A DNA stretch of 64,000 nucleotides, taken from the sequence record NC_135731.1, one strand, 5' to 3'. Positions 1 through 64,000 of this stretch are shown piece after piece. The notes under the pieces are model-generated. The model was not told the origin of the DNA and ran no database searches. It saw only the letters and a list, made by a program, of their open reading frames with translations. Source of the DNA: a phage. The position numbers and the translations under genes were made by a program. The number at the start of each line of letters is the position of its first letter. Within the stretch, counting starts at the first letter, position 1.

Positions 1-357
1 TGGTCACGTTATCACAACGCTCTTCCAGCCATGCAATACAAGACTCTGCGTCAGCTTGCGCCCATTCCCAATCAGGATGCTCTTTAGCCCAAGCCTCCTC
101 TTCAATCTCAAAACCAAGCATGTGTGCAAGTGCTTTAGCATCATCATACCACATATCGAAGAAACGACGCAGGTATTCTTCAAAACTAAGCTCCACAGTA
201 ACTTGGCGAAGTGCCTTAACAATATCGTCTGTTAACTGCTCAGGCTTAAGATCACTCTTCATCAAAAGAGATACAGGTCTGTTGTTAGCGCTATAGCCTT
301 GCGCCTTGTGGCACAGGGCAATCCCCTTCTCTTTAATAGTAATCGTTTTTTCAGACA
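1..357 (-). CDS. hypothetical protein, N-terminal part only (gene runs off the window start); sits after the protease-like gene in the head block
   Basis: ATG at 355-357 on minus strand, open to position 1 (MSEKTITIKEKGIALCHKAQGY...); not in ORF track because no stop inside window. Confidence 0.45.
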
Positions 358-789
358 TTATTCATTGCCCTCTTCTACAACACTGATCCCGAAGTTTACG
401 TTGGTAATTTCACCAGTTTCTTCATCAACATTACCTGTTGCCTGAATGCTTAGGCCACCAACAATGCCAGCCTTCTTAGCTTCCCATAATTCAGGATTAT
501 TGTATTTAACTTTAGCAACCCAAGAGCCAGCCTTGATGACCTGCTCAGTGCCAATCACTACAACATCAAACTCTTCTTGAATCCACGTCTTTTCAATGGT
601 GAAAGCATCTGTAGAGGTCAAGTGGAAAAGGTTCTCAGAAACTAGGCCTGCGGCGTATGCTGCGTCCCAGTTATCTTTGGCCTTTTTGATGGTGTCTTTA
701 CTCATCCACTCACCGTGAGCATCTTTAGTGTCAGGTTCGTAGATGATTTCGTAGGAAATCATTTCTTCCTGTGGCATCTTATTCCCCAT
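358..789 (-). CDS. putative prohead protease-like protein (XkdF-like)
   Basis: Track ORF 358..933; start re-set to internal ATG after portal stop (MGNKMPQEEM...); motif YEPDTKDAHGEWMSKDTIKKA resembles XkdF-type phage protease; position after portal. Confidence 0.35.
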   Translation of the reverse strand: MGNKMPQEEMISYEIIYEPDTKDAHGEWMSKDTIKKAKDNWDAAYAAGLVSENLFHLTSTDAFTIEKTWIQEEFDVVVIGTEQVIKAGSWVAKVKYNNPELWEAKKAGIVGGLSIQATGNVDEETGEITNVNFGISVVEEGNE

Positions 790-844
790 GTGGATTATTT
801 TATCACGCCAAAGGAGGTTTTGCAACCCCCTGTGTTGATAATTT

Positions 845-2401
845 TTAATTTTCCATGTTGGATATGGAATTATCTCTGGTTGATGACATCTTAGAAGTGC
901 CGTTGCCAGTGGATCCTGCAGCCATTCCATCACCAGCCCTACTGATGTCCTGGCCCAAAAGCTTCATCAGCTCTTCCTGATCCATGTCCTCGTCAAATCT
1001 TTCATCAAACCCGCCTACTTCAAGAATCTTATTAATTACTGCAGGAGTTTTTGGCAAGTAACCTACAGCACCGATCCTCTGGACAAACTTGGAGAAGCTC
1101 TCCATATCCACTTCTTCAATCAGACCAGGTTTCAGTTTAGGCATATCATCATCTTCGAGGATGATACCATTCAATGCCAGAAGCTGTGGAATAAGATCTT
1201 TATTGAAGGCCTCAGTGATAATATCTATATCACGCTGAACAAAATGACCATGGATAGACTGTTTTGACTCAGACAGAGAGAAAGATCCGACGTTATCGTT
1301 ACCGAGGTTAATAAAGCCAGCACCGAAACGGTCAAGAATCGCCTTCTTACGGGCATCAATCAAATCTTTAGTGGAATACTGCTTACCCATACCGTCAACC
1401 CCTTTCAGGGTCATGGAGTAAAGCTCTTTACCAGACTTATCTCTATCAGACGGGAGTATAAAGAAACTTTGCTCACCACTATGGGCGTTTGCTGCGTCAA
1501 GCATAAGGTCTGCAACCATTCTCCCTTCCATTGAATTCGGGTCAATGCTGGCCTTGTTCAAAATATTGGAAGGAATTTTCAGCTCAAGCACACCACCAAG
1601 GTCTTTGGAACAGCCAACAACCTCAAGGTTTTCAATCAGAACTTTCTCACGGAAAGATCTGTAGCAACCTATCATCGGTGACACACCCGCAGGGTTAGAT
1701 TCTGTTCCTGACAGGGTCATGAGCATAAGCTTTTTAGCAGGGATGAAAATTTCAGGCTCATTAAAGCCTTTTGAAGGCATTGCAGCAAGAGGTCCAGCCC
1801 AGCGTGCATTCTGAGTGTTTAGAAATGCATTAGGTGACTGATAAATACCTGTCAGTGTTCTACTATTCTTGTCAAAGACAAACGGCTCTGATCTGGACAG
1901 ACTGGCCTGAGGTCGGAATGCAATTTTATCAATAAGAAGCATCCCGGCATATTTACCTTCTTTCTCTCTGCGGTATACTTTCTCAAACAGTGAAAAACCA
2001 TACTCGTTAAAGGTAGCTGCGCTTCTTGCAATATCCCGAAGGGTTTGTTGGTTTGCCAAATTACGCAAAGAATACTCTATAAGCTCGGCAGCTTTCTTAG
2101 AGTCTTCACTTTTAACATTATAAAGGATCTTAAAATCATTGAACGCTTTCGTGATGAAAACATATTTTGTATCTAAGGCAGTAGCAACTGTGGAATCACA
2201 TTTCATAGTCTCCACTGTGGCAATCAGCTGAGGCCAACGCAATTCCTCAACCATCATAGATTGCGATTCTGCCATAATTTGGGAAAGTGCGCCAGAACCG
2301 ATCTCACTCATACGAACATTATGAGTTGGTGCGCCTGCGTTCCCAGATTTATTCACAGTTTTGGCTGTGGCGTTGTGTTTCCTGCGGTTCTTTTTGGACA
2401 C
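845..2401 (-). CDS. portal protein (putative)
   Basis: 518 aa ORF directly downstream of large terminase, followed by protease-like gene; size and synteny typical of portal; no motif-level proof. Confidence 0.55.
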   Translation of the reverse strand: MSKKNRRKHNATAKTVNKSGNAGAPTHNVRMSEIGSGALSQIMAESQSMMVEELRWPQLIATVETMKCDSTVATALDTKYVFITKAFNDFKILYNVKSEDSKKAAELIEYSLRNLANQQTLRDIARSAATFNEYGFSLFEKVYRREKEGKYAGMLLIDKIAFRPQASLSRSEPFVFDKNSRTLTGIYQSPNAFLNTQNARWAGPLAAMPSKGFNEPEIFIPAKKLMLMTLSGTESNPAGVSPMIGCYRSFREKVLIENLEVVGCSKDLGGVLELKIPSNILNKASIDPNSMEGRMVADLMLDAANAHSGEQSFFILPSDRDKSGKELYSMTLKGVDGMGKQYSTKDLIDARKKAILDRFGAGFINLGNDNVGSFSLSESKQSIHGHFVQRDIDIITEAFNKDLIPQLLALNGIILEDDDMPKLKPGLIEEVDMESFSKFVQRIGAVGYLPKTPAVINKILEVGGFDERFDEDMDQEELMKLLGQDISRAGDGMAAGSTGNGTSKMSSTRDNSISNMEN

Positions 2402-2503
2402 AAGCTTTACCCCTCAAAACAGTATAACAAAATAGCCCTCGTGTTAGAGGGCTAGTATCTCCGATTACTCTATTCTACCACATCTAATTAAGATTGGCAA
2501 CAC

Positions 2504-3289
2504 TTAGATAAAACGCTTGAACATAGAAGGTGATGAGATTGATGGAATCACACAAGGAAGTGCTACCTCCTCTTTCTCCAGGAAATTAATCGCAGAAGCT
2601 ACACAGTCGGCCCAGTCGTCTTTTCTGTTAAATGTTGATCTTTCCCCGTTGAATTTTTCAAGTTCAGTCAGAAATGCTTCCAGAGTATCAGGATGGAAAC
2701 TGGATTTTACAATCCTCACCATTCCTTGTTGGGCAAGATTGGCAAAAGGTGAGAACCTTGTCAGTTTAGATTTGTTGGAAGGCATCGGGTCTTCTTCAAC
2801 CCTGAACCCTTCGGCGAGCAAGGATCTGGAGGAGGTTAAGAACTCACTCTTACCTGCCTGACCGGGGTCCACAGAGAATACGATTATACAATCATCACCA
2901 TCAAACTGCGCCTGTTTCCTGATGATCACATCTCGTTCACCAGCCTTTTTACAAAACTTACCTTCCAGACCTGTGGAATACCTCCCGTCATCCACGTTCT
3001 CAGGACAATAATCACCGGACAGGTAATAAAAGCCGTCACTATCTTTACTTACCTTAACACTGGCGGTAAAGTCAGGAAATTTATTACCGGAAGTTCTCTC
3101 GGTTCCTGCCTTATCCCATGCCCTGCAAGATACTGATCCAAGAGGTACTCTATCGGCATCACGAAGGAAAGATCTTTGAAAATAGTTTGCACCCTCAGGC
3201 TTTGCAAACCAGTTACCATGGAGAAGCTGAGCTTTTTCCAGCTCTGGTAGACCTTCGAGGAAAGCAAGGTATTCTGGGTTGTCTCTCAA
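2504..3289 (-). CDS. terL: terminase large subunit, C-terminal exon (nuclease domain)
   Basis: 261 aa fragment with no N-terminal ATPase motifs; frame open upstream to about 3310; separated from middle exon by HNH-containing insertion. Confidence 0.6.
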   Translation of the reverse strand: MRDNPEYLAFLEGLPELEKAQLLHGNWFAKPEGANYFQRSFLRDADRVPLGSVSCRAWDKAGTERTSGNKFPDFTASVKVSKDSDGFYYLSGDYCPENVDDGRYSTGLEGKFCKKAGERDVIIRKQAQFDGDDCIIVFSVDPGQAGKSEFLTSSRSLLAEGFRVEEDPMPSNKSKLTRFSPFANLAQQGMVRIVKSSFHPDTLEAFLTELEKFNGERSTFNRKDDWADCVASAINFLEKEEVALPCVIPSISSPSMFKRFI

Positions 3290-4280
3290 ACAGACAGGAT
3301 TATCGAATCCTTATATTCAAAGGTGGTCGCAACACCACCCTCCGCACCATTACGTGCTGCTGCATGTTACCATGCAGAGTAGACTATATCACCACCCATC
3401 TCAGGGTGCTTCGCTTTTCGAGCGCCATAAGCTTGCGCCCTACTCCCTCTCGGGATAGTCGTTGAACTACATTACCAATCGTAATTGTTTGAAATATAGG
3501 TGTAAGTCTTACGGTCTTTTATTCCTTTAACAACACTAAAACTTACTCCCCACTTCTTAGCTATTTTATTTACACACAAAACCCTATCACTAAGATCCTC
3601 GCAGATACCTATTATCTTGTGCTCACTTATCCTATTAGAGGTTGGCACTTTTCTAAAGTTAAACTCTTTAGAAATATCTGGGTATACTGAGCCATTCTTT
3701 ATACCACTTACAAGTGGTTGATTGACACCAAACATTTCACAAATGTCTTTTACCCTTGCACCTTGCTCTAACAGCCTACATATTTCAAGAGCAGTGGCAT
3801 CATCTAGGGACCTGTATTTATTGACATAGTCCTTTTTAAGTCCCATTTCATGAGCGTGATGTGTGTTTTCCTCAGGCGTTGTCCACTCAAGGTTCCATGC
3901 GGCGTTATTCAACTTATTACCATCCAGGTGGTTTACTTGAGTTTTCACGCTGGGATTATCATTATCAACAAAAGCCATAGCGATAACTCTATGGACTAGC
4001 ACTTGGAACTTTTTCCCGCCCTCGCACAAAGTGACCATAGCATAGCCAGTCTTTTTCTGCACATTAGGATGGAGGAATTTATTAGAATACAGACTGTAAA
4101 TTCTGCCATCGTATGTAGCACAATAATGATTGTAGCCTAAAAAGCCTAAATTTCTCATTTCAAACATCTCCCTACTACAGGTTCGGAAGGGTAATTATAG
4201 CTGCTGATTGTCCGTTTAGCAATCGGATTTTCCAGCAATTAACGAAGTTATTCGACGTGCATTTCTGCACGAAGCCACTA
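3290..4280 (-). mobile_element. putative group I intron 2 in terL, carrying HNH homing endonuclease
   Basis: Non-coding GC-rich flanks around HNH ORF; 3' core motif ccatgcaga..agactatatc (plus strand 3372-3395) shared with the other terL intron and, as GATAGTCTGG, with the nrdD intron; boundaries approximate. Confidence 0.5.
3472..4167 (-). CDS. HNH homing endonuclease (intron-encoded)
   Basis: HNH_3-type motif VHRVIAMAFVDN...VNHLDGNKLNNAAWNLEWTTPEENTHHA; located between terL exons. Confidence 0.8.
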   Translation of the reverse strand: MFEMRNLGFLGYNHYCATYDGRIYSLYSNKFLHPNVQKKTGYAMVTLCEGGKKFQVLVHRVIAMAFVDNDNPSVKTQVNHLDGNKLNNAAWNLEWTTPEENTHHAHEMGLKKDYVNKYRSLDDATALEICRLLEQGARVKDICEMFGVNQPLVSGIKNGSVYPDISKEFNFRKVPTSNRISEHKIIGICEDLSDRVLCVNKIAKKWGVSFSVVKGIKDRKTYTYISNNYDW

Positions 4281-4571
4281 TCATTTAATGGTTGCGCCTA
4301 TGAACGAGAATGACAACGGTCTTGGCTTGATCTCTACACCCAGTCCGTTAACCGTGGTGTATTTCTCTATCAACTCTTCCTTAGAGTCTCCCCAAATAAA
4401 TTCACCGTCGCGTCGGATAAAATATCTTTTCTTACCGCATTTTTCCGGATCTGGATACCCTTCATCGTCCAACCACCATCTAACCAGTTTGGCAAGCATG
4501 TGTTCTGAATCGGGGTTACAGCTGATAACCATTCTTGATGGATACTTTGACTGAGATCGCAGACGAGACAT
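4281..4571 (-). CDS. terL: terminase large subunit, middle exon
   Basis: SRMVISCNPD...LVRWWLDDEGYPD typical of terminase middle region; frame open upstream to about 4607; true splice junctions not determined. Confidence 0.55.
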   Translation of the reverse strand: MSRLRSQSKYPSRMVISCNPDSEHMLAKLVRWWLDDEGYPDPEKCGKKRYFIRRDGEFIWGDSKEELIEKYTTVNGLGVEIKPRPLSFSFIGATIK

Positions 4572-5484
4572 CAGGTAGTCTATCTGCTCCCATTCGAATT
4601 GTGTCGTTTATGTTCAGGCAAGGTCGCTAGTCTTGCCCCGCCATTTTCAGGCAGCTGCATGTCTCCATGCAGACCAGACTATATCTTATGAATGTGTAAA
4701 TACTCTGCCGCTCTAAGAATAGTTTCCTCATCTTCTTGGAAGAAACCTAAAGCTCTGTTGCATTTATCACAAAGCAACCCTCTTACAGCACCAGTTTTAT
4801 GGTCATGATCAACACAAAAGAAATCTCTGTACCCTTGCGTCCTATACTCATCGAGAGATATTCTACAAATGGCACACTTATGATCTTGATCTGAGAGTAG
4901 ACGATAGTATTCATCTTTTGTTATGTGAAATTTCTTCTCAATCTGATAAAACTTTTCACACATCTTACACCTGTTCGTAACCAGATATACTTTACCATAG
5001 TCACGTTTTGTGTAAAAACTATCAGCGAGCATACTTTCATGACAAGATTTGCATTCAAAAAGTTCACCTTTCTTCAGCAAGTCTTGAATAAATAATGCTG
5101 CGTCATCTCTCTTAACCATATTTTTGTTTTTACGAGATCCACCCTTCCTGTAGTACATATAGCATTCCTTGCATGTACCTGAGTATCCATCCTTGCTCTT
5201 AGATGATAAAAAGAAATCATCAATAGGTAGAACTCTTTGGCAATCCATACATTTTTTAGTATTACACATTCATCCTCCCGTTTCGAATCGCTTGATTCTA
5301 CGTCTTTCGACTAGTCGTTGAACGTTCATCCTCTCGGATGCTTCGCTGCGGATTATCTAAATTAACACACTGTTACCATACCTTCGATCTCTCTTCGAAG
5401 CCTCTATTATGTTACCATAGCAGGTTGGTGGTGTCAATAATAAAGATTTCCCCGCAATTAGGGAGGTTTTACGAGAGCTACAAA
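4572..5484 (-). mobile_element. putative group I intron 1 in terL, carrying EndoVII-like homing endonuclease
   Basis: Non-coding flanks around nuclease ORF; shared motifs gatatagtctgg and agactag (minus sense) just downstream of the ORF stop; boundaries approximate. Confidence 0.5.
4679..5269 (-). CDS. endonuclease VII-like (zinc-binding) homing endonuclease, intron-encoded
   Basis: Signature CVDHDHKTGAVRGLLCDKCNRALG matches the DHDH-TG-RG-LC-CN core of T4 endonuclease VII family; additional CxxC pairs. Confidence 0.75.
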   Translation of the reverse strand: MCNTKKCMDCQRVLPIDDFFLSSKSKDGYSGTCKECYMYYRKGGSRKNKNMVKRDDAALFIQDLLKKGELFECKSCHESMLADSFYTKRDYGKVYLVTNRCKMCEKFYQIEKKFHITKDEYYRLLSDQDHKCAICRISLDEYRTQGYRDFFCVDHDHKTGAVRGLLCDKCNRALGFFQEDEETILRAAEYLHIHKI

Positions 5485-5913
5485 TTAACCCTCATCGAAG
5501 CAAACCATGGTATACTCAAGCCCCTGGTGGTTAAGCTTATCTTGTACATACTCCATATGGCAGTATTTTACAACAGCTCCCTTTTTGCTTCTATCCCACT
5601 TACCAGTGTTCGGATCAAACCGTGGAAAAATGAACTTATGATCCTTCTCTCTGAACTTTGGCTTAATGTTTTCAGGCAGATCACTATAAATAGCTACTGC
5701 TTTAGGCCATAGTCCACCCTCACCTTCCAACTGTGGGGTTGTTCTTCGGAACATAACCACAGAACTATGGGGGTCATCAATAATTTTAAGTGGCATCAAC
5801 TGCAAGAGGAACGACTTGCCAGACCCTGCGGCACCGCCGATTACCAAAATATCTGCATCGTTTTCTAGGATCATCTTCTGCTTTTCAGAACACGGTCCGT
5901 AAATCTTAGACAT
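5485..5913 (-). CDS. terL: terminase large subunit, N-terminal exon (ATPase)
   Basis: Walker A VIGGAAGSGKSF; ends ...MVCFDEG (Walker B-like) immediately before in-frame stop, as expected at a group I 5' splice site. Confidence 0.65.
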   Translation of the reverse strand: MSKIYGPCSEKQKMILENDADILVIGGAAGSGKSFLLQLMPLKIIDDPHSSVVMFRRTTPQLEGEGGLWPKAVAIYSDLPENIKPKFREKDHKFIFPRFDPNTGKWDRSKKGAVVKYCHMEYVQDKLNHQGLEYTMVCFDEG

Positions 5914-6200
5914 TAACCTCTCTCCTTTGGAAACAGTGTTCTAATATAGTCTTGCAAAATGATCAATTTAGCTCTATCATTGCTACAAGACAGATTATTA
6001 TCCCTCATAATGCCAGAATTCACTGCATCTGGAGCACCTTTCTTCAAAGGCATAGCTTTAGCAGGTGGTTTCATGGCACCTTCCGGGGGTTTAACAATCA
6101 ACCTTCCTACATCCGGAGGGTCAATCTTGTATTCTCTCTCAACGCTGGTTGCACACCCACATAATAACAAGCACACAATAAACAGTGTAGCAACTCTCAT
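5913..6200 (-). CDS. putative o-spanin (outer-membrane lipoprotein, Rz1-like)
   Basis: Signal peptide with lipobox-like LLLCGCATS, proline-rich, 95 aa, overlaps upstream i-spanin-like gene by 4 nt. Confidence 0.4.
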   Translation of the reverse strand: MRVATLFIVCLLLCGCATSVEREYKIDPPDVGRLIVKPPEGAMKPPAKAMPLKKGAPDAVNSGIMRDNNLSCSNDRAKLIILQDYIRTLFPKERG

Positions 6201-6595
6201 CTATCCCCCTGATTGATACTCTCATTATAAATATCTATAAGCTGATCAGGAAGTGTTGACTTCTTACCTTCAGGTGATTGGAGGTAGATAATCTGCTTTT
6301 CTCTACCTGCCCTCTCAGCTATATTTAATTTATCCTGCAGATCAGAAAGAGATTTTTCAAGGTTTTTAACCTCCTCTGCGTGGCCCATTTTAATTTTGTC
6401 GGCCTGCTTTTGTTGCTGATCAAGGATCCGTTCCCACTTTAACTCTGTTGCTGACACACCATCTTGGTAGGCATCATTAAGCTTAGAGTTAAACCAATAC
6501 ACGGCCCCAAGATAAGCTGCACCTATAGCCGCTGCAAAAACTAAACCTTTTATGATCCCTCTATACCTACTCAGCCATGTTAAACCTGAAATCAT
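6197..6595 (-). CDS. putative i-spanin (Rz-like)
   Basis: N-terminal TM segment (LVFAAAIGAAYLGAVYWF) followed by charged coiled-coil-like region; paired with lipoprotein gene. Confidence 0.4.
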   Translation of the reverse strand: MISGLTWLSRYRGIIKGLVFAAAIGAAYLGAVYWFNSKLNDAYQDGVSATELKWERILDQQQKQADKIKMGHAEEVKNLEKSLSDLQDKLNIAERAGREKQIIYLQSPEGKKSTLPDQLIDIYNESINQGDR

Positions 6596-6604
6596 TTTAA
6601 GGCT

Positions 6605-6640
6605 CCAGAAACGAAAAAACCCCGCAGCTATACAGCTAAC
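6605..6640 (-). terminator. rho-independent terminator (minus strand)
   Basis: Minus-sense hairpin CCCCGTTAGCTGTATAGCTGCGGGG followed by TTTTTTCG, downstream of gene 6701..6970. Confidence 0.55.
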
Positions 6641-6700
6641 GGGGCGGGTTAAAATTGAGTAACCTAAATAGATCGAAACTAACTAAAAGGAGACTAATAC

Positions 6701-6970
6701 TTATCGAGGCACTCGGTGGATGATTCTAACAGTAACTGCATTTTCATTCATCAAGTATGCATCTACATCTCTGTAAATATAAAACTTCTGCTCACTATCA
6801 ACAACACAAGCTACCGCCCCTTCAGAGTTGTCTTCAAAAAAGACCACCACTGCATCGCAGCTGAGTTCATGATATGACTCTCGAAGATTTACAGCCAGAG
6901 GATTGAAATCGTCACGAAAATCTACAGTATGGGTTGGATTTACACGCTCTACAATTTTAAGTGTATACAT
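6701..6970 (-). CDS. hypothetical protein
   Basis: 89 aa ORF, minus strand, between tRNA cluster and spanins. Confidence 0.35.
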   Translation of the reverse strand: MYTLKIVERVNPTHTVDFRDDFNPLAVNLRESYHELSCDAVVVFFEDNSEGAVACVVDSEQKFYIYRDVDAYLMNENAVTVRIIHRVPR

Positions 6971-7016
6971 TTTAAAGGTTCCTTTCGTTTGTATATGTTT
7001 AAAGTATAACTAAAGG

Positions 7017-7093
7017 TGGTCTCCACGGAGTGATTCGAACACTCGACCTCCTGATCCCAAATCAGGCGCTCTACCAAGCTGAGCTACGCGGAG
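7017..7093 (-). tRNA. tRNA-Pro (anticodon UGG)
   Basis: Minus sense CTCCGCGTAGCTCAGCTTGGTAGAGCGCCTGATTTGGGATCAGG...GTTCGAATCACTCCGTGGAGACCA; cloverleaf hand-folded, anticodon loop TTTGGGA, encoded CCA. Confidence 0.7.
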
Positions 7094-7104
7094 TATTTAT
7101 AATT

Positions 7105-7179
7105 TGGTGGCCCTGGGTGGAATTGAACCACCGTCTGGCGATTATGAGTCGCTTGCTTGAACCTTCCAGCTACAGGGCC
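7105..7179 (-). tRNA. tRNA with CAU anticodon (Met, fMet or Ile-lysidine)
   Basis: Minus sense GGCCCTG...anticodon loop CTCATAA...GGTTCAATTCCACCCAGGGCCACCA; acceptor and T-arm pair well, D-stem weak. Confidence 0.6.
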
Positions 7180-7180
7180 A

Positions 7181-7256
7181 TGGTGCTGATGGCAGGACTT
7201 GAACCTGCAACCTATTGATTACAAATCAATTGCACTACCAATTGTGCTACATCAGC
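7181..7256 (-). tRNA. tRNA-Thr (anticodon UGU)
   Basis: Minus sense GCTGATGTAGCACAATTGGTAGTGCAATTGATTTGTAATCAAT...GGTTCAAGTCCTGCCATCAGCACCA; all four arms fold. Confidence 0.75.
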
Positions 7257-7262
7257 AAAAAG

Positions 7263-7360
7263 GTGCTAGGTGATGGAATCGAACCATCTATGTATTCAAC
7301 GACTACCTCGTCTATTTTCAGGATTAAAAATCCTCGCCCTTGCCAAAGGGCTTACCTAGC
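7263..7360 (-). tRNA. atypical tRNA-like element (about 98 nt; anticodon unresolved, possibly UUU)
   Basis: Perfect acceptor stem GCTAGGT/ACCTAGC, D-arm GCCC..GGGC and T-arm GATGGTTCGATTCCATC, but about 31 nt lie between anticodon stem and T-stem and CCA is not encoded. Confidence 0.35.
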
Positions 7361-7458
7361 TCAGTATGTTGACCATGTTGCTAGTCGGCGATGACGACTG
7401 TAACATTTGATAATCCGGTTCTGCTTCCGGCTTTCGCTTAATTACAAGGCCAACAATG

Positions 7459-7549
7459 TGGCGGAGAGTAATGGAATCGAACCATCATCGAGTCATCCTC
7501 AATGGGACGGTTTTCAAGACCGCTTGAGCACCATTGCTCCCTACCCTCC
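7459..7549 (-). tRNA. tRNA-Ser (anticodon UGA), type II
   Basis: Minus sense GGAGGGT...anticodon arm GCGGTCTTGAAAACCGT...long variable arm...GGTTCGATTCCATTACTCTCCGCCA; 91 nt; anticodon arm matches E. coli tRNA-Ser(UGA). Confidence 0.65.
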
Positions 7550-7663
7550 TTTATAAATTATACTGATAATGACACTGATTTTCGAGCAGTTAGTGACTAG
7601 TATAAACGACGATAAATATCAATGCCATTATCTGTATTATTTATGCATCTAAAAATATAAATT

Positions 7664-7750
7664 TGGTGGGGAGTGGTGGAGTCGAACCACCCGAGTCGCA
7701 ATGACAATAGATTTACAGTCTACACCGCTACCTCTACGGGATAACTCCCC
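7664..7750 (-). tRNA. tRNA-Tyr (anticodon GUA), type II
   Basis: Minus sense GGGGAGT...TAGACTGTAAATCTA...GGTTCGACTCCACCACTCCCCACCA; 87 nt; anticodon loop CTGTAAA. Confidence 0.65.
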
Positions 7751-7754
7751 AATT

Positions 7755-7829
7755 TGGCACCCCGTACTGGACTCGAACCAGTGTCAACGGCTTAGAAGGC
7801 CGCTGCTTTATCCACTAAGCTAACAGGGT
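7755..7829 (-). tRNA. tRNA-Arg (anticodon UCU)
   Basis: Minus sense ACCCTGTTAGCTTAGTGGATAAAGCAGCGGCCTTCTAAGCCGT...CTGGTTCGAGTCCAGTACGGGGTGCCA; A1:U72 acceptor pair. Confidence 0.6.
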
Positions 7830-7925
7830 ACTGGGTGGCTTTCTTTTACACCTTAGCCGCCAGAAAAGGTGGGAGACCATGTTTACAATATTACACTGTT
7901 AAGCAAAGTTTGTCAAGAAAATATT

Positions 7926-8264
7926 TTAGCTATTGCTAACAGGCTGTATTTCTGTAGTAAATGGCATAAAAGGTGCTGGTTTTTCAGCCTCTTCTACTAC
8001 CACCTCTTCCTCTTCACCAAACATCTCATCATATTCTTCCTGCATTCGGTCTGCCTTATCAAGAACATACTCTGCAATGCTTTGACGAATATTTTGTTTG
8101 GTTTTCGGGTCCAACATCAGCTCTCTTAAAACTTTGTGAGCTTCTGGAACCATCGCTATAAAAGATTCCTTCATATCAAGGATGTTCTTCTCTAGCTGAA
8201 TGGCGTTGGACTCCTCTTTCAGAGGTCTGCCTCTACGGCGACGCTTTTTAGTTGTATCCGCCAT
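7926..8264 (-). CDS. hypothetical protein (basic N-terminus, acidic C-terminus)
   Basis: Track ORF 7926..8384; start re-set to internal ATG (MADTTKKRRRRGRPLK...) after the GC-rich ORF-free segment. Confidence 0.4.
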   Translation of the reverse strand: MADTTKKRRRRGRPLKEESNAIQLEKNILDMKESFIAMVPEAHKVLRELMLDPKTKQNIRQSIAEYVLDKADRMQEEYDEMFGEEEEVVVEEAEKPAPFMPFTTEIQPVSNS

Positions 8265-8610
8265 GTTTCCTCCATTATCACGTGATAGGTGGATTTTATC
8301 ATAGCAAATACTGATTGTCAAGTTCGCCGCAGGGTGGTATTCCCTGCGACTTGTCCAGCGTCCTGGACCAGCAAGACCCAACAAGTGGGTTACCAGAGGC
8401 CTATTACCCGCGCTTCGGCTCGACCTTGTTACAGGTTGGCTGGGGTCACATCGTCATGTGCTGGCTGCCCCTACCATTTTAAGTGTGGTGCACTATCAAG
8501 CCCTCTAAGGGGAACTCAGTCTTCTCCGAACCCTGTTTCAAAGCATCCGGAGATAAAGCCATCAAATTCATCTTTAAATTGGATATTCATCATGATACAC
8601 GAAAACAACC

Positions 8611-8853
8611 TCATTGTAAAGCACAAATAAATAAAACATACTTAATTTGTTTGTTATCAGGCTCAGGGTAGAAGTAGAAGATCTTGCTATCACCGATCTG
8701 AACACCACCATCCCAACAACATAGCCCATAACCTGTATTCATACAAGCTAAGTCGTTGGCAAAATCTATTGCATCATCCAGTGCACGAAATTCACCTTCA
8801 TCTTCTAAATAATCCTCATTCATGGAACGAAAAACGAGCTTAACCTTAAACAT
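8611..8853 (-). CDS. hypothetical protein
   Basis: 80 aa minus-strand ORF. Confidence 0.3.
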   Translation of the reverse strand: MFKVKLVFRSMNEDYLEDEGEFRALDDAIDFANDLACMNTGYGLCCWDGGVQIGDSKIFYFYPEPDNKQIKYVLFICALQ

Positions 8854-8929
8854 AGCATTACCTGTAGACCTCGTAAGTTAAAATTGCATCACATCATATT
8901 GCAGATCTTATCAGGTAACACTATTTTTG

Positions 8930-9139
8930 TCAACAGATTCCGGCCTTATCCTTCCTGTCTGCGTATTCTTTAATCGCAACCTCATCTGCATTAGTGACCA
9001 GGTATTCAAAGTAACTCTCAAGCTCCTCGTCAATGTCAGGAGACCAGCTCTTTTTCCTGTCAGTGTGAATTGCAGACTTGTTGAACTTATTACAGTTCTT
9101 TGCTACCGGGTTGTTCATTAAGCGCTCCTCAGCGTTCAT
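8930..9139 (-). CDS. hypothetical protein
   Basis: 69 aa minus-strand ORF. Confidence 0.3.
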   Translation of the reverse strand: MNAEERLMNNPVAKNCNKFNKSAIHTDRKKSWSPDIDEELESYFEYLVTNADEVAIKEYADRKDKAGIC

Positions 9140-9707
9140 AGTAAATTTTATTTAACATTACCTCATCTTTTGCAGAAAGAATACCGAGATATGCATCACC
9201 GAATCTACCTGCAACAACCTCTGCATGATACATCACTTCGTTAATATCGTCAAGAGTGATAACTGGATGACCGTATCTCTCTGAGTATTGTCTCAGAGTG
9301 CGATGTAGAGAGTCATCATCATAGGCAGACTTTTTAATATCGCAAACACGACGAATAGCCTTGATGTCGAAAAACCCTGTACGATACCAACCAAGAAAAA
9401 GGTTTCGTGCAGTGTCAACATCTACATCAATACCATCAAGAACCTTATCTACAAGATAGCTGTCATCCTTTGGACCTGCTTCCTTAGTGCGAATGTAGTT
9501 GCCATCTTTTCCAGGTGACAGCTCCTTCTCATCACCAACCTGCATGCCATCATTTGGCGGTGTTAACCACTTATCCGGATGCTTACGATCACGAGCGTTA
9601 GAATGATTACGCTGGAAACCCGGCTTCCACTTGAAAGTTTTCTCCATCTGTTCTTCATTCTGATAACGTTTTGCAATCTTTTCACGGTCATCTTTGCGTG
9701 GACTCAT
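9129..9707 (-). CDS. hypothetical protein
   Basis: 192 aa minus-strand ORF, no recognised motif; AGGAGG-like RBS upstream. Confidence 0.45.
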   Translation of the reverse strand: MSPRKDDREKIAKRYQNEEQMEKTFKWKPGFQRNHSNARDRKHPDKWLTPPNDGMQVGDEKELSPGKDGNYIRTKEAGPKDDSYLVDKVLDGIDVDVDTARNLFLGWYRTGFFDIKAIRRVCDIKKSAYDDDSLHRTLRQYSERYGHPVITLDDINEVMYHAEVVAGRFGDAYLGILSAKDEVMLNKIYYER

Positions 9708-10209
9708 AGCTGCCTCCTCTTCAAGTTATAGAAAAACTCACTGTATCGCTTTGTAACGAGCTTTTCTATCAAACTGGTGCGATTGCCTTACTTGGTATAG
9801 TTTATATGGCTGTGGAGCGATTTAGGGGCCTCATTGTCCGTTTCCACACATAAACTTTATCCAAACTCGCTCGGGAGGCTCTCAACCGACTCCTTACGGC
9901 GCTGGCAAGCTTTCGTCGGTGGTCCACATTAGTGCTCGGCCTTTGGCCTGCGCTATCGCTTCGCTCCCACACATGTTAACAGACCTGCATGTATGCACTT
10001 CTGTTATTGTGTGCACTATGGAGGCCAGGCATCTCGCCCCTCGTAGGCGAGTGCCAATGAAGGGCCGACACTACCTATAGAATGTAATAAATTTAAAACA
10101 TGGTACTTAGGATCTAGTATATTCTACATAAGTTAAGTATATGTACTTAGTACCATAAGTACTAGATCTTTTATTTTTTATTATTTAGTTATTTTAGTTA
10201 TATTCTTTA

Positions 10210-10295
10210 TGTGTCCGTATCACGGACAGTTAGTGTCCGTATTACGGACAGATGTGTCCGCGTGACGGGCAGTAGTGTCCGTATCACGGACAGTT
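10210..10295. repeat. four tandem palindromic iterons TGTCCGTATCACGGACAG
   Basis: Copies at about 10212, 10234, 10255, 10276 (two identical, two with 1-4 substitutions); each has inverted half-sites TGTCCG/CGGACA; AT-rich palindromic tract 10085-10200 adjacent. Confidence 0.8.
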
Positions 10296-10367
10296 AATAG
10301 TTTCTGTTCCATGGTGAACATAAAACATACAAATCCTTATAGTACAGATATTTAAGTTTTTACTGGT

Positions 10368-10718
10368 CTAACCAGTTGTTGACATTCGAATAACTTCTTC
10401 TGGTGGCAAAACTTTGGAAAATGTGCATCTTTTACCTCTCCCTTGTGTGGATGTTTCAACAACTCCTGCACATTCTAAAGTTTTAACGCACGCTGCTGCT
10501 TTTGTTTTCTTTATCCCAACATCTGCTGCAATTTTCCTTGTGCTTGGTGTGAAGTGTGAATTTCCTCCAAGCTTATACCAGTTGTGCAGGTAGCAGTATA
10601 CAATCTTGTCATACAAGTCAAGAACAACAACCTCCCCAGTTGTGTCATTCAAAACTTTTGACATAGATAGTATTTCAAGGGGGACTTTAAGATATAGCAG
10701 CTTATCCCCATCTTTCAT
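10368..10718 (-). CDS. hypothetical protein, possible DNA-binding protein
   Basis: 116 aa ORF immediately upstream (minus sense) of the iteron array; HTH-like segment TRKIAADVGIKKTKAAACVKTL. Confidence 0.35.
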   Translation of the reverse strand: MKDGDKLLYLKVPLEILSMSKVLNDTTGEVVVLDLYDKIVYCYLHNWYKLGGNSHFTPSTRKIAADVGIKKTKAAACVKTLECAGVVETSTQGRGKRCTFSKVLPPEEVIRMSTTG

Positions 10719-10765
10719 ATCTCCTGATTCTCCTTGTGTGGCAATTTTCTTTAAAATAGCAGGGA

Positions 10766-11320
10766 TTACTCCCTGCTGTCAATATCAAAACTCATTGCAA
10801 TACGGTATGCCTCTTCTAATGGTAAGAGTCTCCCCCACACATCCCAACCGACATCAAGCTGCCTGCCAAACAACTGTTGTGTGGTTCCGTGAGCATGACC
10901 GAACAGTTGGACTGATCCGTGAGGCTTTCTGTTCCACTTTGCAAACTGGTAATGGCTCATACAGATCAAATTCTTGTTGTGGCGAAGCTCGTAATAATCT
11001 ACAACCTCATGACCGAACTCTTTCATAATTCTGACAGTCGTTCTTGTGTCATGGTTGCCACGAACAAGAATAATATGTCCGTTCAACATATTTAGAATAT
11101 CTGGAAGTAAGTTGTTGATATTCTTATCATTAGTGCACGCAATATCTCCCAGGTGGAACACAGTGTCTGCAGGTGACACAACAGAGTTCCACTCGGCGAT
11201 GATTCCAGCATTCATACTATCAAGATTGTGATCATACTGAGATCTGTGTTTTTGACATGACTCAAACTCCATGACCCGCTGGTGGAGAAAGTGTGTGTCG
11301 CTTGTTACAAAGTATTTCAT
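10766..11320 (-). CDS. calcineurin-like metallophosphoesterase (putative polynucleotide 3'-phosphatase)
   Basis: Track ORF 10766..11422; start re-set to MKYFVTSDTHF; motifs DxH (SDTHF), GDIACTND, GNHD. Confidence 0.6.
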   Translation of the reverse strand: MKYFVTSDTHFLHQRVMEFESCQKHRSQYDHNLDSMNAGIIAEWNSVVSPADTVFHLGDIACTNDKNINNLLPDILNMLNGHIILVRGNHDTRTTVRIMKEFGHEVVDYYELRHNKNLICMSHYQFAKWNRKPHGSVQLFGHAHGTTQQLFGRQLDVGWDVWGRLLPLEEAYRIAMSFDIDSRE

Positions 11321-11327
11321 ACATTCC

Positions 11328-11745
11328 TCATTTAAGTTTAATGCAGTTTTTAAGTTGGCGTTCCATACGATCCACAACCTCGTCTGAAGCATGAATGCTT
11401 TTATTACCGTGGCGGTTTTCAACCACGATCACGGTATAACTATACCCATAACTGATTGCCATGTCAACATATTCCTGCACATGTTTTTCTTTTGTAAAAG
11501 TATTACTTACCACGATACGGTCGTATCCCATACGCATCATATCTTCTACGTTATCTTTGCACCATTTTGCTGCGAGTGTTAATTTACTTGCATCCCAGTT
11601 GTAATTGCCGTCATCGTCATACCAGAACATGTCGTTCTCAAAATGTGGATACAGGCCTTCTAAAGATAGCGCATTTGCCAGTGTTGATTTGCCAGACCCC
11701 GGCAGACCACGCACGATATATAGCATTTTAGACATAGCAATCCTC
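11328..11745 (-). CDS. P-loop kinase (putative polynucleotide 5'-kinase)
   Basis: Track ORF 11328..11792; start re-set to MSKMLYIVRGLPGSGKST with RBS; Walker A GLPGSGKST; about 139 aa; adjacent to phosphoesterase and RNA ligase. Confidence 0.5.
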
Positions 11746-11835
11746 CGTTTTAATTTTAATGATAGTATACCTAACTGTTTTGTTAATTTCAAGTGTTGAC
11801 ACTAGGTTATTTGTGTGGCAGGATAGACTGACAAA

Positions 11836-12771
11836 ATGACAAATGAGGAACGTATGATGAAGTATTTTAATGCAGATGACCTAGTAGACAAAGGTCTTGT
11901 AACCAGTCGGTATTATCCAGATCTTGGATTAAAGATCTATAAATATGCCAGAAAAGTATTCTACAACAATCTGTGGCATTTGTCTCCGCGTTTACTGGAG
12001 TGCCGAGGTATTGTTGTTGGCAATGAGGGGAATGTTGTGGCATGGCCTTTCACAAAAGTATTCAACTTAGGAGAAAACTCCACCAACCTACCGGACAGTA
12101 AACTTGTTACTGCGGTAGAGAAAAAGAACGGATTCCTCGGTGTGGTATCATCTCATAAAGGTGAACTGTTGTTCTCAACAACCGGGTCTCTTGATTCCCC
12201 ATATTGTAACCTCGCAAAAGAAACCATCATGGAGCAATGTGGTAATTTAGATCTTATCAAGAAGGTTATGGGCAATGAAAACATGACATTCATGTTTGAA
12301 ATTTGCCACCCTTCAGATCCGCATATTGTTCAGGAAGATCATGGCGCATATTTGATAGGTTGCAGATATAATGATTCTGGAATAATGCTACCAGAAGCAG
12401 CTTTAGACGGGATTGCCAAATACCTTGGTGCAAAACGTCCTCACACTGTGCGTGAAATTCCGTTCAGCTATGCAAAAGAATTAGCTGCAGAAACAAGAGG
12501 TGAAGGGTATATGATTCGTAAGCCTTACTACCCTTATGATCTGCAGCTGAAGATCAAGTCTCCATACTATCTGGCACGGAAGGCTGTAATGAGGGGTAAA
12601 GCTTGGAAGATTTGGGATGATGATATCTTTAAACGTGTTGACGAAGAGTTTTACGGTATGGTAAAATTTATTCGTAGCAACTATACAGAAGATGTGTGGA
12701 ATTGCTTATTAGAGCAGGAGCGTCGTGAGATACTGGACTACTATTTCCACAACGAGGACTATATGCAATGA
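11836..12771 (+). CDS. RNA ligase (Rnl-type nucleotidyltransferase)
   Basis: Nucleotidyltransferase motif I KKNGFLG, motif IV EGYMIRK, motif V LKIKS; divergent from kinase/phosphatase pair. Confidence 0.55.
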   Translation: MTNEERMMKYFNADDLVDKGLVTSRYYPDLGLKIYKYARKVFYNNLWHLSPRLLECRGIVVGNEGNVVAWPFTKVFNLGENSTNLPDSKLVTAVEKKNGFLGVVSSHKGELLFSTTGSLDSPYCNLAKETIMEQCGNLDLIKKVMGNENMTFMFEICHPSDPHIVQEDHGAYLIGCRYNDSGIMLPEAALDGIAKYLGAKRPHTVREIPFSYAKELAAETRGEGYMIRKPYYPYDLQLKIKSPYYLARKAVMRGKAWKIWDDDIFKRVDEEFYGMVKFIRSNYTEDVWNCLLEQERREILDYYFHNEDYMQ

Positions 12772-13118
12772 AGAAGTGGATTGTGTGGCTTGATGATTTT
12801 AGAGATCCGTCAGATTATGGACTCCCAGACGCTCTGTGGCTAAAGAATTCTTCTGAGTTTATGGATTTTCTTAATGATAAGAGAAAGCTCTACAGACGCG
12901 TATCTGAGTGGTATTTTGACAATGATCTAGGTGAAGTTCTTGAAGGGTACGACTGCTTCTCTGCGCTAGAGGAGAAACTTGTATTCGGAAAGCCACCACT
13001 TATTGACAACGTGATTATTTTCGTGCATACTTCTAATCCATCGGCAGCTCGTAAATTTATGCTTGCTGCTGACTCATTCAAGAAGTTTGGAATAGAGATT
13101 AAACAAAACATCTACTGA
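12768..13118 (+). CDS. hypothetical protein
   Basis: 116 aa, ATGA overlap with RNA ligase stop; immediately precedes Sir2-like gene. Confidence 0.4.
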   Translation: MKKWIVWLDDFRDPSDYGLPDALWLKNSSEFMDFLNDKRKLYRRVSEWYFDNDLGEVLEGYDCFSALEEKLVFGKPPLIDNVIIFVHTSNPSAARKFMLAADSFKKFGIEIKQNIY

Positions 13119-13126
13119 GGACACTT

Positions 13127-13888
13127 ATGCGACGACTGATTATTATCTCCGGTGCTGGTTTGAGCGCTGAATCTGGTATCCCCACCTTCCGATCTGGTAG
13201 TACAGCAATGTGGGAGAATTTTAGCATCGATGAGGTATGCAACATCCACACCTTTGCCAAGAACTACGACAAGGTGCACGCATTCTATAATGCACGCCGT
13301 GCAGCTTTAGGGGGTGTTGAACCAAATATTGCCCATCTCCGCATCGCAGAATGGTATTCTCGTTGGTCTGGGCGTGTGATTAATCTTACAACCAACGTAG
13401 ATGATCTCTTGGAGCGTGCTGGTGTTAAACATGAAGATATCTTACATGTCCATGGGTATTTGCCTGAAATCACCTACGAAGATGCTGAAGGTAACGATGT
13501 AATTAAAAATATCGGATACACTGAGGTAGATACAGGCAAGTATATCTGGGTTAAGCCTAATGTGGTGTTCTTCGGAGAAGTAGCTCCGAAGTATACAGAC
13601 ATGTATGACCTGTTGACTTCTCTCACGAGCAATGATATGGTAATCCTGGTAGGTTGTTCTAACACAGTTATTAATTTTAACTGGGAATTGTTTCCTGCTA
13701 CTTGTAAAGGCACAAAACTGCTGATTGTAAACAAGTATGATTCGCAGAGTGCAGATGGAAGTGGCATTTCACGTAGCGACCTTTATCAATATGAGGATCG
13801 CGGGATCCCTGTATGGTTTAACGGTGCTGTTGACGCTTTCTCTGATAAAGCATTTATTGAAACTGTAGAAAACTTTATGGAACTGTAA
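13127..13888 (+). CDS. Sir2-like protein (sirtuin/NAD-binding fold)
   Basis: N-terminal motif GAGLSAESGIPTFRSG and HVHGYL His motif; no CxxC zinc-ribbon pairs seen. Confidence 0.65.
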   Translation: MRRLIIISGAGLSAESGIPTFRSGSTAMWENFSIDEVCNIHTFAKNYDKVHAFYNARRAALGGVEPNIAHLRIAEWYSRWSGRVINLTTNVDDLLERAGVKHEDILHVHGYLPEITYEDAEGNDVIKNIGYTEVDTGKYIWVKPNVVFFGEVAPKYTDMYDLLTSLTSNDMVILVGCSNTVINFNWELFPATCKGTKLLIVNKYDSQSADGSGISRSDLYQYEDRGIPVWFNGAVDAFSDKAFIETVENFMEL

Positions 13889-13902
13889 GAGGTGACCTTT
13901 TA

Positions 13903-14616
13903 ATGCTAAATACTAAACTGATCGACAACCTGGAAAAACTGTCTCAGCCTGAAAACTACCTTTGGTCTGCCAACTGGGTGGAAAACTGGAACCGTGTGGC
14001 AGCTAAAGTGAAAAAATCATACACACCATTCGAATTACAGCTTAGCTTCATTGAGGAAGAGTTCAATGAGGTTTTGGAAGAGCTGGAGAAAGGTGATGGT
14101 GGAGATCACCTGCTAAAAGAGGCCTGCGATCTTCACGTTGTCACAAGTTATGCAGCCTATCTCGTTAATGACAATCACGAAAAGTGGTCAAACCTGTTTG
14201 ATAATCCACGAGGTCTTAAGTTCAAGATCGGTGAGTTCTATGATACACTGATCGCTGCGAAAAACACATCCAAGCAAAGATCGTCAGCTTACCGCTTAGC
14301 GGAGTTGTCAACAGCTTTGCTGTTCCAGCTTCGCGGCGATGTGTGCGGGATGATGCGTAAGGTTCTCAAATCGAATGACAGCAAGTTTGCACGGGTAAAC
14401 CATCTACGGCATTCACACGGTGCCAGTGCAGATATGCCTGCTGAACAACTCATCGAGTTGGAGATTAAAGATCTTGAGCGTCGTTTTGGTGGTCGCTACG
14501 AAGGTTTCGTTGCTAAAGAGGAGTTCTACAACGGCAATAAAGTTATTATATTCCTTGACAGTAAAGGTAAGATTATGAAGCCTTCGAGCTTCAAGGATGT
14601 AACAGAGTATATTTAA
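13903..14616 (+). CDS. hypothetical protein, possible MazG-like NTP pyrophosphohydrolase
   Basis: Acidic helix pattern EEEFNEVLEELEKGD...LLKEACDLH reminiscent of MazG/HisE fold; weak. Confidence 0.3.
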   Translation: MLNTKLIDNLEKLSQPENYLWSANWVENWNRVAAKVKKSYTPFELQLSFIEEEFNEVLEELEKGDGGDHLLKEACDLHVVTSYAAYLVNDNHEKWSNLFDNPRGLKFKIGEFYDTLIAAKNTSKQRSSAYRLAELSTALLFQLRGDVCGMMRKVLKSNDSKFARVNHLRHSHGASADMPAEQLIELEIKDLERRFGGRYEGFVAKEEFYNGNKVIIFLDSKGKIMKPSSFKDVTEYI

Positions 14617-14619
14617 CAA

Positions 14620-14647
14620 CATAGCCGGGATTACCCGGCTTTACTTA
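14620..14647 (+). terminator. rho-independent terminator
   Basis: Hairpin AGCCGGGATTACCCGGCT followed by TTACTT after stop of 13903..14616. Confidence 0.5.
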
Positions 14648-14678
14648 TTATGGAAAGTATGCAGTGGGGTAGTTAGTT

Positions 14679-14987
14679 ATGTACAAGCATTCCAGAGATC
14701 TTGAAAAAGATGCTGTGTTTGGCGACCAGATGAAGGAGCTGATCAAACTTATTGGTAGAATGGAAGATAAGTTTGACACTAAAATCTACATCGATAGCAA
14801 GATCTTCAACCACAAAATATGGACAAATGTGTGTGTTGGGCTACATGGTGATAAAGATATTGTAAATTTGGTTGTAATAAAGTTCATAGTGTGGCAGAAT
14901 AAGACTATACGTTATTCCGATCCACACTTACTTGTTTATCCTATAAAAGACCTACTACAGAAGGAGGACTGCAATGCCGTTATTTAA
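14679..14987 (+). CDS. hypothetical protein
   Basis: 102 aa ORF. Confidence 0.35.
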   Translation: MYKHSRDLEKDAVFGDQMKELIKLIGRMEDKFDTKIYIDSKIFNHKIWTNVCVGLHGDKDIVNLVVIKFIVWQNKTIRYSDPHLLVYPIKDLLQKEDCNAVI

Positions 14988-15243
14988 TCTTGCTAAACCT
15001 GTAGAAGCCCACCAGTTTGACGGAAGCTCTTCATCAGTATCTGATCTGCAACGGTGGATTGATACAGGTGTGTTTACATCGTCACCTGTTCGGACCAGAG
15101 ATCTTCGTCGCATGTGTGAGCTTGTCGAGCCTTTTGGTAACCTTGTCTTGTACCAGGGAGATTGGCTAGTTGACTTTATGGGAGACTGGTTGGTAATGAG
15201 TAAAGAAGAGATGTTTAAAATTTTTAAGGAAGAGGACGAGTAA
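14974..15243 (+). CDS. hypothetical protein
   Basis: 89 aa ORF, ATGA overlap with ligase start. Confidence 0.35.
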   Translation: MPLFNLAKPVEAHQFDGSSSSVSDLQRWIDTGVFTSSPVRTRDLRRMCELVEPFGNLVLYQGDWLVDFMGDWLVMSKEEMFKIFKEEDE

Positions 15244-16526
15244 TGCATCAGATCAAAACAACACTGTACGCACTGAATAAAGATGGCAGCTACCAACAGT
15301 GGAAAGTATTCACGGATGGTGATAAGGTTATCGTAGAGTTTGGCAAGCTTGATGGTAAACTGCAATACAAAGAGACGATCTGCACACCTAAGAACGTGGG
15401 TCGTGCCAATGAAACTACAGCTGAGCAACAGGCCGAGCTGGAAGCGATCAGTAAGTGGGAAAAACAAGTCCGTCTGGGGTATGTTGAAAACATGGAAGAT
15501 TGCGAGCAGGGTGTTGATCTTTTACCCATGCTGGTGCATGACTACCTGAAGCGTGGCAAGGCACTTAAATTACCTTGCTGGATCTTGCGTAAGTTAGATG
15601 GCCTTCGTCTGCTTGTTGTTTTCCAAAATGGTGAGCCTAAATTTATTTCCCGTGGTAATAAGTCCTACCCTATTCAAGGAAAGCTTTTAGAGCAACTTCG
15701 TTCTTTCCATTCTACCACTGGGATTAAACAACTTGATGGGGAACTATACATTCATGGTCTTCCTTTGCAGAAAATAGTGTCTCTTGCTAAACGGTGGCGC
15801 ACACAGGAAGAGATTCAGGCCGAGATCGATAAAGACTATGAGGCAGATAAAAAACGCCGTCATGCCGCAATTAAGGCAGGCTTATCAACATACAAAAACT
15901 TCAACAAGGTAGATATTCCTGTCGATGTTGAGCCTGTTCGTGATGATTTGCGTTACGGTGGGTACTGTAGCTACGATCTGGAGTATCACATTTTTGATAT
16001 TCCTAGCGACAAGGTGTGGTGGGATCCAGAAACAGAGTCTGGACGCTGCAAGGATCTTATGGATGCAGGGGATACCGTTACCACTCTGATGCTTGACCAT
16101 ATCAAGGTTGTTGACGCAGAGCTTGCGTACACAGTTGATCATTGTGAAGAATCTGTTGGTATATTCATGTCCGAAGGATATGAAGGTACTATCATGCGTA
16201 ATTTCTGCGGTAAATACGAGTACGGTCAGCGAACATCTGAAGCATTGAAATGGAAAAAGTTCAACGACGCAGAGGTGAAAGTTATTGACGTTGAGAAAGA
16301 TAAGAATGACGAAGGTGTTCTTATCTGTGTTGACAAGGAAGGTGTTATTGTTAAAATGAAGATGAAAGGCACGCACGAGGAGCGTAGCTATGACAGGATG
16401 CAGGAAATGATCGGCAAGTTTGTCACCTTCAAATATCAATCAAGGACAGAAGACAACAACTACCAATTCCCTGTCGGTATCTGCGTCCGAAATGTTAACC
16501 CAGATACTTGGGAGGTGCTTGAATGA
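15243..16526 (+). CDS. ATP-dependent DNA ligase (T7-like) with N-terminal extension
   Basis: KxDG adenylation motif in ILRKLDGLRLLV; DGELYIHG and EGTIMRN blocks parallel T7 ligase; ends in OB-fold-like region. Confidence 0.65.
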   Translation: MHQIKTTLYALNKDGSYQQWKVFTDGDKVIVEFGKLDGKLQYKETICTPKNVGRANETTAEQQAELEAISKWEKQVRLGYVENMEDCEQGVDLLPMLVHDYLKRGKALKLPCWILRKLDGLRLLVVFQNGEPKFISRGNKSYPIQGKLLEQLRSFHSTTGIKQLDGELYIHGLPLQKIVSLAKRWRTQEEIQAEIDKDYEADKKRRHAAIKAGLSTYKNFNKVDIPVDVEPVRDDLRYGGYCSYDLEYHIFDIPSDKVWWDPETESGRCKDLMDAGDTVTTLMLDHIKVVDAELAYTVDHCEESVGIFMSEGYEGTIMRNFCGKYEYGQRTSEALKWKKFNDAEVKVIDVEKDKNDEGVLICVDKEGVIVKMKMKGTHEERSYDRMQEMIGKFVTFKYQSRTEDNNYQFPVGICVRNVNPDTWEVLE

Positions 16527-16650
16527 TGTAGGAAGGTTCAGTAGGTAACGGTAGCCAATCGAATGATGGTTTTTCAATTGGCACCTACATAACCACACTG
16601 TGTAGTGTTGTTGATCTGGTTAGTTATGAGTAAACTGGAGAGTATGAAAA

Positions 16651-17148
16651 ATGAAACTTGATAAAAATGTTCAACGAAAAGCTTTCTTGGATCTTATTGG
16701 CTGGGCAGAGGGAACAACAACCCACCCTGCCACCAAATGTGGAGGATACGATGTTGTAGCATACGGGATGGACGGAAAACCTGAAATCTTTACAGATTTT
16801 TCTACGCACCCTTTTGCAAACGGTCGCCCTGGTAAAGTGTTTAACTCAAAAGGGCAAAGAACTACAGCCTGCGGTAAATATCAATTTCTTGTCAAATACT
16901 GGGAACACTACAAAAAACAGCTTAAGTTGCCGGATTTTGGACCAGACAGTCAGGATAAGTGGGCGATCCAGTTGATCAGGGAACGTAAAGCACTTGAAGA
17001 TATAGATAACGGTCATATTAAATCTGCTATACGTAAGACCTCAAATATTTGGGCTTCGTTCCCCTACAACCAGTACGACCAAAATCCAAAAACCATTGAC
17101 AAGTTGCTTAAGAAATTTGTAGAGTTTGGAGGTGTTGTTCTGGATTAA
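16651..17148 (+). CDS. endolysin, lambda R-like lytic transglycosylase
   Basis: Near-collinear with lambda R: QRKAFLDLIGWAEGT...GYDV...CGKYQFL..YW..YKKQL.L.DF.P.SQD..A.Q.I.ER.AL..ID.G.I..AI...SNIWAS.P. Confidence 0.85.
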   Translation: MKLDKNVQRKAFLDLIGWAEGTTTHPATKCGGYDVVAYGMDGKPEIFTDFSTHPFANGRPGKVFNSKGQRTTACGKYQFLVKYWEHYKKQLKLPDFGPDSQDKWAIQLIRERKALEDIDNGHIKSAIRKTSNIWASFPYNQYDQNPKTIDKLLKKFVEFGGVVLD

Positions 17149-17202
17149 TGATTAAAAGGTAGGCCACTCGCCTACCTTGCTACACCAGAGGTGTGTTGAG
17201 AT

Positions 17203-17964
17203 ATGACGATACATTTCTTTTTTAATGATCACTACCCTTATTGGTACAAGGATGGTGATCTAATCTTTTGGAAACCTGGCTGCAGTAGGAATGGAAATAG
17301 GGCTGGACACTACAACAAAAAGACTGGATATTTCCAAGTGTACAATAAGCTGACAAATGTTAAACGTGGCAGACATAGGGAAATTTTTGACATGTTTTAC
17401 GGATGTGTCACAGATACTTGGCATATTGATCATATTATCTCTAAGAAAAATTCTACTAACGGAGTGCCTGTAGACAAGATAGAAAACCTTCAAATGTTGA
17501 AGCCTTGGGATAACTACTGTAAGAGAGCCTTGGAAAATGTGCAAAGCAATAACACCTCTACAGTGACTGGTGTGGTATGGCTGAAAAGAGAGGGTAAGTG
17601 GAGGGCAAGTAGAAGGATAAATAGGGTAAATGTTAGGTTGGGAGATTTTGACACTTTCGAAGAGGCTAAGTCTAGGGTTGAATGGTCAATAGCCAACCCG
17701 GAAGAGGCTTTAAAGATAGTTCCAAACCCGCACAAGAATAATATCCTGCCAGGTATTGATTGGTCTAAGAAAGATACCTGTTGGAGGGCACGAGATAACA
17801 AAGGAAGAAACTTAAGGTGCTTCAACGACAGGAAGTGGCTAAACCCCTGGTGGGAGGCAGTTTGTGCAAGAAAGTCTTGGGAAGTAAACTGTCTCTACGG
17901 AGGAATGTCACTAACTGAGTGGAAGTTATCCAGAGGCTATCCAAGACCTTGTGTTGAGGATTGA
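17203..17964 (+). CDS. HNH homing endonuclease with AP2-like domain (free-standing)
   Basis: HNH_3 motif WHIDHIISKKNSTNGVPVDKIENLQ; AP2-like GVVWLKREGKWRASRRINRVNVRLGDFDTFEEA. Confidence 0.7.
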   Translation: MTIHFFFNDHYPYWYKDGDLIFWKPGCSRNGNRAGHYNKKTGYFQVYNKLTNVKRGRHREIFDMFYGCVTDTWHIDHIISKKNSTNGVPVDKIENLQMLKPWDNYCKRALENVQSNNTSTVTGVVWLKREGKWRASRRINRVNVRLGDFDTFEEAKSRVEWSIANPEEALKIVPNPHKNNILPGIDWSKKDTCWRARDNKGRNLRCFNDRKWLNPWWEAVCARKSWEVNCLYGGMSLTEWKLSRGYPRPCVED

Positions 17965-18027
17965 TCATTGACATAACCACACGGACGTGGTATTGTTGCC
18001 TCATAGAATGTTCGAGAGGGTTTAACC

Positions 18028-18234
18028 ATGAAAGATTTTCTGTTGGCAATTTTGTTCATGGCAGCATGTCTGGCCTGTGGTGTCGTGTTTGCAGGTGAAA
18101 CAGCGTATCTTGTCGATGTATATCGGGACAATGGTAAACGTATTTGCCTTTATGAGACAAGCCAAGGTGAGCTCTACGAGCTTGTGAAACAAGGCGAGGC
18201 TGGATCTTGTCCTCGCACCCATTTCTTTGAATGA
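18028..18234 (+). CDS. small secreted protein or lipoprotein
   Basis: Signal peptide LLAILFMAACLACG (lipobox-like), 68 aa. Confidence 0.4.
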   Translation: MKDFLLAILFMAACLACGVVFAGETAYLVDVYRDNGKRICLYETSQGELYELVKQGEAGSCPRTHFFE

Positions 18235-18243
18235 GGAGAATAC

Positions 18244-18708
18244 GTGGAAGACGGACGTTTAATGAAGTCTGAACGCAGGCTTATTGTGCAACTGATCCCA
18301 GAAACAGCTTGGTATAATAACCTCCGAAACGCTGTGAAGAAGAGTGAGTGGGATAAGATCCGTAAGAAGTGCTACAGAGAAGCCAACTACACTTGTGAGG
18401 TGTGCGGAGGTAAAGGCAGCAAACATCCAGTGGAGTGTCATGAACTTTACACTTTCGAAGAGGGAGTGATCCGGCTTGTCGGACTGATAGCGTTGTGCCC
18501 AGATTGTCACACATCTGTGCATCCTGGGTTAGCAAATATCCGTGGAAAGTATGCTCAGGCAGTTAATCAGTTGGCTAAGGTGAATAAGATCACCAAGGGT
18601 ATGGCAGAGGCCTATTACCGAGACTGCTTTGCAGAGTGGCGTGAGCTTAGTAAAGTTCCAGAATGGAAGACTGACTTTTCGTGGATAGAGGGTTACCTTG
18701 ATGGCTAA
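18244..18708 (+). CDS. HNH-like zinc-binding nuclease (putative)
   Basis: CEVCGG...HPVECHE...CPDCHTSVH arrangement of Cys/His pairs typical of HNH fold. Confidence 0.4.
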   Translation: MEDGRLMKSERRLIVQLIPETAWYNNLRNAVKKSEWDKIRKKCYREANYTCEVCGGKGSKHPVECHELYTFEEGVIRLVGLIALCPDCHTSVHPGLANIRGKYAQAVNQLAKVNKITKGMAEAYYRDCFAEWRELSKVPEWKTDFSWIEGYLDG

Positions 18709-18997
18709 GAAACCTGCAAAAGAGAAATTTGATAAGACAGCTTTTGTATTCGATACACCTCTGGACGATATCATCAGAGGTATGCAAGCCTTGTATAGGA
18801 AGTCTGAATCTGAGCAGTTGTCGGAATCAGAGCTTTACTGGTTGGGTTGGTGGGAGCTTAATCTACCTAAAGCTGAAAGCTCTAATCTAAAAACCGTTAA
18901 AACTTGTGCCCAAGAAAATGCTGCACTTGGAATTTACCACAAAAGAAAAAGATCAACAAAAAGCTCTCCAAGAAAGACTAAAAGTCTTGACAAATGA
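18698..18997 (+). CDS. hypothetical protein
   Basis: 99 aa ORF with basic C-terminus. Confidence 0.35.
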   Translation: MMAKKPAKEKFDKTAFVFDTPLDDIIRGMQALYRKSESEQLSESELYWLGWWELNLPKAESSNLKTVKTCAQENAALGIYHKRKRSTKSSPRKTKSLDK

Positions 18998-19049
18998 GTC
19001 TATGATCTGATATTATCAGTTAACTATTTATTAACTAGGAGAACTAGGT

Positions 19050-19358
19050 ATGCTTAAAATTTTTATTGTTGAAGATAAAGATATCGTCCAGTTGTATGCA
19101 AATGAGAATCACAAAGGTATGATTCTGAAGAAGGCAAGCAACCTTCATGAAAACACAATTCAACCTGGCGATGTAATTAAGATCTGTGGCTATCTGATAC
19201 CAGACTCCTTGATGAAAATAACCCACCACTGGGGGTCTAATCTGTTCCTTTTTGAAAAGTATTGGGATGTTGAGTCACTTATTGCAGAAAGTGATGATGC
19301 ATTTCATTACAGCATCCAACCATCTTGCAGAATAACTAACAGGAGGGGCTTTGAGTAA
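19050..19358 (+). CDS. hypothetical protein
   Basis: 102 aa ORF preceded by GGAG RBS. Confidence 0.4.
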   Translation: MLKIFIVEDKDIVQLYANENHKGMILKKASNLHENTIQPGDVIKICGYLIPDSLMKITHHWGSNLFLFEKYWDVESLIAESDDAFHYSIQPSCRITNRRGFE

Positions 19359-20490
19359 AGAATATCCACTTATTGAATCTGTAGATTGTCTTGCTGATCT
19401 TCTCGAACCTGACGCTATAGTTTATTATGACTTCGACCAGGTTGCATATCAAGCTGCGGCAAGTTGTGAAAAAAGGACAATTGAGGTAACACACAAAGCC
19501 TCCGGACGCAAGAAGATGTTTAAAACACGAACAGAGTTCTGGGGGCGGCAGAAAAACACCGTTGGTGGTTGGTTAAAAGCTGAGAATACCAACCGTGAAG
19601 CCGCATGTAAAAAGGCTGGAAAGGAGTTTATTCCGTGGACACGCGAAGATTTCGATGTCTTGGATATCCAAACCCCTGATCCTGTAGAGAACTGCTTACA
19701 CACAATTAAGTGTAAAGCTAATGCAGTTCTTAACTATCTTGGTATTCCGGAAGAGCGATGTGTCGGGGTGTTGGGAGGCACAGGTAACTTCAGACTAGAT
19801 CTTCCAATGCCGGAAAGATACAAAGCCAACCGTAACAATACTCTTCGACCACTGCTGCTTGGAGATGCAAGACAGTATCTCCAAAAGCAGTATAATGCTC
19901 AAGTGATCAACGGTATCGAGGCTGACGACTGGTTAGCTATCCAGCAATTTGAAGGTTGGAACCACTACCAAAAAACAGGTAAGTTCAACAAGTTTATTAT
20001 CTCTATTGATAAGGACCAAAGAACACTACCTGGACTTGTGTTCGATCCCATGCGAAACGATAAGGGAGATTTTGTAAGGGAAACCCCTATGCTGATCGAT
20101 AACGGCATGGGAAACATCTTCATGAAGCCTAATGGAGAGGTTGGTGGTTACGGAATGCTGTTCTTCGGATACCAAATGCTGTGTGGTGACTCTGCTGACA
20201 ACATCAAGCCGTATCAAGGACTTATCGGTAAGGGTAAGTTCGGGGATGCCTCAGCATTCTACCTGCTGTCTCAGTGCAGCACTCCAAAGGAGATGTGGGT
20301 GGCTATTATTGATCAGTACAAGAAGTGGTTCCCGAAAGGTGTTGTTAAGTATACTGACTTCAATGGCATTGATCGTAGAATTTCCGTAGGTCAATGGATG
20401 AGTATAATTTTTGACTGTTTGTATATGAAGCGAACATTCAATGATCAAACAAAACTTGTTAACGTTCTTAGAAATGTTGGAGCAATTTGA
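19351..20490 (+). CDS. 5'-3' exonuclease / flap endonuclease (FEN-type)
   Basis: GIEADDWLA acidic motif and helix-hairpin-helix-like CGDSADNIKPYQGLIGKG. Confidence 0.6.
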   Translation: MSKEYPLIESVDCLADLLEPDAIVYYDFDQVAYQAAASCEKRTIEVTHKASGRKKMFKTRTEFWGRQKNTVGGWLKAENTNREAACKKAGKEFIPWTREDFDVLDIQTPDPVENCLHTIKCKANAVLNYLGIPEERCVGVLGGTGNFRLDLPMPERYKANRNNTLRPLLLGDARQYLQKQYNAQVINGIEADDWLAIQQFEGWNHYQKTGKFNKFIISIDKDQRTLPGLVFDPMRNDKGDFVRETPMLIDNGMGNIFMKPNGEVGGYGMLFFGYQMLCGDSADNIKPYQGLIGKGKFGDASAFYLLSQCSTPKEMWVAIIDQYKKWFPKGVVKYTDFNGIDRRISVGQWMSIIFDCLYMKRTFNDQTKLVNVLRNVGAI

Positions 20491-20822
20491 TGACTAAAAA
20501 TGCTGTAGATAATGCAATTATGGAAGCTGTTTTTGAGGATGATCATACAACAGGGACACTTAAAACAAAAAACACATTTATTGTTGCCACAGGTATGTGG
20601 CGGTTGTACGAAGATGACACTATTGCATACATCTTGTATACTGATGATTACGCAGATGACCGTGTATGGTCTGCTGTTTTAAAAGAGGATTGTGAGCTGA
20701 TTGAGGGCGAGCGGTTATGCATGTTCACCAGTGTGGAAACAGATGTTAAGCTTTGCTCTCTCGTCTTGTTCAAAGATAAGGCTTATGCTCCTGATGAAGG
20801 AGAGGAGGATGAGAGAGCATGA
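20487..20822 (+). CDS. hypothetical acidic protein
   Basis: 111 aa ORF, ATGA overlap with upstream gene. Confidence 0.35.
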   Translation: MMTKNAVDNAIMEAVFEDDHTTGTLKTKNTFIVATGMWRLYEDDTIAYILYTDDYADDRVWSAVLKEDCELIEGERLCMFTSVETDVKLCSLVLFKDKAYAPDEGEEDERA

Positions 20823-21448
20823 GAGAGCGTCTATTATCCATAGACCAGTCGTTGACACACACAGCTTGCGTTGTATGGGACGATGGAAAGCCTGTTCATA
20901 AGGTTGTGTTACGAACTCAAAGCTCATCTGCAAAAGAGAAGAAACCAGGGACGGTTTCTTTTGCAACAGCTGCTGAGCGCATTGACTGGATCTGCAAACA
21001 GGTCAGATATTATATCCACACGCACGGAGTTGACACCGTGGTTATGGAAGGGCTTTCCTTTGGATCACGCGGTGATGCCACACGTGAGCTGGCTGGGCTG
21101 TTTTACGGTCTTGAAATTATGCTTTGGGATGCCTTAGCTGATTGTGAAAATGACGGCCTGTTTAAGGTCCACACAGTGACACCAACAACTGCCAAAAAGT
21201 TTGCTCGTAGTCATCTTCCTGAAGAACTTGCTTTTGAGGAGAAGAAAAAGCTTGACAAAAAGACAGGTAAAGAGCATACTGTGAAGAAACCTGTTACAAT
21301 GGATAAAAAGTTGATGGTTAAGGCCTGCGAAGTATCTGAACCTGGGTTCCTAGATGGGATCAATTTGGTACAAGGTAAGGCCGATCTCGCAGATGCTTAT
21401 TGGATAGGCAGGGCTCATCTGGAGGGATTATCGCAAAGCGTAAAATAA
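20819..21448 (+). CDS. RuvC-like Holliday junction resolvase (putative)
   Basis: N-terminal LLSIDQSL..TACVV (RuvC-like first acidic residue), VVMEGLSF, C-terminal DLADAYWIGRAHL resembling RuvC DAADALAIA..H. Confidence 0.5.
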   Translation: MRERLLSIDQSLTHTACVVWDDGKPVHKVVLRTQSSSAKEKKPGTVSFATAAERIDWICKQVRYYIHTHGVDTVVMEGLSFGSRGDATRELAGLFYGLEIMLWDALADCENDGLFKVHTVTPTTAKKFARSHLPEELAFEEKKKLDKKTGKEHTVKKPVTMDKKLMVKACEVSEPGFLDGINLVQGKADLADAYWIGRAHLEGLSQSVK

Positions 21449-22005
21449 GAAAGAAAGCTGTCAAAGCCCCAGTTCATAACGGGTGGTTAAAAGATTCTAA
21501 GGACATAGCCAACTTTCGAAAAGAATTGTCAGAGGAGCAGGATGGTCTTGATCCGATCTTGTGCGAGCCACTTCGTAAGCCTTGTTTAGATCATGATCAT
21601 CTGACTGGTCGTTGCAGGGGTGTTTTGTCTCAATGCACTAATACCTTTGAGGGATATGTGCTTAAATACTGGATGAAATACTGTAACGAGTATACAGATT
21701 GCAGTTTATCAGAGGCGTTGCGCCGGATGGCTGACTATTTGGAGAAAGATTACAGCGACTTCCCGCTCCACAAAAACTACAGAGATGATATGACAAAGTT
21801 CTTGAGGAGATGCTCTAAAGCTACGATTATTGCACGAGCAGAATCAGATCTAAATCTTGTCATTAATCCGGAGTGCACCAAGCATGAGGCTATTGAGTTC
21901 TACATGCAGGAGTTTATAAAGAAAACTGAGGAGAGAGATTTCTATGGGGATGAAAAAGGTATTCAATCCTTGCGACTCAGTCCTGATCAGGATGAAATAC
22001 CGTAA
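21400..22005 (+). CDS. endonuclease VII-like nuclease
   Basis: Motif CLDHDHLTGRCRGVLSQCTN; track start overlaps upstream gene by 49 nt, true start uncertain. Confidence 0.55.
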   Translation: MDRQGSSGGIIAKRKIRKKAVKAPVHNGWLKDSKDIANFRKELSEEQDGLDPILCEPLRKPCLDHDHLTGRCRGVLSQCTNTFEGYVLKYWMKYCNEYTDCSLSEALRRMADYLEKDYSDFPLHKNYRDDMTKFLRRCSKATIIARAESDLNLVINPECTKHEAIEFYMQEFIKKTEERDFYGDEKGIQSLRLSPDQDEIP

Positions 22006-22177
22006 CTGGAAAGGTGTTGTTGCAGATCGCTGCGTTACTGAGCCTAATTTATGGTTTGGCTCTACAGAGTATCATAAAGAAGAGCAGTGGTTGATGCGTG
22101 CCTTCGATGTAGACAAGGGCGAATATCGTGACTTCGCTTTAAAAGACATTCTTCAGTTTTACTAAGGAATCTTAACG

Positions 22178-23161
22178 ATGATGACAAAGTTAACTCTTGA
22201 GCAAATTTTAACACTAAAGCAACAGGGATACACTAATAGACAAATTGCTCGTGAATTTTTAGGCCGTGAGTCACGTGAGAGCTGGATCCGACTACAGCTT
22301 AAACGTGCACAAGAGAATATGTCAGAGATTGTAGGAGAAGCAACGGAGCGCTTCCTTGAAGAACACAAAGGTGCTAAAGTTTGGGTGTATGATACAGAGA
22401 CATCCCCAACAAACGGCTGGTTCTTTGGGCACTATAAGACCAACATTCAAACCTGTGGTATTGAAGTTATGCCCTATATGCTAACTTTCGCAGGTAAGTG
22501 GTTAGACAGCCCTAGTGTAGTTGACTGCGCTCTTCCCGATTACAAAATGTGGGATGAGGATATTCACAATGATCTCGAATTGATTCAGGATTTGTGGTAT
22601 TATCTGGATAAATGCGATGTCGCAGTAGCCCACAATTCAGGTTTTGACTGCGGGTGGGCCAACCAACGATTTGCATTTCACGGGTTGCCTCCAACAAGCC
22701 CCTACAAAGAGGTTGATACCCTTAAAATGATCAAGAAGGCATTCCGTTTGAATGCAAACACTTTGGAGTATGCATGCAAATACTTCCAACTGGCCCGACA
22801 GAAACTGATTGATCACACATTTGAAATGTGGATCAAGTGTGTCCATGGCGATCTTGAGGCATTTAAACAGATGCGGGAGTATAATGTTGGTGATATCCTG
22901 TCTCTGGAAGGACTGTATTTGCTGGCTCGCCCGTTTGCTAAGCAGCACCCAAACATGTCATTGTACTACCAGGACGAGGAGCCAAAGGTTCGTTGCCCAC
23001 GCTGTGGTGGAGAACACTTTCACGAGGAAGAAGCTTTGGCATATACTCAGCTGAGTGCATTTAAAACATACCGCTGCGAAGGTTGTGGATCTGTTGTTCG
23101 TGACCGTAACAACATCCGTACCAGAGAAGAAATGAAAAACACCCTGATTCAGATAATCTAA
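22178..23161 (+). CDS. DnaQ-like (DEDD) 3'-5' exonuclease with C-terminal zinc ribbon
   Basis: Exo I VWVYDTETS, Exo II AHNSGFDCGW, Exo III YNVGD; C-terminal CPRCGG...CEGCG. Confidence 0.6.
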   Translation: MMTKLTLEQILTLKQQGYTNRQIAREFLGRESRESWIRLQLKRAQENMSEIVGEATERFLEEHKGAKVWVYDTETSPTNGWFFGHYKTNIQTCGIEVMPYMLTFAGKWLDSPSVVDCALPDYKMWDEDIHNDLELIQDLWYYLDKCDVAVAHNSGFDCGWANQRFAFHGLPPTSPYKEVDTLKMIKKAFRLNANTLEYACKYFQLARQKLIDHTFEMWIKCVHGDLEAFKQMREYNVGDILSLEGLYLLARPFAKQHPNMSLYYQDEEPKVRCPRCGGEHFHEEEALAYTQLSAFKTYRCEGCGSVVRDRNNIRTREEMKNTLIQII

Positions 23162-23167
23162 CAATTA

Positions 23168-23195
23168 TAGGGAGGCTTGCGCCTCCCTTTTCCTT
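23168..23195 (+). terminator. rho-independent terminator
   Basis: Hairpin GGGAGGCTTGCGCCTCCC followed by TTTTCCTTTT after exonuclease stop. Confidence 0.55.
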
Positions 23196-23206
23196 TTGGA
23201 GGCACT

Positions 23207-24025
23207 TTGAGCAAGAAAGAGTCCAACGACAAATATTACACAAACCCTGAGTATGCAGAATATCTTGTTGGTAAAGTAAAAGACAAGTATGGGAATTGTG
23301 CATACGTTGAGCCTTCTGCTGGAAGGGGTTCTTTTTCAAAACTATTTTCAGAAATACTGTCGTACGATTTAGTACCAGATCCTGAATTTGAAGGGCCAAC
23401 ACCGTGCATTCAGGCAAACTTCTTGGAGGTGCACCCCAAGGCAGATGTCTTCATAGGTAACCCACCATTTGGAAAGAATTCATCTTTGGCTTGCAAATTC
23501 TTCAACCATTGTGCATCATTGCTAGAGCTTGGAGGGGCCATAGCCTTCATCTTGCCACGGACATTTGAAAAAATATTTTTTGCAAACAAATTGGACATGT
23601 CGATGCACCTTGTCTACAGCGAAAGGTGCCCTAAGAATTCGTTTTTACTTAATGGCAAACCTTATGACGTGCCGTGTGTTTTCCAAATTTGGGAGAAAAA
23701 GGCGTGTAATAGGGATCCTGTAGAGATTGGAGAGAATAAGTTATTTTCTTTTAGCACTCCAGATGACTACGACTTCTGTGTAAGACGTGTTGGGTATAAT
23801 GCTGGAAAAGTATTGGTGGATGATGACCCAAAATCTGAAGAATCTACATATTTCATAAAATCTTTAGTTGACGGTGTTGACAGAGTGTTTGCTGAATGCT
23901 ATTCTTCTTTTCAAGAAGAAGCAGGTAAGACTGCTGGAATGAAGAGTATAGGCAAGAAAGAACTACAATACATTTTGGAGACCCGGTATGATCAAAAGCA
24001 TAGACTTGACCAAAGAACTTACTGA
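23207..24025 (+). CDS. N6-adenine DNA methyltransferase
   Basis: Motif I-like EPSAGRGSF and motif IV NPPF; track start 23177 lies inside the terminator hairpin, so start re-set to TTG at about 23207 with GGAGG RBS (uncertain). Confidence 0.6.
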   Translation: MSKKESNDKYYTNPEYAEYLVGKVKDKYGNCAYVEPSAGRGSFSKLFSEILSYDLVPDPEFEGPTPCIQANFLEVHPKADVFIGNPPFGKNSSLACKFFNHCASLLELGGAIAFILPRTFEKIFFANKLDMSMHLVYSERCPKNSFLLNGKPYDVPCVFQIWEKKACNRDPVEIGENKLFSFSTPDDYDFCVRRVGYNAGKVLVDDDPKSEESTYFIKSLVDGVDRVFAECYSSFQEEAGKTAGMKSIGKKELQYILETRYDQKHRLDQRTY

Positions 24026-24446
24026 TGCAAAAGCTTTTGGTGAGACAGCGGTACAAAGAGGCCAGGCGATGGGACTGGCACTACCTTTCGTCTTAAAAGA
24101 GCACTTTACAGATTTTCAACTTATCAAAGGTGATAAGGGAATGCTTATCCTGGAGCATAGGTTGAGTAAGAAACGCTACAAAGTTGTTTTTAATTCTAAA
24201 GCCCCAACAAAACTTGGATTCAGAACTTACAATCTCAACCCATCCTATACTAAGGGTGTTGGAAGGGTAGAACAACAGCATTTCAGTGCTAGAGCTTCTT
24301 TAGCCCCTTTGATGCTAAATTTCTCAGGTGTGGCTTTAGGATACCTTGATAAGAAAAGAGTTCTTCATGTCCGTTTCACAGACTTTGTAACGCTTTTAGC
24401 TAACAACGAAGTTGATGAAAAGGGACGTGTAAAAACAAACTTCTAA
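23988..24446 (+). CDS. hypothetical protein
   Basis: 152 aa ORF overlapping methyltransferase 3' end. Confidence 0.35.
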   Translation: MIKSIDLTKELTDAKAFGETAVQRGQAMGLALPFVLKEHFTDFQLIKGDKGMLILEHRLSKKRYKVVFNSKAPTKLGFRTYNLNPSYTKGVGRVEQQHFSARASLAPLMLNFSGVALGYLDKKRVLHVRFTDFVTLLANNEVDEKGRVKTNF

Positions 24447-24461
24447 TAACGCATAGTATGA

Positions 24462-24665
24462 TTGGAGACCGCAATGGCACTAAAGTTAACAATTCCAGAC
24501 AGCTTTTCAGAAAACTTTATCCCAGAAATGATGGGTAAGATGCGATCATTGCTTGATCAGATTGAGGAAGCTGTTTGGGAAGACGATGCTGTAGTGGCTA
24601 ACGAACTGGTAGATAAGTGTAAAAGTATTATTGATGCAGTTGAAGAATACCACGGAGGTTTTTGA
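24462..24665 (+). CDS. hypothetical protein
   Basis: 67 aa acidic ORF, ATGA overlap with downstream gene. Confidence 0.35.
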   Translation: METAMALKLTIPDSFSENFIPEMMGKMRSLLDQIEEAVWEDDAVVANELVDKCKSIIDAVEEYHGGF

Positions 24666-25279
24666 TGGATATTATTGTTCTTAACGCCCCACCCAGCAGT
24701 GGTAAGGATCACATTGCAGATCTCTTGTTGGAAGCTATTCCTAACTCACACCACCGTGAGGTTAAGGAGATGCTCTTCAGCGTGGCAATTAAGGCAGCTG
24801 GTGTAACTCCTCAACTCTGGAATGCACTTTATGACCGCCACTACAAAGAAGAGCCTTGCCCTTTCTTAATGATAGACGGCAAGCATGTTTCTCCGCGAGA
24901 ATGGATGATCCATTGTAGTGAAAATCTGATTAAACCTATCTTTGGTGAAGATGCTTTCGGTAAAGCCGCAGTCGCATCTTTGAAGAAAGATTTCCCTAAA
25001 GGTAAAGGGGTTGTTGTTTACTCTGATGGTGGATTCAAAGAGGAGCTGGCATGCCTTAGCGAGTACGCATACAGCACAGGTGGAGATCTGTTGTTGTTCC
25101 GTATTCACCGTGTCGGATATGACTGGGGAAATGATTCCAGAACCTATCTAAGTCTGGAAAAGAACGGAATAAAAGGGATTGAGTTCGATGTTGTAAATCC
25201 TGAAGGTGCACCTTGGGAATGTGCATCGGAGATTGTGTGCAAGTATATTGATGCTAAAGAGGCCCAAGAAGAATGTTAA
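24662..25279 (+). CDS. P-loop NTPase, possible deoxynucleoside monophosphate kinase
   Basis: N-terminal VLNAPPSSGKD resembles GxxxxGKD/T P-loop of phage dNMP kinases; nucleotide-metabolism neighbourhood. Confidence 0.4.
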   Translation: MMDIIVLNAPPSSGKDHIADLLLEAIPNSHHREVKEMLFSVAIKAAGVTPQLWNALYDRHYKEEPCPFLMIDGKHVSPREWMIHCSENLIKPIFGEDAFGKAAVASLKKDFPKGKGVVVYSDGGFKEELACLSEYAYSTGGDLLLFRIHRVGYDWGNDSRTYLSLEKNGIKGIEFDVVNPEGAPWECASEIVCKYIDAKEAQEEC

Positions 25280-25866
25280 TTGGAATTGATGTAGATTTGA
25301 CACTGGTAGATTCAGGAACAGCATGGTGGGAGTGGCTGGAGCGTTTGTATGGTCCAGCCAGTAAGACAGTCGTTAAACCTTCTAATGGGCTGATGTATTA
25401 CGATCTGTCAAAGTATTGGCCTGATCGCCCCAAAGAAAACATCATAGGACCTTTTGATTTCTGGAGTGATCCGTTCCTCTACGACTTTCTTAAGCCTGAA
25501 GAGGGGGCTATTGAGGTTATGAAAGATTTGGTGGCTCGCGGTCACAAGCTCGCATTTATCTCGGTATGCAAGAAAGGTCACCTTGCATCTAAATCAAGGT
25601 TCTTAAAGCGTTGGACCAGTGATTTTATGGATCTGGATGATCACACCCAGGGCCACGGCTTCTACGCCACACATTTCAAAGGAAATGTGGCTGTAGATGT
25701 TATAATTGACGACAGGCATGAATACCTAAACCAATTCGCTTCACGACCTGAAGTTATTAAAATCCTAAAAGATACGCCTTATGAGCAATTCGAGGAGTTA
25801 AAGGTCAGTGTTGACTATACCGCTAATAGCTGGTATAAAATAGGAAAGTTTTTAGAAGGTATTTGA
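25273..25866 (+). CDS. HAD-family hydrolase, putative 5'-deoxynucleotidase
   Basis: HAD motif I IGIDVDLTLVD at N-terminus; downstream DD motif (VIIDDRHE). Confidence 0.5.
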   Translation: MLIGIDVDLTLVDSGTAWWEWLERLYGPASKTVVKPSNGLMYYDLSKYWPDRPKENIIGPFDFWSDPFLYDFLKPEEGAIEVMKDLVARGHKLAFISVCKKGHLASKSRFLKRWTSDFMDLDDHTQGHGFYATHFKGNVAVDVIIDDRHEYLNQFASRPEVIKILKDTPYEQFEELKVSVDYTANSWYKIGKFLEGI

Positions 25867-25867
25867 A

Positions 25868-26068
25868 ATGGGTAGATGTTCTAAAGGTGGCGATCCTGTA
25901 GTCAGATACGGTGACTGGCTAGAGGTATATGATCTGGGAGGTAAGCTAGTGTATGCCTCCAGGATCACCCAAGACATGTGCTCTGATATGCTTAACAGAT
26001 ACCTTGCATTTAAGGCTAACATAAACCCAGACGAAATTTCCAAAATTAAAACAAGGAGAGCTAAATAA
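25868..26068 (+). CDS. hypothetical protein
   Basis: 66 aa ORF between nucleotidase and thyX. Confidence 0.35.
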   Translation: MGRCSKGGDPVVRYGDWLEVYDLGGKLVYASRITQDMCSDMLNRYLAFKANINPDEISKIKTRRAK

Positions 26069-27051
26069 TGCTAAAACTGTGCACTGCAAAGATCATTGCT
26101 GACAGTATTTCCGAGAAAGGTAAGCGTATCACCACTTTTGAGCTAGAGTATCCTCGAATTATTCACTCAGAGCTTATGACACATCGAGTGTTCAGCCGAA
26201 ACGCCATGTCTTCCCGTGCAGTGCCTGTCGGCAAGATGCTACAACAGATTGTGGAGAATCCGGCAATGCCAGTTCGCTTCGGTGTAAATAAGCGTGGGAT
26301 GGAAGATGGTGGGGAACACGATCAAAAGATCCGTGTAGAGTACACTGACATGGAGTTAACTCCTGAAGAGTTTTGGAAAGAAGCTGCAAAAAACGCCGCT
26401 TGGCATGCAGAGAAGTTCGCCCTTGCTGGTTACCATAAGCAAGTATGTAACCGCTTGGTGGAGCCGTTTCAGCGCATGAAAACAGTTGTAACAAGCACAG
26501 AGTGGAATAATTTCTTCCATCTCCGTTGCTGGCACGATGCTGACCCTACTATTCAGATGTTGGCTAATTGCATGTGGGAGGCTCTTATGAATAGCACTCC
26601 TGAAATCCTTAAACCTGGTCAATGGCACACACCATATGTAGAGCACGTTTATTTGGACGGCGAGTTTAACTATGCTGTACGTGACACAGAAGGAAAGCTT
26701 TGCATTCTCGATACTGGAGAAGCTCTGTCTATTAGTGCTAGTTGCTGTGCACAAGTATCTTATCGAAATATTGACAGCACGTTTGAAAAGGCAGACAGTG
26801 TGGCTAAAAAATTGATTGGTGGGGATCGTATTCATGCAAGCCCTTACGAGCACCAGGCAACACCTATGGATCACGATAACGCAATGGAACGTTTAAACTA
26901 CTATCTATCTTCATGTGAAATCACACAAGACAGCTGTGTTTGGCAGGAAGGTGTAACCCATCAAGACCGTGATGGTAAATTCTGGTCTGCCAACTTTTGT
27001 GGGTGGGTTCAGCACAGACAACTGCTTAATAACCACTTCGTGAAAGGTTAA
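26068..27051 (+). CDS. thyX: flavin-dependent thymidylate synthase
   Basis: ThyX signature RHRxxSxxxxSxR in HSELMTHRVFSRNAMSSRAVP; 327 aa. Confidence 0.8.
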   Translation: MLKLCTAKIIADSISEKGKRITTFELEYPRIIHSELMTHRVFSRNAMSSRAVPVGKMLQQIVENPAMPVRFGVNKRGMEDGGEHDQKIRVEYTDMELTPEEFWKEAAKNAAWHAEKFALAGYHKQVCNRLVEPFQRMKTVVTSTEWNNFFHLRCWHDADPTIQMLANCMWEALMNSTPEILKPGQWHTPYVEHVYLDGEFNYAVRDTEGKLCILDTGEALSISASCCAQVSYRNIDSTFEKADSVAKKLIGGDRIHASPYEHQATPMDHDNAMERLNYYLSSCEITQDSCVWQEGVTHQDRDGKFWSANFCGWVQHRQLLNNHFVKG

Positions 27052-27080
27052 TCCTATCACAGCGATAGGTAACTTCTGTG

Positions 27081-27109
27081 TTGACTAATAGTATTAGATA
27101 GTCTATAAT
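27081..27109 (+). promoter_or_regulatory. sigma70-like promoter
   Basis: TTGACT - 17 nt - TATAAT upstream of 27142 gene. Confidence 0.55.
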
Positions 27110-27141
27110 AATGGCTCACTTTCTTTGTTGGTGAGCCAGAA

Positions 27142-27615
27142 ATGGAGACAGATATGAGTAATGTTATGATTCCTAAAAAGACATTTATTTCAGTTACTTT
27201 AGATTTCCTAGCTACCGTCCCTGGGTTTAACGTTCGCACACGAAACGGTCTCCGAGCTGCACTTTTCGCCGTAGGGTTTGATTTAAAAAATATTGACGTT
27301 CTTCGTGGAAAAAACGTTAGATGCAAAAATAAGCCAACCCATTATCGAAAGGCAGATGTATTTGCTGGTGTCATGCGTGCAGACTTTAGATACCCACAAA
27401 TGTATAACGGTGTGGATATTTTAGATGTAGATAAAGCACCCGGTGAGGCAATGCTTGTTCAAGATCTTCCGTATGATATCCCTGTAGAGGATCGTGTTAA
27501 TGTAAGAAAGTATACAAAACAATCTGAAAAGGCTGAAGATATTCATATTGTTGATGAACCTTTCAATTTTGAAGATCTGCATCGCCTGGAAAAATTATTC
27601 GGTATTGAAAGCTAA
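27142..27615 (+). CDS. hypothetical protein
   Basis: 157 aa ORF downstream of consensus promoter. Confidence 0.45.
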   Translation: METDMSNVMIPKKTFISVTLDFLATVPGFNVRTRNGLRAALFAVGFDLKNIDVLRGKNVRCKNKPTHYRKADVFAGVMRADFRYPQMYNGVDILDVDKAPGEAMLVQDLPYDIPVEDRVNVRKYTKQSEKAEDIHIVDEPFNFEDLHRLEKLFGIES

Positions 27616-27625
27616 GGTGGTGAAG

Positions 27626-27856
27626 ATGAGTCATAACTCCAAGTGGAAGGATCTTGGTTTTGCAAGTCGGGCAGAGTATGTTGGTTGGCTTTGGTTCAAC
27701 GGCCTGACAAACGATATTAAAATGTATGATGATGTTTATTATGACGAGTATACAGGTAAAATTATAAATATCTCTGTAGAAGAGGATACCTTTATCCAGC
27801 AAGATACTGATACCTGCCTTGATAAATACGTTAATGAAGTGGAGGAAGCAAATTGA
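27626..27856 (+). CDS. hypothetical protein
   Basis: Track ORF 27548..27856; start re-set to ATG with AAGGTGG RBS (MSHNSKWKD...). Confidence 0.4.
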   Translation: MSHNSKWKDLGFASRAEYVGWLWFNGLTNDIKMYDDVYYDEYTGKIINISVEEDTFIQQDTDTCLDKYVNEVEEAN

Positions 27857-30168
27857 TCACTAAGGTAATTAAAAGCAACGGATGTGAAGTGGCATTCGAT
27901 CCAGAACGTTTAAATAAGGCAGCTATTTTCGGTGACGACGGTAACGGCAATTGGTCACACATTGCACTGGATGCATACAAACGACTGTATGATGGATGTA
28001 CGACCAAAGAAGTTAACCAAGCTATCATAGACTCCTGTGTTAGCCGTAAAGACGAAGCACATTCCCGTATGGCTGGTCGTGTTCTTATTGGTCAGATTTA
28101 TAAAGAGGCTTTTGGAGGGTTTACAAAGATCCCTTCCTTACCATCATTTTACAATACCATGGTTGAGAAAGGGTATTGGGAGGATATGGGTTATAGCTTT
28201 ACCGAGCTAAATACTTTAGGCGCTGTTATTGACCACAGTAAAGATCTCGGTTACGGCTATGCAGTCCTTAAACAGTTTCGCGACAAATACGGGATCAAGG
28301 ATACTCTTAAAGACACCCTGTTTGAATCTCCCCAGATGATGTTTATGGGGATAGCAATGGCTGTCATGAAGAATATGCCGAAAGAACGTCGTATCGACGA
28401 TGTTGTAAAACTATACAATTATCTGTCCGACTTAAAGATCAATGCTCCGACACCGTACTTAAACGGGCTGCGCACAGGTAAGACAGGGTATGCATCTTGT
28501 TGTGTAATAAAAGCTGACGATACAGCAAAATCTATTGGTGTGGCACGTGAAGTTGCGTACACGATGACGGTTAACCAAGCAGGCATCGGCTACTACTTAT
28601 CCTCAAGATCTGCAGGCGATGGTGTTCGTGGTAACACTATTAAACATATGGGTAAGATTCCGTATTATCGAGGTATTGATGCTGGTGTTAAGGAGAACAG
28701 ACAACAATCACGTGGCGGTTCTGCAACAGTATCATTCCTTGCACTGGACCCGCAGATTGATGAGCTAATCCGTTTGAGAAACCCTATGACTGTTGCTTCA
28801 AAAAGAATCAACACCATGGACTATTCCATCGGTATTAATAGGTCGTTTATCAACCGTGTGGCTAAGAATTTAGATTGGATGCTTGTTTCTTATAAGCACG
28901 CTCCTCAACTGCATGAGGGTATCTTCACCATGTCTATGGAGGAGTTTGATGCAGAGGTTGATCGTATTGCTAAAGATGACAGTATTCCTAAAACATGGAT
29001 CCGAGCCAGAGATCTTGCTGTTGAACTGATCACGCAGCGTACTGAGGTGGGTAGGCTGTATGTATACTGGACAGATGAGATGAATAGACATACACCTTTT
29101 AAAGATGTGATCTATTCAAGTAACCTGTGTGCAGAAATAGCCCTCCCGACAAAAGGCTATTCAGATATGCGTAATATCTTCAAGTACGATGCTGATGATG
29201 GAGAGGTTGCATTGTGCTTCCTGTCATCCCTTGTAGCTGGAAGGGTTACTCCAGAGGAGTATGAGGATGTTGCATACTACACGGTGCTTATGATTGACAA
29301 TGTTATGGAAATCATGACATATCCGTATGAAAATATGGAAAGCACAGTTAAAAAACGCAGATCCATCGGGGTTGGCCTTACCAATGTTGCACATTTTATT
29401 GCCAGCCACAAGATTACTTACGGATCTCCTGAAAGTAAACAGCTCGTTCACGATCTTGCAGAACTTCACAGCTACAGCTTGCATAAGGCAAGTTTACGGT
29501 TGGCAAAAGAGCGTGGTGTCTGCGAGTGGATGCATAAAACAAAATATCCAGAAGGTTGGTTACCAATAGACACCTATAACAAAGAGGTCGATAGCGTGGT
29601 GAAAGATCCTTCTCTTAAACAGGATTGGGAAGGGTTACGTAAAGAAATCATTGAAAATGGTGGGATACGTAATAGCGTTCTTGAAGCATATATGCCTAAT
29701 GAAAGCTCTTCGCTGGCAACAAACACCACTAACGGGGTTTATCCTGTCCGTGAGCACATTATCTTTAAAAAGTCGCCACAAGGGCAGGTGCTGTTTATCG
29801 TTCCTGACTATGATGAGTTGAAAGAGTATTACACTTCGGCTTGGGACGTTGATACTAACGACATGATCGATATGTATGCTGTGATTCAAAAATTCACAGG
29901 TCAGGCAATCAGCGCGGATTTATACATCGACTACACCAAGTTGAAAGATGGTAAAATTTCAATGAAGGAGCAGCTAGGGTACCTTATCCGTGCCACTAAA
30001 TTCGGGATGAAGACATGGTATTATTTAAACTCCAGGGTTGGTGCTGGTGACTCCTTGGCAGAGGAACTTCATGCCAAGAAACAAGCTGAAGATGAAACCA
30101 GAAAGAAATATCCTTTGATTGCAGATAGTTCAGTTGAAGATCCATATTGCGAAAGTTGTGCACTATAA
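27853..30168 (+). CDS. nrdA: ribonucleoside-diphosphate reductase alpha subunit (class Ia)
   Basis: N-terminal ATP-cone (VIKSNGCEVAFDPERLNKA), 771 aa, C-terminal CESCAL redox pair; TTG start with GGAGG RBS. Confidence 0.8.
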   Translation: MITKVIKSNGCEVAFDPERLNKAAIFGDDGNGNWSHIALDAYKRLYDGCTTKEVNQAIIDSCVSRKDEAHSRMAGRVLIGQIYKEAFGGFTKIPSLPSFYNTMVEKGYWEDMGYSFTELNTLGAVIDHSKDLGYGYAVLKQFRDKYGIKDTLKDTLFESPQMMFMGIAMAVMKNMPKERRIDDVVKLYNYLSDLKINAPTPYLNGLRTGKTGYASCCVIKADDTAKSIGVAREVAYTMTVNQAGIGYYLSSRSAGDGVRGNTIKHMGKIPYYRGIDAGVKENRQQSRGGSATVSFLALDPQIDELIRLRNPMTVASKRINTMDYSIGINRSFINRVAKNLDWMLVSYKHAPQLHEGIFTMSMEEFDAEVDRIAKDDSIPKTWIRARDLAVELITQRTEVGRLYVYWTDEMNRHTPFKDVIYSSNLCAEIALPTKGYSDMRNIFKYDADDGEVALCFLSSLVAGRVTPEEYEDVAYYTVLMIDNVMEIMTYPYENMESTVKKRRSIGVGLTNVAHFIASHKITYGSPESKQLVHDLAELHSYSLHKASLRLAKERGVCEWMHKTKYPEGWLPIDTYNKEVDSVVKDPSLKQDWEGLRKEIIENGGIRNSVLEAYMPNESSSLATNTTNGVYPVREHIIFKKSPQGQVLFIVPDYDELKEYYTSAWDVDTNDMIDMYAVIQKFTGQAISADLYIDYTKLKDGKISMKEQLGYLIRATKFGMKTWYYLNSRVGAGDSLAEELHAKKQAEDETRKKYPLIADSSVEDPYCESCAL

Positions 30169-30171
30169 TTT

Positions 30172-30195
30172 TAAAGGGGCTTCGGCCCCTGTCTT
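30172..30195 (+). terminator. possible terminator/attenuator hairpin
   Basis: GGGGCTTCGGCCCC hairpin after nrdA stop, weak T tract. Confidence 0.35.
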
Positions 30196-30207
30196 AGAGG
30201 TAGAATA

Positions 30208-31296
30208 ATGGCTGTATTTAATGCTGAGAACACCGCTCATAAAACTGGTGACTATCCGCTGTTTCTAGGACAGCAAATGGGTATGTACGACTCTATTAAC
30301 AAAAAATATCCACAACTGTTCGAACTGTACAAAAAACAAAAAGAACAAGACTGGGCAGAGGATGAAGTGGATTTGTCGCAATCTATTTCAGATTTTGTAA
30401 CATGCTCCAAGTCAACTTATGACGTGATGGTGCAAACCTTGATGTGGCAATGGGAGGCTGATAGCGTTGCGGCAAGATCGATCATCTGCCTCTTTTCACC
30501 ATTCATCACTAATAGTGAGCTTTTCACTCTATTGATGAAACAGTCGGAGATTGAAGTTCTTCACGCACTAACTTACTCAGAGATTGTTAGACAATGCCTC
30601 CCCAATGCCCGTGAGATTATAGAAGAGATTCAGGAAAACCAAAACGTTCTGAGCAGATCCGGCGTTATTGTCAAATACATGCAAGAGCTTGAGGTTATTG
30701 GTGCAAAATATCGATTGGATCCTTCTAGTGTTGAAGAAGATACTGTGCGGAAATGCATTCTTAGAGCGCTTTTTGCACTTTTAGCTCTAGAAAGTATTGA
30801 GTTTATTGCAAGTTTTGCATGCACTTTCGCAGTAGCTGAGCAAGGTATTTTTGTTCAAGTGGCACAACTTGTTCAAAAAATTATGCTTGATGAAATGCTG
30901 CATTCGAAAGGTGATTTTGCTATCATCGATATCCTGCTTGATGATCCTGCATGGGAGCAAAGCTTCCTTGAGATTAAGGGTGAGTTAAAAGAAATTCTTG
31001 ACGAAGTGCGGACCAAGGAGTACGGTTGGAGTGACTATATTTTCAGCGAAGGAAGAGCGATTATAGGTCTTAATTCACCGTTGCTTAAAGAATGGGTTGA
31101 CTATAACTGCTCACCGATTTATGATTATTACGACATCGACAAAGACTTTGTGCCGCCAACAAAAGACCCGCTACCGTTTATGCAGGTGTGGATGAAACCC
31201 TCACTGCAACAGACGGCTAACCAGGAAATGTCTAACACAGACTACCGCGTCAACACAACCGTTAACGACGCTGAAGAAGAAATTTGGGAGTTTTAA
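30208..31296 (+). CDS. nrdB: ribonucleoside-diphosphate reductase beta subunit
   Basis: 362 aa ORF immediately after nrdA; ferritin-like helices with conserved E/H positions; synteny. Confidence 0.7.
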   Translation: MAVFNAENTAHKTGDYPLFLGQQMGMYDSINKKYPQLFELYKKQKEQDWAEDEVDLSQSISDFVTCSKSTYDVMVQTLMWQWEADSVAARSIICLFSPFITNSELFTLLMKQSEIEVLHALTYSEIVRQCLPNAREIIEEIQENQNVLSRSGVIVKYMQELEVIGAKYRLDPSSVEEDTVRKCILRALFALLALESIEFIASFACTFAVAEQGIFVQVAQLVQKIMLDEMLHSKGDFAIIDILLDDPAWEQSFLEIKGELKEILDEVRTKEYGWSDYIFSEGRAIIGLNSPLLKEWVDYNCSPIYDYYDIDKDFVPPTKDPLPFMQVWMKPSLQQTANQEMSNTDYRVNTTVNDAEEEIWEF

Positions 31297-31299
31297 TAT

Positions 31300-31578
31300 A
31301 TGAGCTGCGAAAAATCTTTTTTCATCATCATTTACGGTAAGGATAACTGCCCACATTGTGTAAGAGCAAAAGAATTTGCAGTCAGCAAAGGCATACCTTT
31401 CGTATACAAGACGCTAGGTGAAGGATATACAAAAGAAGAGCTTATCGAGAAGTGTAGCCCATTTGTTCCCAGAACGTTGCCTCAGATTTTCTTAGAAAGC
31501 GACCTTGACAGTGTCCATATCGGAGGTGCTGACGATTTCATCTCTTTTGTTAAGAATGGTTTTGGAGAGAAAAAGTGA
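31300..31578 (+). CDS. glutaredoxin/thioredoxin-like protein (NrdH/NrdC-like)
   Basis: CPHC active site in YGKDNCPHCVRAKEF; 92 aa; between nrdB and nrdD. Confidence 0.65.
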   Translation: MSCEKSFFIIIYGKDNCPHCVRAKEFAVSKGIPFVYKTLGEGYTKEELIEKCSPFVPRTLPQIFLESDLDSVHIGGADDFISFVKNGFGEKK

Positions 31579-32438
31579 AAGTTGTAAAACGGGACGGTAG
31601 AGAAGAGTTTTATAACGGAATTAAGGTGATCAAGGCGGCAGAGTCCGCCTTACTTGAGTCTGGACATACTGAAGAAGAAGCTTACCGGATTGCCTGCGCG
31701 GTTAATGAAGTTGTTGCCAATAATCTGCCAACCGACCAGTGCACGATTTCTGTAAAAAATATCCATATCCTTGTTGAAGATGCTCTTATGGATATGGGTT
31801 TAAAATGTGCAGCCCGAGAATACATCCAGTATAGACAGACAAGAGATAATAACAGAGAGGCAGGTGGAAAGCTGCTTGCAGATATTAGTGGCTTCTTGGA
31901 TCGTACTTGTGATGAATTTACAAAAGAAAACGCAAATAAGCCTACTAATCATGTACACACTCATCGTGACCTGCTTGCAGGCATCCTTAGCAAACACCTT
32001 GCGTCAACACAGATCCTGCCAGATCGTGTCTCAGAAGAGCACAACAAGGGCTTCATCCATGTGCATGATCTTGACTACTTGATCAGTCCGTTAACAAACT
32101 GTTGTTTGGTAAATTATCCGGATATGCTGGAAAACGGATTCAACATTGGCAACGCCCATGTCAGTAAGCCGAAGTCAATAGGGGTTGCAACAACAATCCT
32201 TAGCCAAATCTCTAGTGCAGTAGCTAGTGCTCAATATGGCGGTCAGACCATGAGCCATATTGATCATTATCTGGCACAGTATGCTGAAGCAACCTATGAG
32301 AAGAACCTTAAATTTTGTCAGGAACATTGGTTGCCAGATGCTGAGACTGTTGCAATGCAAATGACAGATAAAGACGTGTTTGATAGTATGCAAACTTTGC
32401 TCTACCAAATCAATACGTTAACTTCTGTCAACGGTTAA
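31575..32438 (+). CDS. nrdD: anaerobic ribonucleoside-triphosphate reductase, 5' exon
   Basis: ATP-cone VVKRDGREEFYNGIKV; FIHVHDLDY block; GTG start; ORF ends at stop where intron-like insertion begins. Confidence 0.7.
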   Translation: MKVVKRDGREEFYNGIKVIKAAESALLESGHTEEEAYRIACAVNEVVANNLPTDQCTISVKNIHILVEDALMDMGLKCAAREYIQYRQTRDNNREAGGKLLADISGFLDRTCDEFTKENANKPTNHVHTHRDLLAGILSKHLASTQILPDRVSEEHNKGFIHVHDLDYLISPLTNCCLVNYPDMLENGFNIGNAHVSKPKSIGVATTILSQISSAVASAQYGGQTMSHIDHYLAQYAEATYEKNLKFCQEHWLPDAETVAMQMTDKDVFDSMQTLLYQINTLTSVNG

Positions 32439-33286
32439 CAAACTGGCCGTTGTAAAACTCTCCTAACCTCATAAGAGGGGTCGGTAAATCCGGCTAACGG
32501 GGAACGCTAAGGCGAAAGCTATGCCAATCCCGTGACTAGTTCTTACAGGAGTTGGAACGGTTGTAACGACTAACGAAAGGCAGAGATGCTTGACAAACAT
32601 TTCTGAACCAAGTAGTGTAGGGGTTAGTTGAAATACTAACTTCGAAATGGAGAGGCTCTATGAAAAAGATCATTCTTAATGGTGAAGAATCAAACTATGT
32701 GATTGATGAGGTTGGAAACGTATACGGAAAACGTGGAATGCTACACCCAATATTGTGGGGAGGTTATGGAAAAGGTAACAAGCATGTTAAACGCCGTTAT
32801 ATGTACTCTTTCAACCACAAAGGTAAAAAGATTCGAATCCAAACCTCAAGGATTGTTGCCTTGTATTGTTTGCCAGATGTCCCAGAAGACCCTGAAAACT
32901 GGGAAGTGAATCATAAAGACGGCAATACATTGAATGATCATCCGTCTAACCTAGAGTGGGTTTTGCCGGAAGATAATAAGAGACATGCTTTCCGAACAGG
33001 GCTTTGCCCAGGTAAGTGCTATAGGAAAGTGCAGGCATACAAAGGGAAAACCTTGGTTGGTGAATATCCTTCACTCTATGCCTGTGCAAAAGCCTTAAAT
33101 TTGAACGTAGGTAACGTTCATAGGGCTATCGAAGGAAATGCCGAAGGTAAGCATCTCACAATAAAGGGTTATTATCTTATTGAAGTAGAGTAAGAGATAG
33201 TCTGGCCCTGTGGAAACACAGGGAGGAGACAGCAGACTCCATTCATCACATTAAGTTTAGGTCTGGACACCTCAGTATTTGGTAGA
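32439..33286 (+). mobile_element. putative group I intron in nrdD, carrying HNH homing endonuclease
   Basis: About 220 nt structured non-coding 5' segment, HNH ORF, then 3' segment with GATAGTCTGG...CAGACTC shared with terL introns; boundaries approximate. Confidence 0.55.
32660..33193 (+). CDS. HNH homing endonuclease (intron-encoded)
   Basis: HNH_3 motif VNHKDGNTLNDHPSNLEWVLPEDNKRHA; 177 aa. Confidence 0.8.
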   Translation: MKKIILNGEESNYVIDEVGNVYGKRGMLHPILWGGYGKGNKHVKRRYMYSFNHKGKKIRIQTSRIVALYCLPDVPEDPENWEVNHKDGNTLNDHPSNLEWVLPEDNKRHAFRTGLCPGKCYRKVQAYKGKTLVGEYPSLYACAKALNLNVGNVHRAIEGNAEGKHLTIKGYYLIEVE

Positions 33287-34495
33287 ATGATTACCAAAAA
33301 CTACTTGAAAGTCCACAAAATGGGTCTTGGTGAAGAACGTATCACACCTGTGTTCCCTAAAGTGCTGTTCTTCCTAGAAGAGGGTGTCAACATGAACCCT
33401 GGAGATCCTAACTATGATTTGAAACGATTAGCTCTGGAATGCTCTGCAGAGCGGATTTATCCTGACTTTGTTTCTGTTCCACTAAATCGTAAAGTGACAG
33501 GCTCGACAGATGGCAAAGTAACGAGCATGGGTTGCCGGAGTTTTCTTAGCAAATACAATGACTTGGAAACAGGTGAGGAGAAATACCTCGGCAGATTCAA
33601 CTTGGGTGTTGTTAGTCTTAACCTACCAATGATTGCGGCAAAAGCTAAGACGGAAGGTGTTGATTTCTTTGCCGTTCTTGACGAATACCTGGATCTTGCA
33701 TACGAGGCTCACCTTGTAAGGGTTAACCGTCTAAAAGGAACAAAGGCAGGGCAGAACCCTATCATGTGGTGTGAAGGCGCTCTTGCTCGCCTGGATCCTG
33801 AAGAGAGTATTGATAAACTCTTCTATGACGGGTACGCTTCCATCAGTATTGGGTATATTGGTGTGTATGAAACCTGTCAGATTTTGGGCAGGGAGGGTGA
33901 CAAGGCTTTAGCTCTTGGAATACTCCAGCACATGAGAGATGCTTGTGAGCGATACAAGAAGGAAAGTGGACTAGCATTTAGCTTGTACGGAACCCCTTCT
34001 GAGAGTCTATGCTATAAAGCTGCAACCTGTCTGGATCGTGAATATCCTGAAGTGTTGAAGCACGAGCATGAATATCTCACCAACAGTTTCCATCAGCCAG
34101 TATGGATCAATAGCTCTCCTTTTGATAAGTGGAAGTATGAGGAAGGTTTTGCTATGATCTCCTCTGGTGGCAACATCGGATATGTAGAGACACCAAATCT
34201 GAAAAACAACTTAGATGCTTTAGAGGCTCTTGTTGACTTCGGGTATAAACACATTATGTATTTTGGTATTAACCAACCTGTGGATAAATGTCTCAAGTGT
34301 GGTTTCTCTGGTGAGTTTAGTGCAACAGCTAAAGGCTTTGTATGCCCAGAGTGTGGAAACCATGAAGAGGGAACGATCAGTGTAATTCGACGTGTGTCTG
34401 GATACCTTTCCAGTCCTAACTCCCGTCCTTATAATAAAGGTAAGCAAGCGGAAGTTATCGAGAGAGTTAAGCACTATGGAAGTTGTAGTTGCTGA
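33287..34495 (+). CDS. nrdD: anaerobic ribonucleoside-triphosphate reductase, 3' exon
   Basis: Glycyl-radical motif RRVSGYL and C-terminal zinc ribbon CLKCG...CPECG; frame open upstream to 33194, exact exon start undetermined. Confidence 0.75.
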   Translation: MITKNYLKVHKMGLGEERITPVFPKVLFFLEEGVNMNPGDPNYDLKRLALECSAERIYPDFVSVPLNRKVTGSTDGKVTSMGCRSFLSKYNDLETGEEKYLGRFNLGVVSLNLPMIAAKAKTEGVDFFAVLDEYLDLAYEAHLVRVNRLKGTKAGQNPIMWCEGALARLDPEESIDKLFYDGYASISIGYIGVYETCQILGREGDKALALGILQHMRDACERYKKESGLAFSLYGTPSESLCYKAATCLDREYPEVLKHEHEYLTNSFHQPVWINSSPFDKWKYEEGFAMISSGGNIGYVETPNLKNNLDALEALVDFGYKHIMYFGINQPVDKCLKCGFSGEFSATAKGFVCPECGNHEEGTISVIRRVSGYLSSPNSRPYNKGKQAEVIERVKHYGSCSC

Positions 34496-34826
34496 TACTT
34501 GACAAAAGCCACAAGGATGTGGCATATTATTGACACACAGCGAGCTAGGAGGTACAGTATGTCTAAAGGTATTTATAAAATTTGCAAGTGTGGTTGTCGT
34601 TGCAATCTTCGTTGGTGCAAGGCACTGGACGATTTTATTTGGCATTGTCCTGAATGCGACGCGGAGTACTTATAAGCATAAGGGGTCGAAATGCGGAAAT
34701 CTATCAAGAAAATCAAGATAAAATTGTTAGCACTGAAGCGTAAGTATAAAAAGTTATACGGCTTCATCAAATGGACTTTTATAGGTCTATCTTGAATAGA
34801 AGCGCACCACAGAAGAGAGGTTCCTT

Positions 34827-35072
34827 ATGATAGGTGTCTGTGTAAAAGCTAACAGATGGTTTACACTCGGTAAGGATTACGAAATTATCTTTCATTCGGA
34901 CAGAGCCACAACAGTAGAAAGCGATGATGGGTGCTACTGGTTCGTTAGTTACCATGGTGATGGGTATTATAGATCTACCGATTCCAGAGGGGAAGAAGCT
35001 GTTTTCTTAGATCGAGCTTATTGTGGCCTGAATATCCCTACCTCAAAGAGGATAAGGAATGAATGTTGTTAA
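34827..35072 (+). CDS. hypothetical protein
   Basis: 81 aa ORF between nrdD and nrdG. Confidence 0.35.
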   Translation: MIGVCVKANRWFTLGKDYEIIFHSDRATTVESDDGCYWFVSYHGDGYYRSTDSRGEEAVFLDRAYCGLNIPTSKRIRNECC

Positions 35073-35532
35073 TATTATAGAGTGTAGTATGGTTGACGGC
35101 CCAGGCATTAGGACAACGGTGTTCTGTTCTGGTTGCCCACATCACTGCGTCGGTTGCCAAAACAAAAGTGTTTGGTCACCAGCTAAAGGGGAACCGTTAA
35201 CAAATGACACTATTGAGAGTATACTTCACTCTGTAGAGCCGAAACATATTACTGGCGTTACATTATGCGGTGGCGAACCTTTAGCGCCTTATAATATTGA
35301 TGGTATGTACTCGATTATTCGCGCTATCCGTGAACGCTTCGGCAACACAAAAACTATCTGGGTGTACACAGGGTATTTGTTTGAAGAGGTTCCCGATCAC
35401 ATTAAAGATAGTGTCGATTACATTATGGATGGTAAGTACGAGAAAGATAACCCAACCAAAAAACCCTTCAGAGGTAGTGATAACCAAAGAATGTTTAAAA
35501 AGACAGCAGGCGGTTGGGTTCAGGTTGACTAA
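35059..35532 (+). CDS. nrdG: anaerobic ribonucleotide reductase activating protein (radical SAM)
   Basis: DGPGIRTTVFCSGCPHHCVGCQN cysteine cluster; 157 aa. Confidence 0.8.
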   Translation: MNVVNIIECSMVDGPGIRTTVFCSGCPHHCVGCQNKSVWSPAKGEPLTNDTIESILHSVEPKHITGVTLCGGEPLAPYNIDGMYSIIRAIRERFGNTKTIWVYTGYLFEEVPDHIKDSVDYIMDGKYEKDNPTKKPFRGSDNQRMFKKTAGGWVQVD

Positions 35533-35535
35533 TTG

Positions 35536-35565
35536 TTGACAAAGCTTTGTTAAGTTGGTTATAAT
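35536..35565 (+). promoter_or_regulatory. sigma70-like promoter
   Basis: TTGACA - about 18 nt - TATAAT. Confidence 0.5.
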
Positions 35566-35704
35566 TAGCGTAATGAAAGCAGAGGAGGTGCCAAATGGCT
35601 AAAAAAGCCTTGAAGAAGGCGTACAAAAAAGAGATTGCGCTTGAGCTTAAGAAAAAACACAAGCGTGAAAAGAAACATTATGAGGATGAAGAGGGGGTGC
35701 AACA

Positions 35705-36055
35705 GTGACACAAGAACGTATCGATTTAGCTAATAAGTTTGTAGATCTCATTTTGCCACGGTTAGTTACTCAACATGCAGACGCTATTTCCACTAATCTT
35801 GATGGTTTACGCCTAATGCTGAATCGCACAGATGACCCTCGTATTCGGGCTGATTTAGAAGCCTCTGCCAACAAACTGGAAAAGTTCTTGCAAGTAGACA
35901 CGCAAGAAGCCTTGCACAAGATTATGGTGGAGGGTTTCTCTAAAGAATTTACCATTAAAGAGCTTAAGGAGCTGATCCACCAAGAAGAGATGAATATCCG
36001 AGTTCAGGCTGTTGCAAGCAGCATGGAAGCGGCTATTGAAAAACTGTTGCAGTAA
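35705..36055 (+). CDS. hypothetical protein
   Basis: 116 aa helical ORF; a 37-aa basic ORF (about 35595-35708) precedes it. Confidence 0.4.
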   Translation: MTQERIDLANKFVDLILPRLVTQHADAISTNLDGLRLMLNRTDDPRIRADLEASANKLEKFLQVDTQEALHKIMVEGFSKEFTIKELKELIHQEEMNIRVQAVASSMEAAIEKLLQ

Positions 36056-36093
36056 AAGTTCCAGACACATCTCAATCTGAAAGGAGTCCCAAC

Positions 36094-36882
36094 ATGGGTC
36101 GAGCTAAAGAAACAAAACGCATGCGTGATGAAGCTAAAGAGGCTCGCAAATCTGATCGCCTGCGTAAAGCTGCTGAGAAATTTGCTGACGAACGAGAGCA
36201 CACCGCTCCAGCTCTCCGACCGATGAATAAAAAGCAGCAAAAGTATCTTGATTATCTAGGGTCACGTAAGATTATTATTGTAAACGGTGTGTTTGGATCC
36301 GGTAAGACATTCATGGCATCTGCATATGCAGGTGATCTTCTGCGTAAGAATGAGATTGATAAGATCATTGTTGCACGTCCTTATGTACAGACCGGAAAAT
36401 CAAGCGGATACAAACCGGGAACGTCAATGCAGAAGCTTTGGCCTTACCTTCGTAGCATGATGGACACGATTTGTCGTCGTGTTGGCAAAGGTGCTTTTGC
36501 CGCAATGCTGGGAGACGGTCAGAACAGCCGTATCGAGATTTGTGAAGTTGAAAGCATTCGTGGTCGTAGTTTCGATGAGCGGTGCTTTGTCCTGATTGAC
36601 GAGGCACAGCAAACTAACCCTGAAGAAATGTTGTCAATTATCACAAGGATCTCTGATCAGGCCACCCTTGTAATTATGGGCGATAATAGCCAACGTGACA
36701 TCCCTGGTAAATCTGGCCTTGCATGGGTGACGGATTTCTTTACTCGTCATCCAGATCCTGAGGTTGGAATGATCAGCTTTGATAGTCCAGACGATGTCGT
36801 TCGTTCCGGGTTGGGCCGTCAGATCGCACTCAATCTTATTGAGGATCGTGCAAATCATATTTGGACCCCTGTTTCCGAGTAA
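36094..36882 (+). CDS. phoH: PhoH-like ATPase
   Basis: Walker A GVFGSGKTF and overall PhoH-like layout, 262 aa. Confidence 0.75.
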   Translation: MGRAKETKRMRDEAKEARKSDRLRKAAEKFADEREHTAPALRPMNKKQQKYLDYLGSRKIIIVNGVFGSGKTFMASAYAGDLLRKNEIDKIIVARPYVQTGKSSGYKPGTSMQKLWPYLRSMMDTICRRVGKGAFAAMLGDGQNSRIEICEVESIRGRSFDERCFVLIDEAQQTNPEEMLSIITRISDQATLVIMGDNSQRDIPGKSGLAWVTDFFTRHPDPEVGMISFDSPDDVVRSGLGRQIALNLIEDRANHIWTPVSE

Positions 36883-36980
36883 TGCAGAAGGGTGGTTATT
36901 CCACCCTTAAATATCGAAAACAGTTGTTGACAAACAGGTAAAGCTTTAGATATTATTATCGGACAAGAGAAGGAGATAGT

Positions 36981-37292
36981 ATGGCTACAATACAAGAGAG
37001 ACTGAATAAAATATACTGCCTGTTTGTCTATAACGGCGAGACAATTTTGGCATATAAAGGATCCAAGAATGTATGGATCAAGGACAGTGGTGGTAATATA
37101 ATCAACTTAGCGTTGCTACGTGAGCGCCGACACAGATTCTTTATCGAGTCTCGGATTATTGAAAGCAGCACCTGCTACAGAACAGGCGATAAAGTAATTG
37201 TTGACAATGATACGTGGTATGTGGTAGACTGGCAATCATTGAGCTGTGATGCTTCTGACAATCGTAAGTACTCTATAGTGATTGCTAAATAA
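36981..37292 (+). CDS. hypothetical protein
   Basis: 103 aa ORF, GGAG RBS. Confidence 0.4.
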   Translation: MATIQERLNKIYCLFVYNGETILAYKGSKNVWIKDSGGNIINLALLRERRHRFFIESRIIESSTCYRTGDKVIVDNDTWYVVDWQSLSCDASDNRKYSIVIAK

Positions 37293-37352
37293 AGGTAAAT
37301 GTGAATCAGGTTTAAATAAATAGCTTTCAACTTCCAATATTAAGGATTTCTC

Positions 37353-38402
37353 ATGAATTTAACACCTCGCAGCACCATGGTACACGGCATGAAAGAAAAA
37401 CAGAATGGTTTCGAACCTATGAGTAATAAAATGTTTGGTATGCCGGGTGGTATTATGGAAACATACAGCTACCCAACACCTGTTGTTGACCACGTTCTTT
37501 ATATCGACGATTTGGAGGACCTGCAGGATCATATGTCTCGTCTGCAGACGATCCGTATGGCTCAGCCGGAAGAAAGCATTCGGGTGATCATCAATAGCCC
37601 TGGGGGTTGCGTGCACATTGCAATGGCTTATCTGCAGGCATTCCGAGAGTCTCAGGCAAGCGTTGTTGCACATGCTGAAGGGATGTGCTGCTCTGCTGGA
37701 ACAATCTTATGGCTTGGTTGTAAAGAACGTACTGTGGCTCCGGACACGGAGTTTATGTTCCACTACTATCAAGGTGGCACTTATGGTAACGGTGTGAACA
37801 TGAATACTCAGGTCAGCTACTGGAAAAAACGTTTTGAACGCCTGATCGAAAAATACTACGGTGGGGTGCTGACAGAAGATGAGATCGCATCCATCACAGC
37901 TGGTGGCGAAGTGTGGTTGGACGGAGAAGAGCTGGCAGCACGCACTGGAGCTATTATTCTGGATGAAGGCAACATACAACGCATCCAGAACGGACAAAAA
38001 CCGAAAAAGCTTCTGGCAAAAGGTGATGAAGAAGGCGTGTTAGGTGAAGCAGGTCTTCCGGAGATTCATCAGTGCACATCTTTAGATGAGTTAGTTCATG
38101 CTGTTGAATCTGCAAAAGCGGGTGGTTCGAAAGGTGATGTTCACACTGTGTTCCTGAATCTGCAGATGGAAAGTGGCGAGACCGTCCGAATTGCCCTTGG
38201 TGAGATTACTTCAGAAGATCTGCAGAGATTCTCTGTCGTCGAACTTCAGGATATTCTGTCTCAATTGAAGACTACTCTGAACGGCGGTGAAGAGGTTAAG
38301 GTGAAAGACAAGACCCGCAAGCGTCTGATGGACAATATCATTAAAACAGCAAAAGAGCTCAATGAAAAAATCCTGGGTGCAGGAATTGTCGAAGAAGCTT
38401 AA
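37353..38402 (+). CDS. ClpP-like serine peptidase with C-terminal extension
   Basis: ClpP-like blocks INSPGG, AMAYLQAF, HAEGMCCSAGTILWL (Ser motif), FMFHYY (His); 349 aa versus about 200 for ClpP. Confidence 0.5.
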   Translation: MNLTPRSTMVHGMKEKQNGFEPMSNKMFGMPGGIMETYSYPTPVVDHVLYIDDLEDLQDHMSRLQTIRMAQPEESIRVIINSPGGCVHIAMAYLQAFRESQASVVAHAEGMCCSAGTILWLGCKERTVAPDTEFMFHYYQGGTYGNGVNMNTQVSYWKKRFERLIEKYYGGVLTEDEIASITAGGEVWLDGEELAARTGAIILDEGNIQRIQNGQKPKKLLAKGDEEGVLGEAGLPEIHQCTSLDELVHAVESAKAGGSKGDVHTVFLNLQMESGETVRIALGEITSEDLQRFSVVELQDILSQLKTTLNGGEEVKVKDKTRKRLMDNIIKTAKELNEKILGAGIVEEA

Positions 38403-38409
38403 ACATTAA

Positions 38410-38438
38410 TTCTAAAGCCCTCTTCGGAGGGCTTTTAT
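38410..38438 (+). terminator. rho-independent terminator
   Basis: Hairpin AAGCCCTCTTCGGAGGGCTT followed by TTATGA, after ClpP-like stop. Confidence 0.55.
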
Positions 38439-38453
38439 GATCTGGAGATTTGC

Positions 38454-38987
38454 ATGACTTGTGCTAGAAAACCTGATGAACAACGTAACGCCTACGATGA
38501 GTATGTGACACCGGAGTGGTGTGCAGAAGGGCTGTATGACCTTATTCCGTTCCCAGAAGACTGGACCTACTTAGAGCCTTGCAGGAATAGTGCCTCAGGT
38601 GTGTTCTACTCCCGTATGCCGTTAGGATCTGCATGGGGAGAAATACAAGAAGGTGTTGACTATCTGAATACAGAATACAACCATGTTGACTGTATTATCA
38701 CCAACCCACCATACAGCCTGGCTCGTGAGTTTGTAGACAAGGCGTTGAAAGATGCTGACGTAGTTATTATGCTTTTGCGTCTTAATTTTCTGGAAAGCAA
38801 AGCCAGATTTGAATGGTGGCTTGATAATGCACCTACTACTGTGATCACAATATCTAAGCGTCCATCATTTCAATCAAACGGCAGAACTGACGGGCAAGCA
38901 TATGCATATTTTGTGTGGGATAAGAAAAACCGTTTAGACTTGCCGCCGTTTATGTGGTTGGCACCCCCAGAGGTAGACCTGAAATGA
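38454..38987 (+). CDS. N6-adenine DNA methyltransferase (small)
   Basis: Catalytic motif IV NPPY (CIITNPPYSLA), 177 aa. Confidence 0.55.
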   Translation: MTCARKPDEQRNAYDEYVTPEWCAEGLYDLIPFPEDWTYLEPCRNSASGVFYSRMPLGSAWGEIQEGVDYLNTEYNHVDCIITNPPYSLAREFVDKALKDADVVIMLLRLNFLESKARFEWWLDNAPTTVITISKRPSFQSNGRTDGQAYAYFVWDKKNRLDLPPFMWLAPPEVDLK

Positions 38988-39268
38988 AAATGAGTGCTAA
39001 GGACAAATTACACCAGCTAGCGCTAAAACGCCCTGTAACGCTCCCTGACGAGCTTAACTCCATTTATGATGCGATTGTAGGGGAGATACAAAATAAAGCG
39101 TTAGCAGGCTTTCTGGGGTGCGGATTTTCGATAAATCTACCCTCGCATCTCTCAGATTACTTCCCGCACATTGTTGGAGATTTAAGGGCAGGAGGTCTGC
39201 AGGTAGATGTTGTTGGCATCTCCCCAGAGAAAAATAATACGGTTGCCTACTTGACAGTAACCTGGTAG
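38984..39268 (+). CDS. hypothetical protein
   Basis: Track ORF 38954..39268; start re-set to ATGA-overlap ATG (MKMSAKDK...). Confidence 0.35.
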   Translation: MKMSAKDKLHQLALKRPVTLPDELNSIYDAIVGEIQNKALAGFLGCGFSINLPSHLSDYFPHIVGDLRAGGLQVDVVGISPEKNNTVAYLTVTW

Positions 39269-39306
39269 TTGTGTATTGTTGTTTTCAACAAGAGGGGGGG
39301 TCATTT

Positions 39307-39546
39307 ATGTACAAGTCATTTTCAATCTACTCAAGACAGGCGAAACACTACACAGAGATCCTGATCACTCAGAAAAAATCTGTGGAAGGTGAGTGGGAAT
39401 ATCACCATAAAATGTTGCGTCCAGACTGGGTTTTTGATAGACTTATTGCTATGATCCCTCTCGGAGAAGTATACCCTCTGACAGCCCATCGCGATGCTTG
39501 GGATTTAATTGATTACATAGATTCATTTAAGGAGCCTAGATTATGA
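39307..39546 (+). CDS. hypothetical protein
   Basis: Track ORF 39271..39546; start re-set to ATG after G-rich RBS (MYKSFSIY...). Confidence 0.35.
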   Translation: MYKSFSIYSRQAKHYTEILITQKKSVEGEWEYHHKMLRPDWVFDRLIAMIPLGEVYPLTAHRDAWDLIDYIDSFKEPRL

Positions 39547-39941
39547 AGATTGAGATTACTAAAGAAGGTAAGAAAGTGTCCGGCAACTATGCAACAGTAA
39601 TTCGGGATTTAATGTTTGAAGCCACCAAGATCGGTACATCTAAAGTTGGTCAAACTGTTAGTGTGAAAAGTAATATCTCCACAGGAGAGAAGGTATTCAT
39701 TGTGGTCAAAGGGCAGGATCCCGTGGAAGGAACAGTGGGCCGAGGTGGCTACCTGTGCATTTCTGAAGAGCCGCGTATGTTAGTGGCTGACGCTACTATG
39801 GGTGGGAAACGTGTGTGCGAGGCGGATGAGGTAATGATTATCCAACCTGTTGATCCAGATGACCCAGCAACTTGGGTGGTAGGAAATGAAATCTTCTCTT
39901 TAGAAGAGTTATCCTTCCCAGCACCGCGCTCTGTTCAGTAA
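39543..39941 (+). CDS. hypothetical protein, MK[IV]xI-start small-protein family
   Basis: 132 aa; begins MKIEITKEG; ATGA overlap with upstream gene. Confidence 0.4.
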   Translation: MKIEITKEGKKVSGNYATVIRDLMFEATKIGTSKVGQTVSVKSNISTGEKVFIVVKGQDPVEGTVGRGGYLCISEEPRMLVADATMGGKRVCEADEVMIIQPVDPDDPATWVVGNEIFSLEELSFPAPRSVQ

Positions 39942-39978
39942 TAATTTATCTTACCAGGGACGGTAGGTAGGAGGTAGC

Positions 39979-40212
39979 ATGAAAGTTAAATTTCTTACAG
40001 ATTTAGGGTACCCTTCCTTAGTTGACTGCGTTGGTAAAATTGTGGAAGCAAAACGACTATCTGCAAACGATAATGTTGTCATGGTTAAGGGAAAAGATTT
40101 ACTATCTGCAGGTGCAGAGTCTGGCAGGATCTCTCCTGATTATATGTATTACCTATCTTTAAGTAATCTGCCAGAGCGAGGCGGTAAAGGCCTTGAAGTT
40201 GTGGAGGAGTGA
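39979..40212 (+). CDS. small acidic protein, paralog family member A
   Basis: MKVKFLTD...VVMVKGKDLLSAGAESG...LEVVEE; shares the [VI]xx[VI]KGxDLxxxGA core with four other ORFs. Confidence 0.5.
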   Translation: MKVKFLTDLGYPSLVDCVGKIVEAKRLSANDNVVMVKGKDLLSAGAESGRISPDYMYYLSLSNLPERGGKGLEVVEE

Positions 40213-40742
40213 CAGGTATGCTTCTGATTAACTGGGAAGACCTCTATGGGGACAAAGACCCTGTTGTGTTTGTTGATCGTAGGTGGAGATACACTGAAGA
40301 ACAACTGGCGGCAAAAAATTTAACTGCAAAACGCAGAAAGATCATCCAGTGCAAATACAAATACGCACAGTTTGCTGCAAAAGTGTCTCCACAAATCGAG
40401 AGCTTTGTGCTTAAATTGTATGACGAATACCTCGAATTCAAATTGGATTTTGTACAGGTATACCGTGCACAGATACGCCCAGATACCAACATATGTAGAT
40501 GGAAGGTTGTTTGTGACGGTAAAGATTTGCCGCTCAGCTTGACAATTGAGCGGCGTTATGGATATCATGAGTGTGGTCTGTATGATATTTGGGATGTCAT
40601 TGTAGATCCTGCTAAGTACCTGAACACAGAGGAGCTGGAATATATCAATAAGGTTATTCTAGATATGTTTTTCAACTACACCCGTGAAAACTCCGAGAAA
40701 GAACGAGATAATTTTCTTGACACCATCAGCAACCGTCTGTAG
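40209..40742 (+). CDS. hypothetical protein
   Basis: 177 aa ORF, overlaps upstream stop. Confidence 0.4.
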   Translation: MTGMLLINWEDLYGDKDPVVFVDRRWRYTEEQLAAKNLTAKRRKIIQCKYKYAQFAAKVSPQIESFVLKLYDEYLEFKLDFVQVYRAQIRPDTNICRWKVVCDGKDLPLSLTIERRYGYHECGLYDIWDVIVDPAKYLNTEELEYINKVILDMFFNYTRENSEKERDNFLDTISNRL

Positions 40743-40772
40743 TATATAATCTAACCTACAAAGGGAGGACTA

Positions 40773-41009
40773 ATGAGTATAAATGTTGTGCTAATAGGTT
40801 ACCTGGTAATAGCCGTTATAACGGCGGTATTCTTGACAGGTGTATGCATCGTGTTCACACGAAGGGTGAAGTTTGATGATTTTATCATTATCATCACTGC
40901 TGCACCTTTTTGGCCTGTTGTTATCCCCATCGTGATAATGTGCCTGGTGGATTACTACAAGAATATCCGTAAGGAGAAAAAGGAGAGTAGGGATGGAGAC
41001 CGCACCTAA
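40773..41009 (+). CDS. small membrane protein (two predicted TM helices)
   Basis: Hydrophobic stretches VVLIGYLVIAVITAVFLTGVCIVF and IIIITAAPFWPVVIPIVIMCLV. Confidence 0.45.
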   Translation: MSINVVLIGYLVIAVITAVFLTGVCIVFTRRVKFDDFIIIITAAPFWPVVIPIVIMCLVDYYKNIRKEKKESRDGDRT

Positions 41010-41210
41010 AACTGTTTATACTGTTCTTAAAGAGATTGCGTTCTACGCAGATCTTAGCCAGGCACCTTTATGGGAAAAGAGCATGTATTTAAAATGGTGC
41101 GTTAATTTAGGGAGACCTTCCAGTGTTTCAAGCCATGTTTATTGAGATGCTATCTGGGGTATTGTTACTGGTAGCCATCTTAGGTGGTGCAGTTCTGATG
41201 TATAACTATC

Positions 41211-41414
41211 TTGAAAAAGGAGACAGCAATGGCAAAAAATAAATCTTTAGAGCAGGCTGAAAACCTTCTCCACGAGCTGGTAAAGGAGTGGAAAGTTGAA
41301 TACTCAGATTTTAATGCACGGGAGGGTGAAGATTATTGGCCTACGGAGCGATCAGAGGGCGAATGGTATCAAGATTTTATAGAGTGGCTATATCAGACGT
41401 GTGATGAGGGGTGA
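41211..41414 (+). CDS. hypothetical protein
   Basis: 67 aa ORF. Confidence 0.35.
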   Translation: MKKETAMAKNKSLEQAENLLHELVKEWKVEYSDFNAREGEDYWPTERSEGEWYQDFIEWLYQTCDEG

Positions 41415-41872
41415 CGATGTTTGTTAAATATGTAAAAACGTGCCTCAACAATCTTGGTAGAGAGCATTGGTACACCTTGCTTGAAAAAGGAGAAATTCTA
41501 ACAAAATCCGGAAAGATAACTTTGATACCTTTGGACGATAAAGACCCGTCACTCCTTGTCATAGATGATTACGTTACAGGTGTGTCGTACGAGGTCTCTG
41601 TGGAGAGGTTAATACGCAGATCTGGAGGTCCTTATGACCGAAGAGAGTATGTTTTCGATTCTGTTACAGAGAAGGAAGATCCGTCTCTAATGTTCAGGAT
41701 GGTAATCAGAGATATGAGGTCATCTATAGACAGGATCGTAAAGGACATTAAGGAGCCTTTTAGGGTAAAAGTTAAGAAGTTTTTTGATTCTAAGATTAAC
41801 ATACTTGCCGTTGTGCTAGGCGTAATTCAACTTCTGTTAATTTTGCACTATCTTGAACTGTTGTTTAAGTAG
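41411..41872 (+). CDS. hypothetical protein (C-terminal TM segment)
   Basis: 153 aa, ATGA overlap; C-terminal hydrophobic LAVVLGVIQLLLILHYL. Confidence 0.4.
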   Translation: MTMFVKYVKTCLNNLGREHWYTLLEKGEILTKSGKITLIPLDDKDPSLLVIDDYVTGVSYEVSVERLIRRSGGPYDRREYVFDSVTEKEDPSLMFRMVIRDMRSSIDRIVKDIKEPFRVKVKKFFDSKINILAVVLGVIQLLLILHYLELLFK

Positions 41873-41932
41873 TGTGCAATAAGGCACAAAGGATGTGCCA
41901 TAACTAAATAAACTAAGAAAGAGGTAGAGAGA

Positions 41933-42280
41933 ATGCCAAAGATTAAATCGATATTAATGTGGGTAGCTGTTGTAGCTTTTGTAGGATACTGGACTTGGGA
42001 AACTGAATTAAAAGATATTGGATATACCAGTCTTGAGAACAAGGCGTGCATTGGCATAACCGATGCATTCAGGCAAAATGCTATGGATCACGAATGTGTC
42101 GATGCAGACATAGATGAGAAACTGTCTAAGGACAAAGACTTCTACCACGGGTATGCTTTGCTTGATAGTGGGGACACTGTAGAGTTCTGGTCGTGGTTCC
42201 GTAAAGATGGAACAATAAAAACAGCAGTAAAGATCTCTAACAAAGAGTTAATGCTGTTGCAGCAGAAGGAGGCTCAATGA
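41933..42280 (+). CDS. hypothetical protein with N-terminal TM/signal segment
   Basis: 115 aa; N-terminal ILMWVAVVAFVGYW. Confidence 0.4.
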   Translation: MPKIKSILMWVAVVAFVGYWTWETELKDIGYTSLENKACIGITDAFRQNAMDHECVDADIDEKLSKDKDFYHGYALLDSGDTVEFWSWFRKDGTIKTAVKISNKELMLLQQKEAQ

Positions 42281-42564
42281 TCTGGATATCCTATGCTGAT
42301 GGCACCATGCTGTATACTGCAGGTACCAGATATGAAGTTCAGGAGAACGATAAAAAATTTATCGTAAGAACATTTGACAAGGACGACAACCTTTTGCTAG
42401 AATTAACTTACAAGGTTGGGGATGTATCTAGCATCCAATTGGATTGTGGTCATAAAGATAACCCCCTCAAAAAACCTGGAATAGGCAAGGCTTCAGAAGA
42501 ACGTTTGTCTCGTATTGCAGAAAGCGTTTCTAACCAAAAACCCAAAAAGAGGACCAGAAAATGA
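42277..42564 (+). CDS. hypothetical protein
   Basis: 95 aa, overlapping stop/start. Confidence 0.35.
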   Translation: MIWISYADGTMLYTAGTRYEVQENDKKFIVRTFDKDDNLLLELTYKVGDVSSIQLDCGHKDNPLKKPGIGKASEERLSRIAESVSNQKPKKRTRK

Positions 42565-42761
42565 GTGACAAAATTCTTAAATTTAATACCTACTACGAGA
42601 ATGATTTGAACGATCTGTATTATATAGTGCGTAGCGAAAACCCGAATGTAGTGCTGTTTTGCAGAGAACCTTTCAAAAGAGAGGAGATTGAATCTACCAT
42701 GGATGTGGATCAGATTTCACACCTGCTGCTCCTTGGATCATTAAAAGAGGCAGTATTCTAA
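42561..42761 (+). CDS. hypothetical protein
   Basis: 66 aa. Confidence 0.3.
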   Translation: MSDKILKFNTYYENDLNDLYYIVRSENPNVVLFCREPFKREEIESTMDVDQISHLLLLGSLKEAVF

Positions 42762-42780
42762 ACCAGGGTGGAGGGTTTTT

Positions 42781-42966
42781 ATGAAGCACTATTGTCTATC
42801 TGGTAGAATGGGTGCAGATTGTGATTGGGTTTTCTTAAAACTTGTCAGCATTCGAGAGTTCATCCCGGAGGAAGAGCAAGAAAGCGAGCTGATGTCATGG
42901 ATCAACCATTACGGTAACACTTTTCGGCATGTTAAGGTGGAAGAGTTGCCAAGCGAGGCTGATTGA
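42781..42966 (+). CDS. hypothetical protein
   Basis: 61 aa. Confidence 0.3.
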   Translation: MKHYCLSGRMGADCDWVFLKLVSIREFIPEEEQESELMSWINHYGNTFRHVKVEELPSEAD

Positions 42967-43061
42967 CTATGATTGCATCAATATTAACGTTTATGGGCGG
43001 CGTGGCATTCGGATTCATTGTTTGCCTGTTTATAGTGATTATGTCTATGCGAGGCTGAATT

Positions 43062-43358
43062 ATGAAACTTTTTGAGTGGTTTAAAAAGTTTAAATATAAA
43101 GCTGTAGCCATCGTGCCATGGTCCATTCAATGGGTGGACGATGAGGGATTACCAATTCCAGGTGATAAAGACACGGGATACTGGATCATGCTTGAAAACG
43201 GGTTTGGAAAGCGAAAATATACGTGCACAAACTCTACTCGATCTGCACTTAATAGAGTGCCTGGTTACAAACTTATGGTTGTGTGGAAAATGTCAGGCGT
43301 GCCTCCAGCTAACGCTCAATTTCTTACTGACAATCCAACCACGGTGGAGGGAGATTGA
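43062..43358 (+). CDS. hypothetical protein
   Basis: 98 aa. Confidence 0.35.
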   Translation: MKLFEWFKKFKYKAVAIVPWSIQWVDDEGLPIPGDKDTGYWIMLENGFGKRKYTCTNSTRSALNRVPGYKLMVVWKMSGVPPANAQFLTDNPTTVEGD

Positions 43359-43642
43359 CAATGAAAAAGATTAACAGTGGTGAAGTTGAGTTTAAACTTG
43401 TCGGGAAAGGCACTTACTGGGAAGTTCGTCAAAAGGTATATTTGTTCGGTCTTATTCCCTATTGGTCTAAATTCTACTGGGGAGCTAACGAGTGGGGAAG
43501 ATACGCCACCAAATCAATGGCACTTATTGGTATAGCAGAGTACATTGCAGCCAGAGATAGGGTTGGAGACACTTATTACTATACTGCGGACGATATTCGT
43601 AACAGTGTTTACGTCCCACAACCACCTGATGGAGACCGTTGA
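43355..43642 (+). CDS. hypothetical protein
   Basis: 95 aa, overlapping stop/start. Confidence 0.35.
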   Translation: MTMKKINSGEVEFKLVGKGTYWEVRQKVYLFGLIPYWSKFYWGANEWGRYATKSMALIGIAEYIAARDRVGDTYYYTADDIRNSVYVPQPPDGDR

Positions 43643-43866
43643 TGAAAGTTAAAGTTTTAGATTCAAGCTTCTATATTGGTCAGGAGCCTTTAGTAGGAAA
43701 AGTGTTTACTGCTATCCCTAACGAAGATTACCCTGACCTTTTAAAAATAAAAGGAGCAGATCTTATTGCCGCTGGTGCATCTCAGGACTGCTTTGACAGT
43801 CAGTGGACCTACAACTTTGCCCTAGGCGAGGATGTAGAGGTAGTGGAGGACGATCATGAAGGTTAA
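43639..43866 (+). CDS. small acidic protein, paralog family member B
   Basis: MMKVKVLDS...LLKIKGADLIAAGASQD...VEVVEDD; first gene of cassette copy 1. Confidence 0.5.
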   Translation: MMKVKVLDSSFYIGQEPLVGKVFTAIPNEDYPDLLKIKGADLIAAGASQDCFDSQWTYNFALGEDVEVVEDDHEG

Positions 43867-44110
43867 AATTCTTGATTCTAACGTCTACTTGGGACAATCC
43901 TTCCTGAAGGGAAAGGTCGTTCCTGCGGTATACTTTGAAGGGTTGCCGTGGGATGATCCTGTGCGGCAACATCACAGTTATGTAGGCCACAACGTGGTGT
44001 TTATCTTGGGATCAGACCTGATCACCGTTGGTGCACCTGAATATTATTTCGGGGAAGAGTCCTATTATGCCTTTGGGGTAGGGTCAGATGCGGATATTGT
44101 AGAGCTGTGA
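43856..44110 (+). CDS. small acidic protein, paralog family member C
   Basis: MKVKILDSNVYLGQ...VVFILGSDLITVGAPEY...DIVEL; second gene of cassette copy 1. Confidence 0.5.
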   Translation: MKVKILDSNVYLGQSFLKGKVVPAVYFEGLPWDDPVRQHHSYVGHNVVFILGSDLITVGAPEYYFGEESYYAFGVGSDADIVEL

Positions 44111-44122
44111 TGGGTAACTGTT

Positions 44123-44521
44123 GTGAAAAATAAACTGTTTAAAGTTACAATGAAAATTCGCGGAGCTTGGAGCGTAAAGCAAGGGCGTATTCCGGAATTT
44201 GAGAAAGACTTCTACGTAGTCTCCACCTCGGAGGAGGCTGCATGCTGGCAGGCTGGCTATGCCTATGCAAGAACCTGGTACGAAGGATACCAGACTGGGG
44301 GCTATGACGGAGAAATTATCAGCAAGGGTGTAGAAGAAATTAATGTGTTGACAAGTGAAAAAGTTTTTGTTATAGTGCATCCAGATTCCAGAGTGAAGCA
44401 TTACTGGAATGCCAGAACAAAAACTTGGACACCGTTTGCAGATTCTGCTACACCACTTTTAAACCAAAAAGCTCTTGACTCTGCCCCAAGCTATGGGGTT
44501 GTTGAAGAAAAGCTAAACTGA
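44123..44521 (+). CDS. hypothetical protein, X-type (paralog of 46330..46725)
   Basis: Shares VxxHPxSxxxxYWxxxxxxWTP...AT.L block with 46330..46725; third gene of cassette copy 1. Confidence 0.45.
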   Translation: MKNKLFKVTMKIRGAWSVKQGRIPEFEKDFYVVSTSEEAACWQAGYAYARTWYEGYQTGGYDGEIISKGVEEINVLTSEKVFVIVHPDSRVKHYWNARTKTWTPFADSATPLLNQKALDSAPSYGVVEEKLN

Positions 44522-44538
44522 AACAGTGAGGTGTCACT

Positions 44539-44829
44539 ATGATGGATTTAGTTCTGAATATTGATAACGCAGGAGAGGTTAAAGACGATGGTGTAACAAG
44601 CATGGACCAACCATGCCCTGCCAAGATTGACTCAAAATGGACATATAAGTTTGACGGAGAGATCTTTGCAAATGATGAAAAGGTTGTAGATGCTGCAGCC
44701 ATTTTGAACGCTCTAGGGTACGACCCTGTGAATTCTTTGATCAAGGATCCTGTTGAGTTTGCAGAGTATGTTCGAAAAATGGCAGATCTTGCTGTAGATA
44801 TTTTAAGAACTATCGACAACAAGCTGTAA
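44539..44829 (+). CDS. hypothetical acidic protein
   Basis: 96 aa. Confidence 0.35.
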   Translation: MMDLVLNIDNAGEVKDDGVTSMDQPCPAKIDSKWTYKFDGEIFANDEKVVDAAAILNALGYDPVNSLIKDPVEFAEYVRKMADLAVDILRTIDNKL

Positions 44830-44834
44830 AACTG

Positions 44835-44863
44835 TTGACACAACGCTTCAGATTTAGTATCAT
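44835..44863 (+). promoter_or_regulatory. sigma70-like promoter upstream of HPF-like gene
   Basis: TTGACA - 17 nt - TATCAT. Confidence 0.5.
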
Positions 44864-44910
44864 TGTTTTCAAAGAGGGTTTGGTTCCCTCTTCTTTAAAA
44901 GGAACACGTT

Positions 44911-45228
44911 ATGCAAATTGAAATCACTGGCAACGTAGAAATCACTGAAGGTATGGTGTCTTTCATTTCCCACAAAATGTCTAAGCTGGAGCGTTTGCAC
45001 CCATCTGCCAACTATGCACGTGTGAGTGTAAAAGTTGAAAATGATCACCAGGAAGTTATGGCGTTCATTTTTGACAATTCTGGAAAAGAAGTTATTGCCA
45101 AGGCTAAAGGCAGTGATGCTTACGAGGCAACTGACCGTATGGTAGATGTTGCAGCACGTCAGCTGGCTAAATGCGGTGGAAAGAAAGGTAAGGGGAAAGG
45201 CAAAGTAAAGATTGACTTTGGAGAATGA
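44911..45228 (+). CDS. ribosome hibernation promoting factor / YfiA (RaiA) homolog
   Basis: N-terminus MQIEITGNVEITEGM...KLERL aligns with E. coli HPF MQLNITGNNVEITEAL...KLEQ; internal SVKVEN and C-terminal GSDAYEATDRMVDVAARQLAK versus GQDMYAAIDGLIDKLARQLTK; lysine/glycine-rich tail. Confidence 0.7.
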   Translation: MQIEITGNVEITEGMVSFISHKMSKLERLHPSANYARVSVKVENDHQEVMAFIFDNSGKEVIAKAKGSDAYEATDRMVDVAARQLAKCGGKKGKGKGKVKIDFGE

Positions 45229-45365
45229 GGTGCTACAATGGGTGTGATTAAGAAATTAGTCCCAAATGTAGAGATTGCATGCTTTGAAATTATGTTTGCA
45301 ATCGCAGTTGTAGTTAATGTGTTAGGTTACGGCTATTAATATCAAATAATTGAGGAGACCTCTAA

Positions 45366-45635
45366 ATGAAAATTAAATTATTCAAAACCGAGCTGGCAGA
45401 CAAAAACTGTGGACTGGTTGAAGGCATGATCGTTGAAGCACAACCAGTAGACTACATGAAGGTAGTTCGTGATGCCTTGGGTGAAGGTTTTGATCTGATG
45501 GAACCAGCTCTGCGAGAAGATGTTATCGAGATGGCTAAAAAGCACACACCTGAAGGCATGGTGGTGTTTGTTGCACCGGGTAACGGAGAAGAGTTGATTG
45601 TAACCCCTGATGTGTATAAGATTGTAGAAGAGTAA
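45366..45635 (+). CDS. small acidic protein, MKIK-start family
   Basis: MKIKLFKTE...ends YKIVEE; similar architecture to the paralog family. Confidence 0.4.
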   Translation: MKIKLFKTELADKNCGLVEGMIVEAQPVDYMKVVRDALGEGFDLMEPALREDVIEMAKKHTPEGMVVFVAPGNGEELIVTPDVYKIVEE

Positions 45636-45729
45636 TCCTGCTTGGATTAGCATGCTTCCTCAATAAAAAGAGAAGTTTGTAATTATTTGTGGGAAAGGAA
45701 TCCCAATCTCTTACCAGAGGTGATACTAT

Positions 45730-45993
45730 ATGATTGTTTATTTTAAAACTTCAGGTGGATACCCTGATTCTCAAAGCTTGATTGGAAAAACGTGCACAGC
45801 ATACTCGCCTCTAGATGATGAGGTAAGTGATACCCTACGAAATATGTACCGGATTGATCCACAAGAAGCTTTTGATCAAAACCTTGTATTTGTTAAAGGC
45901 TCAGACATGAAGGCTTTGGGGGCATTTCCTGAAGCAGATGATGATGCTGTTTATTCGTTTATGACTCCTTTTGAAGCTATGGTTGTTGGGTGA
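45730..45993 (+). CDS. small acidic protein, paralog family member D
   Basis: ...LVFVKGSDMKALGAFPE...; first gene of cassette copy 2. Confidence 0.45.
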   Translation: MIVYFKTSGGYPDSQSLIGKTCTAYSPLDDEVSDTLRNMYRIDPQEAFDQNLVFVKGSDMKALGAFPEADDDAVYSFMTPFEAMVVG

Positions 45994-46007
45994 TAATATG
46001 AAAGTAC

Positions 46008-46330
46008 GCTTTATTGGTGAAACAATTCCTGTGCATCTTCGGTCGCCTGAGGATTCTGCAGATCTTGCATCTCAAAAGGCCAGAGGGTATGATAAGAAAG
46101 TAACCTCAACCGATGTAGTGCTTGAGGCTACTAGTCTGCCCGACCCTGCTGCATTCTTTAATCATTATGGATACTATTTCAGCAATCTGATGAATATCGG
46201 TGAGCTTGTGTTTATTAGCGGTGGAGAAATTGTTAGCAAGCTTGGCGGCGATCCGGATGTCTTTCATGAAACCTGTCCTTTTGCATTTGTGGTTGGTTCA
46301 GATGTGGAAGTTATTGAGGAGGTGCGGTAA
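46008..46330 (+). CDS. small acidic protein, paralog family member E
   Basis: Track ORF 45971..46330; start re-set to ATG (MKVRFIGET...); LVFISGGEIVSKLGGDPD...VEVIEEVR; second gene of cassette copy 2. Confidence 0.45.
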
Positions 46331-46725
46331 TGGTAAGCCTATACCGTGTTGAGTATAGCTCAGATACTGTGTACAACGTAAGAAGCAAAGATCGCAGCGA
46401 CAGAGTGCAAGAAATGTATGTTCTTGCCGACAGTCCGTTATCTGCAGCGTTCAAGGCAGGGGCTCTTGCATCTCGTTGGAAATTTGAAGGCGGATCTTTC
46501 TATGAAGAAACCCTTGAAGATTCTGTTGTTATTTCTTCTGTAGAGGTTTCAGATGACTACGAAGGGAAAAAGTTCGTAATGCGGCACCCGCACAGCAACA
46601 TTGCGTACTACTGGGATGTTCTTAACAACGAGTGGACCCCAGATCTTCAGAAGGCTACTGTGCTAACACCGTTTTTGGCAGATAAGTTCCCACCAGAAGG
46701 TAATTTATCCGCACTGTTTCAGTAA
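46330..46725 (+). CDS. hypothetical protein, X-type (paralog of 44123..44521)
   Basis: FVMRHPHSNIAYYWDVLNNEWTPDLQKATVLTPFLADK; third gene of cassette copy 2. Confidence 0.45.
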   Translation: MVSLYRVEYSSDTVYNVRSKDRSDRVQEMYVLADSPLSAAFKAGALASRWKFEGGSFYEETLEDSVVISSVEVSDDYEGKKFVMRHPHSNIAYYWDVLNNEWTPDLQKATVLTPFLADKFPPEGNLSALFQ

Positions 46726-46801
46726 TTTTCTTGCACACAGGTGTTGACAACGCCAACCCTGTGTGAAATAATACCTTCATCTTAACAAGACAGGAGACCG
46801 A

Positions 46802-47062
46802 TTGATGAAGATTAAATTGAAAAACCTTGAAACGGCAGAGATTCAGGACGGTGTTGATTTCCGTTCTAAAGATGGTGACATCTTAGAGGTAAATATTCCA
46901 ACCTACGAGCTGATCAAAGGTTTTGGCAACGTCCCAGAGGAAGGTATCGCAGACGTTCTTCTAATGTTAATCGTTAGTGGGACAGTGTTCTTGGGTGAAG
47001 GTGAGAACGCTATTGCAATCCCAAGCCATTTTTATGAAGTAGTTGACGAAGAGGTGCTGTAA
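46802..47062 (+). CDS. small acidic protein, MKIK-start family
   Basis: MMKIKLKNLE...ends YEVVDEEVL; consensus-like promoter at about 46744-46773. Confidence 0.4.
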   Translation: MMKIKLKNLETAEIQDGVDFRSKDGDILEVNIPTYELIKGFGNVPEEGIADVLLMLIVSGTVFLGEGENAIAIPSHFYEVVDEEVL

Positions 47063-47413
47063 ATGAAAGTAGAAATTACTGGTTTTGATGTTAGTGTGGT
47101 TCCGGAAGATATTTTAGCTAACTTGCCGGAAGGTTTTGGTAATGGTGTTGTGGTGGATGCTGTTCCTCCTACCAAAGACATTCTGCTGCAGTATGGTGTA
47201 GCAGAGGAGGATGTCGATAAAGTTCTTACAATGATGGCAATCGATCGTGTTGTCGTTGTTAAAGGTCTCGATAATTTTGAGAGTGATCCTCTGATTATTC
47301 GCGGGGATGACTACCGAATCATTGATAATGAAGGCCAGGAGTTCTATGAGCCTTGTGCAGAAGATATTCTTAACTTGTTACTGGAAGCAGGCACCGCAGA
47401 GGAGAACGAATAA
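47063..47413 (+). CDS. small acidic protein, MKVEI-start family
   Basis: 116 aa, MKVEITGFD..., very acidic. Confidence 0.4.
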   Translation: MKVEITGFDVSVVPEDILANLPEGFGNGVVVDAVPPTKDILLQYGVAEEDVDKVLTMMAIDRVVVVKGLDNFESDPLIIRGDDYRIIDNEGQEFYEPCAEDILNLLLEAGTAEENE

Positions 47414-47742
47414 TGAAGATTGACCAGTTACTGAAGGCTCGTGCAGAAAAAGCGTACACCATTAAGCTGACCAACCTGGTTCCTACTTGTCATCCAGATG
47501 TAGGTTGGCCCGAAGGTTTGGTGGAGGGAACTGTAACAGCTGCATATCTTCCTAACATCAAATACCTTATGGAAATCTTGGAGCTGGATGAGGAAACGGC
47601 AGAAGAGTTCCAGTTGGACATGAAACAAAGTGGGACTCTGGTTATTCATGGGTGGTACAATACTAAAGATGCAGAAGATCCTCTGGTAACTTCTAATCTG
47701 GCATATGAAATCTTAGGGCCTTTGAACCTGGAGGAAGACTAA
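47413..47742 (+). CDS. small acidic protein
   Basis: 109 aa, overlapping stop/start. Confidence 0.4.
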   Translation: MKIDQLLKARAEKAYTIKLTNLVPTCHPDVGWPEGLVEGTVTAAYLPNIKYLMEILELDEETAEEFQLDMKQSGTLVIHGWYNTKDAEDPLVTSNLAYEILGPLNLEED

Positions 47743-48029
47743 TGAAAGATCTGGTTAAGATTAAGATTAAAGATACCAATGGAGAACTCAGCCATTTTGG
47801 AATTAATGATGGTGACGAGCTGATCGCACACCTGCCTACCAAGGAGGTTGTAAGCAAAGCAGTTGCCGGAGAAGAAGCTGCAATGCAGGCTGCAGGTGTG
47901 GATGAAAACTATGTAGCTATGTGCATGTGCCGAGATCAGGTTGTTCTGTACAAAGCGTATCGACCAAACGGAGCCACGGAGTGGCTTGTATTCCGACCCG
48001 AAGGATATGAAATCTTAGAGGCACTATGA
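47742..48029 (+). CDS. small acidic protein
   Basis: 95 aa, overlapping stop/start. Confidence 0.4.
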   Translation: MKDLVKIKIKDTNGELSHFGINDGDELIAHLPTKEVVSKAVAGEEAAMQAAGVDENYVAMCMCRDQVVLYKAYRPNGATEWLVFRPEGYEILEAL

Positions 48030-48118
48030 TAAATCTTGCCAAGGTTGCAACGGCACTGTTAATTATTTGCTGGTCAGTAACCTTAACACTGTGTCTTGTA
48101 TTTCAGTAAGGTGCTTGT

Positions 48119-48382
48119 ATGAACATCCTGATGTGGGTTATAGCAGTGGCGTTTGTTGCATGTTTTTGCTGCTGGGTTGCGGTGAGGATTTCTGTAGCTA
48201 CCCTTCGGAAGTTGGGGTTCTCAGAATGGGATATTAATATCCTTTCTTTTCGCAATGAAACAATCTCAGCCGCCCTGCTTTGTAAGAAATTCAAGTGGGA
48301 ACCTTGTGAGGTCATGAACTATCTAAGAACAGGTGATATTCCTGAAAGATTTAAAAAAGTTCTTGACGGCAAGGATAAATGA
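48119..48382 (+). CDS. small membrane protein
   Basis: N-terminal TM ILMWVIAVAFVACFCCWVAV, 87 aa. Confidence 0.4.
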   Translation: MNILMWVIAVAFVACFCCWVAVRISVATLRKLGFSEWDINILSFRNETISAALLCKKFKWEPCEVMNYLRTGDIPERFKKVLDGKDK

Positions 48383-48537
48383 CAGTATAGTGACTAACAA
48401 GAGGTGAGGAGTGACTGATTTTACTGAAGCTTTAATGATGGCCTTGTCTGTTTTAGCGCTATCGGTGTGTTTTGGGGCGTTATTCACATCTCTGGTTAAA
48501 GTTTTACATACAGTATTATTACCCAAGGAGCGCAGTA

Positions 48538-48789
48538 ATGACGAAGATTGACTTGAATGCTGGCGACCATGTTGTTGTCAAATGCATCGGAGATTATCTT
48601 GGATTCACAATCGGCAATACTTACGAGGCGGTAGTGGCGAAGGTTTATCATGATAAAGTCCTCAGTCTTGTATTTGACTGCGATGATGATGGGGATGACC
48701 GATACGTCTGTGAGGTGCTGGCACGAGACGATAGTGAAGACCAGAAATTCCTGGTTATTGAACTGAACGGTATTTTTGTAGAACGTTAA
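48538..48789 (+). CDS. hypothetical protein
   Basis: Track ORF 48472..48789; start re-set to ATG (MTKIDLNAGDH...) with GGAG RBS. Confidence 0.4.
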   Translation: MTKIDLNAGDHVVVKCIGDYLGFTIGNTYEAVVAKVYHDKVLSLVFDCDDDGDDRYVCEVLARDDSEDQKFLVIELNGIFVER

Positions 48790-48817
48790 TTTAAAACAAC
48801 ATAAGGAGACTCTTACT

Positions 48818-49123
48818 ATGGCTAAATCTAAAGTTGAACTGTTCACCTCTCTTCCTTCTGACACTGCAGAACGTGATCGCCTTCGCAAAACAATCGAAGA
48901 ACTGGTGGAACTCCAGCTTCAGATTAAAGATCTGAAAGATGCCATCAAGGATATCATTCTTGTTGAGAAGCAGGATCATCTGTATTCTCCTAAATTCATC
49001 AAATCTTTGGTGGCTACAGAGTTTGATATCCGCTACGAAGCTGAAAAACGTCGCGCTAAGATTGAAGAAGAGGTTGAGCACATGTCTGAGGCAGACATTC
49101 TGTTCAAACGCTCTGTAGAATAA
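48818..49123 (+). CDS. hypothetical coiled-coil protein
   Basis: 101 aa, AAGGAG RBS, charged helical sequence. Confidence 0.45.
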   Translation: MAKSKVELFTSLPSDTAERDRLRKTIEELVELQLQIKDLKDAIKDIILVEKQDHLYSPKFIKSLVATEFDIRYEAEKRRAKIEEEVEHMSEADILFKRSVE

Positions 49124-49129
49124 TATGGC

Positions 49130-49153
49130 AGAGGGGCTACGGCCCCTCTTTCA
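49130..49153 (+). terminator. rho-independent terminator
   Basis: Hairpin GAGGGGCTACGGCCCCTC followed by TTTC after stop at 49123. Confidence 0.5.
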
Positions 49154-49175
49154 CTATTTGCAAAAGGAACCAGCT

Positions 49176-49502
49176 ATGAGAATGCCAATCACTGTGAAAG
49201 AGCTAAATGAACGTGATGCAGGTGGTCTATGGCCTGCACGAAAAATCCGCTGCGTCTATATGAAAGAGAATCTTGAACATCTTGATCAACAGATCAAGGT
49301 CGGTGATATTTTCGAGGTCTTCTATTCCAATCGTCGCAACTGGGAAACCATTCAGCCTTCTGGTTTTGTTCTTGCCAAACTTGACACTGGAGAAGTGATT
49401 ATCCCTGGGTTGGATATTGTCTTCGAAATTATCCAGGAGTGGGATCCGGATAAGATTAGATACGAAGAATTATTCGGTAAAGGTATTATCAAACCTGTGT
49501 GA
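49176..49502 (+). CDS. hypothetical protein
   Basis: Track ORF 49125..49502; track start lies in terminator hairpin, so start re-set to internal ATG (MRMPITVKE...). Confidence 0.4.
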   Translation: MRMPITVKELNERDAGGLWPARKIRCVYMKENLEHLDQQIKVGDIFEVFYSNRRNWETIQPSGFVLAKLDTGEVIIPGLDIVFEIIQEWDPDKIRYEELFGKGIIKPV

Positions 49503-49510
49503 GGTGGATT

Positions 49511-49810
49511 ATGTCTACAAAGGCGGCTAAATACTCATATATGCCATCAACCTCTGCAGAGGTAGACTTTAGTTTCGATGTATTTCCACTGTTTGAGGTG
49601 GTTCTGGCATACCCTGCAATACTATCTACTCCTGAATCACTTGTGCCTGTTAAGTTGCAGAACGCTATGCATTCCATGCACTACAACAATAAATGTAGGC
49701 ACAGATGGTGTCAGGACGAGGGAAAAGATTTGGATAGTTTGAGGGATTTTGACAGTCACCTTTTGACACCTTTCAGCTACTCCAACCTTGATAAGCCCTC
49801 ATGGGTATAG
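49511..49810 (+). CDS. hypothetical protein
   Basis: Track ORF 49499..49810; start re-set to MSTKAAKY. Confidence 0.35.
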   Translation: MSTKAAKYSYMPSTSAEVDFSFDVFPLFEVVLAYPAILSTPESLVPVKLQNAMHSMHYNNKCRHRWCQDEGKDLDSLRDFDSHLLTPFSYSNLDKPSWV

Positions 49811-50032
49811 AAAATATCAAATTTAAGACACCTAGGACGCTCTGTGGCGTCCTTTTCTTTATCTGGTGCACGATTGCATACCTTGGACAGATAATCTCAT
49901 TACAGAGCGTTTAAGAGCTTCCTACAAACAACTCCATATTTCGAGCGTAGCGAGAACGCACGTCCGTTTTGACCCAAATCACCATACGCTCGGATTTTAA
50001 CCAAACCCTCGCGGCGTTTCTGTTGACACATT

Positions 50033-50061
50033 GCCACTCTCGTGATAGTATCCACACATAG
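50033..50061 (+). promoter_or_regulatory. sigma70-like promoter
   Basis: TTGACA - 17 nt - TAGTAT, upstream of a 29-aa hydrophobic ORF (about 50085-50174) and 50170..50382. Confidence 0.45.
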
Positions 50062-50169
50062 TTTGGAGAATATGAGGTACACAATGAGAACATTGTCCGA
50101 AGTTTTGGTGGTGATCCTGATGATCATTATGTCCATAGCGGCTGTTGCCGGAATACTCACGGGTGGAAC

Positions 50170-50382
50170 ATGATAAACACACATGCATCTGAAGATACAT
50201 CCAAAGGAGTGACTATATGTCCCTTGGCTGAGCCAGTGAAAGAGGAAAACTTCGATTCTGAAGATTCTCCATCTTCGCTCCAGGTAGATCCTGAGGCTGA
50301 CGACCTAACGTGGGAAGACATCGTAGATATCTGGTTCTCTATTATGCCTGAGCACGAAGAGTTCAGGGGTGGTAGACTATGA
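50170..50382 (+). CDS. hypothetical acidic protein
   Basis: 70 aa. Confidence 0.3.
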   Translation: MINTHASEDTSKGVTICPLAEPVKEENFDSEDSPSSLQVDPEADDLTWEDIVDIWFSIMPEHEEFRGGRL

Positions 50383-50503
50383 AGCACCGAGCCCACACAG
50401 GTTCCTCATGCTAAAGCATGGCCTGAAGAGGCAAACGTGTATAATTCTAGCGTATTGGAACGTATAAAACCCTGTTCACACTCTCATTCCCAGAGGAGAT
50501 TTC

Positions 50504-50719
50504 ATGAAGATAGAAATATTTGGTGGAGCTGACAACACTCGTGGCCTGATTTACCTTGAATTCGATGAATCATACCTGCCAGAGGTGTTAAATATAGACT
50601 CTGTTGCTGAGGCTTTGGGAGTAAACCCTAAAGAACTTCACTCTTGTGCTGAGATTGATGGTTGGGAGGAGACCATGAACATCGATTTTAGTGAAGTAGG
50701 GGATGAACCACTGGACTGA
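50504..50719 (+). CDS. small acidic protein, MKIEI-start family
   Basis: MKIEIFGGADN..., 71 aa, last plus-strand gene before the non-coding region. Confidence 0.4.
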   Translation: MKIEIFGGADNTRGLIYLEFDESYLPEVLNIDSVAEALGVNPKELHSCAEIDGWEETMNIDFSEVGDEPLD

Positions 50720-51480
50720 CACACAATTAGCTGCCTGGCTAAAGTGCTGGAGCACCTATAGCACATCTTTCAACTAAATTTCCTACCACCACAATCACTT
50801 ACCTCCCACACATGACTGTTTGCTTGTTTAGTGAGCAGTCATGCCTTGACATTCTTGTCTATCCTGATAAAATTAAGTTCTTCTCTTTTCTTTTACCGAG
50901 TAATTCGGGTTTTCTGTTCTCTTCGGTTTGAAGGGGTATGGAGATACACCTGAGTGAACAGGGTGAACAACCGAACCATTGGCTATGGCATTAGCATGGC
51001 GAAGCGGACGGGTGACGAAAGAGGGGCCGGAGGACACTAGTCACTGCCATATGATATATGGGTGATAACCTGAAGAGTCTGAATAAGTGTTTAAGTACCA
51101 GTCAGAGGAAAAGGTGAATGGTAGCCGAAGGGGGAGGGGGGTTTCTTGTATCTTTAATTTGTATATTATGCATACACTTGTAAACCAATCTCATCTGAAT
51201 CTGTTTACCACACAAAGTGGATTGAGACAAATATTACCTATTAAACCTGAATTATTTATAGAAAATACCACAACACCACTTAAGTCTTTGATTTTACACA
51301 TAAATCCTACAGATATTCACCCTCCATATTTAACATACTTGTAACATATCCCATACTCTACCTGTCTGATCAATTTCCCCAACCACATCCCCATATTTTC
51401 CCTTCCTGTACTACCCCTGCCCCGCCGGGAGTCCCGTCATATCTGGCTTTCCAGCAAATATCACACCCACAAATATCATT

Positions 51481-51631
51481 GCCTGAAGAGGGTTTCATCC
51501 CATAATACATGCCTTACCTGAAGAGCGCTTCATATACCCCGTAAATTTTTTAATTGACCCCCCTCCCCGCCGCCGGAGAGGTTGGCTTTTCCCACACAGA
51601 CCTGAAGAGTCAGCCAGAAATATCTGAAGAG
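51481..51631. repeat. cluster of CCTGAAGAG direct repeats
   Basis: Four copies ((C/T)CTGAAGAG) at about 51481, 51517, 51601, 51623; two more at about 50422 and 51069. Confidence 0.6.
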
Positions 51632-52189
51632 GGTCCAGTTCTACCCTGTCAGGAGCCGGTAGCGACTGGAGTGCTGCCAGGCGGACGAAATGGGAATACT
51701 TCTCATTCTTATAACAATTCTCAAATATCGAGGCAGTGAGGCAAATTAATAGGTTAGGCCGTTCACACAGTGGCACAACATTTGCAACCTATCTTGTGGG
51801 AGTGAATGAGAATACCTATCATTGTGAGAATAGTTATCATTACGGGCAATTTAACATAATACCCATTATGCGCACCACTGGCGATACATACAGGGATTGA
51901 TAACATGAGTTACTGTTTACACACATAACAATTATATTTCTTACTATTTGTGTGGGATATAGTTAGCAGCCGATAGATTAGATATTGACCTGCGGACTTC
52001 TGACCATCTAGACGTCTAAACGCCCACACAACAAGGCTTATACATACATCGCTGAATGTAAACAGGGCCGCAAAAATGCTACCATACAAGCTTGTAAATT
52101 TTTCATGCAGCACTTGACAAAGAGGAGAAAAACTTGTCTGACACAATATGACTTAATTGCCACAACATGACACTTTTGCACACCTGATT

Positions 52190-52575
52190 GTTTGCATATC
52201 TAATAGTTTACATGGATAACTGTTCACATACTTATCATTTACATGATTGACTGTTTACACAGAGATGATAAGCCATGCCATTCGTTTGCATGATAACAAT
52301 TAACCAGTTTACAATTAACAAGTTAATAATCTTTCGCTGGCTATGCCAGGTGACTAGGTCACCCCTTCAGGTGTTTCTATGACATAATATAAAAGCAGGG
52401 CAACTATTAGCAGATCTATAGTTGCCTTGCTTGTCATGTCATGATTAACTAAATACAAGGCAACTATGATCTGATTAATAGTTTGCAGACAAACTATCAC
52501 GGGGGTGATGGTTACTGCTTTTATATTATGTCGCGACTCCGTCGCGCCATGCCATTCGTTTGCATAGTTGCCTTA
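52190..52575. repeat. complex repeat region (GTTTACA-like iterons, 19-bp inverted repeat, GCAACTAT palindromes)
   Basis: Repeated (A/T)GTTTACA(T/C) and CGTTTGCAT units 52205-52315; CCATGCCATTCGTTTGCAT at about 52273 and 52548; inverted repeat TGACATAATATAAAAGCAG (about 52379) / CTGCTTTTATATTATGTCG (about 52515); GGCAACTAT...ATAGTTGCC palindrome. Confidence 0.65.
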
Positions 52576-53179
52576 TTGTTACGAATAAAACAATTGCATT
52601 GTTAATGATTTCTTATCTTTCTCTTAGTCATCTAATGATTCCAGTCAGTATAGTAATGTACAGTAAACATTAGACGACTAAAGATTTCTCTGTTTATTAT
52701 AACTTACCGTTACAATTTCGGACTGTTTACCAAGAATGTTGACACATAAGCTGATTTATGTTATGCAGTTTACACGAATAATTATTTTATGCAGGTATTG
52801 ACTATTCCGTTATTCCATGGTTGGAATAAATACTTAGCAGACTATAGAATGGTGAGCGTACGTAAATTCTGAGATCTGGCGGCTATAGTTATACTCGATT
52901 TTTCACGTAGAACACGCTTTTGTGAGTGTGTAAGTGTATGACTTATAAAGATTTTTAGTTGTTGACAAGATATTGAAGATGTGCATCAGGTTAAATTTTG
53001 TGCAATAGCGGCATTACGTGCAATCTTGAGAGAGAAAACGGGTAAAAATGGCCCTGCTACCACACAATGAAAAATTATGCAATAGTTATTTTACATGTAT
53101 GTTTGTACAGTGTGTGGGATTGATGGCTAGTCAATTATTCCACTTGCCAGGCTGGGCCGTTTGTGGTAGGAGAAATACA

Positions 53180-53215
53180 GACAAAAAGAAAGGGGCCTTT
53201 TAAAGCCCCTGATAG
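53180..53215 (-). terminator. rho-independent terminator (minus strand)
   Basis: Minus-sense hairpin GGGGCTTTAAAAGGCCCC followed by TTTCTTTTT, immediately downstream of 53229..53648. Confidence 0.55.
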
Positions 53216-53228
53216 TTTAGTTAAGAAA

Positions 53229-53648
53229 TTATAATGATTCGTATATTTCATAGATTCGATTTGCCAGGTCGTTACGGTAGCGGAATTTTTCCTCACGTTT
53301 GATCATCAGATCTTTAAAGCCATATTCTTTAAGCACTTCATTAACTTTATGGCGGCATACCTTCATATTATCCTGTGCGTCACCAATAAACCTGTTGCTA
53401 TGGTGCATGGCTTTAATTTCTTCTTCCAGGACCAGGGCAACTATGCGGACCGGATCAAGCTGATAGGCGGTAACATCAATGCGGCATTGTAAACGGCTTT
53501 TTACGTCTGCCACCGGATATACTGCAACCTCTTCCCCGTCAACATTGACAATAATTAGTTTACCATCGATTTCGAATCCTTTCGCCGCCGGACCGTGACA
53601 AAAAGCGTTATCAAAGCTATATGCCGGATTATTAGATTTAATGTTCAT
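53229..53648 (-). CDS. hypothetical protein
   Basis: 139 aa; AGAGG-type RBS. Confidence 0.45.
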   Translation of the reverse strand: MNIKSNNPAYSFDNAFCHGPAAKGFEIDGKLIIVNVDGEEVAVYPVADVKSRLQCRIDVTAYQLDPVRIVALVLEEEIKAMHHSNRFIGDAQDNMKVCRHKVNEVLKEYGFKDLMIKREEKFRYRNDLANRIYEIYESL

Positions 53649-53793
53649 GGTGTTTTTACCTCTTAGTTAATTTTCTTACAACTTCCCTTCAAAAAAGAAT
53701 ATAGCAAAACTGCCGATCCTTGTCAACCAAGGATAGCATAATTTTTATGTGATCAAGGGGCTTTATTGCCCCCTGATCGTGCAACTTGTTGTA

Positions 53794-54057
53794 TTATTTG
53801 TTGCTCATCCAGTTTTCCCAGGCTGCCTGATAATCTGCCTCACTGCGGCGGATCTCTTCTTGCTCTTCAAGTCGGATCTCTTCTTCCAGGTACCCCAAGA
53901 TATCGGCTTTTTTGGTCTGGCGTAACATCCAATCATCTTTTTTACGGGTAAAGATCTTGTACGCTTTCTCGCAAACCTCTTTTTTGCTACCTTTTTGGAC
54001 TTCAAGAACTTTGTAGGCCATGTACTGAACTAGTTTAAGCTGATCAAGACGTTTCAT
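53794..54057 (-). CDS. hypothetical protein
   Basis: 87 aa, charged; RBS and GC hairpin in leader. Confidence 0.4.
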   Translation of the reverse strand: MKRLDQLKLVQYMAYKVLEVQKGSKKEVCEKAYKIFTRKKDDWMLRQTKKADILGYLEEEIRLEEQEEIRRSEADYQAAWENWMSNK

Positions 54058-54117
54058 GATGTTTACCTCTTTGTGTGGTTCTGATTAGTGGGCCTCCCGG
54101 CCCGTGTCATTATCTTA

Positions 54118-54390
54118 TTACTTACGGCGGCAGAATTCAAGCGTTTTTAATTGATAATCTTCCTCAGCCTGGAGTACAACCGCCTCGATCATTTCGTTGG
54201 CATTGTTGAAGCCATACCCTTTAGCGAACTCGTCCGCACCACCTTCGTGATCATGTTCTGCGTTCATCGCTTCCACAAAATGGAATTCCAAATTGTTGAG
54301 GTAGGGGCTTGATGTGCCGTCTTCTTTTTCGATGAGATCCCAAATAGCATTAAAACGTGATTCGACTTCTTGATTAATCCAGCTTGACAT
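54118..54390 (-). CDS. hypothetical acidic protein
   Basis: 90 aa; RBS and GC hairpin (GGGCACCTTTGCCC) in leader. Confidence 0.4.
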   Translation of the reverse strand: MSSWINQEVESRFNAIWDLIEKEDGTSSPYLNNLEFHFVEAMNAEHDHEGGADEFAKGYGFNNANEMIEAVVLQAEEDYQLKTLEFCRRK

Positions 54391-54608
54391 AGTGTTTTCC
54401 TCTCTTCTGGTTGTTGTGTGGGCACCTTTGCCCCTTCAAGATAAATGTTACCCCACCCCCCTGGCAGATGTCAACGGTTTTTATAGTTCTTATATGACAG
54501 GCAGGCCCGGTGATTGTCTCCCCCTGTTCCCAAGTGCCGCCCGTTTAATAAGAATAGCAAAAGGGGCCGAACAAGTCAACCCCAAAATCAGTACCAAAAC
54601 ACTTTTAT

Positions 54609-54920
54609 TTATACGGTCCGATCATTGGCCTTTGTCCAGGACCTGGCGATCCGTTTCCCGGTCACCTGGAACGGAGGCTGCATTGTGTGTAATGAGTCCA
54701 GAGTAAGGGAGGACCGTTTACGGCGTATCTTCAGGATCGCCAATGTATTGTCCATCTCACGGCCAGGTCCTGGGCGGTATGGTGTGCCTCCAGCGTTAAG
54801 GTTGATGATCTCATGTATTGAGATCCGGCGTTGTTTTGCTTCCGCATCTTTGAAGATAGCCAGCGGAGGCGCTATGCGTTGCCGATACCAATCTAAAACG
54901 GTTGGCGTAATAGCGATCAT
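54609..54920 (-). CDS. hypothetical protein
   Basis: 103 aa; G-rich RBS; overlaps plus-strand ORFs judged spurious. Confidence 0.3.
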   Translation of the reverse strand: MIAITPTVLDWYRQRIAPPLAIFKDAEAKQRRISIHEIINLNAGGTPYRPGPGREMDNTLAILKIRRKRSSLTLDSLHTMQPPFQVTGKRIARSWTKANDRTV

Positions 54921-55108
54921 ATTTTACCCCCTATGTAGTCCGGTCGGTTTTTCTCTGTCATACGCTTAAGCAATTCTTGCATGTTGCTTATGGCTTGTAG
55001 TGTATCCTCTTCAAGGGATGAATCAAGATAATCAGGATCATTCTTCACCTTGCAATGATTATGATAACGCAGTACCGCCAGTACTTTTTTAACTTCTTCC
55101 GCTGTCAT
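54917..55108 (-). CDS. hypothetical protein
   Basis: 63 aa; weak RBS. Confidence 0.3.
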   Translation of the reverse strand: MTAEEVKKVLAVLRYHNHCKVKNDPDYLDSSLEEDTLQAISNMQELLKRMTEKNRPDYIGGKI

Positions 55109-55253
55109 TATCGCGCCTAAAACAATGAGTTAATATATAACACCAGATCGCTGACTACCAGGACAACATTAATCAGCACATACCTAACCATAAAGGGAAA
55201 GATCGCCAGCATTGCCGCCACGATCCCCATGGTAATAATTATCTTTCTTATGG

Positions 55254-55538
55254 TTAACGGTTCACGTAAGTTTTCCCGTTCACGGTTATGGGCAGATCCT
55301 CCAGGTCTGGATCTTCCTTAAGGTCGCGAGCAAGCTCACCGCACCGGATACCCTCGAATCCGTAGTACTCTGTTGTGCCGTCCTTAAAAGTTTTAGCGGC
55401 AAGGCATAAGCGATAAGTAACCCCGATTTGATTGACGGCATGAATATCCGTTAGATTAACCTCTTTTGCCAGCTCTTTAGCCATTACAGGCGCATTAAGT
55501 CCAACAACCAGGGTAACCACTGCGATCATCTTTTTCAT
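55254..55538 (-). CDS. small secreted/periplasmic protein
   Basis: Signal peptide MKKMIAVVTLVVGLNAPVMA; 94 aa with two Cys. Confidence 0.45.
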   Translation of the reverse strand: MKKMIAVVTLVVGLNAPVMAKELAKEVNLTDIHAVNQIGVTYRLCLAAKTFKDGTTEYYGFEGIRCGELARDLKEDPDLEDLPITVNGKTYVNR

Positions 55539-55629
55539 TGTGTCTATCCTCTTTCTGCTACGTTTAAGGCGGCGGTAACCGCCTGTTTATGCTTTGTTGG
55601 TTAATTTTCAGGTATCTGTATAAATTAAA

Positions 55630-55869
55630 CTATGCTGTACGCTCAACTATAACAACGGTTTGGGGGATCTCCCCTTCCACCACTAGTAAGGCCTTTTTCT
55701 GCGTGATAGATATCTTTACCCGTTGCAGCGTGGCGGTGAAGTCTTTCATTTCGTCACGCGGTGTTTTAGTGCAGTACCAGATCTCAGGCTTGCCGATCTG
55801 TAAGTTGCGTAAAAATTCCGTTTTGCCTGTTTTGTTTTTGTAACCGTTATAACCTTTATTGCTTTTCAT
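55630..55869 (-). CDS. hypothetical protein
   Basis: Track ORF 55630..55950; start re-set to ATG with AGAGG RBS (MKSNKGYNGYKNK...). Confidence 0.4.
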   Translation of the reverse strand: MKSNKGYNGYKNKTGKTEFLRNLQIGKPEIWYCTKTPRDEMKDFTATLQRVKISITQKKALLVVEGEIPQTVVIVERTA

Positions 55870-56211
55870 GGTGTTTACCTCTTCTTTGTTCCAGGTGGCG
55901 GACCATTCCACCGCCTTATGTATTATGCTTTGTAAGATGGCTGTTGTCAAACTATTTTAACGATAATCATCGTACGCTTTATTAACCTGGCGGATATAAC
56001 ATTCAAAAGCCAGATCAATAGATTTATATTCACGGCTATACTCACCATAGGAAACCACATACATTTCTATAGCTTCCTCATATGCGAGGAGAATAGAATC
56101 TAAGCCTACGATCTCGGTCTTTGCAATAATAGCCATGATTTTTATCCTCTTTGTGGTTGGTGGGGCTTGTTGCTCCCTTTGATTTATATATTACAGTTTT
56201 ATATGGTCATG

Positions 56212-56445
56212 TCAACTATTTTCAAAAAATTTTTCTGCTGTGATATTCTTCCCGGTAGGGTTCGCTACTTTCAAAATTCTATCATGCACCGGACGCCCGA
56301 AAGAATAAGATCCGTATACAGTAAACCAATAATCACCGTCAGGCTGTACTATTACCGCCGCATATGGTACGCCTTTCTCGTTATTGCTAACAAAATAGAT
56401 CACATTGCCATTAATAGCCTCGGTGCGTTTAATTTGTTCCATCAT
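56212..56445 (-). CDS. hypothetical protein
   Basis: 77 aa; RBS. Confidence 0.4.
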   Translation of the reverse strand: MMEQIKRTEAINGNVIYFVSNNEKGVPYAAVIVQPDGDYWFTVYGSYSFGRPVHDRILKVANPTGKNITAEKFFENS

Positions 56446-56509
56446 GATGATTTACCTCTCTTTATTTTCATAATTTTATGCTGTAGGGGCCTTTTCGGCC
56501 CCGCCAGGT

Positions 56510-56794
56510 TTATTTATTGATAGCGTGCAGCGGGAAAGCTACGCCAGGTTGATAAATAACCTTTACAACCTCATCAGGACAAAAGAAGTTGCAGAACTCA
56601 CCGCAGTAGGCCTCATCCTCTTTCAACTCTTCATTAACATACTCAAAAAAGTAGTCGATGCTTGGATAATCCTGGCCGGGATTATAGTCAACCATCGTTA
56701 ATAATAACTCTTGATCATTCCGTAGGATATGCATACCCGCTTTTAAGTATTTTGCTTCCATTTCTACTACATCGCCAGCGGTAACAATAGCCAT
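56510..56794 (-). CDS. hypothetical acidic protein
   Basis: 94 aa; GGGGGCCTCCCCC hairpin in leader. Confidence 0.4.
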   Translation of the reverse strand: MAIVTAGDVVEMEAKYLKAGMHILRNDQELLLTMVDYNPGQDYPSIDYFFEYVNEELKEDEAYCGEFCNFFCPDEVVKVIYQPGVAFPLHAINK

Positions 56795-56926
56795 GATTTT
56801 AACTCCTATCTATCTGGTCAATGATTGGGGGCCTCCCCCTCGACAACTCTTATTATCCATATTGTCGGGAATGATGCAAGTACTTCTTTAAAAATTTTTT
56901 AAGCTCCTTAGGGCCGTTGTAACGTC

Positions 56927-56958
56927 AAAACAATAAAGGCTATGCGATTGCATAGCCT
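56927..56958 (-). terminator. rho-independent terminator (minus strand)
   Basis: Minus-sense hairpin AGGCTATGCAATCGCATAGCCT followed by TTATTGTTTT, downstream of 56996..57346. Confidence 0.5.
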
Positions 56959-56995
56959 GCTAGTGTTTAGGTCGCTGTAGGCCCTGCCTGGGGCC

Positions 56996-57346
56996 TTATT
57001 TTGCATTCTTGCCTGTATTGCCGCCACGGTACCAGCGTTTGCGGTGAAAATGGTAATAATCACCCTCGGCATTAAACATCAGATGATTTTCAATAACCAG
57101 CTTACGAAGGTGGGCCGGATCTTGTTCCATTCTTGCCAGATTCCGGCGGCTGTTACGTAAACGGATAAATTCCATATTCAGGCCGTTGATTGCAGCATGG
57201 ATGTTAAAGTAACCACCTTTGAGACGTTCACGCATGGTGTTAAGCTCAACACAATATACAGATTTCTCACAAATCAAGGTATTAGCTAGGGCGCGGACCT
57301 GGGCAAGGTGGTTAAGCTCATTAAGGTAATATAATTTAACTTTCAT
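56996..57346 (-). CDS. hypothetical basic protein
   Basis: 116 aa. Confidence 0.4.
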   Translation of the reverse strand: MKVKLYYLNELNHLAQVRALANTLICEKSVYCVELNTMRERLKGGYFNIHAAINGLNMEFIRLRNSRRNLARMEQDPAHLRKLVIENHLMFNAEGDYYHFHRKRWYRGGNTGKNAK

Positions 57347-57363
57347 AAAATCACCTGTTGAAA

Positions 57364-57672
57364 TTAGTTTGAGAAAACATCGTTCACAATAGCGATCACA
57401 ATGCCGCCCACCTTGTCACGGTCAACAATGCACAAATCACCATAGATCATGTGGTAGTCTGGATGATCTTTCACAGAATAGTCAATAAGTGTTTTCTTGT
57501 CATCCAGCTTCGTAACTTCCATTCTCATAACGATATGAGAATCATCAAAGGCATTATTCCGAAAAGTCATAGCCTGACCGCCAGGGCACCCAGTGATCTC
57601 CACTTCCACACCATCTACGATCTGACCATCAAAGAAATAAAGATTATTAGCCTGGATAAACATGTCTATCAC
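57364..57672 (-). CDS. hypothetical protein
   Basis: 102 aa; AAGGAG RBS; preceded by the 45-bp palindromic element. Confidence 0.4.
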   Translation of the reverse strand: MIDMFIQANNLYFFDGQIVDGVEVEITGCPGGQAMTFRNNAFDDSHIVMRMEVTKLDDKKTLIDYSVKDHPDYHMIYGDLCIVDRDKVGGIVIAIVNDVFSN

Positions 57673-57709
57673 TCCTTGTTAACTGCGTGGTATTTTAACA
57701 GGGTTTAAA

Positions 57710-57759
57710 TTTACTTTATTGATGGCCCTGGAGTCAAGGCCATCTAAAAATAAATTTTA
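57710..57759. repeat. conserved palindromic intergenic element, copy 1
   Basis: TTTACTTTATTGATGGCCCTGGAGTCAAGGCCATCTAAAAATAAATTTTA; stem GATGGCC/GGCCATC; minus sense contains TTGACT. Confidence 0.7.
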
Positions 57760-57764
57760 CAGGC

Positions 57765-57947
57765 CTACAATCTCTTTGATTCGTTTAACCGCTGCTGGGG
57801 GTAAAAATTATGGTAACCAATCACGCGAGTGATACTAATCGCCGTTTGATGATCTTCATAGTCGCCCTTGAAGATTTCTTGACCGTCAAGCAGCACGGCA
57901 ATTTTTTCTTCTTTTTTGAAGTTAATAACGCGGATATTGTTGCTCAT
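57765..57947 (-). CDS. hypothetical protein
   Basis: 60 aa. Confidence 0.3.
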   Translation of the reverse strand: MSNNIRVINFKKEEKIAVLLDGQEIFKGDYEDHQTAISITRVIGYHNFYPQQRLNESKRL

Positions 57948-58429
57948 TTTGTTTCTCCTTTCTGGTTTTTGTGGTGGTGGGGATTAGCTCCACCGTTGAT
58001 TGTTATTATCCACATTCCGGACCGGATTGCAACACCCCGGAAGAAAAAATTTTTTTTTAAAAGATAGGCCCCCATGATCGGGGGCCGTTATCAGTTACTT
58101 ACAGCGATAAAATACATCCCTACGCCTAACAATATTTCAAGGGCGATGATCTCAAGCCATACCATAGCACGGCGCGCCTTATCGGTGCGGGGCTTATCCT
58201 TGGTTGTCATCGTCTCCCTCTTCCCTCCTGTTAGCAGTTACGTGGTTTGCAATGGCCCCCAGGAGTATTATCACCACGCACATTGCAAGAAAAATTATCT
58301 CTGTCGTTGTTCGATCCATTGTTATAAAATTCCTCAAGATCAGGCCTGAAAATAAAGCGTTCGTTATTGAATCCGTCACGCCAGGCGGCTGGCTTCAAAT
58401 CTTCACTAAAGGGATTAATTAACGTGGCA

Positions 58430-58801
58430 TTATTTAAACGGTTGGCCCACATATTTTCTATTCCTCTCAAATAGGCGATCCGCCTCAGTTAAACATATCT
58501 CATGGGCTTGATCTCTGGTTTTAGCCTCATCAAAAACCTGTTGTGCCAGGCTGCAGCGTAGGGAGACTGGAAGATCACTATAATAGGCGTTGACAAACGT
58601 TTGAGCGTCGTACAGGTCTGAAAATACTTTACCCTTTCTATTATTCCCCTTGTCAACAATTGCAAGGATAACCAATACAGTAGTTGCGACTACCCCCAGG
58701 AAAATAGATATAATAAACCATAAAAAGGCGGATCTTCCCATCTTGCCAGCGATCCAGGCGTTAAACAAGGCAACCAATACAGCCAAAATAATAAATTCCA
58801 T
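58430..58801 (-). CDS. small membrane protein (two TM helices)
   Basis: Track ORF 58430..58834; start re-set to MEFIILAVLVALFNAWIAG with AGAGG RBS; second TM FLWFIISIFLGVVATTVLVILAIV. Confidence 0.45.
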   Translation of the reverse strand: MEFIILAVLVALFNAWIAGKMGRSAFLWFIISIFLGVVATTVLVILAIVDKGNNRKGKVFSDLYDAQTFVNAYYSDLPVSLRCSLAQQVFDEAKTRDQAHEICLTEADRLFERNRKYVGQPFK

Positions 58802-58865
58802 TCTATGTACCTCTTTTACAGTTCTGATTAACAATAAGGCGGCAAATATGCCGCCTGTTACCTGA

Positions 58866-59246
58866 TTAAAAATTATCGCCGTAAATCTTTCCGCTTTCTA
58901 CCCATACCACCACGCGAGGCATACTATCCCACACGTCTTGTTTTAGATTGAGCGCGTGCAATTCTTCGGTGGTGCTCATACCGGGCACGGGCTGATTGTA
59001 TACTGCAAAACGACCGCCTGCATAATCATAGGCCAGGGTTAAATCACACTGGATCATCTTTTTGATCATGGCATTAAGCATGGCGTTAGCCGCATATTGA
59101 TCACGTTTTAAAGGCAACTCTTTGATTAGTTTGCGATAGTTTTCGATATGGTCGCACACTGTTTCACGTGGAAGATCTTTCATATCCTCGCGAAAGGTAA
59201 CCAGGTTAAACATAACGGTGTCAATAGCTTTAGTAGTGTTTTTCAT
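58866..59246 (-). CDS. hypothetical protein
   Basis: 126 aa; promoter, 5' hairpin and AGAGG RBS upstream. Confidence 0.45.
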   Translation of the reverse strand: MKNTTKAIDTVMFNLVTFREDMKDLPRETVCDHIENYRKLIKELPLKRDQYAANAMLNAMIKKMIQCDLTLAYDYAGGRFAVYNQPVPGMSTTEELHALNLKQDVWDSMPRVVVWVESGKIYGDNF

Positions 59247-59299
59247 AATGTTTACCTCTTTGTTTTGTGTGGGGGCAAACGTCTTGCCCCTTGAGTTTT

Positions 59300-59327
59300 A
59301 ATATAGCAGGTTTTTAGATTATTGCAA
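59300..59327 (-). promoter_or_regulatory. sigma70-like promoter (minus strand)
   Basis: Minus sense TTGCAA - 16 nt - TATATT, then GGGGCAAGACGTTTGCCCC hairpin at predicted 5' end. Confidence 0.5.
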
Positions 59328-59335
59328 CACTTTAT

Positions 59336-59959
59336 TTATGAAAAACTCATCTCTCCATATTCATCCACATCAAACCGCCAATCATTGGCCTCAATAAGGC
59401 CGATCAGGTTTTCGGTAGAGAACTGTTCTAGATAGGCCTCCTCCAGGTCTACGTAAACCTTGCGGGATAGCTCCCGTACCGTCTCGGTGATCAGCTCTTC
59501 CAGATCTTCCACTTTATTTTCTTGTTTGGCGGTCAGGTATAGCCATGTAGTATCGATGTACCCGCTTACAGTGTTTTCGTGACTATAGCGGCTATATGGA
59601 TCACGCTCAACGCTTGCGGATAGTTCGCCATCGTGCATTGTGCCGAACAAGTGACGAATTGATCGGAACTTGGTCAGGGCCTTTACTTTACGCAAGAATT
59701 TTTCTAAATCCACGTTTTCCGCACTGATTGACGCGCCGTCACCCTGGCACCAAAAGCCTGACCAATGTACTTCGGTATCTTCAAGGCCATACTCTGGAAA
59801 AACATATTCTTTATAGTATTCAATTACACTTTCTGCAAAAAAGTTATCCCCGCTGTGTTCTTCTCTTTCGCGTACCATTTCAATGGCTTTTTCTTTTTGT
59901 TCGTCGGTCAGCACGTCGAAAGATAAATTGTAACCTGTGGTAATGTTAACGGTGGTCAT
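59336..59959 (-). CDS. hypothetical acidic protein
   Basis: 207 aa, largest gene of this block, very acidic; no motif recognised. Confidence 0.45.
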   Translation of the reverse strand: MTTVNITTGYNLSFDVLTDEQKEKAIEMVREREEHSGDNFFAESVIEYYKEYVFPEYGLEDTEVHWSGFWCQGDGASISAENVDLEKFLRKVKALTKFRSIRHLFGTMHDGELSASVERDPYSRYSHENTVSGYIDTTWLYLTAKQENKVEDLEELITETVRELSRKVYVDLEEAYLEQFSTENLIGLIEANDWRFDVDEYGEMSFS

Positions 59960-60016
59960 GATATTTTCTCCTGTTTTCTTTGTTAGTGGCGGGAAGTTTT
60001 CCCGCCTATGTTTTTA

Positions 60017-60044
60017 ATTATACTTATTGAGATTTACTTGTCAA
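60017..60044 (-). promoter_or_regulatory. sigma70 consensus promoter (minus strand)
   Basis: Minus sense TTGACA - 16 nt - TATAAT, then AGGCGGGAAAACTTCCCGCC hairpin and AGGAG RBS. Confidence 0.6.
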
Positions 60045-60046
60045 CA

Positions 60047-60295
60047 CTATTTTTTTAAATTATTGTGGCGCAAAATGTTTAAAATCTCCTCAACGTCATC
60101 AACACGGCGGCAATTTTTAAACGCTACCAATTGCCCCATGATTTTAATCACTGGGCGGCCTTGCCAGTGCCCCTGAAGAAAGCGCGCCTTGACTTTATCG
60201 GTGGAACTATCGCGCCACCAAATAGCCTTGTTGTTGCAGCAGTAAAAATTATTCAGGATAACATCAACTTTATCAAAATTTTTTAATTTACGCAT
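60047..60295 (-). CDS. hypothetical protein
   Basis: 82 aa. Confidence 0.4.
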   Translation of the reverse strand: MRKLKNFDKVDVILNNFYCCNNKAIWWRDSSTDKVKARFLQGHWQGRPVIKIMGQLVAFKNCRRVDDVEEILNILRHNNLKK

Positions 60296-60327
60296 GGCGT
60301 TTACTCCTTTCTCTCTTTGATGTGGTT

Positions 60328-60355
60328 AGTATAGCTAACCTGTTGACGATGTCAA
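60328..60355 (-). promoter_or_regulatory. sigma70-like promoter (minus strand) with palindrome over the -10
   Basis: Minus sense TTGACA - 16 nt - TATACT; palindrome GGTTAGCTATACTAACC spans the -10. Confidence 0.55.
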
Positions 60356-60479
60356 TGATATTTTTAACGCCATAAAACGGCCCTGGGCGATGTTTTCAGG
60401 TTAAAGGGGGGCGATTGCATAGGTGGGGGCCTTTTTGGCACTTATAGGGCCAACCAGGGGCGCTATTCGTAGGATAGAA

Positions 60480-60512
60480 ATAAAAAGCCCCGCCATTGTG
60501 CGGGGCGTTGGT
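60480..60512 (-). terminator. rho-independent terminator (minus strand)
   Basis: Minus-sense hairpin GCCCCGCACAATGGCGGGGC followed by TTTTTATTTC, downstream of 60515..60712. Confidence 0.55.
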
Positions 60513-60514
60513 TG

Positions 60515-60712
60515 TTATTTGTCTTTATGGCGGTATCGTTCCGCCTGTCGTTCACGTTCCAAAAGCAGGCCCGGTAATTTGCGATCATAGTGATTCCTCC
60601 AGATCTTCCCGAACCTTTTCGGCTTATTCAGTTTATTGTTACGCTGGCGGCGTTCCGGCAGCTCTTCGGAATCGTGGGGGCGCTTTACAATTTTTTCGAA
60701 ATTAATTTTCAT
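60515..60712 (-). CDS. small basic protein
   Basis: 65 aa, Arg/Lys-rich. Confidence 0.35.
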   Translation of the reverse strand: MKINFEKIVKRPHDSEELPERRQRNNKLNKPKRFGKIWRNHYDRKLPGLLLERERQAERYRHKDK

Positions 60713-61056
60713 AAATTTCCCCCTTTACTGATTTCAATATTTGCCTGAATCGCCCGGATACGCCGTTTTATAACCTCCTGATCCTTGCAATCATATCCCC
60801 AAAAGTCTACGATCTTTGCGCCTCCGGCCTTTAGGCGGTATAGTGTTTCTTGCATCTTGTAAGCTGGGATCGGTCGCGGTGTTACCTGGTCGCCTCTCTC
60901 ATCTTTGTACTTGATTATGCAGTCTTCGTTGTCGTTGAATACCCAAAATGGGTATTCTGTGAGCGCGTTGCTATCTTTTTCGTTTTTAGATTGGATCTTG
61001 TTTACAATTAAAGCCGTAGCAATAGCGCCAATAATAAAACTAGCCCCGCTGATCAT
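60709..61056 (-). CDS. hypothetical protein with N-terminal TM segment
   Basis: 115 aa; N-terminal FIIGAIATALIV. Confidence 0.4.
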   Translation of the reverse strand: MISGASFIIGAIATALIVNKIQSKNEKDSNALTEYPFWVFNDNEDCIIKYKDERGDQVTPRPIPAYKMQETLYRLKAGGAKIVDFWGYDCKDQEVIKRRIRAIQANIEISKGGNL

Positions 61057-61129
61057 GTACTTTCTCCTTTCATGGTGTTAATAAATTATCTTTATAGACG
61101 GCCCTGCAGCCAGGACCACCGAAAAATAA

Positions 61130-61375
61130 CTATTTCACAATGCCTACAAAACAGATCCCGCCTTCACCTATATAAGCAATGTCGGTAATTTTATAATTTG
61201 TTAAGATCCGCGTATTCAGCTCGTTAATAAAATCGGTCATCGCGTTGGTGTAGTTGTCTTCCATGTCCAGGGAATAATCCCAGGTGTAAACCTTTTTACG
61301 TCCGAAGCCTTTTACCATGATCCGGGCGCTTTTGGTGTTGGTGGGCGCATAATATTTTGTGATTAGTGCTGCCAT
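61130..61375 (-). CDS. hypothetical protein
   Basis: 81 aa. Confidence 0.4.
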   Translation of the reverse strand: MAALITKYYAPTNTKSARIMVKGFGRKKVYTWDYSLDMEDNYTNAMTDFINELNTRILTNYKITDIAYIGEGGICFVGIVK

Positions 61376-61415
61376 GGTTTTAACTCCTCATTAGTTCAGT
61401 GTTAACAGTGTAAAG

Positions 61416-61465
61416 TTTACTTTATTGATGGCCATGGAGTCAAGGCCATCTGAAAATAAATTTTA
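61416..61465. repeat. conserved palindromic intergenic element, copy 2
   Basis: TTTACTTTATTGATGGCCATGGAGTCAAGGCCATCTGAAAATAAATTTTA. Confidence 0.7.
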
Positions 61466-61804
61466 CTCGTTTTCTTCCAGCTCTGAAAGCTCTTCTTTCA
61501 CTTCTTCCAGCTCTGTCTGCAATTCCTGGTATTCTTCATCGTCCTCAATATCCAGGCTGTCGATGTAGTCGCTAAATCCGCAGCGGTAAGCGATAGGATC
61601 TAACTCCTTGAGGATACGCGACGGAAGAAAAGAAATGTTTCCGATCATAATTTCGCCGTAGATCTCGTCTAACCATTCATCATAGTTTTCGTCGTACTTG
61701 TCCTCGTCGATTTCAAAGTTATCGATCTTGTTCTCAAGGTCTGCGATCTGTTTTTTCAGCGCGGCGATCTGCATAGCTTTTTCTGCGGCGGTCATAGTAG
61801 TCAT
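61463..61804 (-). CDS. hypothetical acidic coiled-coil protein
   Basis: 113 aa, E/D-rich heptad-like sequence. Confidence 0.4.
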   Translation of the reverse strand: MTTMTAAEKAMQIAALKKQIADLENKIDNFEIDEDKYDENYDEWLDEIYGEIMIGNISFLPSRILKELDPIAYRCGFSDYIDSLDIEDDEEYQELQTELEEVKEELSELEENE

Positions 61805-61855
61805 GGTGTTTTCTCCTTTTGTGTGTTCTGGGAAGTTTTCCCGTTTACGTGTTTA

Positions 61856-61883
61856 AGTATACCGATTTGGGTTAGCTTGTCAA
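61856..61883 (-). promoter_or_regulatory. sigma70-like promoter (minus strand)
   Basis: Minus sense TTGACA - 16 nt - TATACT, followed by GGGAAAACTTCCC hairpin. Confidence 0.55.
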
Positions 61884-62037
61884 TTAAAAATTTAAGAAAA
61901 ATTTTGCAAAACTGTTGGCGCTACTCATTAACATTTGCGCCAGGATGTAACCGACAATGCAAACGATAATAGTTACCTTTGTGTATTGGCGTGCAGTGCT
62001 CATCTTAAAGCCCCCTTTTTCGCTTAGTTGAGACTAG

Positions 62038-62085
62038 TTTACTTTATTGATGGCCCTGGAGTCAAGGCCATCTGAAAATAAACTT
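62038..62085. repeat. conserved palindromic intergenic element, copy 3
   Basis: TTTACTTTATTGATGGCCCTGGAGTCAAGGCCATCTGAAAATAAACTTA. Confidence 0.7.
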
Positions 62086-62488
62086 AATAAGTTTTCAGTA
62101 CTTTCCCGTCCAACCTGTCAAGCTGGATCTCGATAGCTGTAGAAAACCTATTGTACACCACGTCGCCCATAGAATCCAACCAGTCTATGACATTATACAC
62201 TTGCTCTTTGTTCTTGCAGGTCCGGATCCGTTTCATGATGTAAGCCGGATCAATATTGGTACTCTCGTTGGTGTTCCCCTGTACCTGGTTTGCCGTATTA
62301 GTTACATCTTTAATGGCCTTTACCACCACCTGGAATGGCTTTAAGGTGCCTTTTGCGTTCATCTCACGCGCTTTTGCGGCGCGGTTGTTATATGTTACAC
62401 AACGGCGGCAAATGTTGATCAAATGCATGTCAATAATTTTTTCATCGTTTGCCAGTTCGTTCATGATGCGGCGTACGTTCTTATTCAT
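62084..62488 (-). CDS. hypothetical protein
   Basis: 134 aa; promoter, 5' hairpin, RBS upstream. Confidence 0.45.
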   Translation of the reverse strand: MNKNVRRIMNELANDEKIIDMHLINICRRCVTYNNRAAKAREMNAKGTLKPFQVVVKAIKDVTNTANQVQGNTNESTNIDPAYIMKRIRTCKNKEQVYNVIDWLDSMGDVVYNRFSTAIEIQLDRLDGKVLKTY

Positions 62489-62536
62489 GATCTTTTTCCT
62501 TCGTGTTGGCGGGAAACATTCCCGCCTTTTGTGTAT

Positions 62537-62564
62537 AGTTTACTTAAATTTTGCAGCGTGTCAA
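62537..62564 (-). promoter_or_regulatory. sigma70-like promoter (minus strand)
   Basis: Minus sense TTGACA - 16 nt - TAAACT, followed by GGCGGGAATGTTTCCCGCC hairpin. Confidence 0.5.
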
Positions 62565-62570
62565 CAATTT

Positions 62571-62969
62571 TTATTCGTGGGCGCATGTTACAATGTGCTT
62601 TTTATAGCCCAGGCGGTCAGCAAGTGCCGACAAAAACTCTTCTTCATAGATCCAGCCGTTGGCAGTGATCCCCATAGCATTTAATGCGCTCTCAAGTGCT
62701 GCGTTAGCTTTATCATAACCGTGACCGCTCGCCTTCCCGCCAGTATAGCCGTACTTATTGTTCTTGTTGTCGTGTATCCAAAAAACGCAGTAGTGAGTGT
62801 TCCCGCTGGCGGCGGCATAATACCGGATCTCAGCTACTTCGTGCAAATTATTGTCATCGTCCAGGCCCACCAGATTATAAGCCTTATAAAATCCACGATC
62901 ACGGCGGCAGTTCTTGACATCAGAAAAAGAAAAGTCCGCATTATCAAAATTAAAGGTGGTGGTTTTCAT
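62571..62969 (-). CDS. hypothetical protein
   Basis: 132 aa, Gly/Tyr-rich. Confidence 0.4.
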   Translation of the reverse strand: MKTTTFNFDNADFSFSDVKNCRRDRGFYKAYNLVGLDDDNNLHEVAEIRYYAAASGNTHYCVFWIHDNKNNKYGYTGGKASGHGYDKANAALESALNAMGITANGWIYEEEFLSALADRLGYKKHIVTCAHE

Positions 62970-63033
62970 GATTTTATCCTCTTGGTGTCTTTTGTGCTTT
63001 TAGTGTATTTGGTGTCGTACTATATGTCAATAC

Positions 63034-63231
63034 TTATTTTTTATTAAACCAGTGGTTGATCTGGCCTTTTGTCAGGGCGCAACGATTAAGCTGTTGCCGG
63101 GTATAGCTCTGACCACGACGGAATTTATAAAGGCCTTGCCCGTTGTTGATGGTTACATCCACCCGGCAAATCACTTGATCCGTGACCACCTGGCGAGTGT
63201 TGCGACGTACTTTGATTCCGTAGGCGTTCAT
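63034..63231 (-). CDS. hypothetical protein
   Basis: 65 aa, AGAGG RBS. Confidence 0.35.
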   Translation of the reverse strand: MNAYGIKVRRNTRQVVTDQVICRVDVTINNGQGLYKFRRGQSYTRQQLNRCALTKGQINHWFNKK

Positions 63232-63469
63232 GATTTTTTATCCTCTTTGTTAATTAGTGCGGTGTTGTTCACCTTGCGATAATAAGAATAACAAGAACTG
63301 CCCGAGCTGTCAACCATTATGTAAAATTATTTTTTGGGTAGAATTCTCCAGCCGCCACCCCCTGCCAGGTTTGCAAGCTTTCACTCTCCCACCTGGTCAG
63401 TTAGGTCCTGCTAGGGCTGGCCCCGCCAGGTTGCAGCGGTTGACGCACTATGTTAGAAAAATTTTTTGA

Positions 63470-63730
63470 AAAGTGTTGACAACGGCCCCACCAGGTGGCA
63501 CAATATACATATCGAAAGGACGGCAGGCACCGGTGACGGGGGAGACAACCACCGGGGATGGGCGCTGCATAAAATGAGAACGGTTATCATTATCATTTAA
63601 AAATTTATGCAAAAAGTCCTTGCTTTCTTTGTCCTGTGTGATACTATAATAACAAGCCGGGGCAGTAGGGGCCGGGAGACAATCACCGGGCCTGCCCGTT
63701 ATTCTGCAAACGAGAATGATTATCATTCAA
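63470..63730 (+). repeat. two tandem promoter-plus-structured-GC units (possible small RNA genes)
   Basis: Unit 1: TTGACA...CACAAT then GGCAGGCACCGGTGACGGGGGAGACAACCACCGGGG...GAGAACGGTTATCATTATCATT; unit 2: TTGCTT...TATAAT then GGGGCAGTAGGGGCCGGGAGACAATCACCGGGCC...GAGAATGATTATCATT. Confidence 0.4.
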
Positions 63731-63829
63731 AATTCTAAATGAGAACTCCTCGCATTTAATAAATTTAATTAGCATGCTAATTACCCTCCGTAACAATTTC
63801 CTATAAAACAGTATCCCATAAAATATTCC

Positions 63830-64000
63830 CATATAGAAATTTTAAAAATCCATTTCTGAAAACGAAAAATCGATTTCGTCCCCAAAAATTTTAGGTCGAG
63901 AGCCGGAACGATTTCCAGAAAATCCGATTCAGAAAACGAAAAACAAATCGAGTACTGAGAAATTTATCGAGAAAAATTTTCAGAAAATTCAATCTTTGAA
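63830..64000. repeat. AT-rich tandem direct repeats at window end
   Basis: Recurring TTTCTGAAAACGAAAAATCGATTT / TTCAGAAAACGAAAAACAAATCGAG / TTTTCAGAAAATTCAA units. Confidence 0.5.

What the first reader, a model, noticed from the sequence alone, without database searches (positions are those of the whole stretch)
53229..63231. Minus-strand island of about 25 small genes built as promoter - 5' hairpin - RBS - ORF units
Upstream of many genes the minus sense reads TTGACA(or TTGCAA)-16 nt-TATA(A/C)T, then within about 10 nt a perfect GC-rich hairpin (GGCGGGAA-n4-TTCCCGCC at 59987 and 62508, GGGGCAA-ACGTC-TTGCCCC at 59270, GGCGGCA-AATAT-TGCCGCC at 58841, and others), then CACACAAA, an AGAGG Shine-Dalgarno and ATG. 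The hairpins sit at the predicted transcript 5' end, not behind a U-tract, so they look like 5' stabilising or regulatory stem-loops rather than terminators. The products are mostly unrecognisable and include secreted and membrane proteins. This uniform, strongly promoted architecture is what one expects of an immediate-early host-takeover or anti-defence island.
Basis: partly seen in the sequence, partly recalled or inferred. Interest (0 to 1): 0.75.

Follow-up and report, generated by a model that had tools for sequence, protein, structure and literature searches.

The report
Phage early-gene promoter–hairpin cassettes
This stretch of an rV5-like E. coli phage holds 28 small genes of unknown function, many with their own strong host-type promoter followed at once by a GC-rich hairpin; the design is real and non-random, but it matches the "promoter-early stem-loop" cassettes already described in T4-like phages.

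Summary
The window is Escherichia phage phiWec196 (Vequintavirus, rV5-like; 100% identity). Positions 63231-53229 (minus strand) hold 28 small genes. All fall in PHROG families of unknown function. I curated 19 sigma70-type promoter units. Ten have a GC-rich hairpin starting 6-13 nt after the -10 (class A), followed by an A/C-rich, U/G-poor leader, a strong SD and ATG. Five carry the -35 inside a hairpin (class B). Four have no hairpin. A strict scan finds 6 promoter+hairpin units against 0.65 in shuffles. Across relatives, stems change less than loops (p=0.001). Avunavirus Av-05 (weakly) and the jumbo phage PBECO4 use the same design with different hairpin sequences. Several breakpoints between relatives fall exactly at the -35 hexamer or in the repeated leader. 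The island therefore matches PeSL cassettes (promoter-early stem-loop; Arbiol 2010, Comeau 2014), here in a new phage lineage and with the stem-loop mostly in the initially transcribed region. A 5'-terminal mRNA-stabilising or insulating role is the best-supported mechanism, but it is inferred: no 5'-end data exist. The "immediate-early anti-defence island" reading is plausible but untested.

The parts
53229..63231 (-). Block of 28 small genes (37-207 aa). It corresponds to rV5 ORF164-196 and is the distal end of the rV5 transcription unit 'genes 10-1-238-164'.
   Evidence: ORF translations. 100% identity to phiWec196. rV5 annotation. All products fall in PHROGs of unknown function.
62486..62564 (-). 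Class A cassette of gene 3: TTGACA-16-TAAACT, 10 nt, hairpin 62526-62508 (GGCGGGAAtgtTTCCCGCC, -13 kcal/mol), 19-nt leader, ATG 62488.
   Evidence: z -3.5. In relative L005 the loop changes TGT->ACA while the stem stays intact.
61802..61883 (-). Class A cassette of gene 5 (weak): TTGACA-16-TATACT, 13 nt, hairpin 61842-61830 (GGGAAaacTTCCC, -4 kcal/mol), ATG 61804.
   Evidence: z -1.05.
59957..60044 (-). Class A cassette of gene 10: TTGACA-16-TATAAT, 10 nt, hairpin 60006-59988 (GGCGGGAAaacTTCCCGCC), 28-nt leader, ATG 59959.
   Evidence: z -5.3. L005 has a C->T change that gives a G.U pair.
59244..59327 (-). Class A cassette of gene 11: TTGCAA-16-TATATT, 9 nt, hairpin 59290-59272 (GGGGCAAgacgtTTGCCCC), CACACAAAACAAAGAGG leader, ATG 59246.
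   Evidence: L014 and L016 have a differently sequenced but equally stable stem.
57945..58032 (-). Class A cassette of gene 15: TTGCAA-16-GATAAT, 10 nt, hairpin 57994-57976. The window copy is weakened; relatives have GGGGAgctaaTCCCC. ATG 57947.
56792..56880 (-). Class A cassette of gene 18: TTGCAT-16-GATAAT (or CTTGCA-17-GATAAT), 12 nt, hairpin 56839-56827 (GGGGGaggCCCCC), ATG 56794.
   Evidence: The hairpin is eroded in L005 and L014.
56134..56215 (-). Class A cassette of gene 20: TTGACA-16-TAATAT, 10 nt, bulged hairpin 56177-56162 (relatives have a perfect GGGGCaacaaGCCCC), ATG 56136. A JEP1 recombination junction lies at 56210, just after the -35.
55867..55950 (-). Class A cassette of gene 21: TTGACA-17-CATAAT, 6 nt, hairpin 55915-55897, ATG 55869. 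A recombination junction lies at 55942, just after the -35.
54388..54474 (-). Class A cassette of gene 26: TTGACA-18-TAACAT, 11 nt, hairpin 54433-54420 (GGGCAaaggTGCCC), ATG 54390.
   Evidence: Variation among relatives is confined to the loop.
54055..54140 (-). Class A cassette of gene 27: TTGAAT-17-TAAGAT (inside the 3' end of gene 26), 8 nt, hairpin 54103-54090 (GGGCCgggaGGCCC), ATG 54057. In rV5 an extra gene is flanked by two copies of this leader.
   Evidence: (loop GGGA->AAAA or GAAA).
56486..56502 (-). GC hairpin (GGGGCCgaaaaGGCCCC) plus leader upstream of gene 19. It has no U-tract and only a degenerate class-B-like promoter upstream.
55567..55584 (-). GC hairpin upstream of gene 22, with no recognisable promoter and no U-tract.
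62036..62096 (-). Class B unit before gene 4: a 61-nt repeat with hairpin 62072-62049 that carries the -35 TTGACT, and a -10 TAAACT in an A-rich arm that pairs with the upstream T-rich arm.
   Evidence: (family D1).
61414..61474 (-). Class B unit before gene 6 (hairpin 61450-61427).
61084..61144 (-). Degenerate class B unit before gene 7 (hairpin 61120-61097).
57708..57768 (-). Class B unit before gene 16 (hairpin 57744-57721).
54551..54583 (-). Class B composite terminator/promoter: GGGGTTGACTTGTTCGGCCCC + TTTTG + TATTCT. It is the recurrent breakpoint at 54562 in 6 of 8 relatives.
54490..54552 (-). Element e1: a GC-rich segment with the invariant core GGAGACAATCACCGG, placed between the class B promoter and the gene 26 promoter. 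Function unknown.
   Evidence: (I1).
60487..60506 (-). Canonical intrinsic terminator after gene 8 (GCCCCGC..GCGGGGC + TTTTTATTT).
58837..58856 (-).
   Evidence: Annotated as a terminator in Murica.
58067..58086 (-). Intrinsic terminator after gene 14.
56937..56958 (-). Intrinsic (bidirectional) terminator after gene 17.
53191..53210 (-). Terminator after gene 28, at the end of the island.

Best explanation
What it is: the island is the accessory ('hyperplastic') end of the sigma70-promoted, presumably early, arm of a Vequintavirus genome. Its ORFan genes sit in exchangeable expression cassettes of the PeSL type. Each cassette has an A/T-rich tract, a near-consensus host sigma70 promoter, a GC-rich stem-loop, an unstructured A/C-rich (U- and G-poor) leader, a strong SD and the ATG.

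Shown here:
- The parts and their spacing.
- Their excess over chance.
- Preservation of the stems among relatives.
- Reuse of the same grammar with other hairpin sequences in Avunavirus (weakly) and a jumbo Asteriusvirus phage.
- Recombination joints at the -35 hexamer and in the leader.

Inferred mechanism:
- In the ten class A cassettes RNAP starts about 7 nt after the -10, so the hairpin becomes the 5'-terminal structure of the cassette's own mRNA, with about 0-7 unpaired nt.
- As with the ompA, papA and T7 phi10 leaders, such a hairpin should hinder RppH and 5'-end-dependent RNase E attack.
- The short U-poor linker and a bound ribosome would leave little single-stranded RNA for RNase E.
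- The hairpin would also lock up G/C-rich sequence, so the RBS stays open whatever lies upstream (insulation).
- In read-through transcripts the same hairpin would act as a 3'-exonuclease barrier for the upstream cistron.
- The repeated promoter and leader sequences also serve as crossover points for gaining, losing or swapping single genes.
For: - Identity and context.
- Curated units and spacing (gap 6-13 nt after the -10; 19-32 nt to the ATG; upstream 20 nt 75% A+T against 57% for the island).
- Excess over shuffles (6 against 0.65), specific to the island. rV5 8, JEP1 9, L005 6 and PBECO4 9 against 0.45-0.7, all above the shuffle maxima. Av-05 has 3 against 0.45, which only equals its shuffle maximum.
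- No U-tract follows the hairpins on the sense strand.
- Predicted 5' UTR folds keep the 5' hairpin and an open SD.
- Leader composition A .55, C .25, G .10, T .10.
- Substitutions per site in 8 relatives: stem .084, loop .176, flank .126 (Fisher p=.0013 and p=.027). Some loops are fully replaced over intact stems, and G.U-type changes occur.
- Junctions exactly at TTGACA in three independent cases and in the repeated leader in one.
- Single genes g19, g20 and g24 are shared at 83-94% nt identity with unrelated phage groups.
- PeSL definition, including the subclasses 'overlapping the -35' and 'downstream of the -10': (PMC2839356). Direct look at RB49 PeSLs.
- 5'-terminal stem-loop protection in E. 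coli: Emory 1992, Bouvet & Belasco 1992 and Arnold 1998. I did not read these papers. Their titles appear in the reference list of PMC3997798; what they show is from my own knowledge.
Against: - No transcript 5' ends, half-lives or timing data exist for any Vequintavirus, so the start site and the stabilising effect are inferred.
- Several hairpins are weak (g5 -4 kcal/mol; g15, g18 and g20 are eroded in the window or in relatives). Four promoters do without one, so the hairpin is not essential.
- With 3-7 unpaired 5' nucleotides, some units may be only partly protected.
- The stem-versus-loop statistic is not corrected for shared ancestry.
- The PeSL authors found that one stem-loop cut downstream reporter expression like a strong terminator. 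That points to attenuation rather than stabilisation.
- Breakpoints tend to fall in intergenic DNA anyway, because indels inside genes are selected against.
Confidence: 0.55

Rival explanations
1. Attenuator reading (the original PeSL interpretation). The stem-loops mainly terminate or dampen transcription arriving from upstream cassettes, so each gene is expressed chiefly from its own promoter and early transcription does not pile up along the array.
For: The PeSL paper reports that one stem-loop placed between a promoter and lacZ reduced expression like rrnB T1. Some class B units are hairpin + T-run + -10, which is a true composite terminator/promoter: 54583-54563 here and CAGGGCTTGCAATGGTCCTG-TTTTTTG-TTATACT in relatives. 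The island is already subdivided by canonical terminators.
Against: Class A hairpins are followed by A/C-rich sequence rather than a U-tract, and stems are only 5-8 bp. Because they lie downstream of their own promoter, they would attenuate their own transcripts equally. The main class B repeat has its T-rich arm upstream and its A-rich arm downstream, which is the inverse of a terminator.
Confidence: 0.2
2. Recombination-module reading. The palindromes and repeated promoter and leader sequences persist mainly because they promote cassette gain, loss and exchange, through homologous or microhomology crossover and perhaps hairpin-stimulated breaks. Under this reading the hairpin has no role in the RNA.
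For: Junctions lie at the -35 hexamer in three cases and at the leader in one. Single-gene cassettes are shared with unrelated phages. A related GGGAA-n3-TTCCC hairpin core occurs in Vequintavirus and PBECO4. PeSL mini-circles have been reported.
Against: The crossovers map to the -35 or the leader, not to the hairpin itself. Hairpin sequences differ between cassettes, so they offer little homology. The fixed spacing to the -10 and the ATG, the preserved stems and the U-poor leaders are not needed for recombination. Other indels use coding microhomology or lie outside the cassettes.
Confidence: 0.12
3. Antisense-terminator reading. On the plus strand each class A hairpin is followed by the T-rich complement of the A-rich discriminator. 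It could therefore stop antisense (convergent or late) transcription before it runs over the early promoters.
For: The consensus scan scores 62508-62526, 59988-60006, 59271-59291, 57972-57998, 56162-56176 and 55567-55584 as terminator-like on the + strand. A large plus-strand gene block converges on the island at about 51-53 kb.
Against: Most of the T-tracts are interrupted or set back from the stem. No good plus-strand promoter lies inside the island. A terminator already sits at the convergence point (53191-53210). An A-rich discriminator is expected for strong promoters anyway. The fixed distance to the ATG is left unexplained.
Confidence: 0.06
4. Regulator-site reading. The hairpins are operators or RNA targets for a phage or host factor that switches the cassettes off (or on) after the early phase. 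Possible analogues are nut/boxB- or put-like antitermination, RegA/RegB-like control, or RNase III processing.
For: They sit at promoter-proximal positions. Some loops are GNRA- or boxB-like (GAAAA at 56496-56492; GGGA or GAAA at g27). The class B unit can form an interrupted stem of about 20 bp, long enough for RNase III.
Against: No sequence is shared among the class A stems or loops, so there is no common recognition element. The 5-8 bp stems are too short for RNase III. Rfam gives no match even at E<=1. No N, Q or RegB homologue was identified among the products.
Confidence: 0.07

Closest known systems
PeSL (promoter-early stem-loop) cassettes of T4-like phages RB49/phi1, PST and nt-1 (Arbiol et al. 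2010, PMC2839356; Comeau et al. 2014, PMC4122927)
   Same: Shared features:
- An A/T-rich tract ('AAAA..AGTTG') upstream of a consensus sigma70 promoter.
- A GC-rich (polyG...polyC) stem-loop.
- An A/C-rich leader, then SD and ATG.
- One cassette per small ORFan, in a variable genome region.
- Cassette sequences at indel junctions.
PeSL subclasses include stem-loops overlapping the -35 and stem-loops downstream of the -10. RB49 leaders (ACACACATCAAAACGAAAC..GGAG) resemble those here.
   Different: The host lineage differs: Vequintavirinae, and also the Asteriusvirus phage PBECO4, rather than Straboviridae. In the part of RB49 I examined, the stem-loop sits in the spacer or across the -10, so it is absent from the cassette's own mRNA. 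Here the dominant position is after the -10, so the stem-loop should be transcribed as the mRNA's 5' end. Class A units have no U-tract. I found no mention of PeSLs in Vequintavirus papers.
5'-terminal stabilising stem-loops of E. coli and phage mRNAs (ompA, papA, T7 gene 10 leader)
   Same: A stable hairpin within a few nucleotides of the 5' end, followed by a short leader and a strong RBS. This pairing of hairpin and ribosome site as two protective elements is the logic described for ompA (references listed in PMC3997798; the rest is my own knowledge).
   Different: The known cases are single genes with measured half-lives. Here there is a repeated design across about 10 cassettes with no experimental data. 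The hairpins are shorter (5-8 bp), and the predicted unpaired 5' segment (0-7 nt) is at the edge of what is known to protect.
Morons of lambdoid phages (a gene with its own promoter and terminator)
   Same: Autonomously expressed accessory genes inserted between other genes.
   Different: Morons are not flanked by conserved repeated regulatory sequences and are expressed from the prophage. Here the array is in a lytic phage and has a repeated grammar (discussed in PMC2839356).
T7 early-region RNase III processing sites
   Same: Intercistronic structured elements in a sigma70-transcribed early region. The class B palindromes reach about 20 interrupted base pairs.
   Different: Class A stems are far too short for RNase III. 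In T7 there is no promoter inside each site. Processing was not tested here.

Membership tests
PeSL cassettes | A sigma70-consensus early promoter in each unit | tested here: met
   There are 19 units. 11 score at least 10 of 12 matches, including TTGACA-16-TATAAT.
PeSL cassettes | [quoted passage not shown] | tested here: met
   The 20 nt upstream average 75% A+T, against 57% for the island. They share the motif AAAA(T)AGT(G)-TTGACA with RB49.
PeSL cassettes | A stable GC-rich stem-loop adjoining or overlapping the promoter, at one of five positions that include overlapping the -35 and downstream of the -10 | tested here: met
   Ten units have it downstream of the -10 and five have it around the -35.
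PeSL cassettes | SD and the start codon of a small ORFan at the 3' edge, with units clustered in a hyperplastic region | tested here: met
   All 28 genes fall in PHROGs of unknown function. Gene content varies among relatives.
PeSL cassettes | Cassettes act as recombination points for indels and replacements | tested here: inconclusive
   Junctions lie at the -35 at 60350, 56210 and 55942, and in the leader at 54089-54054. Other indels use coding microhomology or lie outside the cassettes. There was no genome-wide control for the general preference for intergenic DNA.
PeSL cassettes | The stem-loop acts as a transcription terminator or attenuator | not testable with these tools
   Sequence evidence only. 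Class A units lack a U-tract. Some class B units have a T-run.
PeSL cassettes | Occurrence in T4-like phages, the group in which the family was defined | tested here: not met
   The host genome is a Vequintavirus. The same design also occurs in Avunavirus and Asteriusvirus. This is a taxonomic limit, not a mechanistic one.
5'-terminal mRNA-stabilising stem-loops | The hairpin lies within a few nucleotides of the transcript's 5' end | tested here: inconclusive
   Predicted only. The gap of 6-13 nt after the -10 gives 0-7 unpaired nt if the start is 7 nt downstream. No 5'-end mapping exists.
5'-terminal mRNA-stabilising stem-loops | The hairpin prolongs mRNA half-life in an RNase E/RppH-dependent way | not testable with these tools
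   This needs half-life measurements with and without the stem in wild-type, rne and rppH hosts.
Intrinsic (rho-independent) terminators | A GC-rich hairpin immediately followed by a U-tract on the transcribed strand | tested here: not met
   The class A hairpins are followed by A/C-rich sequence on the sense strand. They meet the criterion only on the antisense strand. The hairpin at 58856-58837 does meet it.
Rfam RNA families | A covariance-model match | tested here: not met
   There is no hit at gathering score apart from tRNAs. At E<=1 the island gives only two chance-level hits.

The most novel reading that the evidence does not exclude
The 'promoter / 5'-terminal GC hairpin / U-poor A/C leader / strong SD' unit may be a dedicated, horizontally shared device that makes phage early mRNAs resistant to RNase E and RppH while the phage speeds up host mRNA decay. 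The rV5 paper reports a probable Srd homologue, gp11 (PMC3606486). That T4 Srd stimulates RNase E is from my own knowledge, and I did not check whether phiWec196 has the homologue. If true, the grammar would mark a pool of plug-and-play accessory genes that circulates between unrelated coliphage lineages (Vequintavirinae, Asteriusvirus jumbo phages, T4-like phages).
Probability: 0.2. Interest if true: 0.65.

Novelty: new member of a known kind. Interest (0 to 1): 0.4.

Why it matters
If confirmed, this would extend PeSL-type cassettes beyond T4-like phages to rV5-like phages and a jumbo coliphage. It would also show a variant in which the stem-loop is part of the mRNA's own 5' end. That gives a simple, testable rule for finding autonomously expressed accessory genes, which are candidates for host takeover or anti-defence. 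It also gives compact natural promoter, 5' hairpin and RBS parts, and a possible explanation for how single genes move between unrelated coliphages. The gain is incremental rather than conceptual, because both ingredients (PeSLs and 5' stabilising hairpins) are already known.

Tried and rejected
- Rfam, at gathering score and at E<=1: nothing relevant.
- Pfam and PHROGs on all 28 proteins: only gene 8 matches a named family, the T7 gp1.1 family.
- Gene 10 product, the most widespread protein of the island:
  - The homologue search found only hypothetical proteins.
  - The PDB profile search found nothing.
  - The afdb50 library was unavailable.
- IMG/VR search with the gene 10 protein gave only 2 close loci, so relatives were fetched from GenBank phages instead.
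- Literature search for Vequintavirus transcriptomics or TSS maps: none found. The PA5oct jumbo phage paper does not mention promoter-proximal hairpins.
- Looked for the Srd homologue at the strand switch near 11.8 kb. That locus holds an RNA ligase, cREC_REC and SIR2 instead.
- Tried to link gene 26 to RB49 through the rV5 note on NP_891837. RB49 did not appear among the rows listed by tblastn at E<=1e-5.
- C->T versus G->A asymmetry in the stems, to tell which strand is selected: too few events.
- e-elements: the consensus fold is not supported. Most of the 120 IMG/VR hits to the 16-mer lie in an unrelated conserved prophage gene.
- Rejected readings: RNase III sites (class A stems too short) and boxB/nut elements (no shared loop or boxA).

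Full report
**Identity and context**

The 10-kb region is 100% identical to Escherichia phage phiWec196 (LC739542.1). It is 91-97% identical, over most of its length, to dozens of Vequintavirus (rV5-like) myoviruses, including rV5 itself. It corresponds to rV5 ORF164-196. That is the distal end of the long same-strand unit 'genes 10-1-238-164' of the rV5 paper. That paper listed 33 sigma70 promoters and 20 terminators genome-wide and says nothing about promoter-proximal hairpins.

Upstream of the island lies a 1.1-kb ORF-poor gap, and beyond it more small genes on the same strand. Downstream, the island converges on a large plus-strand block.

I count 28 minus-strand genes of 37-207 aa.
- All fall in PHROG families of unknown function.
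- Only gene 8 passes a Pfam threshold: Phage_1_1, the T7 gp1.1 family.
- Five products look like membrane proteins, one has a signal peptide and several are very acidic.
- The most widespread product (gene 10) gives a confident AF2 model with no structural neighbour in the PDB.

**Checking the observation**

I read every intergenic region and curated 19 sigma70-type promoter units. They fall into three groups.
- Class A (ten units): a GC-rich hairpin starts 6-13 nt after the -10 hexamer (median 10) and ends 19-32 nt before the ATG. Nothing resembling a U-tract follows it. What follows is an A/C-rich leader (A .55, C .25, G .10, T .10, against the island's .33/.20/.23/.25), then AGAGG or GGAG.
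- Class B (five units): the -35 lies inside a hairpin. Three of these are near-identical copies of a 61-nt repeat.
- Plain (four units): no hairpin.

Nine genes have no promoter of their own.

The hairpin at 58856-58837 has no credible promoter and is followed by TTATTGTT. It is terminator-like and is annotated as a terminator in Murica. Canonical terminators at 60506, 58086, 56958 and 53210 subdivide the island.

Tests against chance:
- A deliberately strict scanner finds 6 promoter+hairpin units in the island against a mean of 0.65 (maximum 2) in dinucleotide shuffles.
- The adjacent same-strand region (1 of 20 promoters) and the other minus-strand early region of the window (1 of 33) are at background.
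- Folding the ten predicted 5' UTRs puts the hairpin at the 5' end in every MFE structure and leaves the SD essentially open. All ten z-scores are negative, mean -2.2.

The pattern is therefore real and local, but it covers about a third of the genes rather than being uniform.

**Comparative evidence**

Eight relatives (Murica, rV5, MaxTheCat, B9-1, JEP1, V18 and two IMG/VR contigs) were compared.
- Stems change less than loops or flanks.084.176 and .126 substitutions per site (Fisher p = .0013 and .027). The test is not corrected for shared ancestry.
- Loops can be wholly replaced over an intact stem: g3 TGT->ACA; g27 GGGA->AAAA or GAAA.
- Several single-sided stem changes are G.U-compatible.
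- g11 has an alternative stem of equal stability in two relatives.
- Some hairpins do erode: g18 in L005 and L014, and g15 and g20 in the window.

The design recurs with unrelated hairpin sequences.
- Replacement cassettes in JEP1 have it, for example TATAGT-10 nt-GGGCGGCAatagTGCCGCTC-ACAACTAAAAAGGG.
- Avunavirus Av-05 has it, for example TATTAT-12 nt-GGGGAGAGattgaCTCTCCCC-ACTAACGAAAGG.
- The jumbo Asteriusvirus phage PBECO4 shows it most clearly: TTGCAA-16-TATAAT, about 11-14 nt, then GGTGGGGAAtagTTCCCCACT and similar.
- Unit counts were 9 in PBECO4, 8 in rV5, 9 in JEP1 and 6 in L005, against 0.45-0.7 in shuffles. Av-05 had 3 against 0.45, with a shuffle maximum of 3, so its support is weak.

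**Mosaicism**

Breakpoints between the window and its relatives recur at the cassettes.
- In three independent cases the sequences are identical up to and including the -35 TTGACA and then diverge into a different spacer, -10, hairpin, leader and gene: L005 at 60350, JEP1 at 56210, and L005 at 55942. One search shows three further phages (pangalan, EmilHeitz, MaxBurger) whose match ends within 2 nt of that point; their junctions were not read.
- An extra rV5 gene between g26 and g27 is flanked by two copies of the leader ACTAATCAGAACCACACAAAGAG.
- The breakpoint at 54562, at the edge of a class B hairpin, is shared by 6 of 8 relatives.
- Other indels do not use the cassettes. Gene 21 of the window is a chimera made by an 8-nt coding microhomology. 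The gene 17 indel junctions lie in the ends of the flanking coding sequences, not in a cassette.
- Genes 19, 20 and 24 are individually shared at 83-94% nucleotide identity with Stephanstirmvirinae-type and jumbo phages.

**What it is**

These features match the PeSL (promoter-early stem-loop) cassettes of T4-like phages. A PeSL has an A/T-rich tract, a consensus sigma70 promoter, a polyG/polyC stem-loop at one of five positions, then SD and ATG. The five positions include overlapping the -35 and 'downstream of the -10'. PeSLs are concentrated around ORFans in hyperplastic regions and are implicated in modular shuffling.

I looked directly at an RB49 hyperplastic region.
- The upstream motif (AAAAAGTTG-TTGACA) and the A/C-rich leader (ACACACATCAAAACGAAAC..GGAG) are strikingly like those here.
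- RB49, however, places the stem-loop in the spacer or across the -10, so its own transcripts lack it.
- The island's dominant arrangement puts the stem-loop after the -10.
- Some class B units are true composite terminator/promoters, with hairpin, T-run and -10: 54583-54563 here, and CAGGGCTTGCAATGGTCCTG-TTTTTTG-TTATACT in relatives.
- The main class B repeat is different. It is a ~50-nt interrupted palindrome with a T-rich arm upstream and an A-rich arm (holding the -10) downstream. That is the inverse of a terminator in either direction.

**Mechanism**

Shown: the anatomy, its non-randomness, stem preservation, cross-lineage reuse and the junctions.

Inferred:
- E. coli RNAP usually starts 6-8 nt after the -10 (my knowledge), and a CAT/CAC start-like motif often lies 3-5 nt before the stem (read by eye from the sequences, not counted). 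The class A hairpin should therefore be the first structure of the cassette's own mRNA.
- 5'-terminal stem-loops protect E. coli mRNAs from 5'-end-dependent RNase E/RppH decay (ompA and papA; references listed in PMC3997798; the T7 gene 10 leader is from my own knowledge).
- The short U-poor linker and a bound ribosome would leave little substrate for RNase E. This fits every sequence feature and does not need a shared recognition sequence.
- An insulating role (keeping the RBS open in any upstream context) and a 3'-exonuclease-barrier role in read-through RNA would follow from the same structure.

I give this reading 0.55.

Rivals:
- Attenuation of upstream transcription, the PeSL authors' view, supported by their reporter assay (0.2).
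- A purely recombinational role (0.12).
- Regulator, RNase III or nut-like sites (0.07). No shared sequence, stems too short, no Rfam hit.
- Antisense terminators (0.06). Six class A hairpins score as terminator-like on the plus strand, because the A-rich discriminator reads as a T-tract there.

'5' stem-loops, not terminators' is the best-supported reading for class A, but it is unproven. 'Immediate-early host-takeover or anti-defence island' is reasonable by analogy (sigma70 consensus promoters, a T7 gp1.1-family gene, ORFans, very acidic small proteins). Nothing I could run tests it, and no Vequintavirus transcriptome was found.

**Novelty and score**

Both ingredients are known. In the searchable literature the term PeSL appears in only three papers, none on Vequintavirus. 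The rV5 genome paper and the other rV5-related papers I searched do not describe promoter-proximal hairpins.

I file the finding as a new member of a known kind, with a positional twist: the stem-loop is transcribed as the 5' end. It also appears in at least one further coliphage lineage, the jumbo phage PBECO4, and more weakly in Av-05. Interest is 0.4.

**Side observation**

Three copies of a GC-rich element with an invariant core GGAGACAAYCACCGG each lie 27-36 nt after a sigma70 -10.
- e1 is at 54552-54490 on the minus strand. e2 and e3 are at about 63513-63575 and 63647-63705 on the plus strand, inside the ORF-poor gap.
- The core recurs in Vequintavirus-like IMG/VR contigs and in two contigs with quite different flanking sequence; the one I searched (L127) has no GenBank phage match.
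- It has no supported consensus fold and no Rfam match.
- Its function is unexplained.

Noticed in passing
window 54490-54552 (-), 63513-63575 (+), 63647-63705 (+); loci L025, L069, L099, L126, L127: Three copies of a GC-rich element share an invariant core, GGAGACAAYCACCGG. Each lies 27-36 nt downstream of a sigma70-like -10 in its own orientation. The arms at 54494-54522 and 63674-63702 form a 29-nt inverted repeat 9 kb apart. The core also occurs behind promoters in Vequintavirus-like IMG/VR contigs and in two contigs with quite different flanks; the one searched (L127) has no GenBank phage match. There is no supported consensus fold and no Rfam hit, which suggests a sequence-specific site for an unknown factor.
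   Followed up: partly
window 63576-63600 and 63712-63730 (+): Two Fur-box-like palindromes (GAGAACGGTTATCATTATCATT; GAGAATGATTATCATTC, a perfect 7-1-7 inverted repeat) each lie about 15-20 nt after elements e2 and e3. They are conserved in relatives and in contigs L025 and L069.
   Followed up: partly
window 63232-64000 (continues to about 64330 in phiWec196; L017 17494-18595): A 1.1-kb ORF-poor gap lies just upstream of the island. It holds divergent plus-strand promoters (TTGACA at 63476) and 47-nt repeats spaced 74 nt apart (63845-63891 and 63919-63965). It may be the 'non-coding' box of the rV5 map, or an origin or regulatory region.
   Followed up: partly
window about 51300-53190: An ORF-poor, low-GC (0.39) stretch of about 1.9 kb lies between the convergent gene blocks. 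In phage isim the record starts here and two repeat_regions are annotated. It could be a terminus or packaging region.
   Followed up: partly
window 62036-62096, 61414-61474, 57708-57768: The class B repeat is annotated as a 'terminator' in the Murica record. It is in fact a ~50-nt interrupted palindrome with a T-rich arm upstream and an A-rich arm downstream. It encloses both promoter hexamers and is the inverse of a terminator in both directions. Its stem of about 20 bp could be an RNase III substrate.
   Followed up: partly
window 55869-55630 (gene 21): Gene 21 is a chimera. Its first ~14 codons match Murica gp159 and the rest matches Murica gp157. The two parts are joined at an 8-nt microhomology (AACAAAAC) by a 406-bp deletion.
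   Followed up: yes
window 56445-56212, 56136-55957, 55108-54917: Genes 19, 20 and 24 are each shared, as single-gene pieces, at 83-94% nucleotide identity with Justusliebigvirus- and phAPEC8-type phages and with jumbo Asteriusvirus-type phages.
   Followed up: partly
window 7262-7360 (-): Within the seven-gene tRNA cluster (7017-7829), ARAGORN calls a 99-nt 'tRNA-???' with a four-base anticodon (atcc). Rfam's tRNA model scores it 37.5 bits.
   Followed up: no
window 11836-13888 (+): A T4 Rnl1-like RNA ligase, a cREC_REC (cyclic-phosphate processing receiver) protein and a SIR2-family protein are encoded side by side at the strand switch. This may be an RNA-repair or NAD-related module.
   Followed up: no
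GenBank records MG0656xx ('Campylobacter phage C5, D#, C14, ...'): 23 records labelled as Campylobacter phages match this E. coli Vequintavirus island; the two listed in full (C5, D#) are about 93% identical over 96% of it. The host labels look doubtful.
   Followed up: no

Follow-up and report, generated by a model that had tools for sequence, protein, structure and literature searches.

The early region of phage T7 carries the RNase III processing sites R0.3, R0.5, R1, R1.1 and R1.3, which to our knowledge are not known as recombination joints. A second type of intergenic stem-loop is described from T4-type phages as the promoter-early stem-loop “PeSL” cassette (Arbiol et al. 2010, PMC2839356; Comeau et al. 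2014, PMC4122927). Its layout runs from a stop codon through an AT-rich tract to −35/−10 hexamers with an overlapping stem-loop containing G-T pairs, and then to the SD and the ATG; in one subclass the −35 lies within the stem-loop, and in reporter assays the stem-loops acted as terminators or attenuators (PMC2839356). PeSLs occupy ORFan-rich regions, where recombination takes place between their copies (PMC2839356; PMC4122927). A promoter that is active in vivo and excised mini-circles that form in the course of infection also count among the marks of such cassettes.

In the stretch of 64,000 nucleotides analysed here (NC_135731.1, “the window”), the DNA of an rV5-like coliphage of the genus Vequintavirus with 100% identity to phiWec196, we have characterized a repeated element that resembles both systems. 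An initial annotation had listed three nearly identical copies of a palindromic 45-nt string with two variable positions, and both statements were borne out: the string has exactly three exact plus-strand matches (the cores of copies 1 to 3 in Table 1), there are still three when up to 3 mismatches are allowed, against 0.00 expected from 100 shuffles, and the core GATGGCC-N10-GGCCATC is also matched three times, against 0.13 expected. A diverged fourth copy was identified in the window, and motif and covariance model searches of the full 138.7-kb phiWec196 genome gave nothing else, so that the family size is exactly four. The earlier inventory was thus right about three copies, yet it did not include the fourth one or the lower stem, nor did it recognise that the fold is strand specific and that the copies are linked with gene cassettes. 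All four copies are intergenic and lie in the same orientation between minus-strand ORFan genes, within 4.4 kb of an early gene block. No match was found in 5,426 complete E. coli genomes, where a host REP/BIME-type or prophage repeat would be expected to appear. Rfam covariance models run over 55000–64000 gave two sub-threshold chance matches, neither of them credible as a known RNA family: SurC at 61084–61184, which partly overlaps copy 4 (22.3 bits against a gathering score of 80, E 0.85), and another far from every copy.

Table 1. Positions, in window coordinates, of the element copies, the overlapping hexamers, the exchanged blocks and the operon signals
Feature	Position	Strand	Details
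Copy 1, full two-part hairpin module	57704..57759	-	Exact matches, covariance model and fold
Copy 1, core	57710-57754		
Copy 1, upper stem-loop	57721-57744		
Copy 1, neighbouring 60-aa gene	57765-57947		
Copy 1, neighbouring 99-aa gene	57663 (ATG)		
Copy 2, full hairpin module	61410..61465	-	Core 61416-61460; between 113-aa and 81-aa genes
Copy 3, full hairpin module	62032..62087	-	Core 62038-62082; between 134-aa gene and 39-aa ORF
Copy 4, diverged	61080..61134	-	Own lower stem; between 81-aa and 115-aa genes
Sigma70-like hexamers, copy 1	57708..57737	-	TTGACT, 18 nt, TAAATT; consensus scan 9/12
Sigma70-like hexamers, copy 2	61414-61443	-	TTGACT, 18 nt, TAAACT
Sigma70-like hexamers, copy 3	62036-62065	-	TTGACT, 18 nt, TAAACT
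Repeat-bounded 622-bp cassette	61461..62082	-	Copy 3 and everything up to copy 2
Cassette content: 39-aa ORF	61884-62003		
Cassette content: strong promoter	61856-61883		
Cassette content: 5'-UTR hairpin			
Cassette content: acidic 113-aa gene	61463-61804		
Block at 97% identity in Justusliebigvirus KKE7M	61416..61884	-	Promoter −35, 113-aa gene, copy 2
Predicted strong promoter	62537..62564	-	TTGACA, 16 nt, TAAACT; heads operon with copies 3, 2 and 4
Hairpin after this promoter	62508-62526	-	GGCGGGAATGTTTCCCGCC
Predicted intrinsic terminator	60487..60506	-	GCCCCGC..GCGGGGC TTTTTATTT, with U-tract; ends operon with copies 3, 2 and 4

On the coding (minus) strand, the element folds into a hairpin that begins at the upstream gene's stop codon and is composed of an AU-rich lower stem of 10–11 bp, a 2x3-nt internal loop, a GC-rich upper stem of 10 bp (one of them a U.G pair) and a tetraloop; the intercistronic module that contains the repeat core measures 56–75 nt. 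The hairpin noticed at the outset is therefore longer than it was described, its 10-bp upper stem being placed on top of the lower one. The upper stem of copy 2 has one U.U mismatch, and that of copy 4 reads GGUGGUCCUG-GCUG-CAGGGCCGUC, with 2–3 G.U pairs on the sense strand. Sense RNA folds reach −23.6 kcal/mol for copy 1 (z −4.84), −21.3 kcal/mol for copy 2 (z −6.52) and −24.7 kcal/mol for copy 3 (z −6.61), a range of −21 to −25 kcal/mol, and the antisense folds are weaker; for copy 4 the values are −18.6 kcal/mol on the sense and −9.9 kcal/mol on the antisense strand. Covariance model scores follow the same direction, with 80.5 bits on the minus against 43.2 bits on the plus strand for copy 1, 71.9 bits for copy 2, 75.7 bits for copy 3 and 57.2 bits sense against 20.8 antisense for copy 4, i.e. 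57–80 bits sense and 21–43 antisense over all copies.

Selection acts on the hairpin in its sense-strand form. In the 34 distinct copies, pairing holds in 95.7% of the pair cells and in 36–56% when the partners are slid, and neither the pairing nor the covariation score was equalled by any of 500 shuffles. Double, compensatory changes are seen at four pairs of the lower stem, and each of the one-sided changes in the upper stem yields a G.U pair. Read as antisense, only 85.0% of the cells are paired, with 86 G.U cells on the sense strand against 10 A.C cells; it is because of the G.U pairs that the fold is strand specific. In a genome that is 85% identical, the stems of copy 3 are identical and its loop differs. 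The hairpin initially proposed was hence supported, specifically as an RNA of the coding strand, by the G.U asymmetry and the compensatory changes.

The hairpin is overlaid by promoter-like hexamers. As had been noticed in the initial annotation, the minus strand of all three main copies carries TTGACT followed 18 nt downstream by TAAA(C/T)T; TTGAC extends across upper stem and loop, with TAAA(C/T)T in the 3′ arm of the lower stem. Matches of at least 9/12 to the consensus occur frequently in these AT-rich surroundings (33, with 20.1 expected), the stringent list of promoters in the rV5 paper does not include the elements, and the conservation seen in the −10 and in the T-rich tract upstream may equally reflect pairing in the lower stem. 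TTGAC itself is constant in 25 of 25 intact distinct main-copy sequences, in which loop positions 3–4 vary; main copies that were excluded from this alignment as damaged depart from TTGAC. Copy 4 has no TTGAC, and in copy 3 of L011 the hairpin persists although the promoter is gone (TTGATA with a 20-nt spacer). Copies 1 and 2 of Gotham are annotated as “promoter predicted by PhagePromoter”, which is a prediction only. An overlapping sigma70-like promoter, matching 9/12 with an 18-nt spacer and absent from copy 4, is thus a plausible but weak candidate on the basis of its hexamers.

All four copies are located inside predicted operons, the U-tract terminators of which lie elsewhere, and the downstream 81-aa, 115-aa and 99-aa genes have no predicted strong promoter of their own. 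An intrinsic (Rho-independent) terminator, defined by a GC hairpin directly followed by a U-tract, was considered and rejected: downstream of the hairpin come AAUAAAGUAAA on the sense and UAAAAAUAAA on the antisense strand, neither of which is a U-tract, and a terminator scan that found canonical terminators at the operon ends did not list the element sites. The initial opinion that this is not a classical terminator is in agreement with both results.

Comparison with related phages gave direct support to one of the roles suggested at first, that of a recombination hotspot, through the junctions, the shared loop variants and the transferred cassette described below. The 622 bp between copies 3 and 2 are missing from at least five Vequintaviruses. 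In phiWec189 and ECP26, they are replaced by one chimeric element with the left flank of copy 3 and the right flank of copy 2; the left alignments end at window position 62036, the right ones start at 61463, and one 50-bp element is common to both. A single-element junction is likewise present in ECP32, ime, magaca and an IMG/VR contig. The flanks of some cassette-bearing genomes are nearer to those of ECP26 than are the flanks of other cassette-less genomes. Judging from these junctions, recombination between copies 3 and 2 has evidently removed or inserted the 622-bp cassette. Each of the loop variants ACGC, ACAC and ACTT is found at one paralogous position in some genomes and at another in others, a distribution from which it is evident that the copies exchange sequence by gene conversion. 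Moreover, a 469-bp block is found in KKE7M, known from a single assembly, where homology ends at the 3′ edge of the element. When compared with muut and UAB_1, the left crossover of KKE7M falls within the spacer of a homologous TTGACA promoter, and the right one in AATAAAGTAAA, a sequence that corresponds to the end of the spacer and the −10 of the resident promoter and lies in the 3′ part of the element. In fact, the −10 of the element aligns with the resident Justusliebigvirus promoter, and the element shares 13 nt with the −10 region of the TTGCAA-16-TAAACT promoter of UAB_1. These alignments clearly indicate that a cassette that ends at the element was transferred to another subfamily of phages, both crossovers lying in promoter-type sequence. 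In rV5_ev146, other deletions in the block use 14–15-nt microhomologies away from the elements; the element is therefore one recombination site and not the sole one.

The resemblance to PeSLs extends over several features. Both are repeated intergenic motifs in plastic, ORFan-rich early regions; both follow the order stop codon, AT-rich tract, sigma70-like −35/−10 (in the element, those of a candidate promoter), stable stem-loop tolerating G-T pairs, SD and ATG; in both, the stem-loop may overlap the −35, which in the element lies within the loop and upper stem; and in both, copies flank gene-sized indels among close relatives, with crossovers inside the motif or its −10 region. They differ in lineage, PeSLs being T4-like and the element being found in Vequintavirinae and Stephanstirmvirinae without sequence homology to them, and in number, with dozens per T4-like genome against only four copies. 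PeSL stems are poly-G/poly-C, whereas the element is a two-part 21-bp hairpin with covariation support, and their consensus promoters are much stronger than the one predicted here. By analogy, we regard the module as the functional Vequintavirus counterpart of T4-like PeSL cassettes, PeSLs being its best analogues.

Taken together, the element is probably a composite module of the Vequintavirus early ORFan block, in which three components would be combined: a structured RNA of the coding strand, a weak sigma70-like early promoter laid over the hairpin, and a 45–50-bp direct repeat that would serve as substrate for homologous recombination. The hairpin would be carried on read-through transcripts from the upstream strong promoter and would act post-transcriptionally, most likely as a T7-type RNase III processing or 3′-end stabilising signal and alternatively as an attenuator, and the overlapping promoter may add low-level initiation for the downstream cistron. 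The geometry of the modelled hairpin makes an RNA processing site, another of the roles first suggested, plausible. The element has served as a recombination joint at which small genes were acquired, lost and handed on to a second subfamily of phages.

It is possible, although we would not expect it, that the hairpin is purely an RNase III signal of the T7 type, the hexamers being incidental and recombination a passive by-product of repetition; early polycistronic mRNA would then be cut in the internal loop, and the upstream message would keep a protective hairpin at its 3′ end. The T7 early sites, when folded here, have a hairpin geometry like that of the element: they too are intercistronic hairpins within a polycistronic early transcript (predicted operons in our case), several per genome, with a 9–10-bp upper stem, sense-only G.U pairs, a tetraloop, an asymmetric internal loop and an AU-rich lower stem. 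Our element is likewise a sense-specific structure with covariation, a helix of about 21 bp, or about two helical turns, that is broken by a small asymmetric internal loop at a distance of 10 bp from the tetraloop, and copy 4 as well as copy 3 of L011 retain this hairpin without the promoter. However, the folded T7 sites have a larger internal loop than the 2x3-nt one of the element and a shorter lower stem, and there is no significant similarity in sequence or model: the covariance model run on T7 positions 500–8000 placed the top three of four weak matches in intergenic regions, each at about 10 bits with E of about 3. We take these regions, where minor E. coli or T7 promoters are annotated, to be those of R1.1, R1 and R0.3, so that the weak matches would fall on known sites. 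A pure RNase III signal also leaves unexplained why TTGAC is constant beside variable loop bases.

A composite module remains our preferred reading when compared with accounts in which the stem-loop acts on transcription or not at all. That the GC hairpin stops or lowers read-through between early cistrons, as a terminator or attenuator, is unlikely, even though Murica annotates the sites orthologous to copies 1 and 4 as a 45-bp “terminator” and PeSL stem-loops did behave in this way in reporters (PMC2839356). With Rho-independent terminators the element shares a stable, GC-rich hairpin directly after a stop codon; it differs from them in having tails without a U-tract on either strand, at sites the scan left unlisted, and in lying inside operons that are closed by canonical terminators. 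Efficient termination would shut down the downstream genes, which lack a strong promoter of their own. We give still less credit to a double-stranded DNA operator, in which the palindrome over the −35 would bind a dimeric phage or host regulator turning early promoters off. The palindrome does overlap the −35-like hexamer, and the main-copy stems are almost invariant across more than 100 genomes, beyond what pairing alone requires. With regard to the initial suggestion of a dimeric protein binding site, the strand-asymmetric conservation argues against a symmetric operator: the G.U pairs of copy 4 would be A.C mismatches in a DNA palindrome, yet the fold is kept, and covariation in the AU-rich lower stem is not predicted by a protein half-site model. 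Nor was a DNA-binding domain found in the neighbour genes, all eight of which are of PHROG “unknown function”. Least probable of all, in our judgement, is a functionless relic of a recent segmental duplication whose copies are kept alike only by gene conversion. Only four copies exist in 4.4 kb, the likeness of copies 1 and 2 reaches about 20 nt past the core, gene conversion is evident, and in Gotham a 5-nt deletion destroys the hairpin of copy 3, so at least that copy is dispensable. Against such a relic, substitutions are strongly non-random, falling in the loop or preserving pairing, with double compensatory ones in the lower stem; the stems are fully conserved in the 85%-identical genome, and the element is found in about 120 records.

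The palindromic intergenic repeat is real and far beyond chance. The 45-nt string reported in the initial annotation matches the plus strand at exactly three places (copies 1 to 3), against 0.00 in shuffled sequences with up to three mismatches allowed, its core GATGGCC-N10-GGCCATC occurs three times where 0.13 matches are expected, and inspection of the raw sequence gave the two variable positions as they had been described. An nhmmer profile and a covariance model, run on the window and on the entire genome of Escherichia phage phiWec196 (138.7 kb), found copies 1 to 3, one diverged member and no others, which sets the family at exactly four in both; the covariance model scores these four at 57-80 bits in the sense orientation and at 21-43 bits in antisense. 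The diverged member, copy 4 (sense strand TTATTTTTC-GGTGGTCCTG-GCTG-CAGGGCCGTC-TATAAAGATAATTT), lies at the site equivalent to a second 45-bp "terminator" annotated in phage Murica downstream of the 81-aa gene.

Positions 57000-63000 are 100% identical to phiWec196, and over 100 rV5-like phages (genus Vequintavirus) match them at 94-96% identity. Relative to the phiWec196 genome the window is reverse-complemented, and thus the local genes are found on the minus strand. The surrounding block consists of small, early-type genes. Each of the eight next to the copies falls in a PHROG family of unknown function, and none of them carries a Pfam domain. The intergenic regions of the block repeat one design, a sigma70 promoter close to consensus (TTGACA, 16-17 nt, TATAAT-like) with a GC hairpin, an SD and the ATG after it in that order. 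Canonical U-tract terminators are confined to operon ends, and copies 1 to 3 are located between cistrons, away from those ends.

Coordinates of the repeat copies, predicted transcription units and related features (window positions)
Feature	Position	Strand	Remarks
Copy 1	57710-57754	sense minus	45-nt string
Copy 2	61416-61460	sense minus	45-nt string
Copy 3	62038-62082	sense minus	45-nt string
Copy 4	61080-61134	minus	diverged member
622-bp cassette	61461-62082		between copies 3 and 2
Predicted operon A		minus	promoter 62564, 134-aa gene, copy 3, 39-aa ORF, promoter 61883, 113-aa gene, copy 2, 81-aa gene, copy 4, 115-aa gene, 65-aa gene, terminator
Predicted operon B		minus	promoter 58032, 60-aa gene, copy 1, 99-aa gene, 116-aa gene, terminator
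U-tract terminators (examples)	60506-60487; 58086-58067; 56958-56937		operon ends
Segment matched by KKE7M	61884-61416		469 bp, 97% identity
Further KKE7M mosaic segments	56148-55955; 55836-55632; 59213-58880		92%, 87% and 77% identity
rV5_ev146 deletions	62498 to 61991; 60565 to 54515		
Second hairpin motif	59988-60006; 62508-62526	minus	exact matches
Promoters before second motif	60044-60017; 62564-62537		TTGACA-16-TATAAT/TAAACT
Shorter second motif	~61830-61845	minus	after promoter 61883-61856
Non-coding repeat region	63232-64000		~1.1 kb, running past the window end
Iteron-like repeat AAAATCC.ATTC.GAAAACGAAAAA	63845-63891; 63919-63965		
Iteron-like repeat GGGAGACAA(C/T)CACCGGG	63540-63556; 63674-63690		

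On the minus strand, the upstream gene's stop codon marks the start of the module, which folds as a two-part hairpin; an AU-rich lower stem of 10-11 bp (e.g. AAAUUUAUUUU pairing with AAAGUAAAUUU) leads through an internal loop, UA or CA opposite AAU, into a 10-bp upper stem (GAUGGCCUUG pairing with CAGGGCCAUC, with one U.G pair) that is closed by an ACUC tetraloop. The palindrome can indeed form the hairpin proposed for it, since the sense strand folds at -21.3 to -24.7 kcal/mol (z -4.8 to -6.6), and the plus-strand folds are weaker. Copy 4 folds at -18.6 kcal/mol (z -2.2) in sense, compared to -9.9 kcal/mol (z -0.2) on the other strand.

Every copy was taken from 15 Vequintavirus loci and from KKE7M, a phage of the genus Justusliebigvirus, and the distinct sequences among them that entered the structure alignment numbered 34, with 25 of the main type and 9 of the copy 4 type. 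Standard pairs fill 95.7% of the pair cells, whereas sliding the partners by 1-3 columns leaves 36-56%, and none of 500 column shuffles matched the observed pairing or covariation score. Double-sided changes are seen in four lower-stem pairs, namely columns 5-51 (GC 12, AU 11, GU 4), 9-47 (AU 25, UA 7), 6-50 (UA 26, CG 3) and 8-48 (UA, GU, AU and GC all present), counts that come from related sequences with few independent events underneath. The upper stem is paired at 99.7%, and each one-sided change there results in G.U. Reading the same pairs in antisense leaves only 85.0% paired, with 86 G.U cells that pair on the sense strand only, against 10 A.C cells. Variation of the main copies falls mostly on tetraloop positions 3-4 (ACTC, ACGC, ACAC, ACTT); the loop of copy 4 is almost unconstrained (GCTG, GTTG, GTAA, GTGG, GTAG) with its stems retained, and in an IMG/VR genome of only 85% overall identity the stems of copy 3 are unchanged while the loop has become ATAAC. 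From this pattern of pairing we conclude that the functional form is a single-stranded hairpin of coding-strand polarity, most simply mRNA. The stop codon sits within the lower stem in all four paralogues, so a terminating ribosome would melt this stem; coupling of the hairpin to translation by this route is a speculation.

Recombination at the element, which the initial annotation had put forward as one of its possible roles, is borne out by phiWec189 and ECP26. In both phages the 134-aa gene is directly followed by the 81-aa gene, and their alignment to the window ends at 62036 and restarts at 61463 with the aligned segments overlapping by 50 bp in the query, which means that a single chimeric element, with the left flank of copy 3 and the right flank of copy 2, replaces 622 bp. 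This is the product expected of homologous recombination between two direct repeats; the event could be a 622-bp deletion or, in the reverse direction, the insertion of a cassette composed of the 39-aa ORF, the promoter, the 113-aa gene and the element. The same single-piece junction was found in ECP32, ime, magaca and one IMG/VR contig. The flanks of the cassette-bearing FV3 and VB-EcoM-WM are nearer to those of ECP26 than are the flanks of other cassette-less phages, which argues against a single clonal event, and the fact that the cassette-less genomes come from different laboratories argues against an assembly artefact. Moreover, the loop variants ACGC, ACAC and ACTT and an A-to-G change in the internal loop each appear at differing paralogous positions among genomes, which indicates gene conversion among the copies. 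At the level of sequence comparison, the element thus combines a selected sense-strand hairpin with recombination and conversion between its copies.

Rearrangements in the block are not all element-based. In rV5_ev146, which has one copy only, an element-mediated deletion was considered and rejected, as the joints of both deletions are microhomologies of 14-15 nt that lie outside the elements. This phage lost ~0.5 kb and ~6 kb of the early ORFan block, and hence at least about 15 early genes as well as copies 1 and 3 are dispensable for growth under the conditions used.

A cassette has also reached another subfamily. KKE7M (Stephanstirmvirinae) carries a segment of the window's operon A, and the homology ends at the 3' edge of the element. 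At the same locus, muut has one promoter ahead of a 171-bp gene, and UAB_1 an unrelated 216-bp gene cassette between two promoters. The left crossover in KKE7M falls in the spacer of a promoter common to both lineages, TTGACAAG.TAAC..AAATC, and the right one within AATAAAGTAAA. Further short mosaic segments of KKE7M resemble the Vequintavirus early block, and taken together these similarities suggest that small early genes have been exchanged repeatedly between the two subfamilies.

Regarding function, the view that the element is not a classical terminator holds, as a U-tract is found on neither strand and a terminator scan was negative. Given this lack of a U-tract, and downstream genes that have no strong promoter to themselves, transcripts started at the strong promoters upstream would read through the module, and the hairpin would then act on the RNA. 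Supported by covariation, the hairpin makes a clean candidate for an mRNA signal of the T7-like type, for processing or stability, in this phage group. Like the early RNase III sites of T7, it has about two helical turns with a tetraloop 10 bp above a small, asymmetric internal loop, G.U pairs in the sense strand only, an intercistronic position and several copies per genome; when folded, the T7 intergenic regions gave upper stems of 9-10 bp with tetraloops and G.U pairs, connected through an internal loop to AU-rich lower stems. Run on T7 500-8000, the covariance model of the element had its three best matches (~10 bits, E ~3) at what we take to be R1.1, R1 and R0.3 (sites described by Dunn & Studier 1983), the T7 record carrying no annotation of them. 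This is a resemblance and not membership. The T7 intergenic regions with the early RNase III hairpins also hold promoters (record positions 1514, 3113, 5848, 5923 and 6409), either T7 phi1.1A, phi1.1B and phi1.3 or the minor E. coli promoters B and C, so an intercistronic unit made of a promoter and a processing hairpin is not peculiar to the element. The main alternative to T7-type processing is attenuation by the stem-loop, which has been reported for the stem-loops of PeSLs, the promoter-early stem-loop cassettes of T4-type phages (PMC2839356). In a very improbable reading, the hairpin would be more than passive homology and would serve as a strand-specific site dedicated to recombination, recognised in its folded single-stranded DNA form like an integron attC; the strand asymmetry, with G.T tolerated on just one strand, and the gene-plus-element cassettes are compatible with it. 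If this were true, the early ORFans of the two genera Vequintavirus and Justusliebigvirus would make up a pool of gene and hairpin cassettes similar to that of integrons, actively exchanged within and between phage subfamilies.

A promoter within the element has somewhat less than an even chance of being active. The TTGACT noted on the minus strand is present, with TAAA(C/T)T after 18 nt, for nine of 12 matches. TTGACT straddles the boundary of upper stem and loop, with three bases on either side, and TAAA(C/T)T sits in the 3' arm of the lower stem, where conservation of the -10 is confounded with stem pairing. TTGAC is unchanged in every intact main copy while the loop bases beside it vary, and copies 1 and 2 were given "promoter" predictions in the Gotham record. 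The strongest point for a putative promoter comes from Justusliebigvirus, where a genuine-looking promoter, TTGCAA-16-TAAACT, lines up base for base, over the end of its spacer and its -10, with AATAAAGTAAA(C/T)T of the element; in KKE7M the element takes the exact place of this promoter, ahead of the same 5'-UTR hairpin. On the other side, hexamer pairs with at least nine of 12 matches are common here (33 found, 20.1 expected), the 18-nt spacer is long, the -35 is missing from copy 4, copy 3 of the 85% identical IMG/VR genome has TTGATA and a 20-nt spacer with the hairpin nevertheless retained, and the promoter/terminator table of the rV5 genome paper, with its stringent promoter list, omits the element.

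The closest described system is that of the PeSLs. In these repeated cassettes of ORFan-rich regions, a sigma70-like promoter is combined with a stem-loop in which G-T pairs are tolerated and which in some cases overlaps the -35; ORFans are inserted, deleted and replaced through recombination at the cassettes, and the crossovers map to the loop or close to the -10 (PMC2839356; PMC4122927). The element agrees with PeSLs in position, structure and recombination, yet it is an analogue in another phage lineage rather than a homologue, and its promoter and attenuator activities are putative. Our literature search found no description of such elements, and no transcript mapping, for rV5-like or phi92-like phages; the known labels are only contradictory automatic ones, "terminator" in Murica and "promoter" in Gotham, and our result corrects both labels of this same sequence. 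A T4-like pattern, at which composite promoter/stem-loop motifs organise early-gene expression and act as joints shuffling accessory genes, is extended to two more groups of large virulent coliphages, rV5-like and phi92-like, that are in wide use in phage therapy collections. The element is a solid, testable example that would not surprise a specialist in phage genomics, and it offers concrete cases, a 622-bp cassette that some genomes have between two repeats and others lack, and a cassette crossing between subfamilies.

By BLAST, the element was found in 120 phage records, in most of them in three copies, and all are Vequintavirus except KKE7M. Some are mislabelled "Campylobacter phage"; in fact, 17 MG0656xx records labelled as Campylobacter phages (A135, C2, C5, C9 and others) are 94-95% identical here to E. 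coli Vequintaviruses, at least one of them (C9, MG065661) is marked UNVERIFIED, and the Campylobacter host label is probably wrong. A host-derived repeat was rejected with no match in 5,426 E. coli genomes, and Rfam has no family for the element. IMG/VR, JGI metagenomes and GTDB genomes gave no new genomic context, genuine copies being found only in the same three contexts; the 85% identical IMG/VR genome, considered as having new sequence after copy 3, is collinear. Through the 81-aa neighbour, only homologues of <46% identity in unrelated phages were obtained, and none at intermediate distance.

About 45 Pseudomonas/Halopseudomonas genome and prophage-like contigs (L020-L086) carry a hairpin GATGGCCUUG-GNRA-CAGGGCCAUC (e.g. 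L026 3415-3438, L030 4950-4973, L078 1879-1902) with exactly the 10+10-nt stem of the element. These hairpins, returned by the IMG/VR, JGI and GTDB scans, were not counted as relatives, as their flanks differ (AUUUCCUC...CGGGAAA) and they have compensatory stem variants of their own (GATGACC..GGGTCATC, GATGCCC..GGGGCATC). Lying 15-25 nt upstream of an 81-aa ORF, with CsrA-like and LuxR-type genes nearby and no Rfam match, this hairpin is probably a structured 5'-UTR element in its own right, so far undescribed, and its stem identity with the coliphage element is probably a coincidence.

The block holds a second repeated hairpin, GGCGGGAA-NNN-TTCCCGCC, with two exact matches where none is expected, each directly downstream of the -10 of a strong promoter, and a shorter GGGAAAACTTCCC version. 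These look like a second class of promoter and stem-loop cassette, or like stabilising 5'-terminal mRNA hairpins. Finally, the non-coding region with iteron-like direct repeats matches the "non-coding" box in the genome map of rV5; it may serve in regulation or as a replication origin.

What the first reader, a model, noticed from the sequence alone, without database searches (positions are those of the whole stretch)
63250..64000. Window end: two tandem promoter-plus-GC-structured units and AT-rich tandem repeats
Two about 100-bp units each pair a sigma70-like promoter with a GC-rich segment (GGGAGACAA(C/T)CACCGGG) and a GAGAA(C/T)G(G)TTATCATT tail, resembling small RNA genes. These are followed by direct repeats of TTCAGAAAACGAAAAA-like units running to the window end. 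This may be a genome-end or regulatory repeat region.
Basis: seen in the sequence. Interest (0 to 1): 0.45.

Follow-up and report, generated by a model that had tools for sequence, protein, structure and literature searches.

The report
Phage promoter–hairpin–Fur-box control region
A gene-free stretch of an rV5-like E. coli phage carries two copies of a module made of a host-type promoter, a conserved RNA hairpin and a binding site for the host iron sensor Fur, followed by three AT-rich repeats. It is a real and apparently undescribed control region, not a genome end.

Summary
The window ends inside a 1.1-kb gene-free gap (63232 to about 64334) of a Vequintavirus, 100% identical to phage phiWec196.

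Two tandem modules point against the flanking genes. Each has a sigma70-type promoter, a GC-rich hairpin with the invariant loop GAGACAAnCACCG, and a "tail". Three 57-nt AT-rich repeats follow, 65-74 bp apart; the third is cut by the window end.

**New result:** the tails are Fur boxes. They are the best matches to the E. coli Fur consensus in 70 kb (16/19 and 15/19). The family consensus AATGAGAATnATTCTCATT equals published Fur-box consensuses.

- The hairpin-plus-box unit, with box 1 at 31-35 nt after the loop motif, is conserved across Vequintavirinae and Stephanstirmvirinae. Where a locus has further boxes they mostly follow at 29-bp steps.
- A third promoter-hairpin copy lies at 54.5 kb.
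- Related Fur-box arrays lie in phage T5's injection-stop repeat region.
- Nothing matches Rfam, and I found no prior description.

**Best reading:** host Fur bound to the boxes gates non-coding transcription from the hairpin promoters into an iteron-like repeat region, possibly an origin.

Fur binding, the transcripts and the role of the repeats are inferred, not shown. A genome end is not supported. Classic sRNA genes are only partly supported, because there is no terminator.

The parts
63285..63313 (-). Leftward sigma70-type promoter (TTGACA-17-TATTCT, with TG) for the 65-aa gene at 63034-63231. It marks the left edge of the non-coding unit and diverges from P1.
   Evidence: L001 6314-6286; coordinates checked; conserved in 8 Vequintavirus genomes
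63457..63467 (.). A5T6 tract just upstream of P1. Similar AAAAATTTT tracts recur inside the repeats.
63476..63504 (+). P1: TTGACA, 17-bp spacer holding the inverted repeat CCACCAGGTGG, then TG-n-CACAAT.
   Evidence: hexamers conserved among Vequintavirus genomes
63523..63568 (+). Unit 1 hairpin with loop GGGAGACAACCACCGGG (63540-63556). It is invariant in all 8 Vequintavirus genomes. Its 5' half (ACGGCAGGCAC) matches the rV5 copy of the 54.5-kb module.
   Evidence: (MFE -20.1, z -2.3 on the + strand against -1.5 on the - strand)
63572..63598 (.). Fur-box-like operator after unit 1: AAATGAGAACGGTTATCATTATCATTT. It matches the E. coli Fur 19-mer at 16 of 19 positions and ends 21 bp before the -35 of P2.
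63620..63650 (+). P2: TTGCTT, 19-bp spacer, TATAAT. It is the counterpart of the TTGCAA/TTGCTT...TATTAT promoter in front of the hairpin in other genera.
63659..63697 (+). Unit 2 hairpin (called RNA2-type here): outer stem GGGCAG/CUGCCC, inner stem CCGG/CCGG, loop GAGACAAUCA. The covariance-model hit spans 63652-63709.
   Evidence: (36.7 bits, E 1.5e-7)
63708..63728 (.). Fur box 1 of unit 2: AAACGAGAATGATTATCATTC. It matches the E. coli 19-mer at 15 of 19, the 7-1-7 motif at 12 of 14, and the phage/Xanthomonas consensus at 16 of 18. It starts 33 nt after the loop motif, as in every genus.
63737..63757 (.). Fur box 2 of unit 2, degenerate: AAATGAGAACTCCTCGCATTT (14 of 18). It starts 29 bp after box 1.
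63767..63782 (.). Perfect 16-bp palindrome AATTAGCATGCTAATT. A similar TTAGCnTGCTAAT follows the Fur box in T5-like phages.
63832..64000 (.). Three AT-rich iteron-like repeats (63832-63888, 63906-63962, 63971-64027), each with an A/T tract, GAAAACGAAAAA and ATCGAGTAC. The third is cut by the window end. The unit continues in L001 7029-7334 with a G-rich variable spacer, conserved right-end motifs and a bidirectional terminator.
54445..54579 (-). Third copy of the promoter-hairpin module: TTGACT-17-TATTCT at 54579-54551 and the hairpin with GAGACAATCACCG at 54544-54497. A second promoter (54474-54445) and a 90-aa gene follow. No clear Fur box follows in this phage, but one does in Certrevirus relatives.
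51688..51843 (.). Second cluster of four Fur-like boxes, inside the 1.9-kb gene-free gap 51345-53228.

Best explanation
The finding is the left two-thirds of a conserved non-coding control region of rV5-like phages.

Host RNA polymerase starts at two tandem sigma70 promoters that point against the surrounding early genes. Each transcript begins with a conserved GC-rich hairpin, and the same promoter-hairpin module also sits at 54.5 kb. Immediately after each hairpin, at a fixed distance, lies one or more palindromic operators for the host iron-responsive repressor Fur.

I propose that Fur-Fe2+ bound there gates how far these transcripts run: either short hairpin RNAs, or read-through into the next promoter and the three AT-rich iteron-like repeats. 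That would tie a cis-acting function of the repeat region, most likely activation of DNA replication, to the host's iron status.

**Shown:** the elements, their order, their conservation, and the Fur-box identity at sequence level.

**Inferred:** Fur binding, the transcripts and their ends, the gating, and the origin function.
For: **Context**
- The region is a 1.1-kb gap between leftward genes, bounded by a leftward promoter on the left and a terminator on the right.

**Conservation**
- The hairpin-plus-box core is the only part of the gap that still gives DNA matches (75-88% identity) in Phapecoctavirus, Justusliebigvirus, Mydovirus, Seunavirus, Certrevirus and Henunavirus. These phages infect E. 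coli, Klebsiella, Proteus, Salmonella, Cronobacter, Enterobacter, Pectobacterium and Erwinia, and the matches are mostly in unannotated DNA.
- Within Vequintavirus the promoters, hairpins, boxes and repeats are nearly invariant next to a highly variable spacer.

**Fur-box identity**
- The two best matches to GATAATGATAATCATTATC in 70 kb (both strands) are 63576 (16/19) and 63712 (15/19). Only 4 sites reach 15 or more.
- The family consensus AATGAGAATnATTCTCATT is letter for letter the Xanthomonas Fur consensus (PMC1790865). It contains the E. faecalis Fur box TGAGAATGATTCTCA (PMC6056675) and matches A. baumannii Fur boxes (PMC3055841).
- Of four weak E. coli genome hits to the box array (E 0.1 to 4), the one I inspected among the three near-identical hits is a canonical Fur box upstream of a plasmid DAHP-synthase gene.
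- The boxes stay constant across phages of different hosts while the neighbouring repeats diverge by genus, as expected for a conserved host factor.
- Box 1 keeps a G/A asymmetry (GAGAAT...ATTATC). This would break an RNA stem but fits two acceptable Fur half-sites.
- No Fur homologue is encoded by these phages.

**Coupling of hairpin and box**
- Box 1 starts 31-35 nt after the loop motif at every main locus.
- Further boxes follow mostly at 29-bp steps. Certrevirus has one 38-bp step and FKP3 has about 34-bp steps.
- The second-locus copies in Certrevirus also carry a box, about 63 nt after the loop motif.

**Hairpin on the promoter strand**
- 90.8% of cells are paired, against 36-59% when partners are slid.
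- Many G-C, G-U and A-U exchanges would be mismatches on the other strand.
- Folding z-scores are better on the sense strand for all three copies.

**Repeat region**
- Three repeats of 65-76 bp recur in three genera, and GC is about 0.30.
Against: - There are no expression or binding data of any kind.
- Covariation is weak. Only 2 of 13 pairs change on both sides, and shuffles reach the observed covariation score 41 times in 500. Folding z-scores are modest, -1.0 to -2.3.
- The boxes do not overlap the -35 or -10 of a promoter as classical Fur operators do. They lie about +55 from the upstream start and 16-32 bp upstream of the next -35 where one exists. Repression by roadblock or occlusion is therefore an assumption.
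- P2 has a 19-bp spacer.
- For the origin idea: no DnaA or IHF consensus sites, GATC is depleted, the rV5 authors found no skew signal here (PMC3606486), and no initiator gene is known. All flanking proteins are of unknown function.
- The 54.5-kb copy in this phage lacks a clear box.
Confidence: 0.45

Rival explanations
1. The two units, and the 54.5-kb copy, are stand-alone genes for small trans-acting RNAs that pair with host or phage mRNAs through the invariant loop GAGACAAnCACCG. On this view the Fur boxes only regulate neighbouring promoters, or provide the AU-rich 3' portion of the RNA.
For: - Each copy has its own sigma70-type promoter directly upstream of a conserved 5' hairpin.
- The loop is invariant while the stems vary.
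- There are several paralogous copies per genome.
- They lie in gene-free DNA with no coding signal across genera, because of the 2-nt loop indel.
- They are not in Rfam.
Against: - No copy has a GC stem followed by a U run or any other recognisable terminator.
- At 54.5 kb the transcript would run on into a gene.
- The fixed hairpin-to-box distance and the mostly 29-bp box arrays point to DNA-level function.
- No target complementarity was found or tested.
Confidence: 0.15
2. The region is the phage replication origin or another cis-acting DNA site, read by phage proteins only. The palindromic boxes and the three repeats would bind phage-encoded factors, and the resemblance to Fur boxes would be coincidental.
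For: - The layout is iteron-like: three 65-76-bp repeats, an AT-rich stretch, palindromes, and promoters reading into the repeats, as at T7 and T4 origins (origin layouts from my own knowledge).
- The repeats change sequence by genus, as sites for co-evolving phage proteins would.
Against: - The boxes do not diverge by genus. They match published Fur consensuses at up to 18 of 18 positions in phages of seven host genera, and they occur in unrelated T5-like phages too.
- No origin evidence exists: no DnaA or IHF sites, no skew signal, and no known initiator nearby.
Confidence: 0.15
3. The hairpins are cis-acting elements of the nascent transcript. They would act like HK022 put or lambda nut sites, or as 5' stabilisers, changing RNA polymerase or RNA decay for whatever lies downstream. 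This is compatible with the best explanation.
For: - The hairpin starts at or near the predicted 5' end of the transcript.
- The loop is invariant.
- There are three copies, each directly downstream of an early-type promoter, and one is in front of genes.
- There is no terminator, so transcripts continue downstream.
Against: - There is no sequence or structural similarity to put or nut. By eye I saw no boxA-like element.
- No candidate antiterminator protein was identified.
- Structure support is modest.
Confidence: 0.15
4. The region marks a physical genome end, a terminal repeat, or an injection-stop-like site.
For: - Related Fur-box arrays and a hairpin-plus-box unit lie in the terminal repeat of T5-like phages. 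In T5 they sit next to the first-step-transfer end and the 7.9% nick.
- One public record (phiWec189, LC739538.1) starts inside this region (H54), and several Vequintavirus and Phapecoctavirus records start within about 1-3 kb of the 54.5-kb-type copy.
Against: - The region is internal in phiWec196, rV5, FV3, WalterGehring and most complete records.
- It occurs once per genome in nearly all records.
- The sequence is continuous across the window end.
- No read data were available.
Confidence: 0.06
5. The region codes for small proteins, as several public annotations have it (rV5 ORF196-199; bas51_0102-0105; the 59-aa ORF in phiWec196).
For: ORFs of 43-92 aa exist on both strands and are annotated in some records.
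Against: - Annotations disagree between records over near-identical DNA.
- Conservation follows promoters, hairpins and palindromes rather than reading frames. There are frame-breaking indels across genera, and the only variable segment is the one annotated as a gene in phiWec196.
- One such ORF is flagged "poor ribosome-binding site" by its annotators.
Confidence: 0.03

Closest known systems
Fur boxes, the operators of the ferric uptake regulator: E. coli 19-mer GATAATGATAATCATTATC; 7-1-7 motif TGATAATnATTATCA; Xanthomonas consensus AATGAgAATcATTctCATT
   Same: - The palindrome and half-sites are the same.
- The window boxes reach 16/19 and 15/19 on the E. coli 19-mer.
- Relatives reach 17-18 of 18 on the published Xanthomonas consensus.
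- They are clustered in arrays, as at strong Fur sites.
   Different: - They are carried by virulent phages in gene-free DNA.
- They do not overlap a promoter core, and are not next to an iron-uptake gene.
- They sit at a fixed distance after an RNA hairpin and mostly repeat every 29 bp.
- Fur binding is untested.
Phage T5 left-terminal-repeat Repeat Region 3: direct repeat C copies 1-4 and palindromes E-I, the proposed injection stop signal
   Same: - It holds an array of at least five of the same boxes (AY587007 9473-9640).
- One stretch of 29 nt is 96.6% identical to the Phapecoctavirus array.
- T5-like relatives have a GC hairpin + ATTCTC + perfect box + TTAGCnTGCTAAT, and in at least one contig (L098) a TATAAT directly upstream.
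- The setting is a large, conserved, repeat-rich untranslated region.
   Different: - This is an unrelated phage family.
- The region lies in a terminal repeat beside DnaA boxes and a nick.
- It is described only as repeats and palindromes, with DnaA boxes as the proposed actors. Fur is not mentioned (10.1101/866236).
- rV5-like phages are not known to inject in two steps.
Transcription-activated phage origins: T7 primary origin with tandem promoters phi1.1A/B plus an AT-rich stretch; T4 oriF and oriG with a promoter plus an unwinding element (own knowledge)
   Same: Tandem promoters read into an AT-rich, repeat-bearing, gene-free stretch.
   Different: - The promoters are host sigma70 promoters.
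- Structured hairpins and Fur boxes are interposed.
- No origin activity has been shown, and no initiator or primer site is defined.
HK022 put and lambda nut sites: promoter-proximal RNA hairpins that modify RNA polymerase (own knowledge)
   Same: - They are hairpins directly downstream of early promoters.
- There are several copies per genome.
- Loops are conserved while stems vary.
   Different: - No sequence or structural similarity.
- No boxA and no known partner.
- No function tested.
Fur boxes on temperate phages: upstream of sitABCD on lambdoid phages (PMC6969025); stx1 on Shiga-toxin phages (own knowledge)
   Same: Phage DNA wired into the host Fur regulon.
   Different: Those boxes overlap the promoter of a cargo gene on temperate phages. 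Here there is no cargo gene and the phages are virulent.

Membership tests
Fur box (Fur operator) | Match to the 19-bp palindromic consensus or the 7-1-7 motif | tested here: met
   - 16/19 at 63576 and 15/19 at 63712, the top scores in 70 kb.
- 12/14 on the 7-1-7 motif at 63711.
- Relatives reach 17-18/18 on the published consensus AATGAgAATcATTctCATT.
Fur box (Fur operator) | Overlaps or abuts the -35/-10 of the regulated promoter | tested here: not met
   The boxes lie about 55 nt downstream of the upstream start site and 16-32 bp upstream of the next -35 where one exists.
Fur box (Fur operator) | Bound by Fur with Fe2+ or Mn2+; iron- and fur-dependent expression | not testable with these tools
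   Needs a gel-shift, footprint, Fur titration assay or expression data. No phage-encoded Fur homologue was found.
Trans-acting bacterial or phage sRNA gene | Own promoter | tested here: met
   P1 is TTGACA-17-CACAAT and P2 is TTGCTT-19-TATAAT. Both are conserved.
Trans-acting bacterial or phage sRNA gene | Rho-independent terminator or another defined 3' end | tested here: not met
   No GC stem plus T run follows any of the three copies.
Trans-acting bacterial or phage sRNA gene | Conserved secondary structure with covariation | tested here: inconclusive
   90.8% of cells are paired against 36-59% when slid, but only 2 of 13 pairs change on both sides, and shuffles reach the observed covariation score 41 times in 500.
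Any Rfam 15 family | Covariance-model match | tested here: not met
   Only chance-level hits in the region and in four relatives. The whole window gives tRNAs only.
Iteron-type or transcription-activated replication origin | Direct repeats next to an AT-rich stretch | tested here: met
   Three repeats of 57 nt spaced 65-74 bp, with GC about 0.30. The same count and spacing recur in Seunavirus and Henunavirus.
Iteron-type or transcription-activated replication origin | Host initiator or architectural sites (DnaA boxes, IHF), GATC clusters | tested here: not met
   One 8/9 DnaA-like site, no IHF consensus, and 1.8 GATC per kb against 6.1 in the flanks.
Iteron-type or transcription-activated replication origin | Origin activity; adjacent initiator gene | not testable with these tools
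   Flanking proteins are all of unknown function. The rV5 authors found no skew signal here.
Genome terminus or terminal repeat | Lies at the ends of complete genomes, or is present twice per genome | tested here: not met
   It is internal in phiWec196, rV5, FV3 and others, and is present once in nearly all records.
put/nut-like antitermination element | Promoter-proximal conserved hairpin in several copies | tested here: met
   Three copies, each just downstream of a promoter.
put/nut-like antitermination element | Terminator read-through that depends on the element | not testable with these tools
   Needs reporter or in vitro transcription assays.

The most novel reading that the evidence does not exclude
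Large virulent enterobacterial phages of at least two unrelated lineages share arrays of operators for the host iron sensor Fur, placed in their big untranslated repeat regions. The lineages are rV5-like and phAPEC8-like phages on one side and T5-like phages on the other. In rV5-like phages and some T5-like relatives a box sits directly after a GC-rich hairpin.

The phages would use host Fur in one of three ways:
- as an iron checkpoint on non-coding transcription and replication;
- as a target to be titrated by multi-copy phage DNA, so that host iron uptake is derepressed;
- in T5, as part of the DNA-entry stop.
Probability: 0.3. Interest if true: 0.8.

Novelty: new variant of a known kind. 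Interest (0 to 1): 0.6.

Why it matters
If host Fur really binds here, strictly lytic phages would be reading, or manipulating, the iron status of their host through non-coding DNA. The phages concerned include therapy candidates of the rV5, phAPEC8 and T5 groups.

- That would be a new layer of phage-host interaction.
- It would give a testable handle on why these phages keep large, conserved gene-free regions.
- It would offer a concrete candidate factor for the long-unexplained repeats of the T5 injection-stop region.

The work also defines a hairpin RNA motif absent from Rfam. It flags many small ORF annotations in public genomes as probably spurious.

Tried and rejected
**RNA databases and models**
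- Rfam at permissive thresholds on the region, on four relatives and on the whole window gave nothing relevant.
- ARAGORN found no tRNA-like element here.
- The covariance model built from six relatives finds unit 2 but not unit 1 or the 54.5-kb copy, so it under-detects the family.
- RNAalifold on the "RNA1" of other genera gave only an invariant long-range helix.

**Collection scans**
- An IMG/VR pattern scan for hairpin plus box gave only 3 loci, so comparison relied on GenBank phages.
- blastn of the box array against E. coli genomes gave only four weak hits. Two were inspected: one is a canonical Fur box, the other a prophage gap.

**Host-factor and protein checks**
- tblastn with E. coli Fur found no homologue in these phage groups.
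- DnaA, IHF and GATC checks for an oriC-like origin were negative.
- Pfam and PHROGs on ten flanking or associated small proteins returned only families of unknown function.

**Literature**
- Searches for Fur boxes in lytic phages, non-coding RNAs or origins of Vequintavirinae, and Fur in T5 found no prior description.

**Ideas considered and dropped**
- Minus-strand terminators: the tails are not U-rich in most genera.
- T4 MotA-type middle promoter: wrong spacing.
- Zur rather than Fur: the inner half-site differs.
- A short ORF through unit 2: no ribosome-binding site and frame-breaking indels.
Full report
**What the window is**

The last kilobase is 100% identical to Escherichia phage phiWec196, genus Vequintavirus (rV5-like). 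It is 87-99% identical to more than 100 relatives. In phiWec196 the finding lies at 113-114 kb of 138.7 kb.

It sits in a gene-free gap of about 1.1 kb. Window coordinates equal L001 coordinates plus 56999, so the gap is window 63232 to about 64334. Small leftward genes of unknown function lie on both sides.

- A leftward promoter (63313-63285) serves the 65-aa gene on the left.
- On the right, outside the window, GGAGGAAATCC...GGATTTCCTCC followed by a T run ends the incoming leftward operon.
- The gap is therefore an island whose own promoters point the other way.

**Check of the observation**

- P1 is TTGACA-17-CACAAT with a TG, at 63476-63504.
- P2 is TTGCTT-19-TATAAT, at 63620-63650.
- The 17-nt GC-rich core lies at 63540 and 63674, 94% identical.
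- The tails lie at 63572-63598 and 63708-63728.
- Three 57-nt AT-rich repeats start at 63832, 63906 and 63971. The last is cut by the window end.

The core motif occurs three times in the window against 0.18 expected. Promoter likeness alone is weak evidence: 8 sites against 4.3 +/- 2.2 in shuffles.

Conservation carries the case. Among eight Vequintavirus genomes the promoters, hairpins, tails and repeats are almost invariant. The next 170 bp (64026-64195) are highly variable.

**Related sequences**

A sensitive DNA search showed that the only part of the gap still alignable in distant phages is unit 2's hairpin plus tail, at 75-88% identity and mostly in unannotated DNA. The phages belong to Phapecoctavirus, Justusliebigvirus, Mydovirus, Seunavirus, Certrevirus and Henunavirus. 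Their hosts span seven enterobacterial genera.

Reading 15 such loci gives a common plan:

1. In some genera, a small rightward ORF.
2. A promoter and a roughly 95-nt structured "RNA1". This is absent from Vequintavirus, where unit 1 is instead a second hairpin module.
3. A TGTAAAGA doublet.
4. A promoter.
5. The hairpin with loop GAG(U)ACAAnCACC.
6. One to about five palindromic boxes.
7. In Seunavirus and Mydovirus, a further promoter.
8. AT-rich repeats. Three copies of 65-76 bp were counted in Seunavirus and Henunavirus; Mydovirus and Certrevirus show similar units in the raw sequence; Phapecoctavirus has a different family of AT-rich repeats.
9. A variable spacer, then right-end motifs that include AAATATC repeats.

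None of these elements matches Rfam.

**The tails are Fur boxes**

The boxes share the 21-bp palindrome AAATGAGAATnATTCTCATTT. Its core TGAGAATnATTCTCA differs from the Fur 7-1-7 motif TGATAATnATTATCA at one symmetric position.

Exact-string searches of the literature returned mainly iron papers:

- AATGAgAATcATTctCATT is the Fur consensus of Xanthomonas (PMC1790865).
- TGAGAATGATTCTCA is the Fur box of E. faecalis iron transporters (PMC6056675).
- TTAAATGAGAATCATTTTCATTTAT is an A. baumannii Fur box (PMC3055841).

Scoring 70 kb on both strands against the E. coli 19-mer puts 63576 (16/19) and 63712 (15/19) at the top. Only four sites reach 15 or more.

Four weak E. coli genome hits to a phage box array (E 0.1 to 4) include a canonical Fur box upstream of a plasmid DAHP-synthase gene. 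No phage of these groups encodes a Fur homologue.

Three points argue for a DNA operator for a conserved host factor rather than an RNA stem or a phage-specific site:

- The boxes stay the same across phages of different hosts, while the adjacent repeats change by genus.
- Box 1 keeps a G/A asymmetry that would break an RNA helix.
- Further boxes repeat mostly at 29-bp steps.

**The hairpin**

A covariance model from six relatives finds unit 2 (E 1.5e-7) and its counterparts in all genera.

- On that alignment 90.8% of cells pair, against 36-59% when partners are slid.
- The changes are mostly G-C, G-U and A-U exchanges that only work on the promoter strand.
- Only two pairs change on both sides, and shuffles reach the observed covariation score 41 times in 500. 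Covariation is therefore suggestive, not proof.
- Folding z-scores are modest (-1.0 to -2.3) but better on the sense strand for all copies.

The hairpin begins at or near the predicted transcript start. No copy is followed by a terminator.

A third copy, with its own promoter, lies on the minus strand at 54579-54497, in front of a second promoter and a 90-aa gene. That locus is conserved in other genera too. In Certrevirus it again carries a Fur-like box before the gene's promoter.

Box 1 starts 31-35 nt after the loop motif at every main locus. Hairpin and box therefore form one unit.

**A link outside the family**

Among them are T5-like phages, in which a GC hairpin, ATTCTC, a perfect box and TTAGCnTGCTAAT lie in the terminal repeat. 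In at least one contig a TATAAT stands directly upstream.

In T5 itself the annotated "direct repeat C" copies and palindromes E-I (AY587007 9473-9640) are an array of at least five such boxes.

- They sit just left of the 7.9% nick.
- One stretch of 29 nt is 96.6% identical to the Phapecoctavirus array.
- The most detailed discussion of that region that I could read invokes DnaA boxes and never mentions Fur (10.1101/866236).

**Mechanism**

*Shown:* the parts, their order, their fixed spacing, their conservation, and sequence-level Fur-box identity.

*Inferred:*
- Host RNA polymerase starts at P1 and P2 and makes RNAs that begin with the hairpin.
- Fur-Fe2+ on the boxes limits read-through into the next promoter and the repeat region.
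- Transcription of the AT-rich repeats therefore depends on iron.

The repeats look like iterons beside an easily melted stretch, with promoters reading into them as at T7 and T4 origins (own knowledge). An origin is my preferred guess for their role. It lacks any direct support:

- There are no DnaA or IHF sites, and GATC is depleted.
- The rV5 authors saw no skew signal here.

An alternative role for the boxes is titration of Fur by replicating phage DNA.

**Rivals**

- Stand-alone sRNA genes. This fits the promoters and the invariant loop, but not the missing terminators or the DNA-level box arrays.
- A purely phage-read origin. This does not fit the host-independent constancy of the boxes.
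- A put/nut-like cis element. This is compatible with the main model but untested.
- A genome end. The region is internal in most complete records and present once per genome.
- Protein coding. Annotations conflict, conservation ignores reading frames, and indels break frames.

**Novelty and verdict**

I found no description of this region, of the hairpin family, or of Fur boxes in virulent phages in the searchable literature. Fur boxes, promoter-proximal hairpins and iteron-like repeats are each known kinds. Their fixed combination in gene-free DNA of lytic phages is a new variant.

Confidence:
- that the elements are functional and conserved: high;
- that Fur binds: roughly 0.6-0.7;
- in the full gating model: about 0.45;
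- in the origin role: about 0.3.

Noticed in passing
window 51345-53228 (boxes at 51688-51843): This is a second large gene-free gap of 1.9 kb, where rightward and leftward gene blocks converge. It holds four more Fur-like boxes in two pairs, and its own direct repeats (for example ACATGAGTTACTGTTTACACA three times). It may be the "non-coding" box drawn on the published rV5 map.
   Followed up: partly
window 54445-54579, minus strand: A third promoter-hairpin module with the same loop GAGACAATCACCG lies between two leftward genes, followed by a second promoter. It is conserved in Certrevirus, Phapecoctavirus and Klebsiella phages, about 10 kb from their main locus. One record annotates it as a terminator.
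   Followed up: yes
L009 1310-1410, L011 1310-1410, L004 2860-2965, L019 1310-1410 (not in the window): Other genera have a roughly 95-nt conserved RNA1 between a promoter and the hairpin module.
- It carries the invariant CGGCG...CGCCGGTAG and a possible pseudoknot; CCCC/GGGG is replaced by CCAA/UUGG in one lineage.
- It is not in Rfam.
- Its invariant CCGGTAG resembles the ops element GGCGGTAG. That comparison comes from memory and was not tested.
   Followed up: partly
L153 (T5 AY587007 9473-9640); L035, L073, L098 (T5-like contigs): T5's annotated direct repeat C copies and palindromes E-I, in the injection-stop region, are Fur-like boxes. T5-like relatives carry a hairpin plus a perfect box in the terminal repeat. 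The T5 paper I read does not mention Fur.
   Followed up: partly
window about 63364; L002 4318-4494; L003 1594-1719: The window phage lacks a 58-aa leftward ORF that rV5, WalterGehring, FV3 and others carry just upstream of P1. The deletion lies between CCAGGTT repeats.
   Followed up: partly
L009/L011 about 1415-1440; L028 about 550-575: A TGTAAAGA motif sits immediately upstream of the -35 of several promoters in these loci. It occurs twice about 11 bp apart, or once as TCTTTACAA on the other strand. It could be an UP-like element or a factor site.
   Followed up: no
window 63482-63498; L009 1278-1300; L030 380-410; L031 380-410: Several of these promoters carry a GC-rich inverted repeat in the spacer between -35 and -10. 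Alternatively they are embedded in a terminator-like hairpin whose T run forms the spacer.
   Followed up: no
window 7017-7829: This is a cluster of seven tRNA genes on the minus strand. One 99-nt gene was called with a four-base anticodon and may contain an insertion.
   Followed up: no
GenBank MG0656xx records: About 16 records named "Campylobacter phage" are near-identical to E. coli Vequintavirus genomes over this region, which suggests mislabelled or contaminated entries.
   Followed up: no
L026 1500-1540 (E. coli H22 chromosome, prophage-like region): A Fur-like box (AAATGATAATGAAAATCATTTGC), preceded by TTCTCT, lies at the start of an 860-bp gene-free gap just upstream of capsid genes. 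It resembles the phage linker-plus-box arrangement.
   Followed up: no
IMG/VR loci L032-L151, e.g. L102 1810-1888: More than 120 viral contigs carry the perfect box AATGAGAATnATTCTCATT. One has three copies at exact 30-bp steps just upstream of a strong promoter-like TTGACA...TATAAT.
   Followed up: partly
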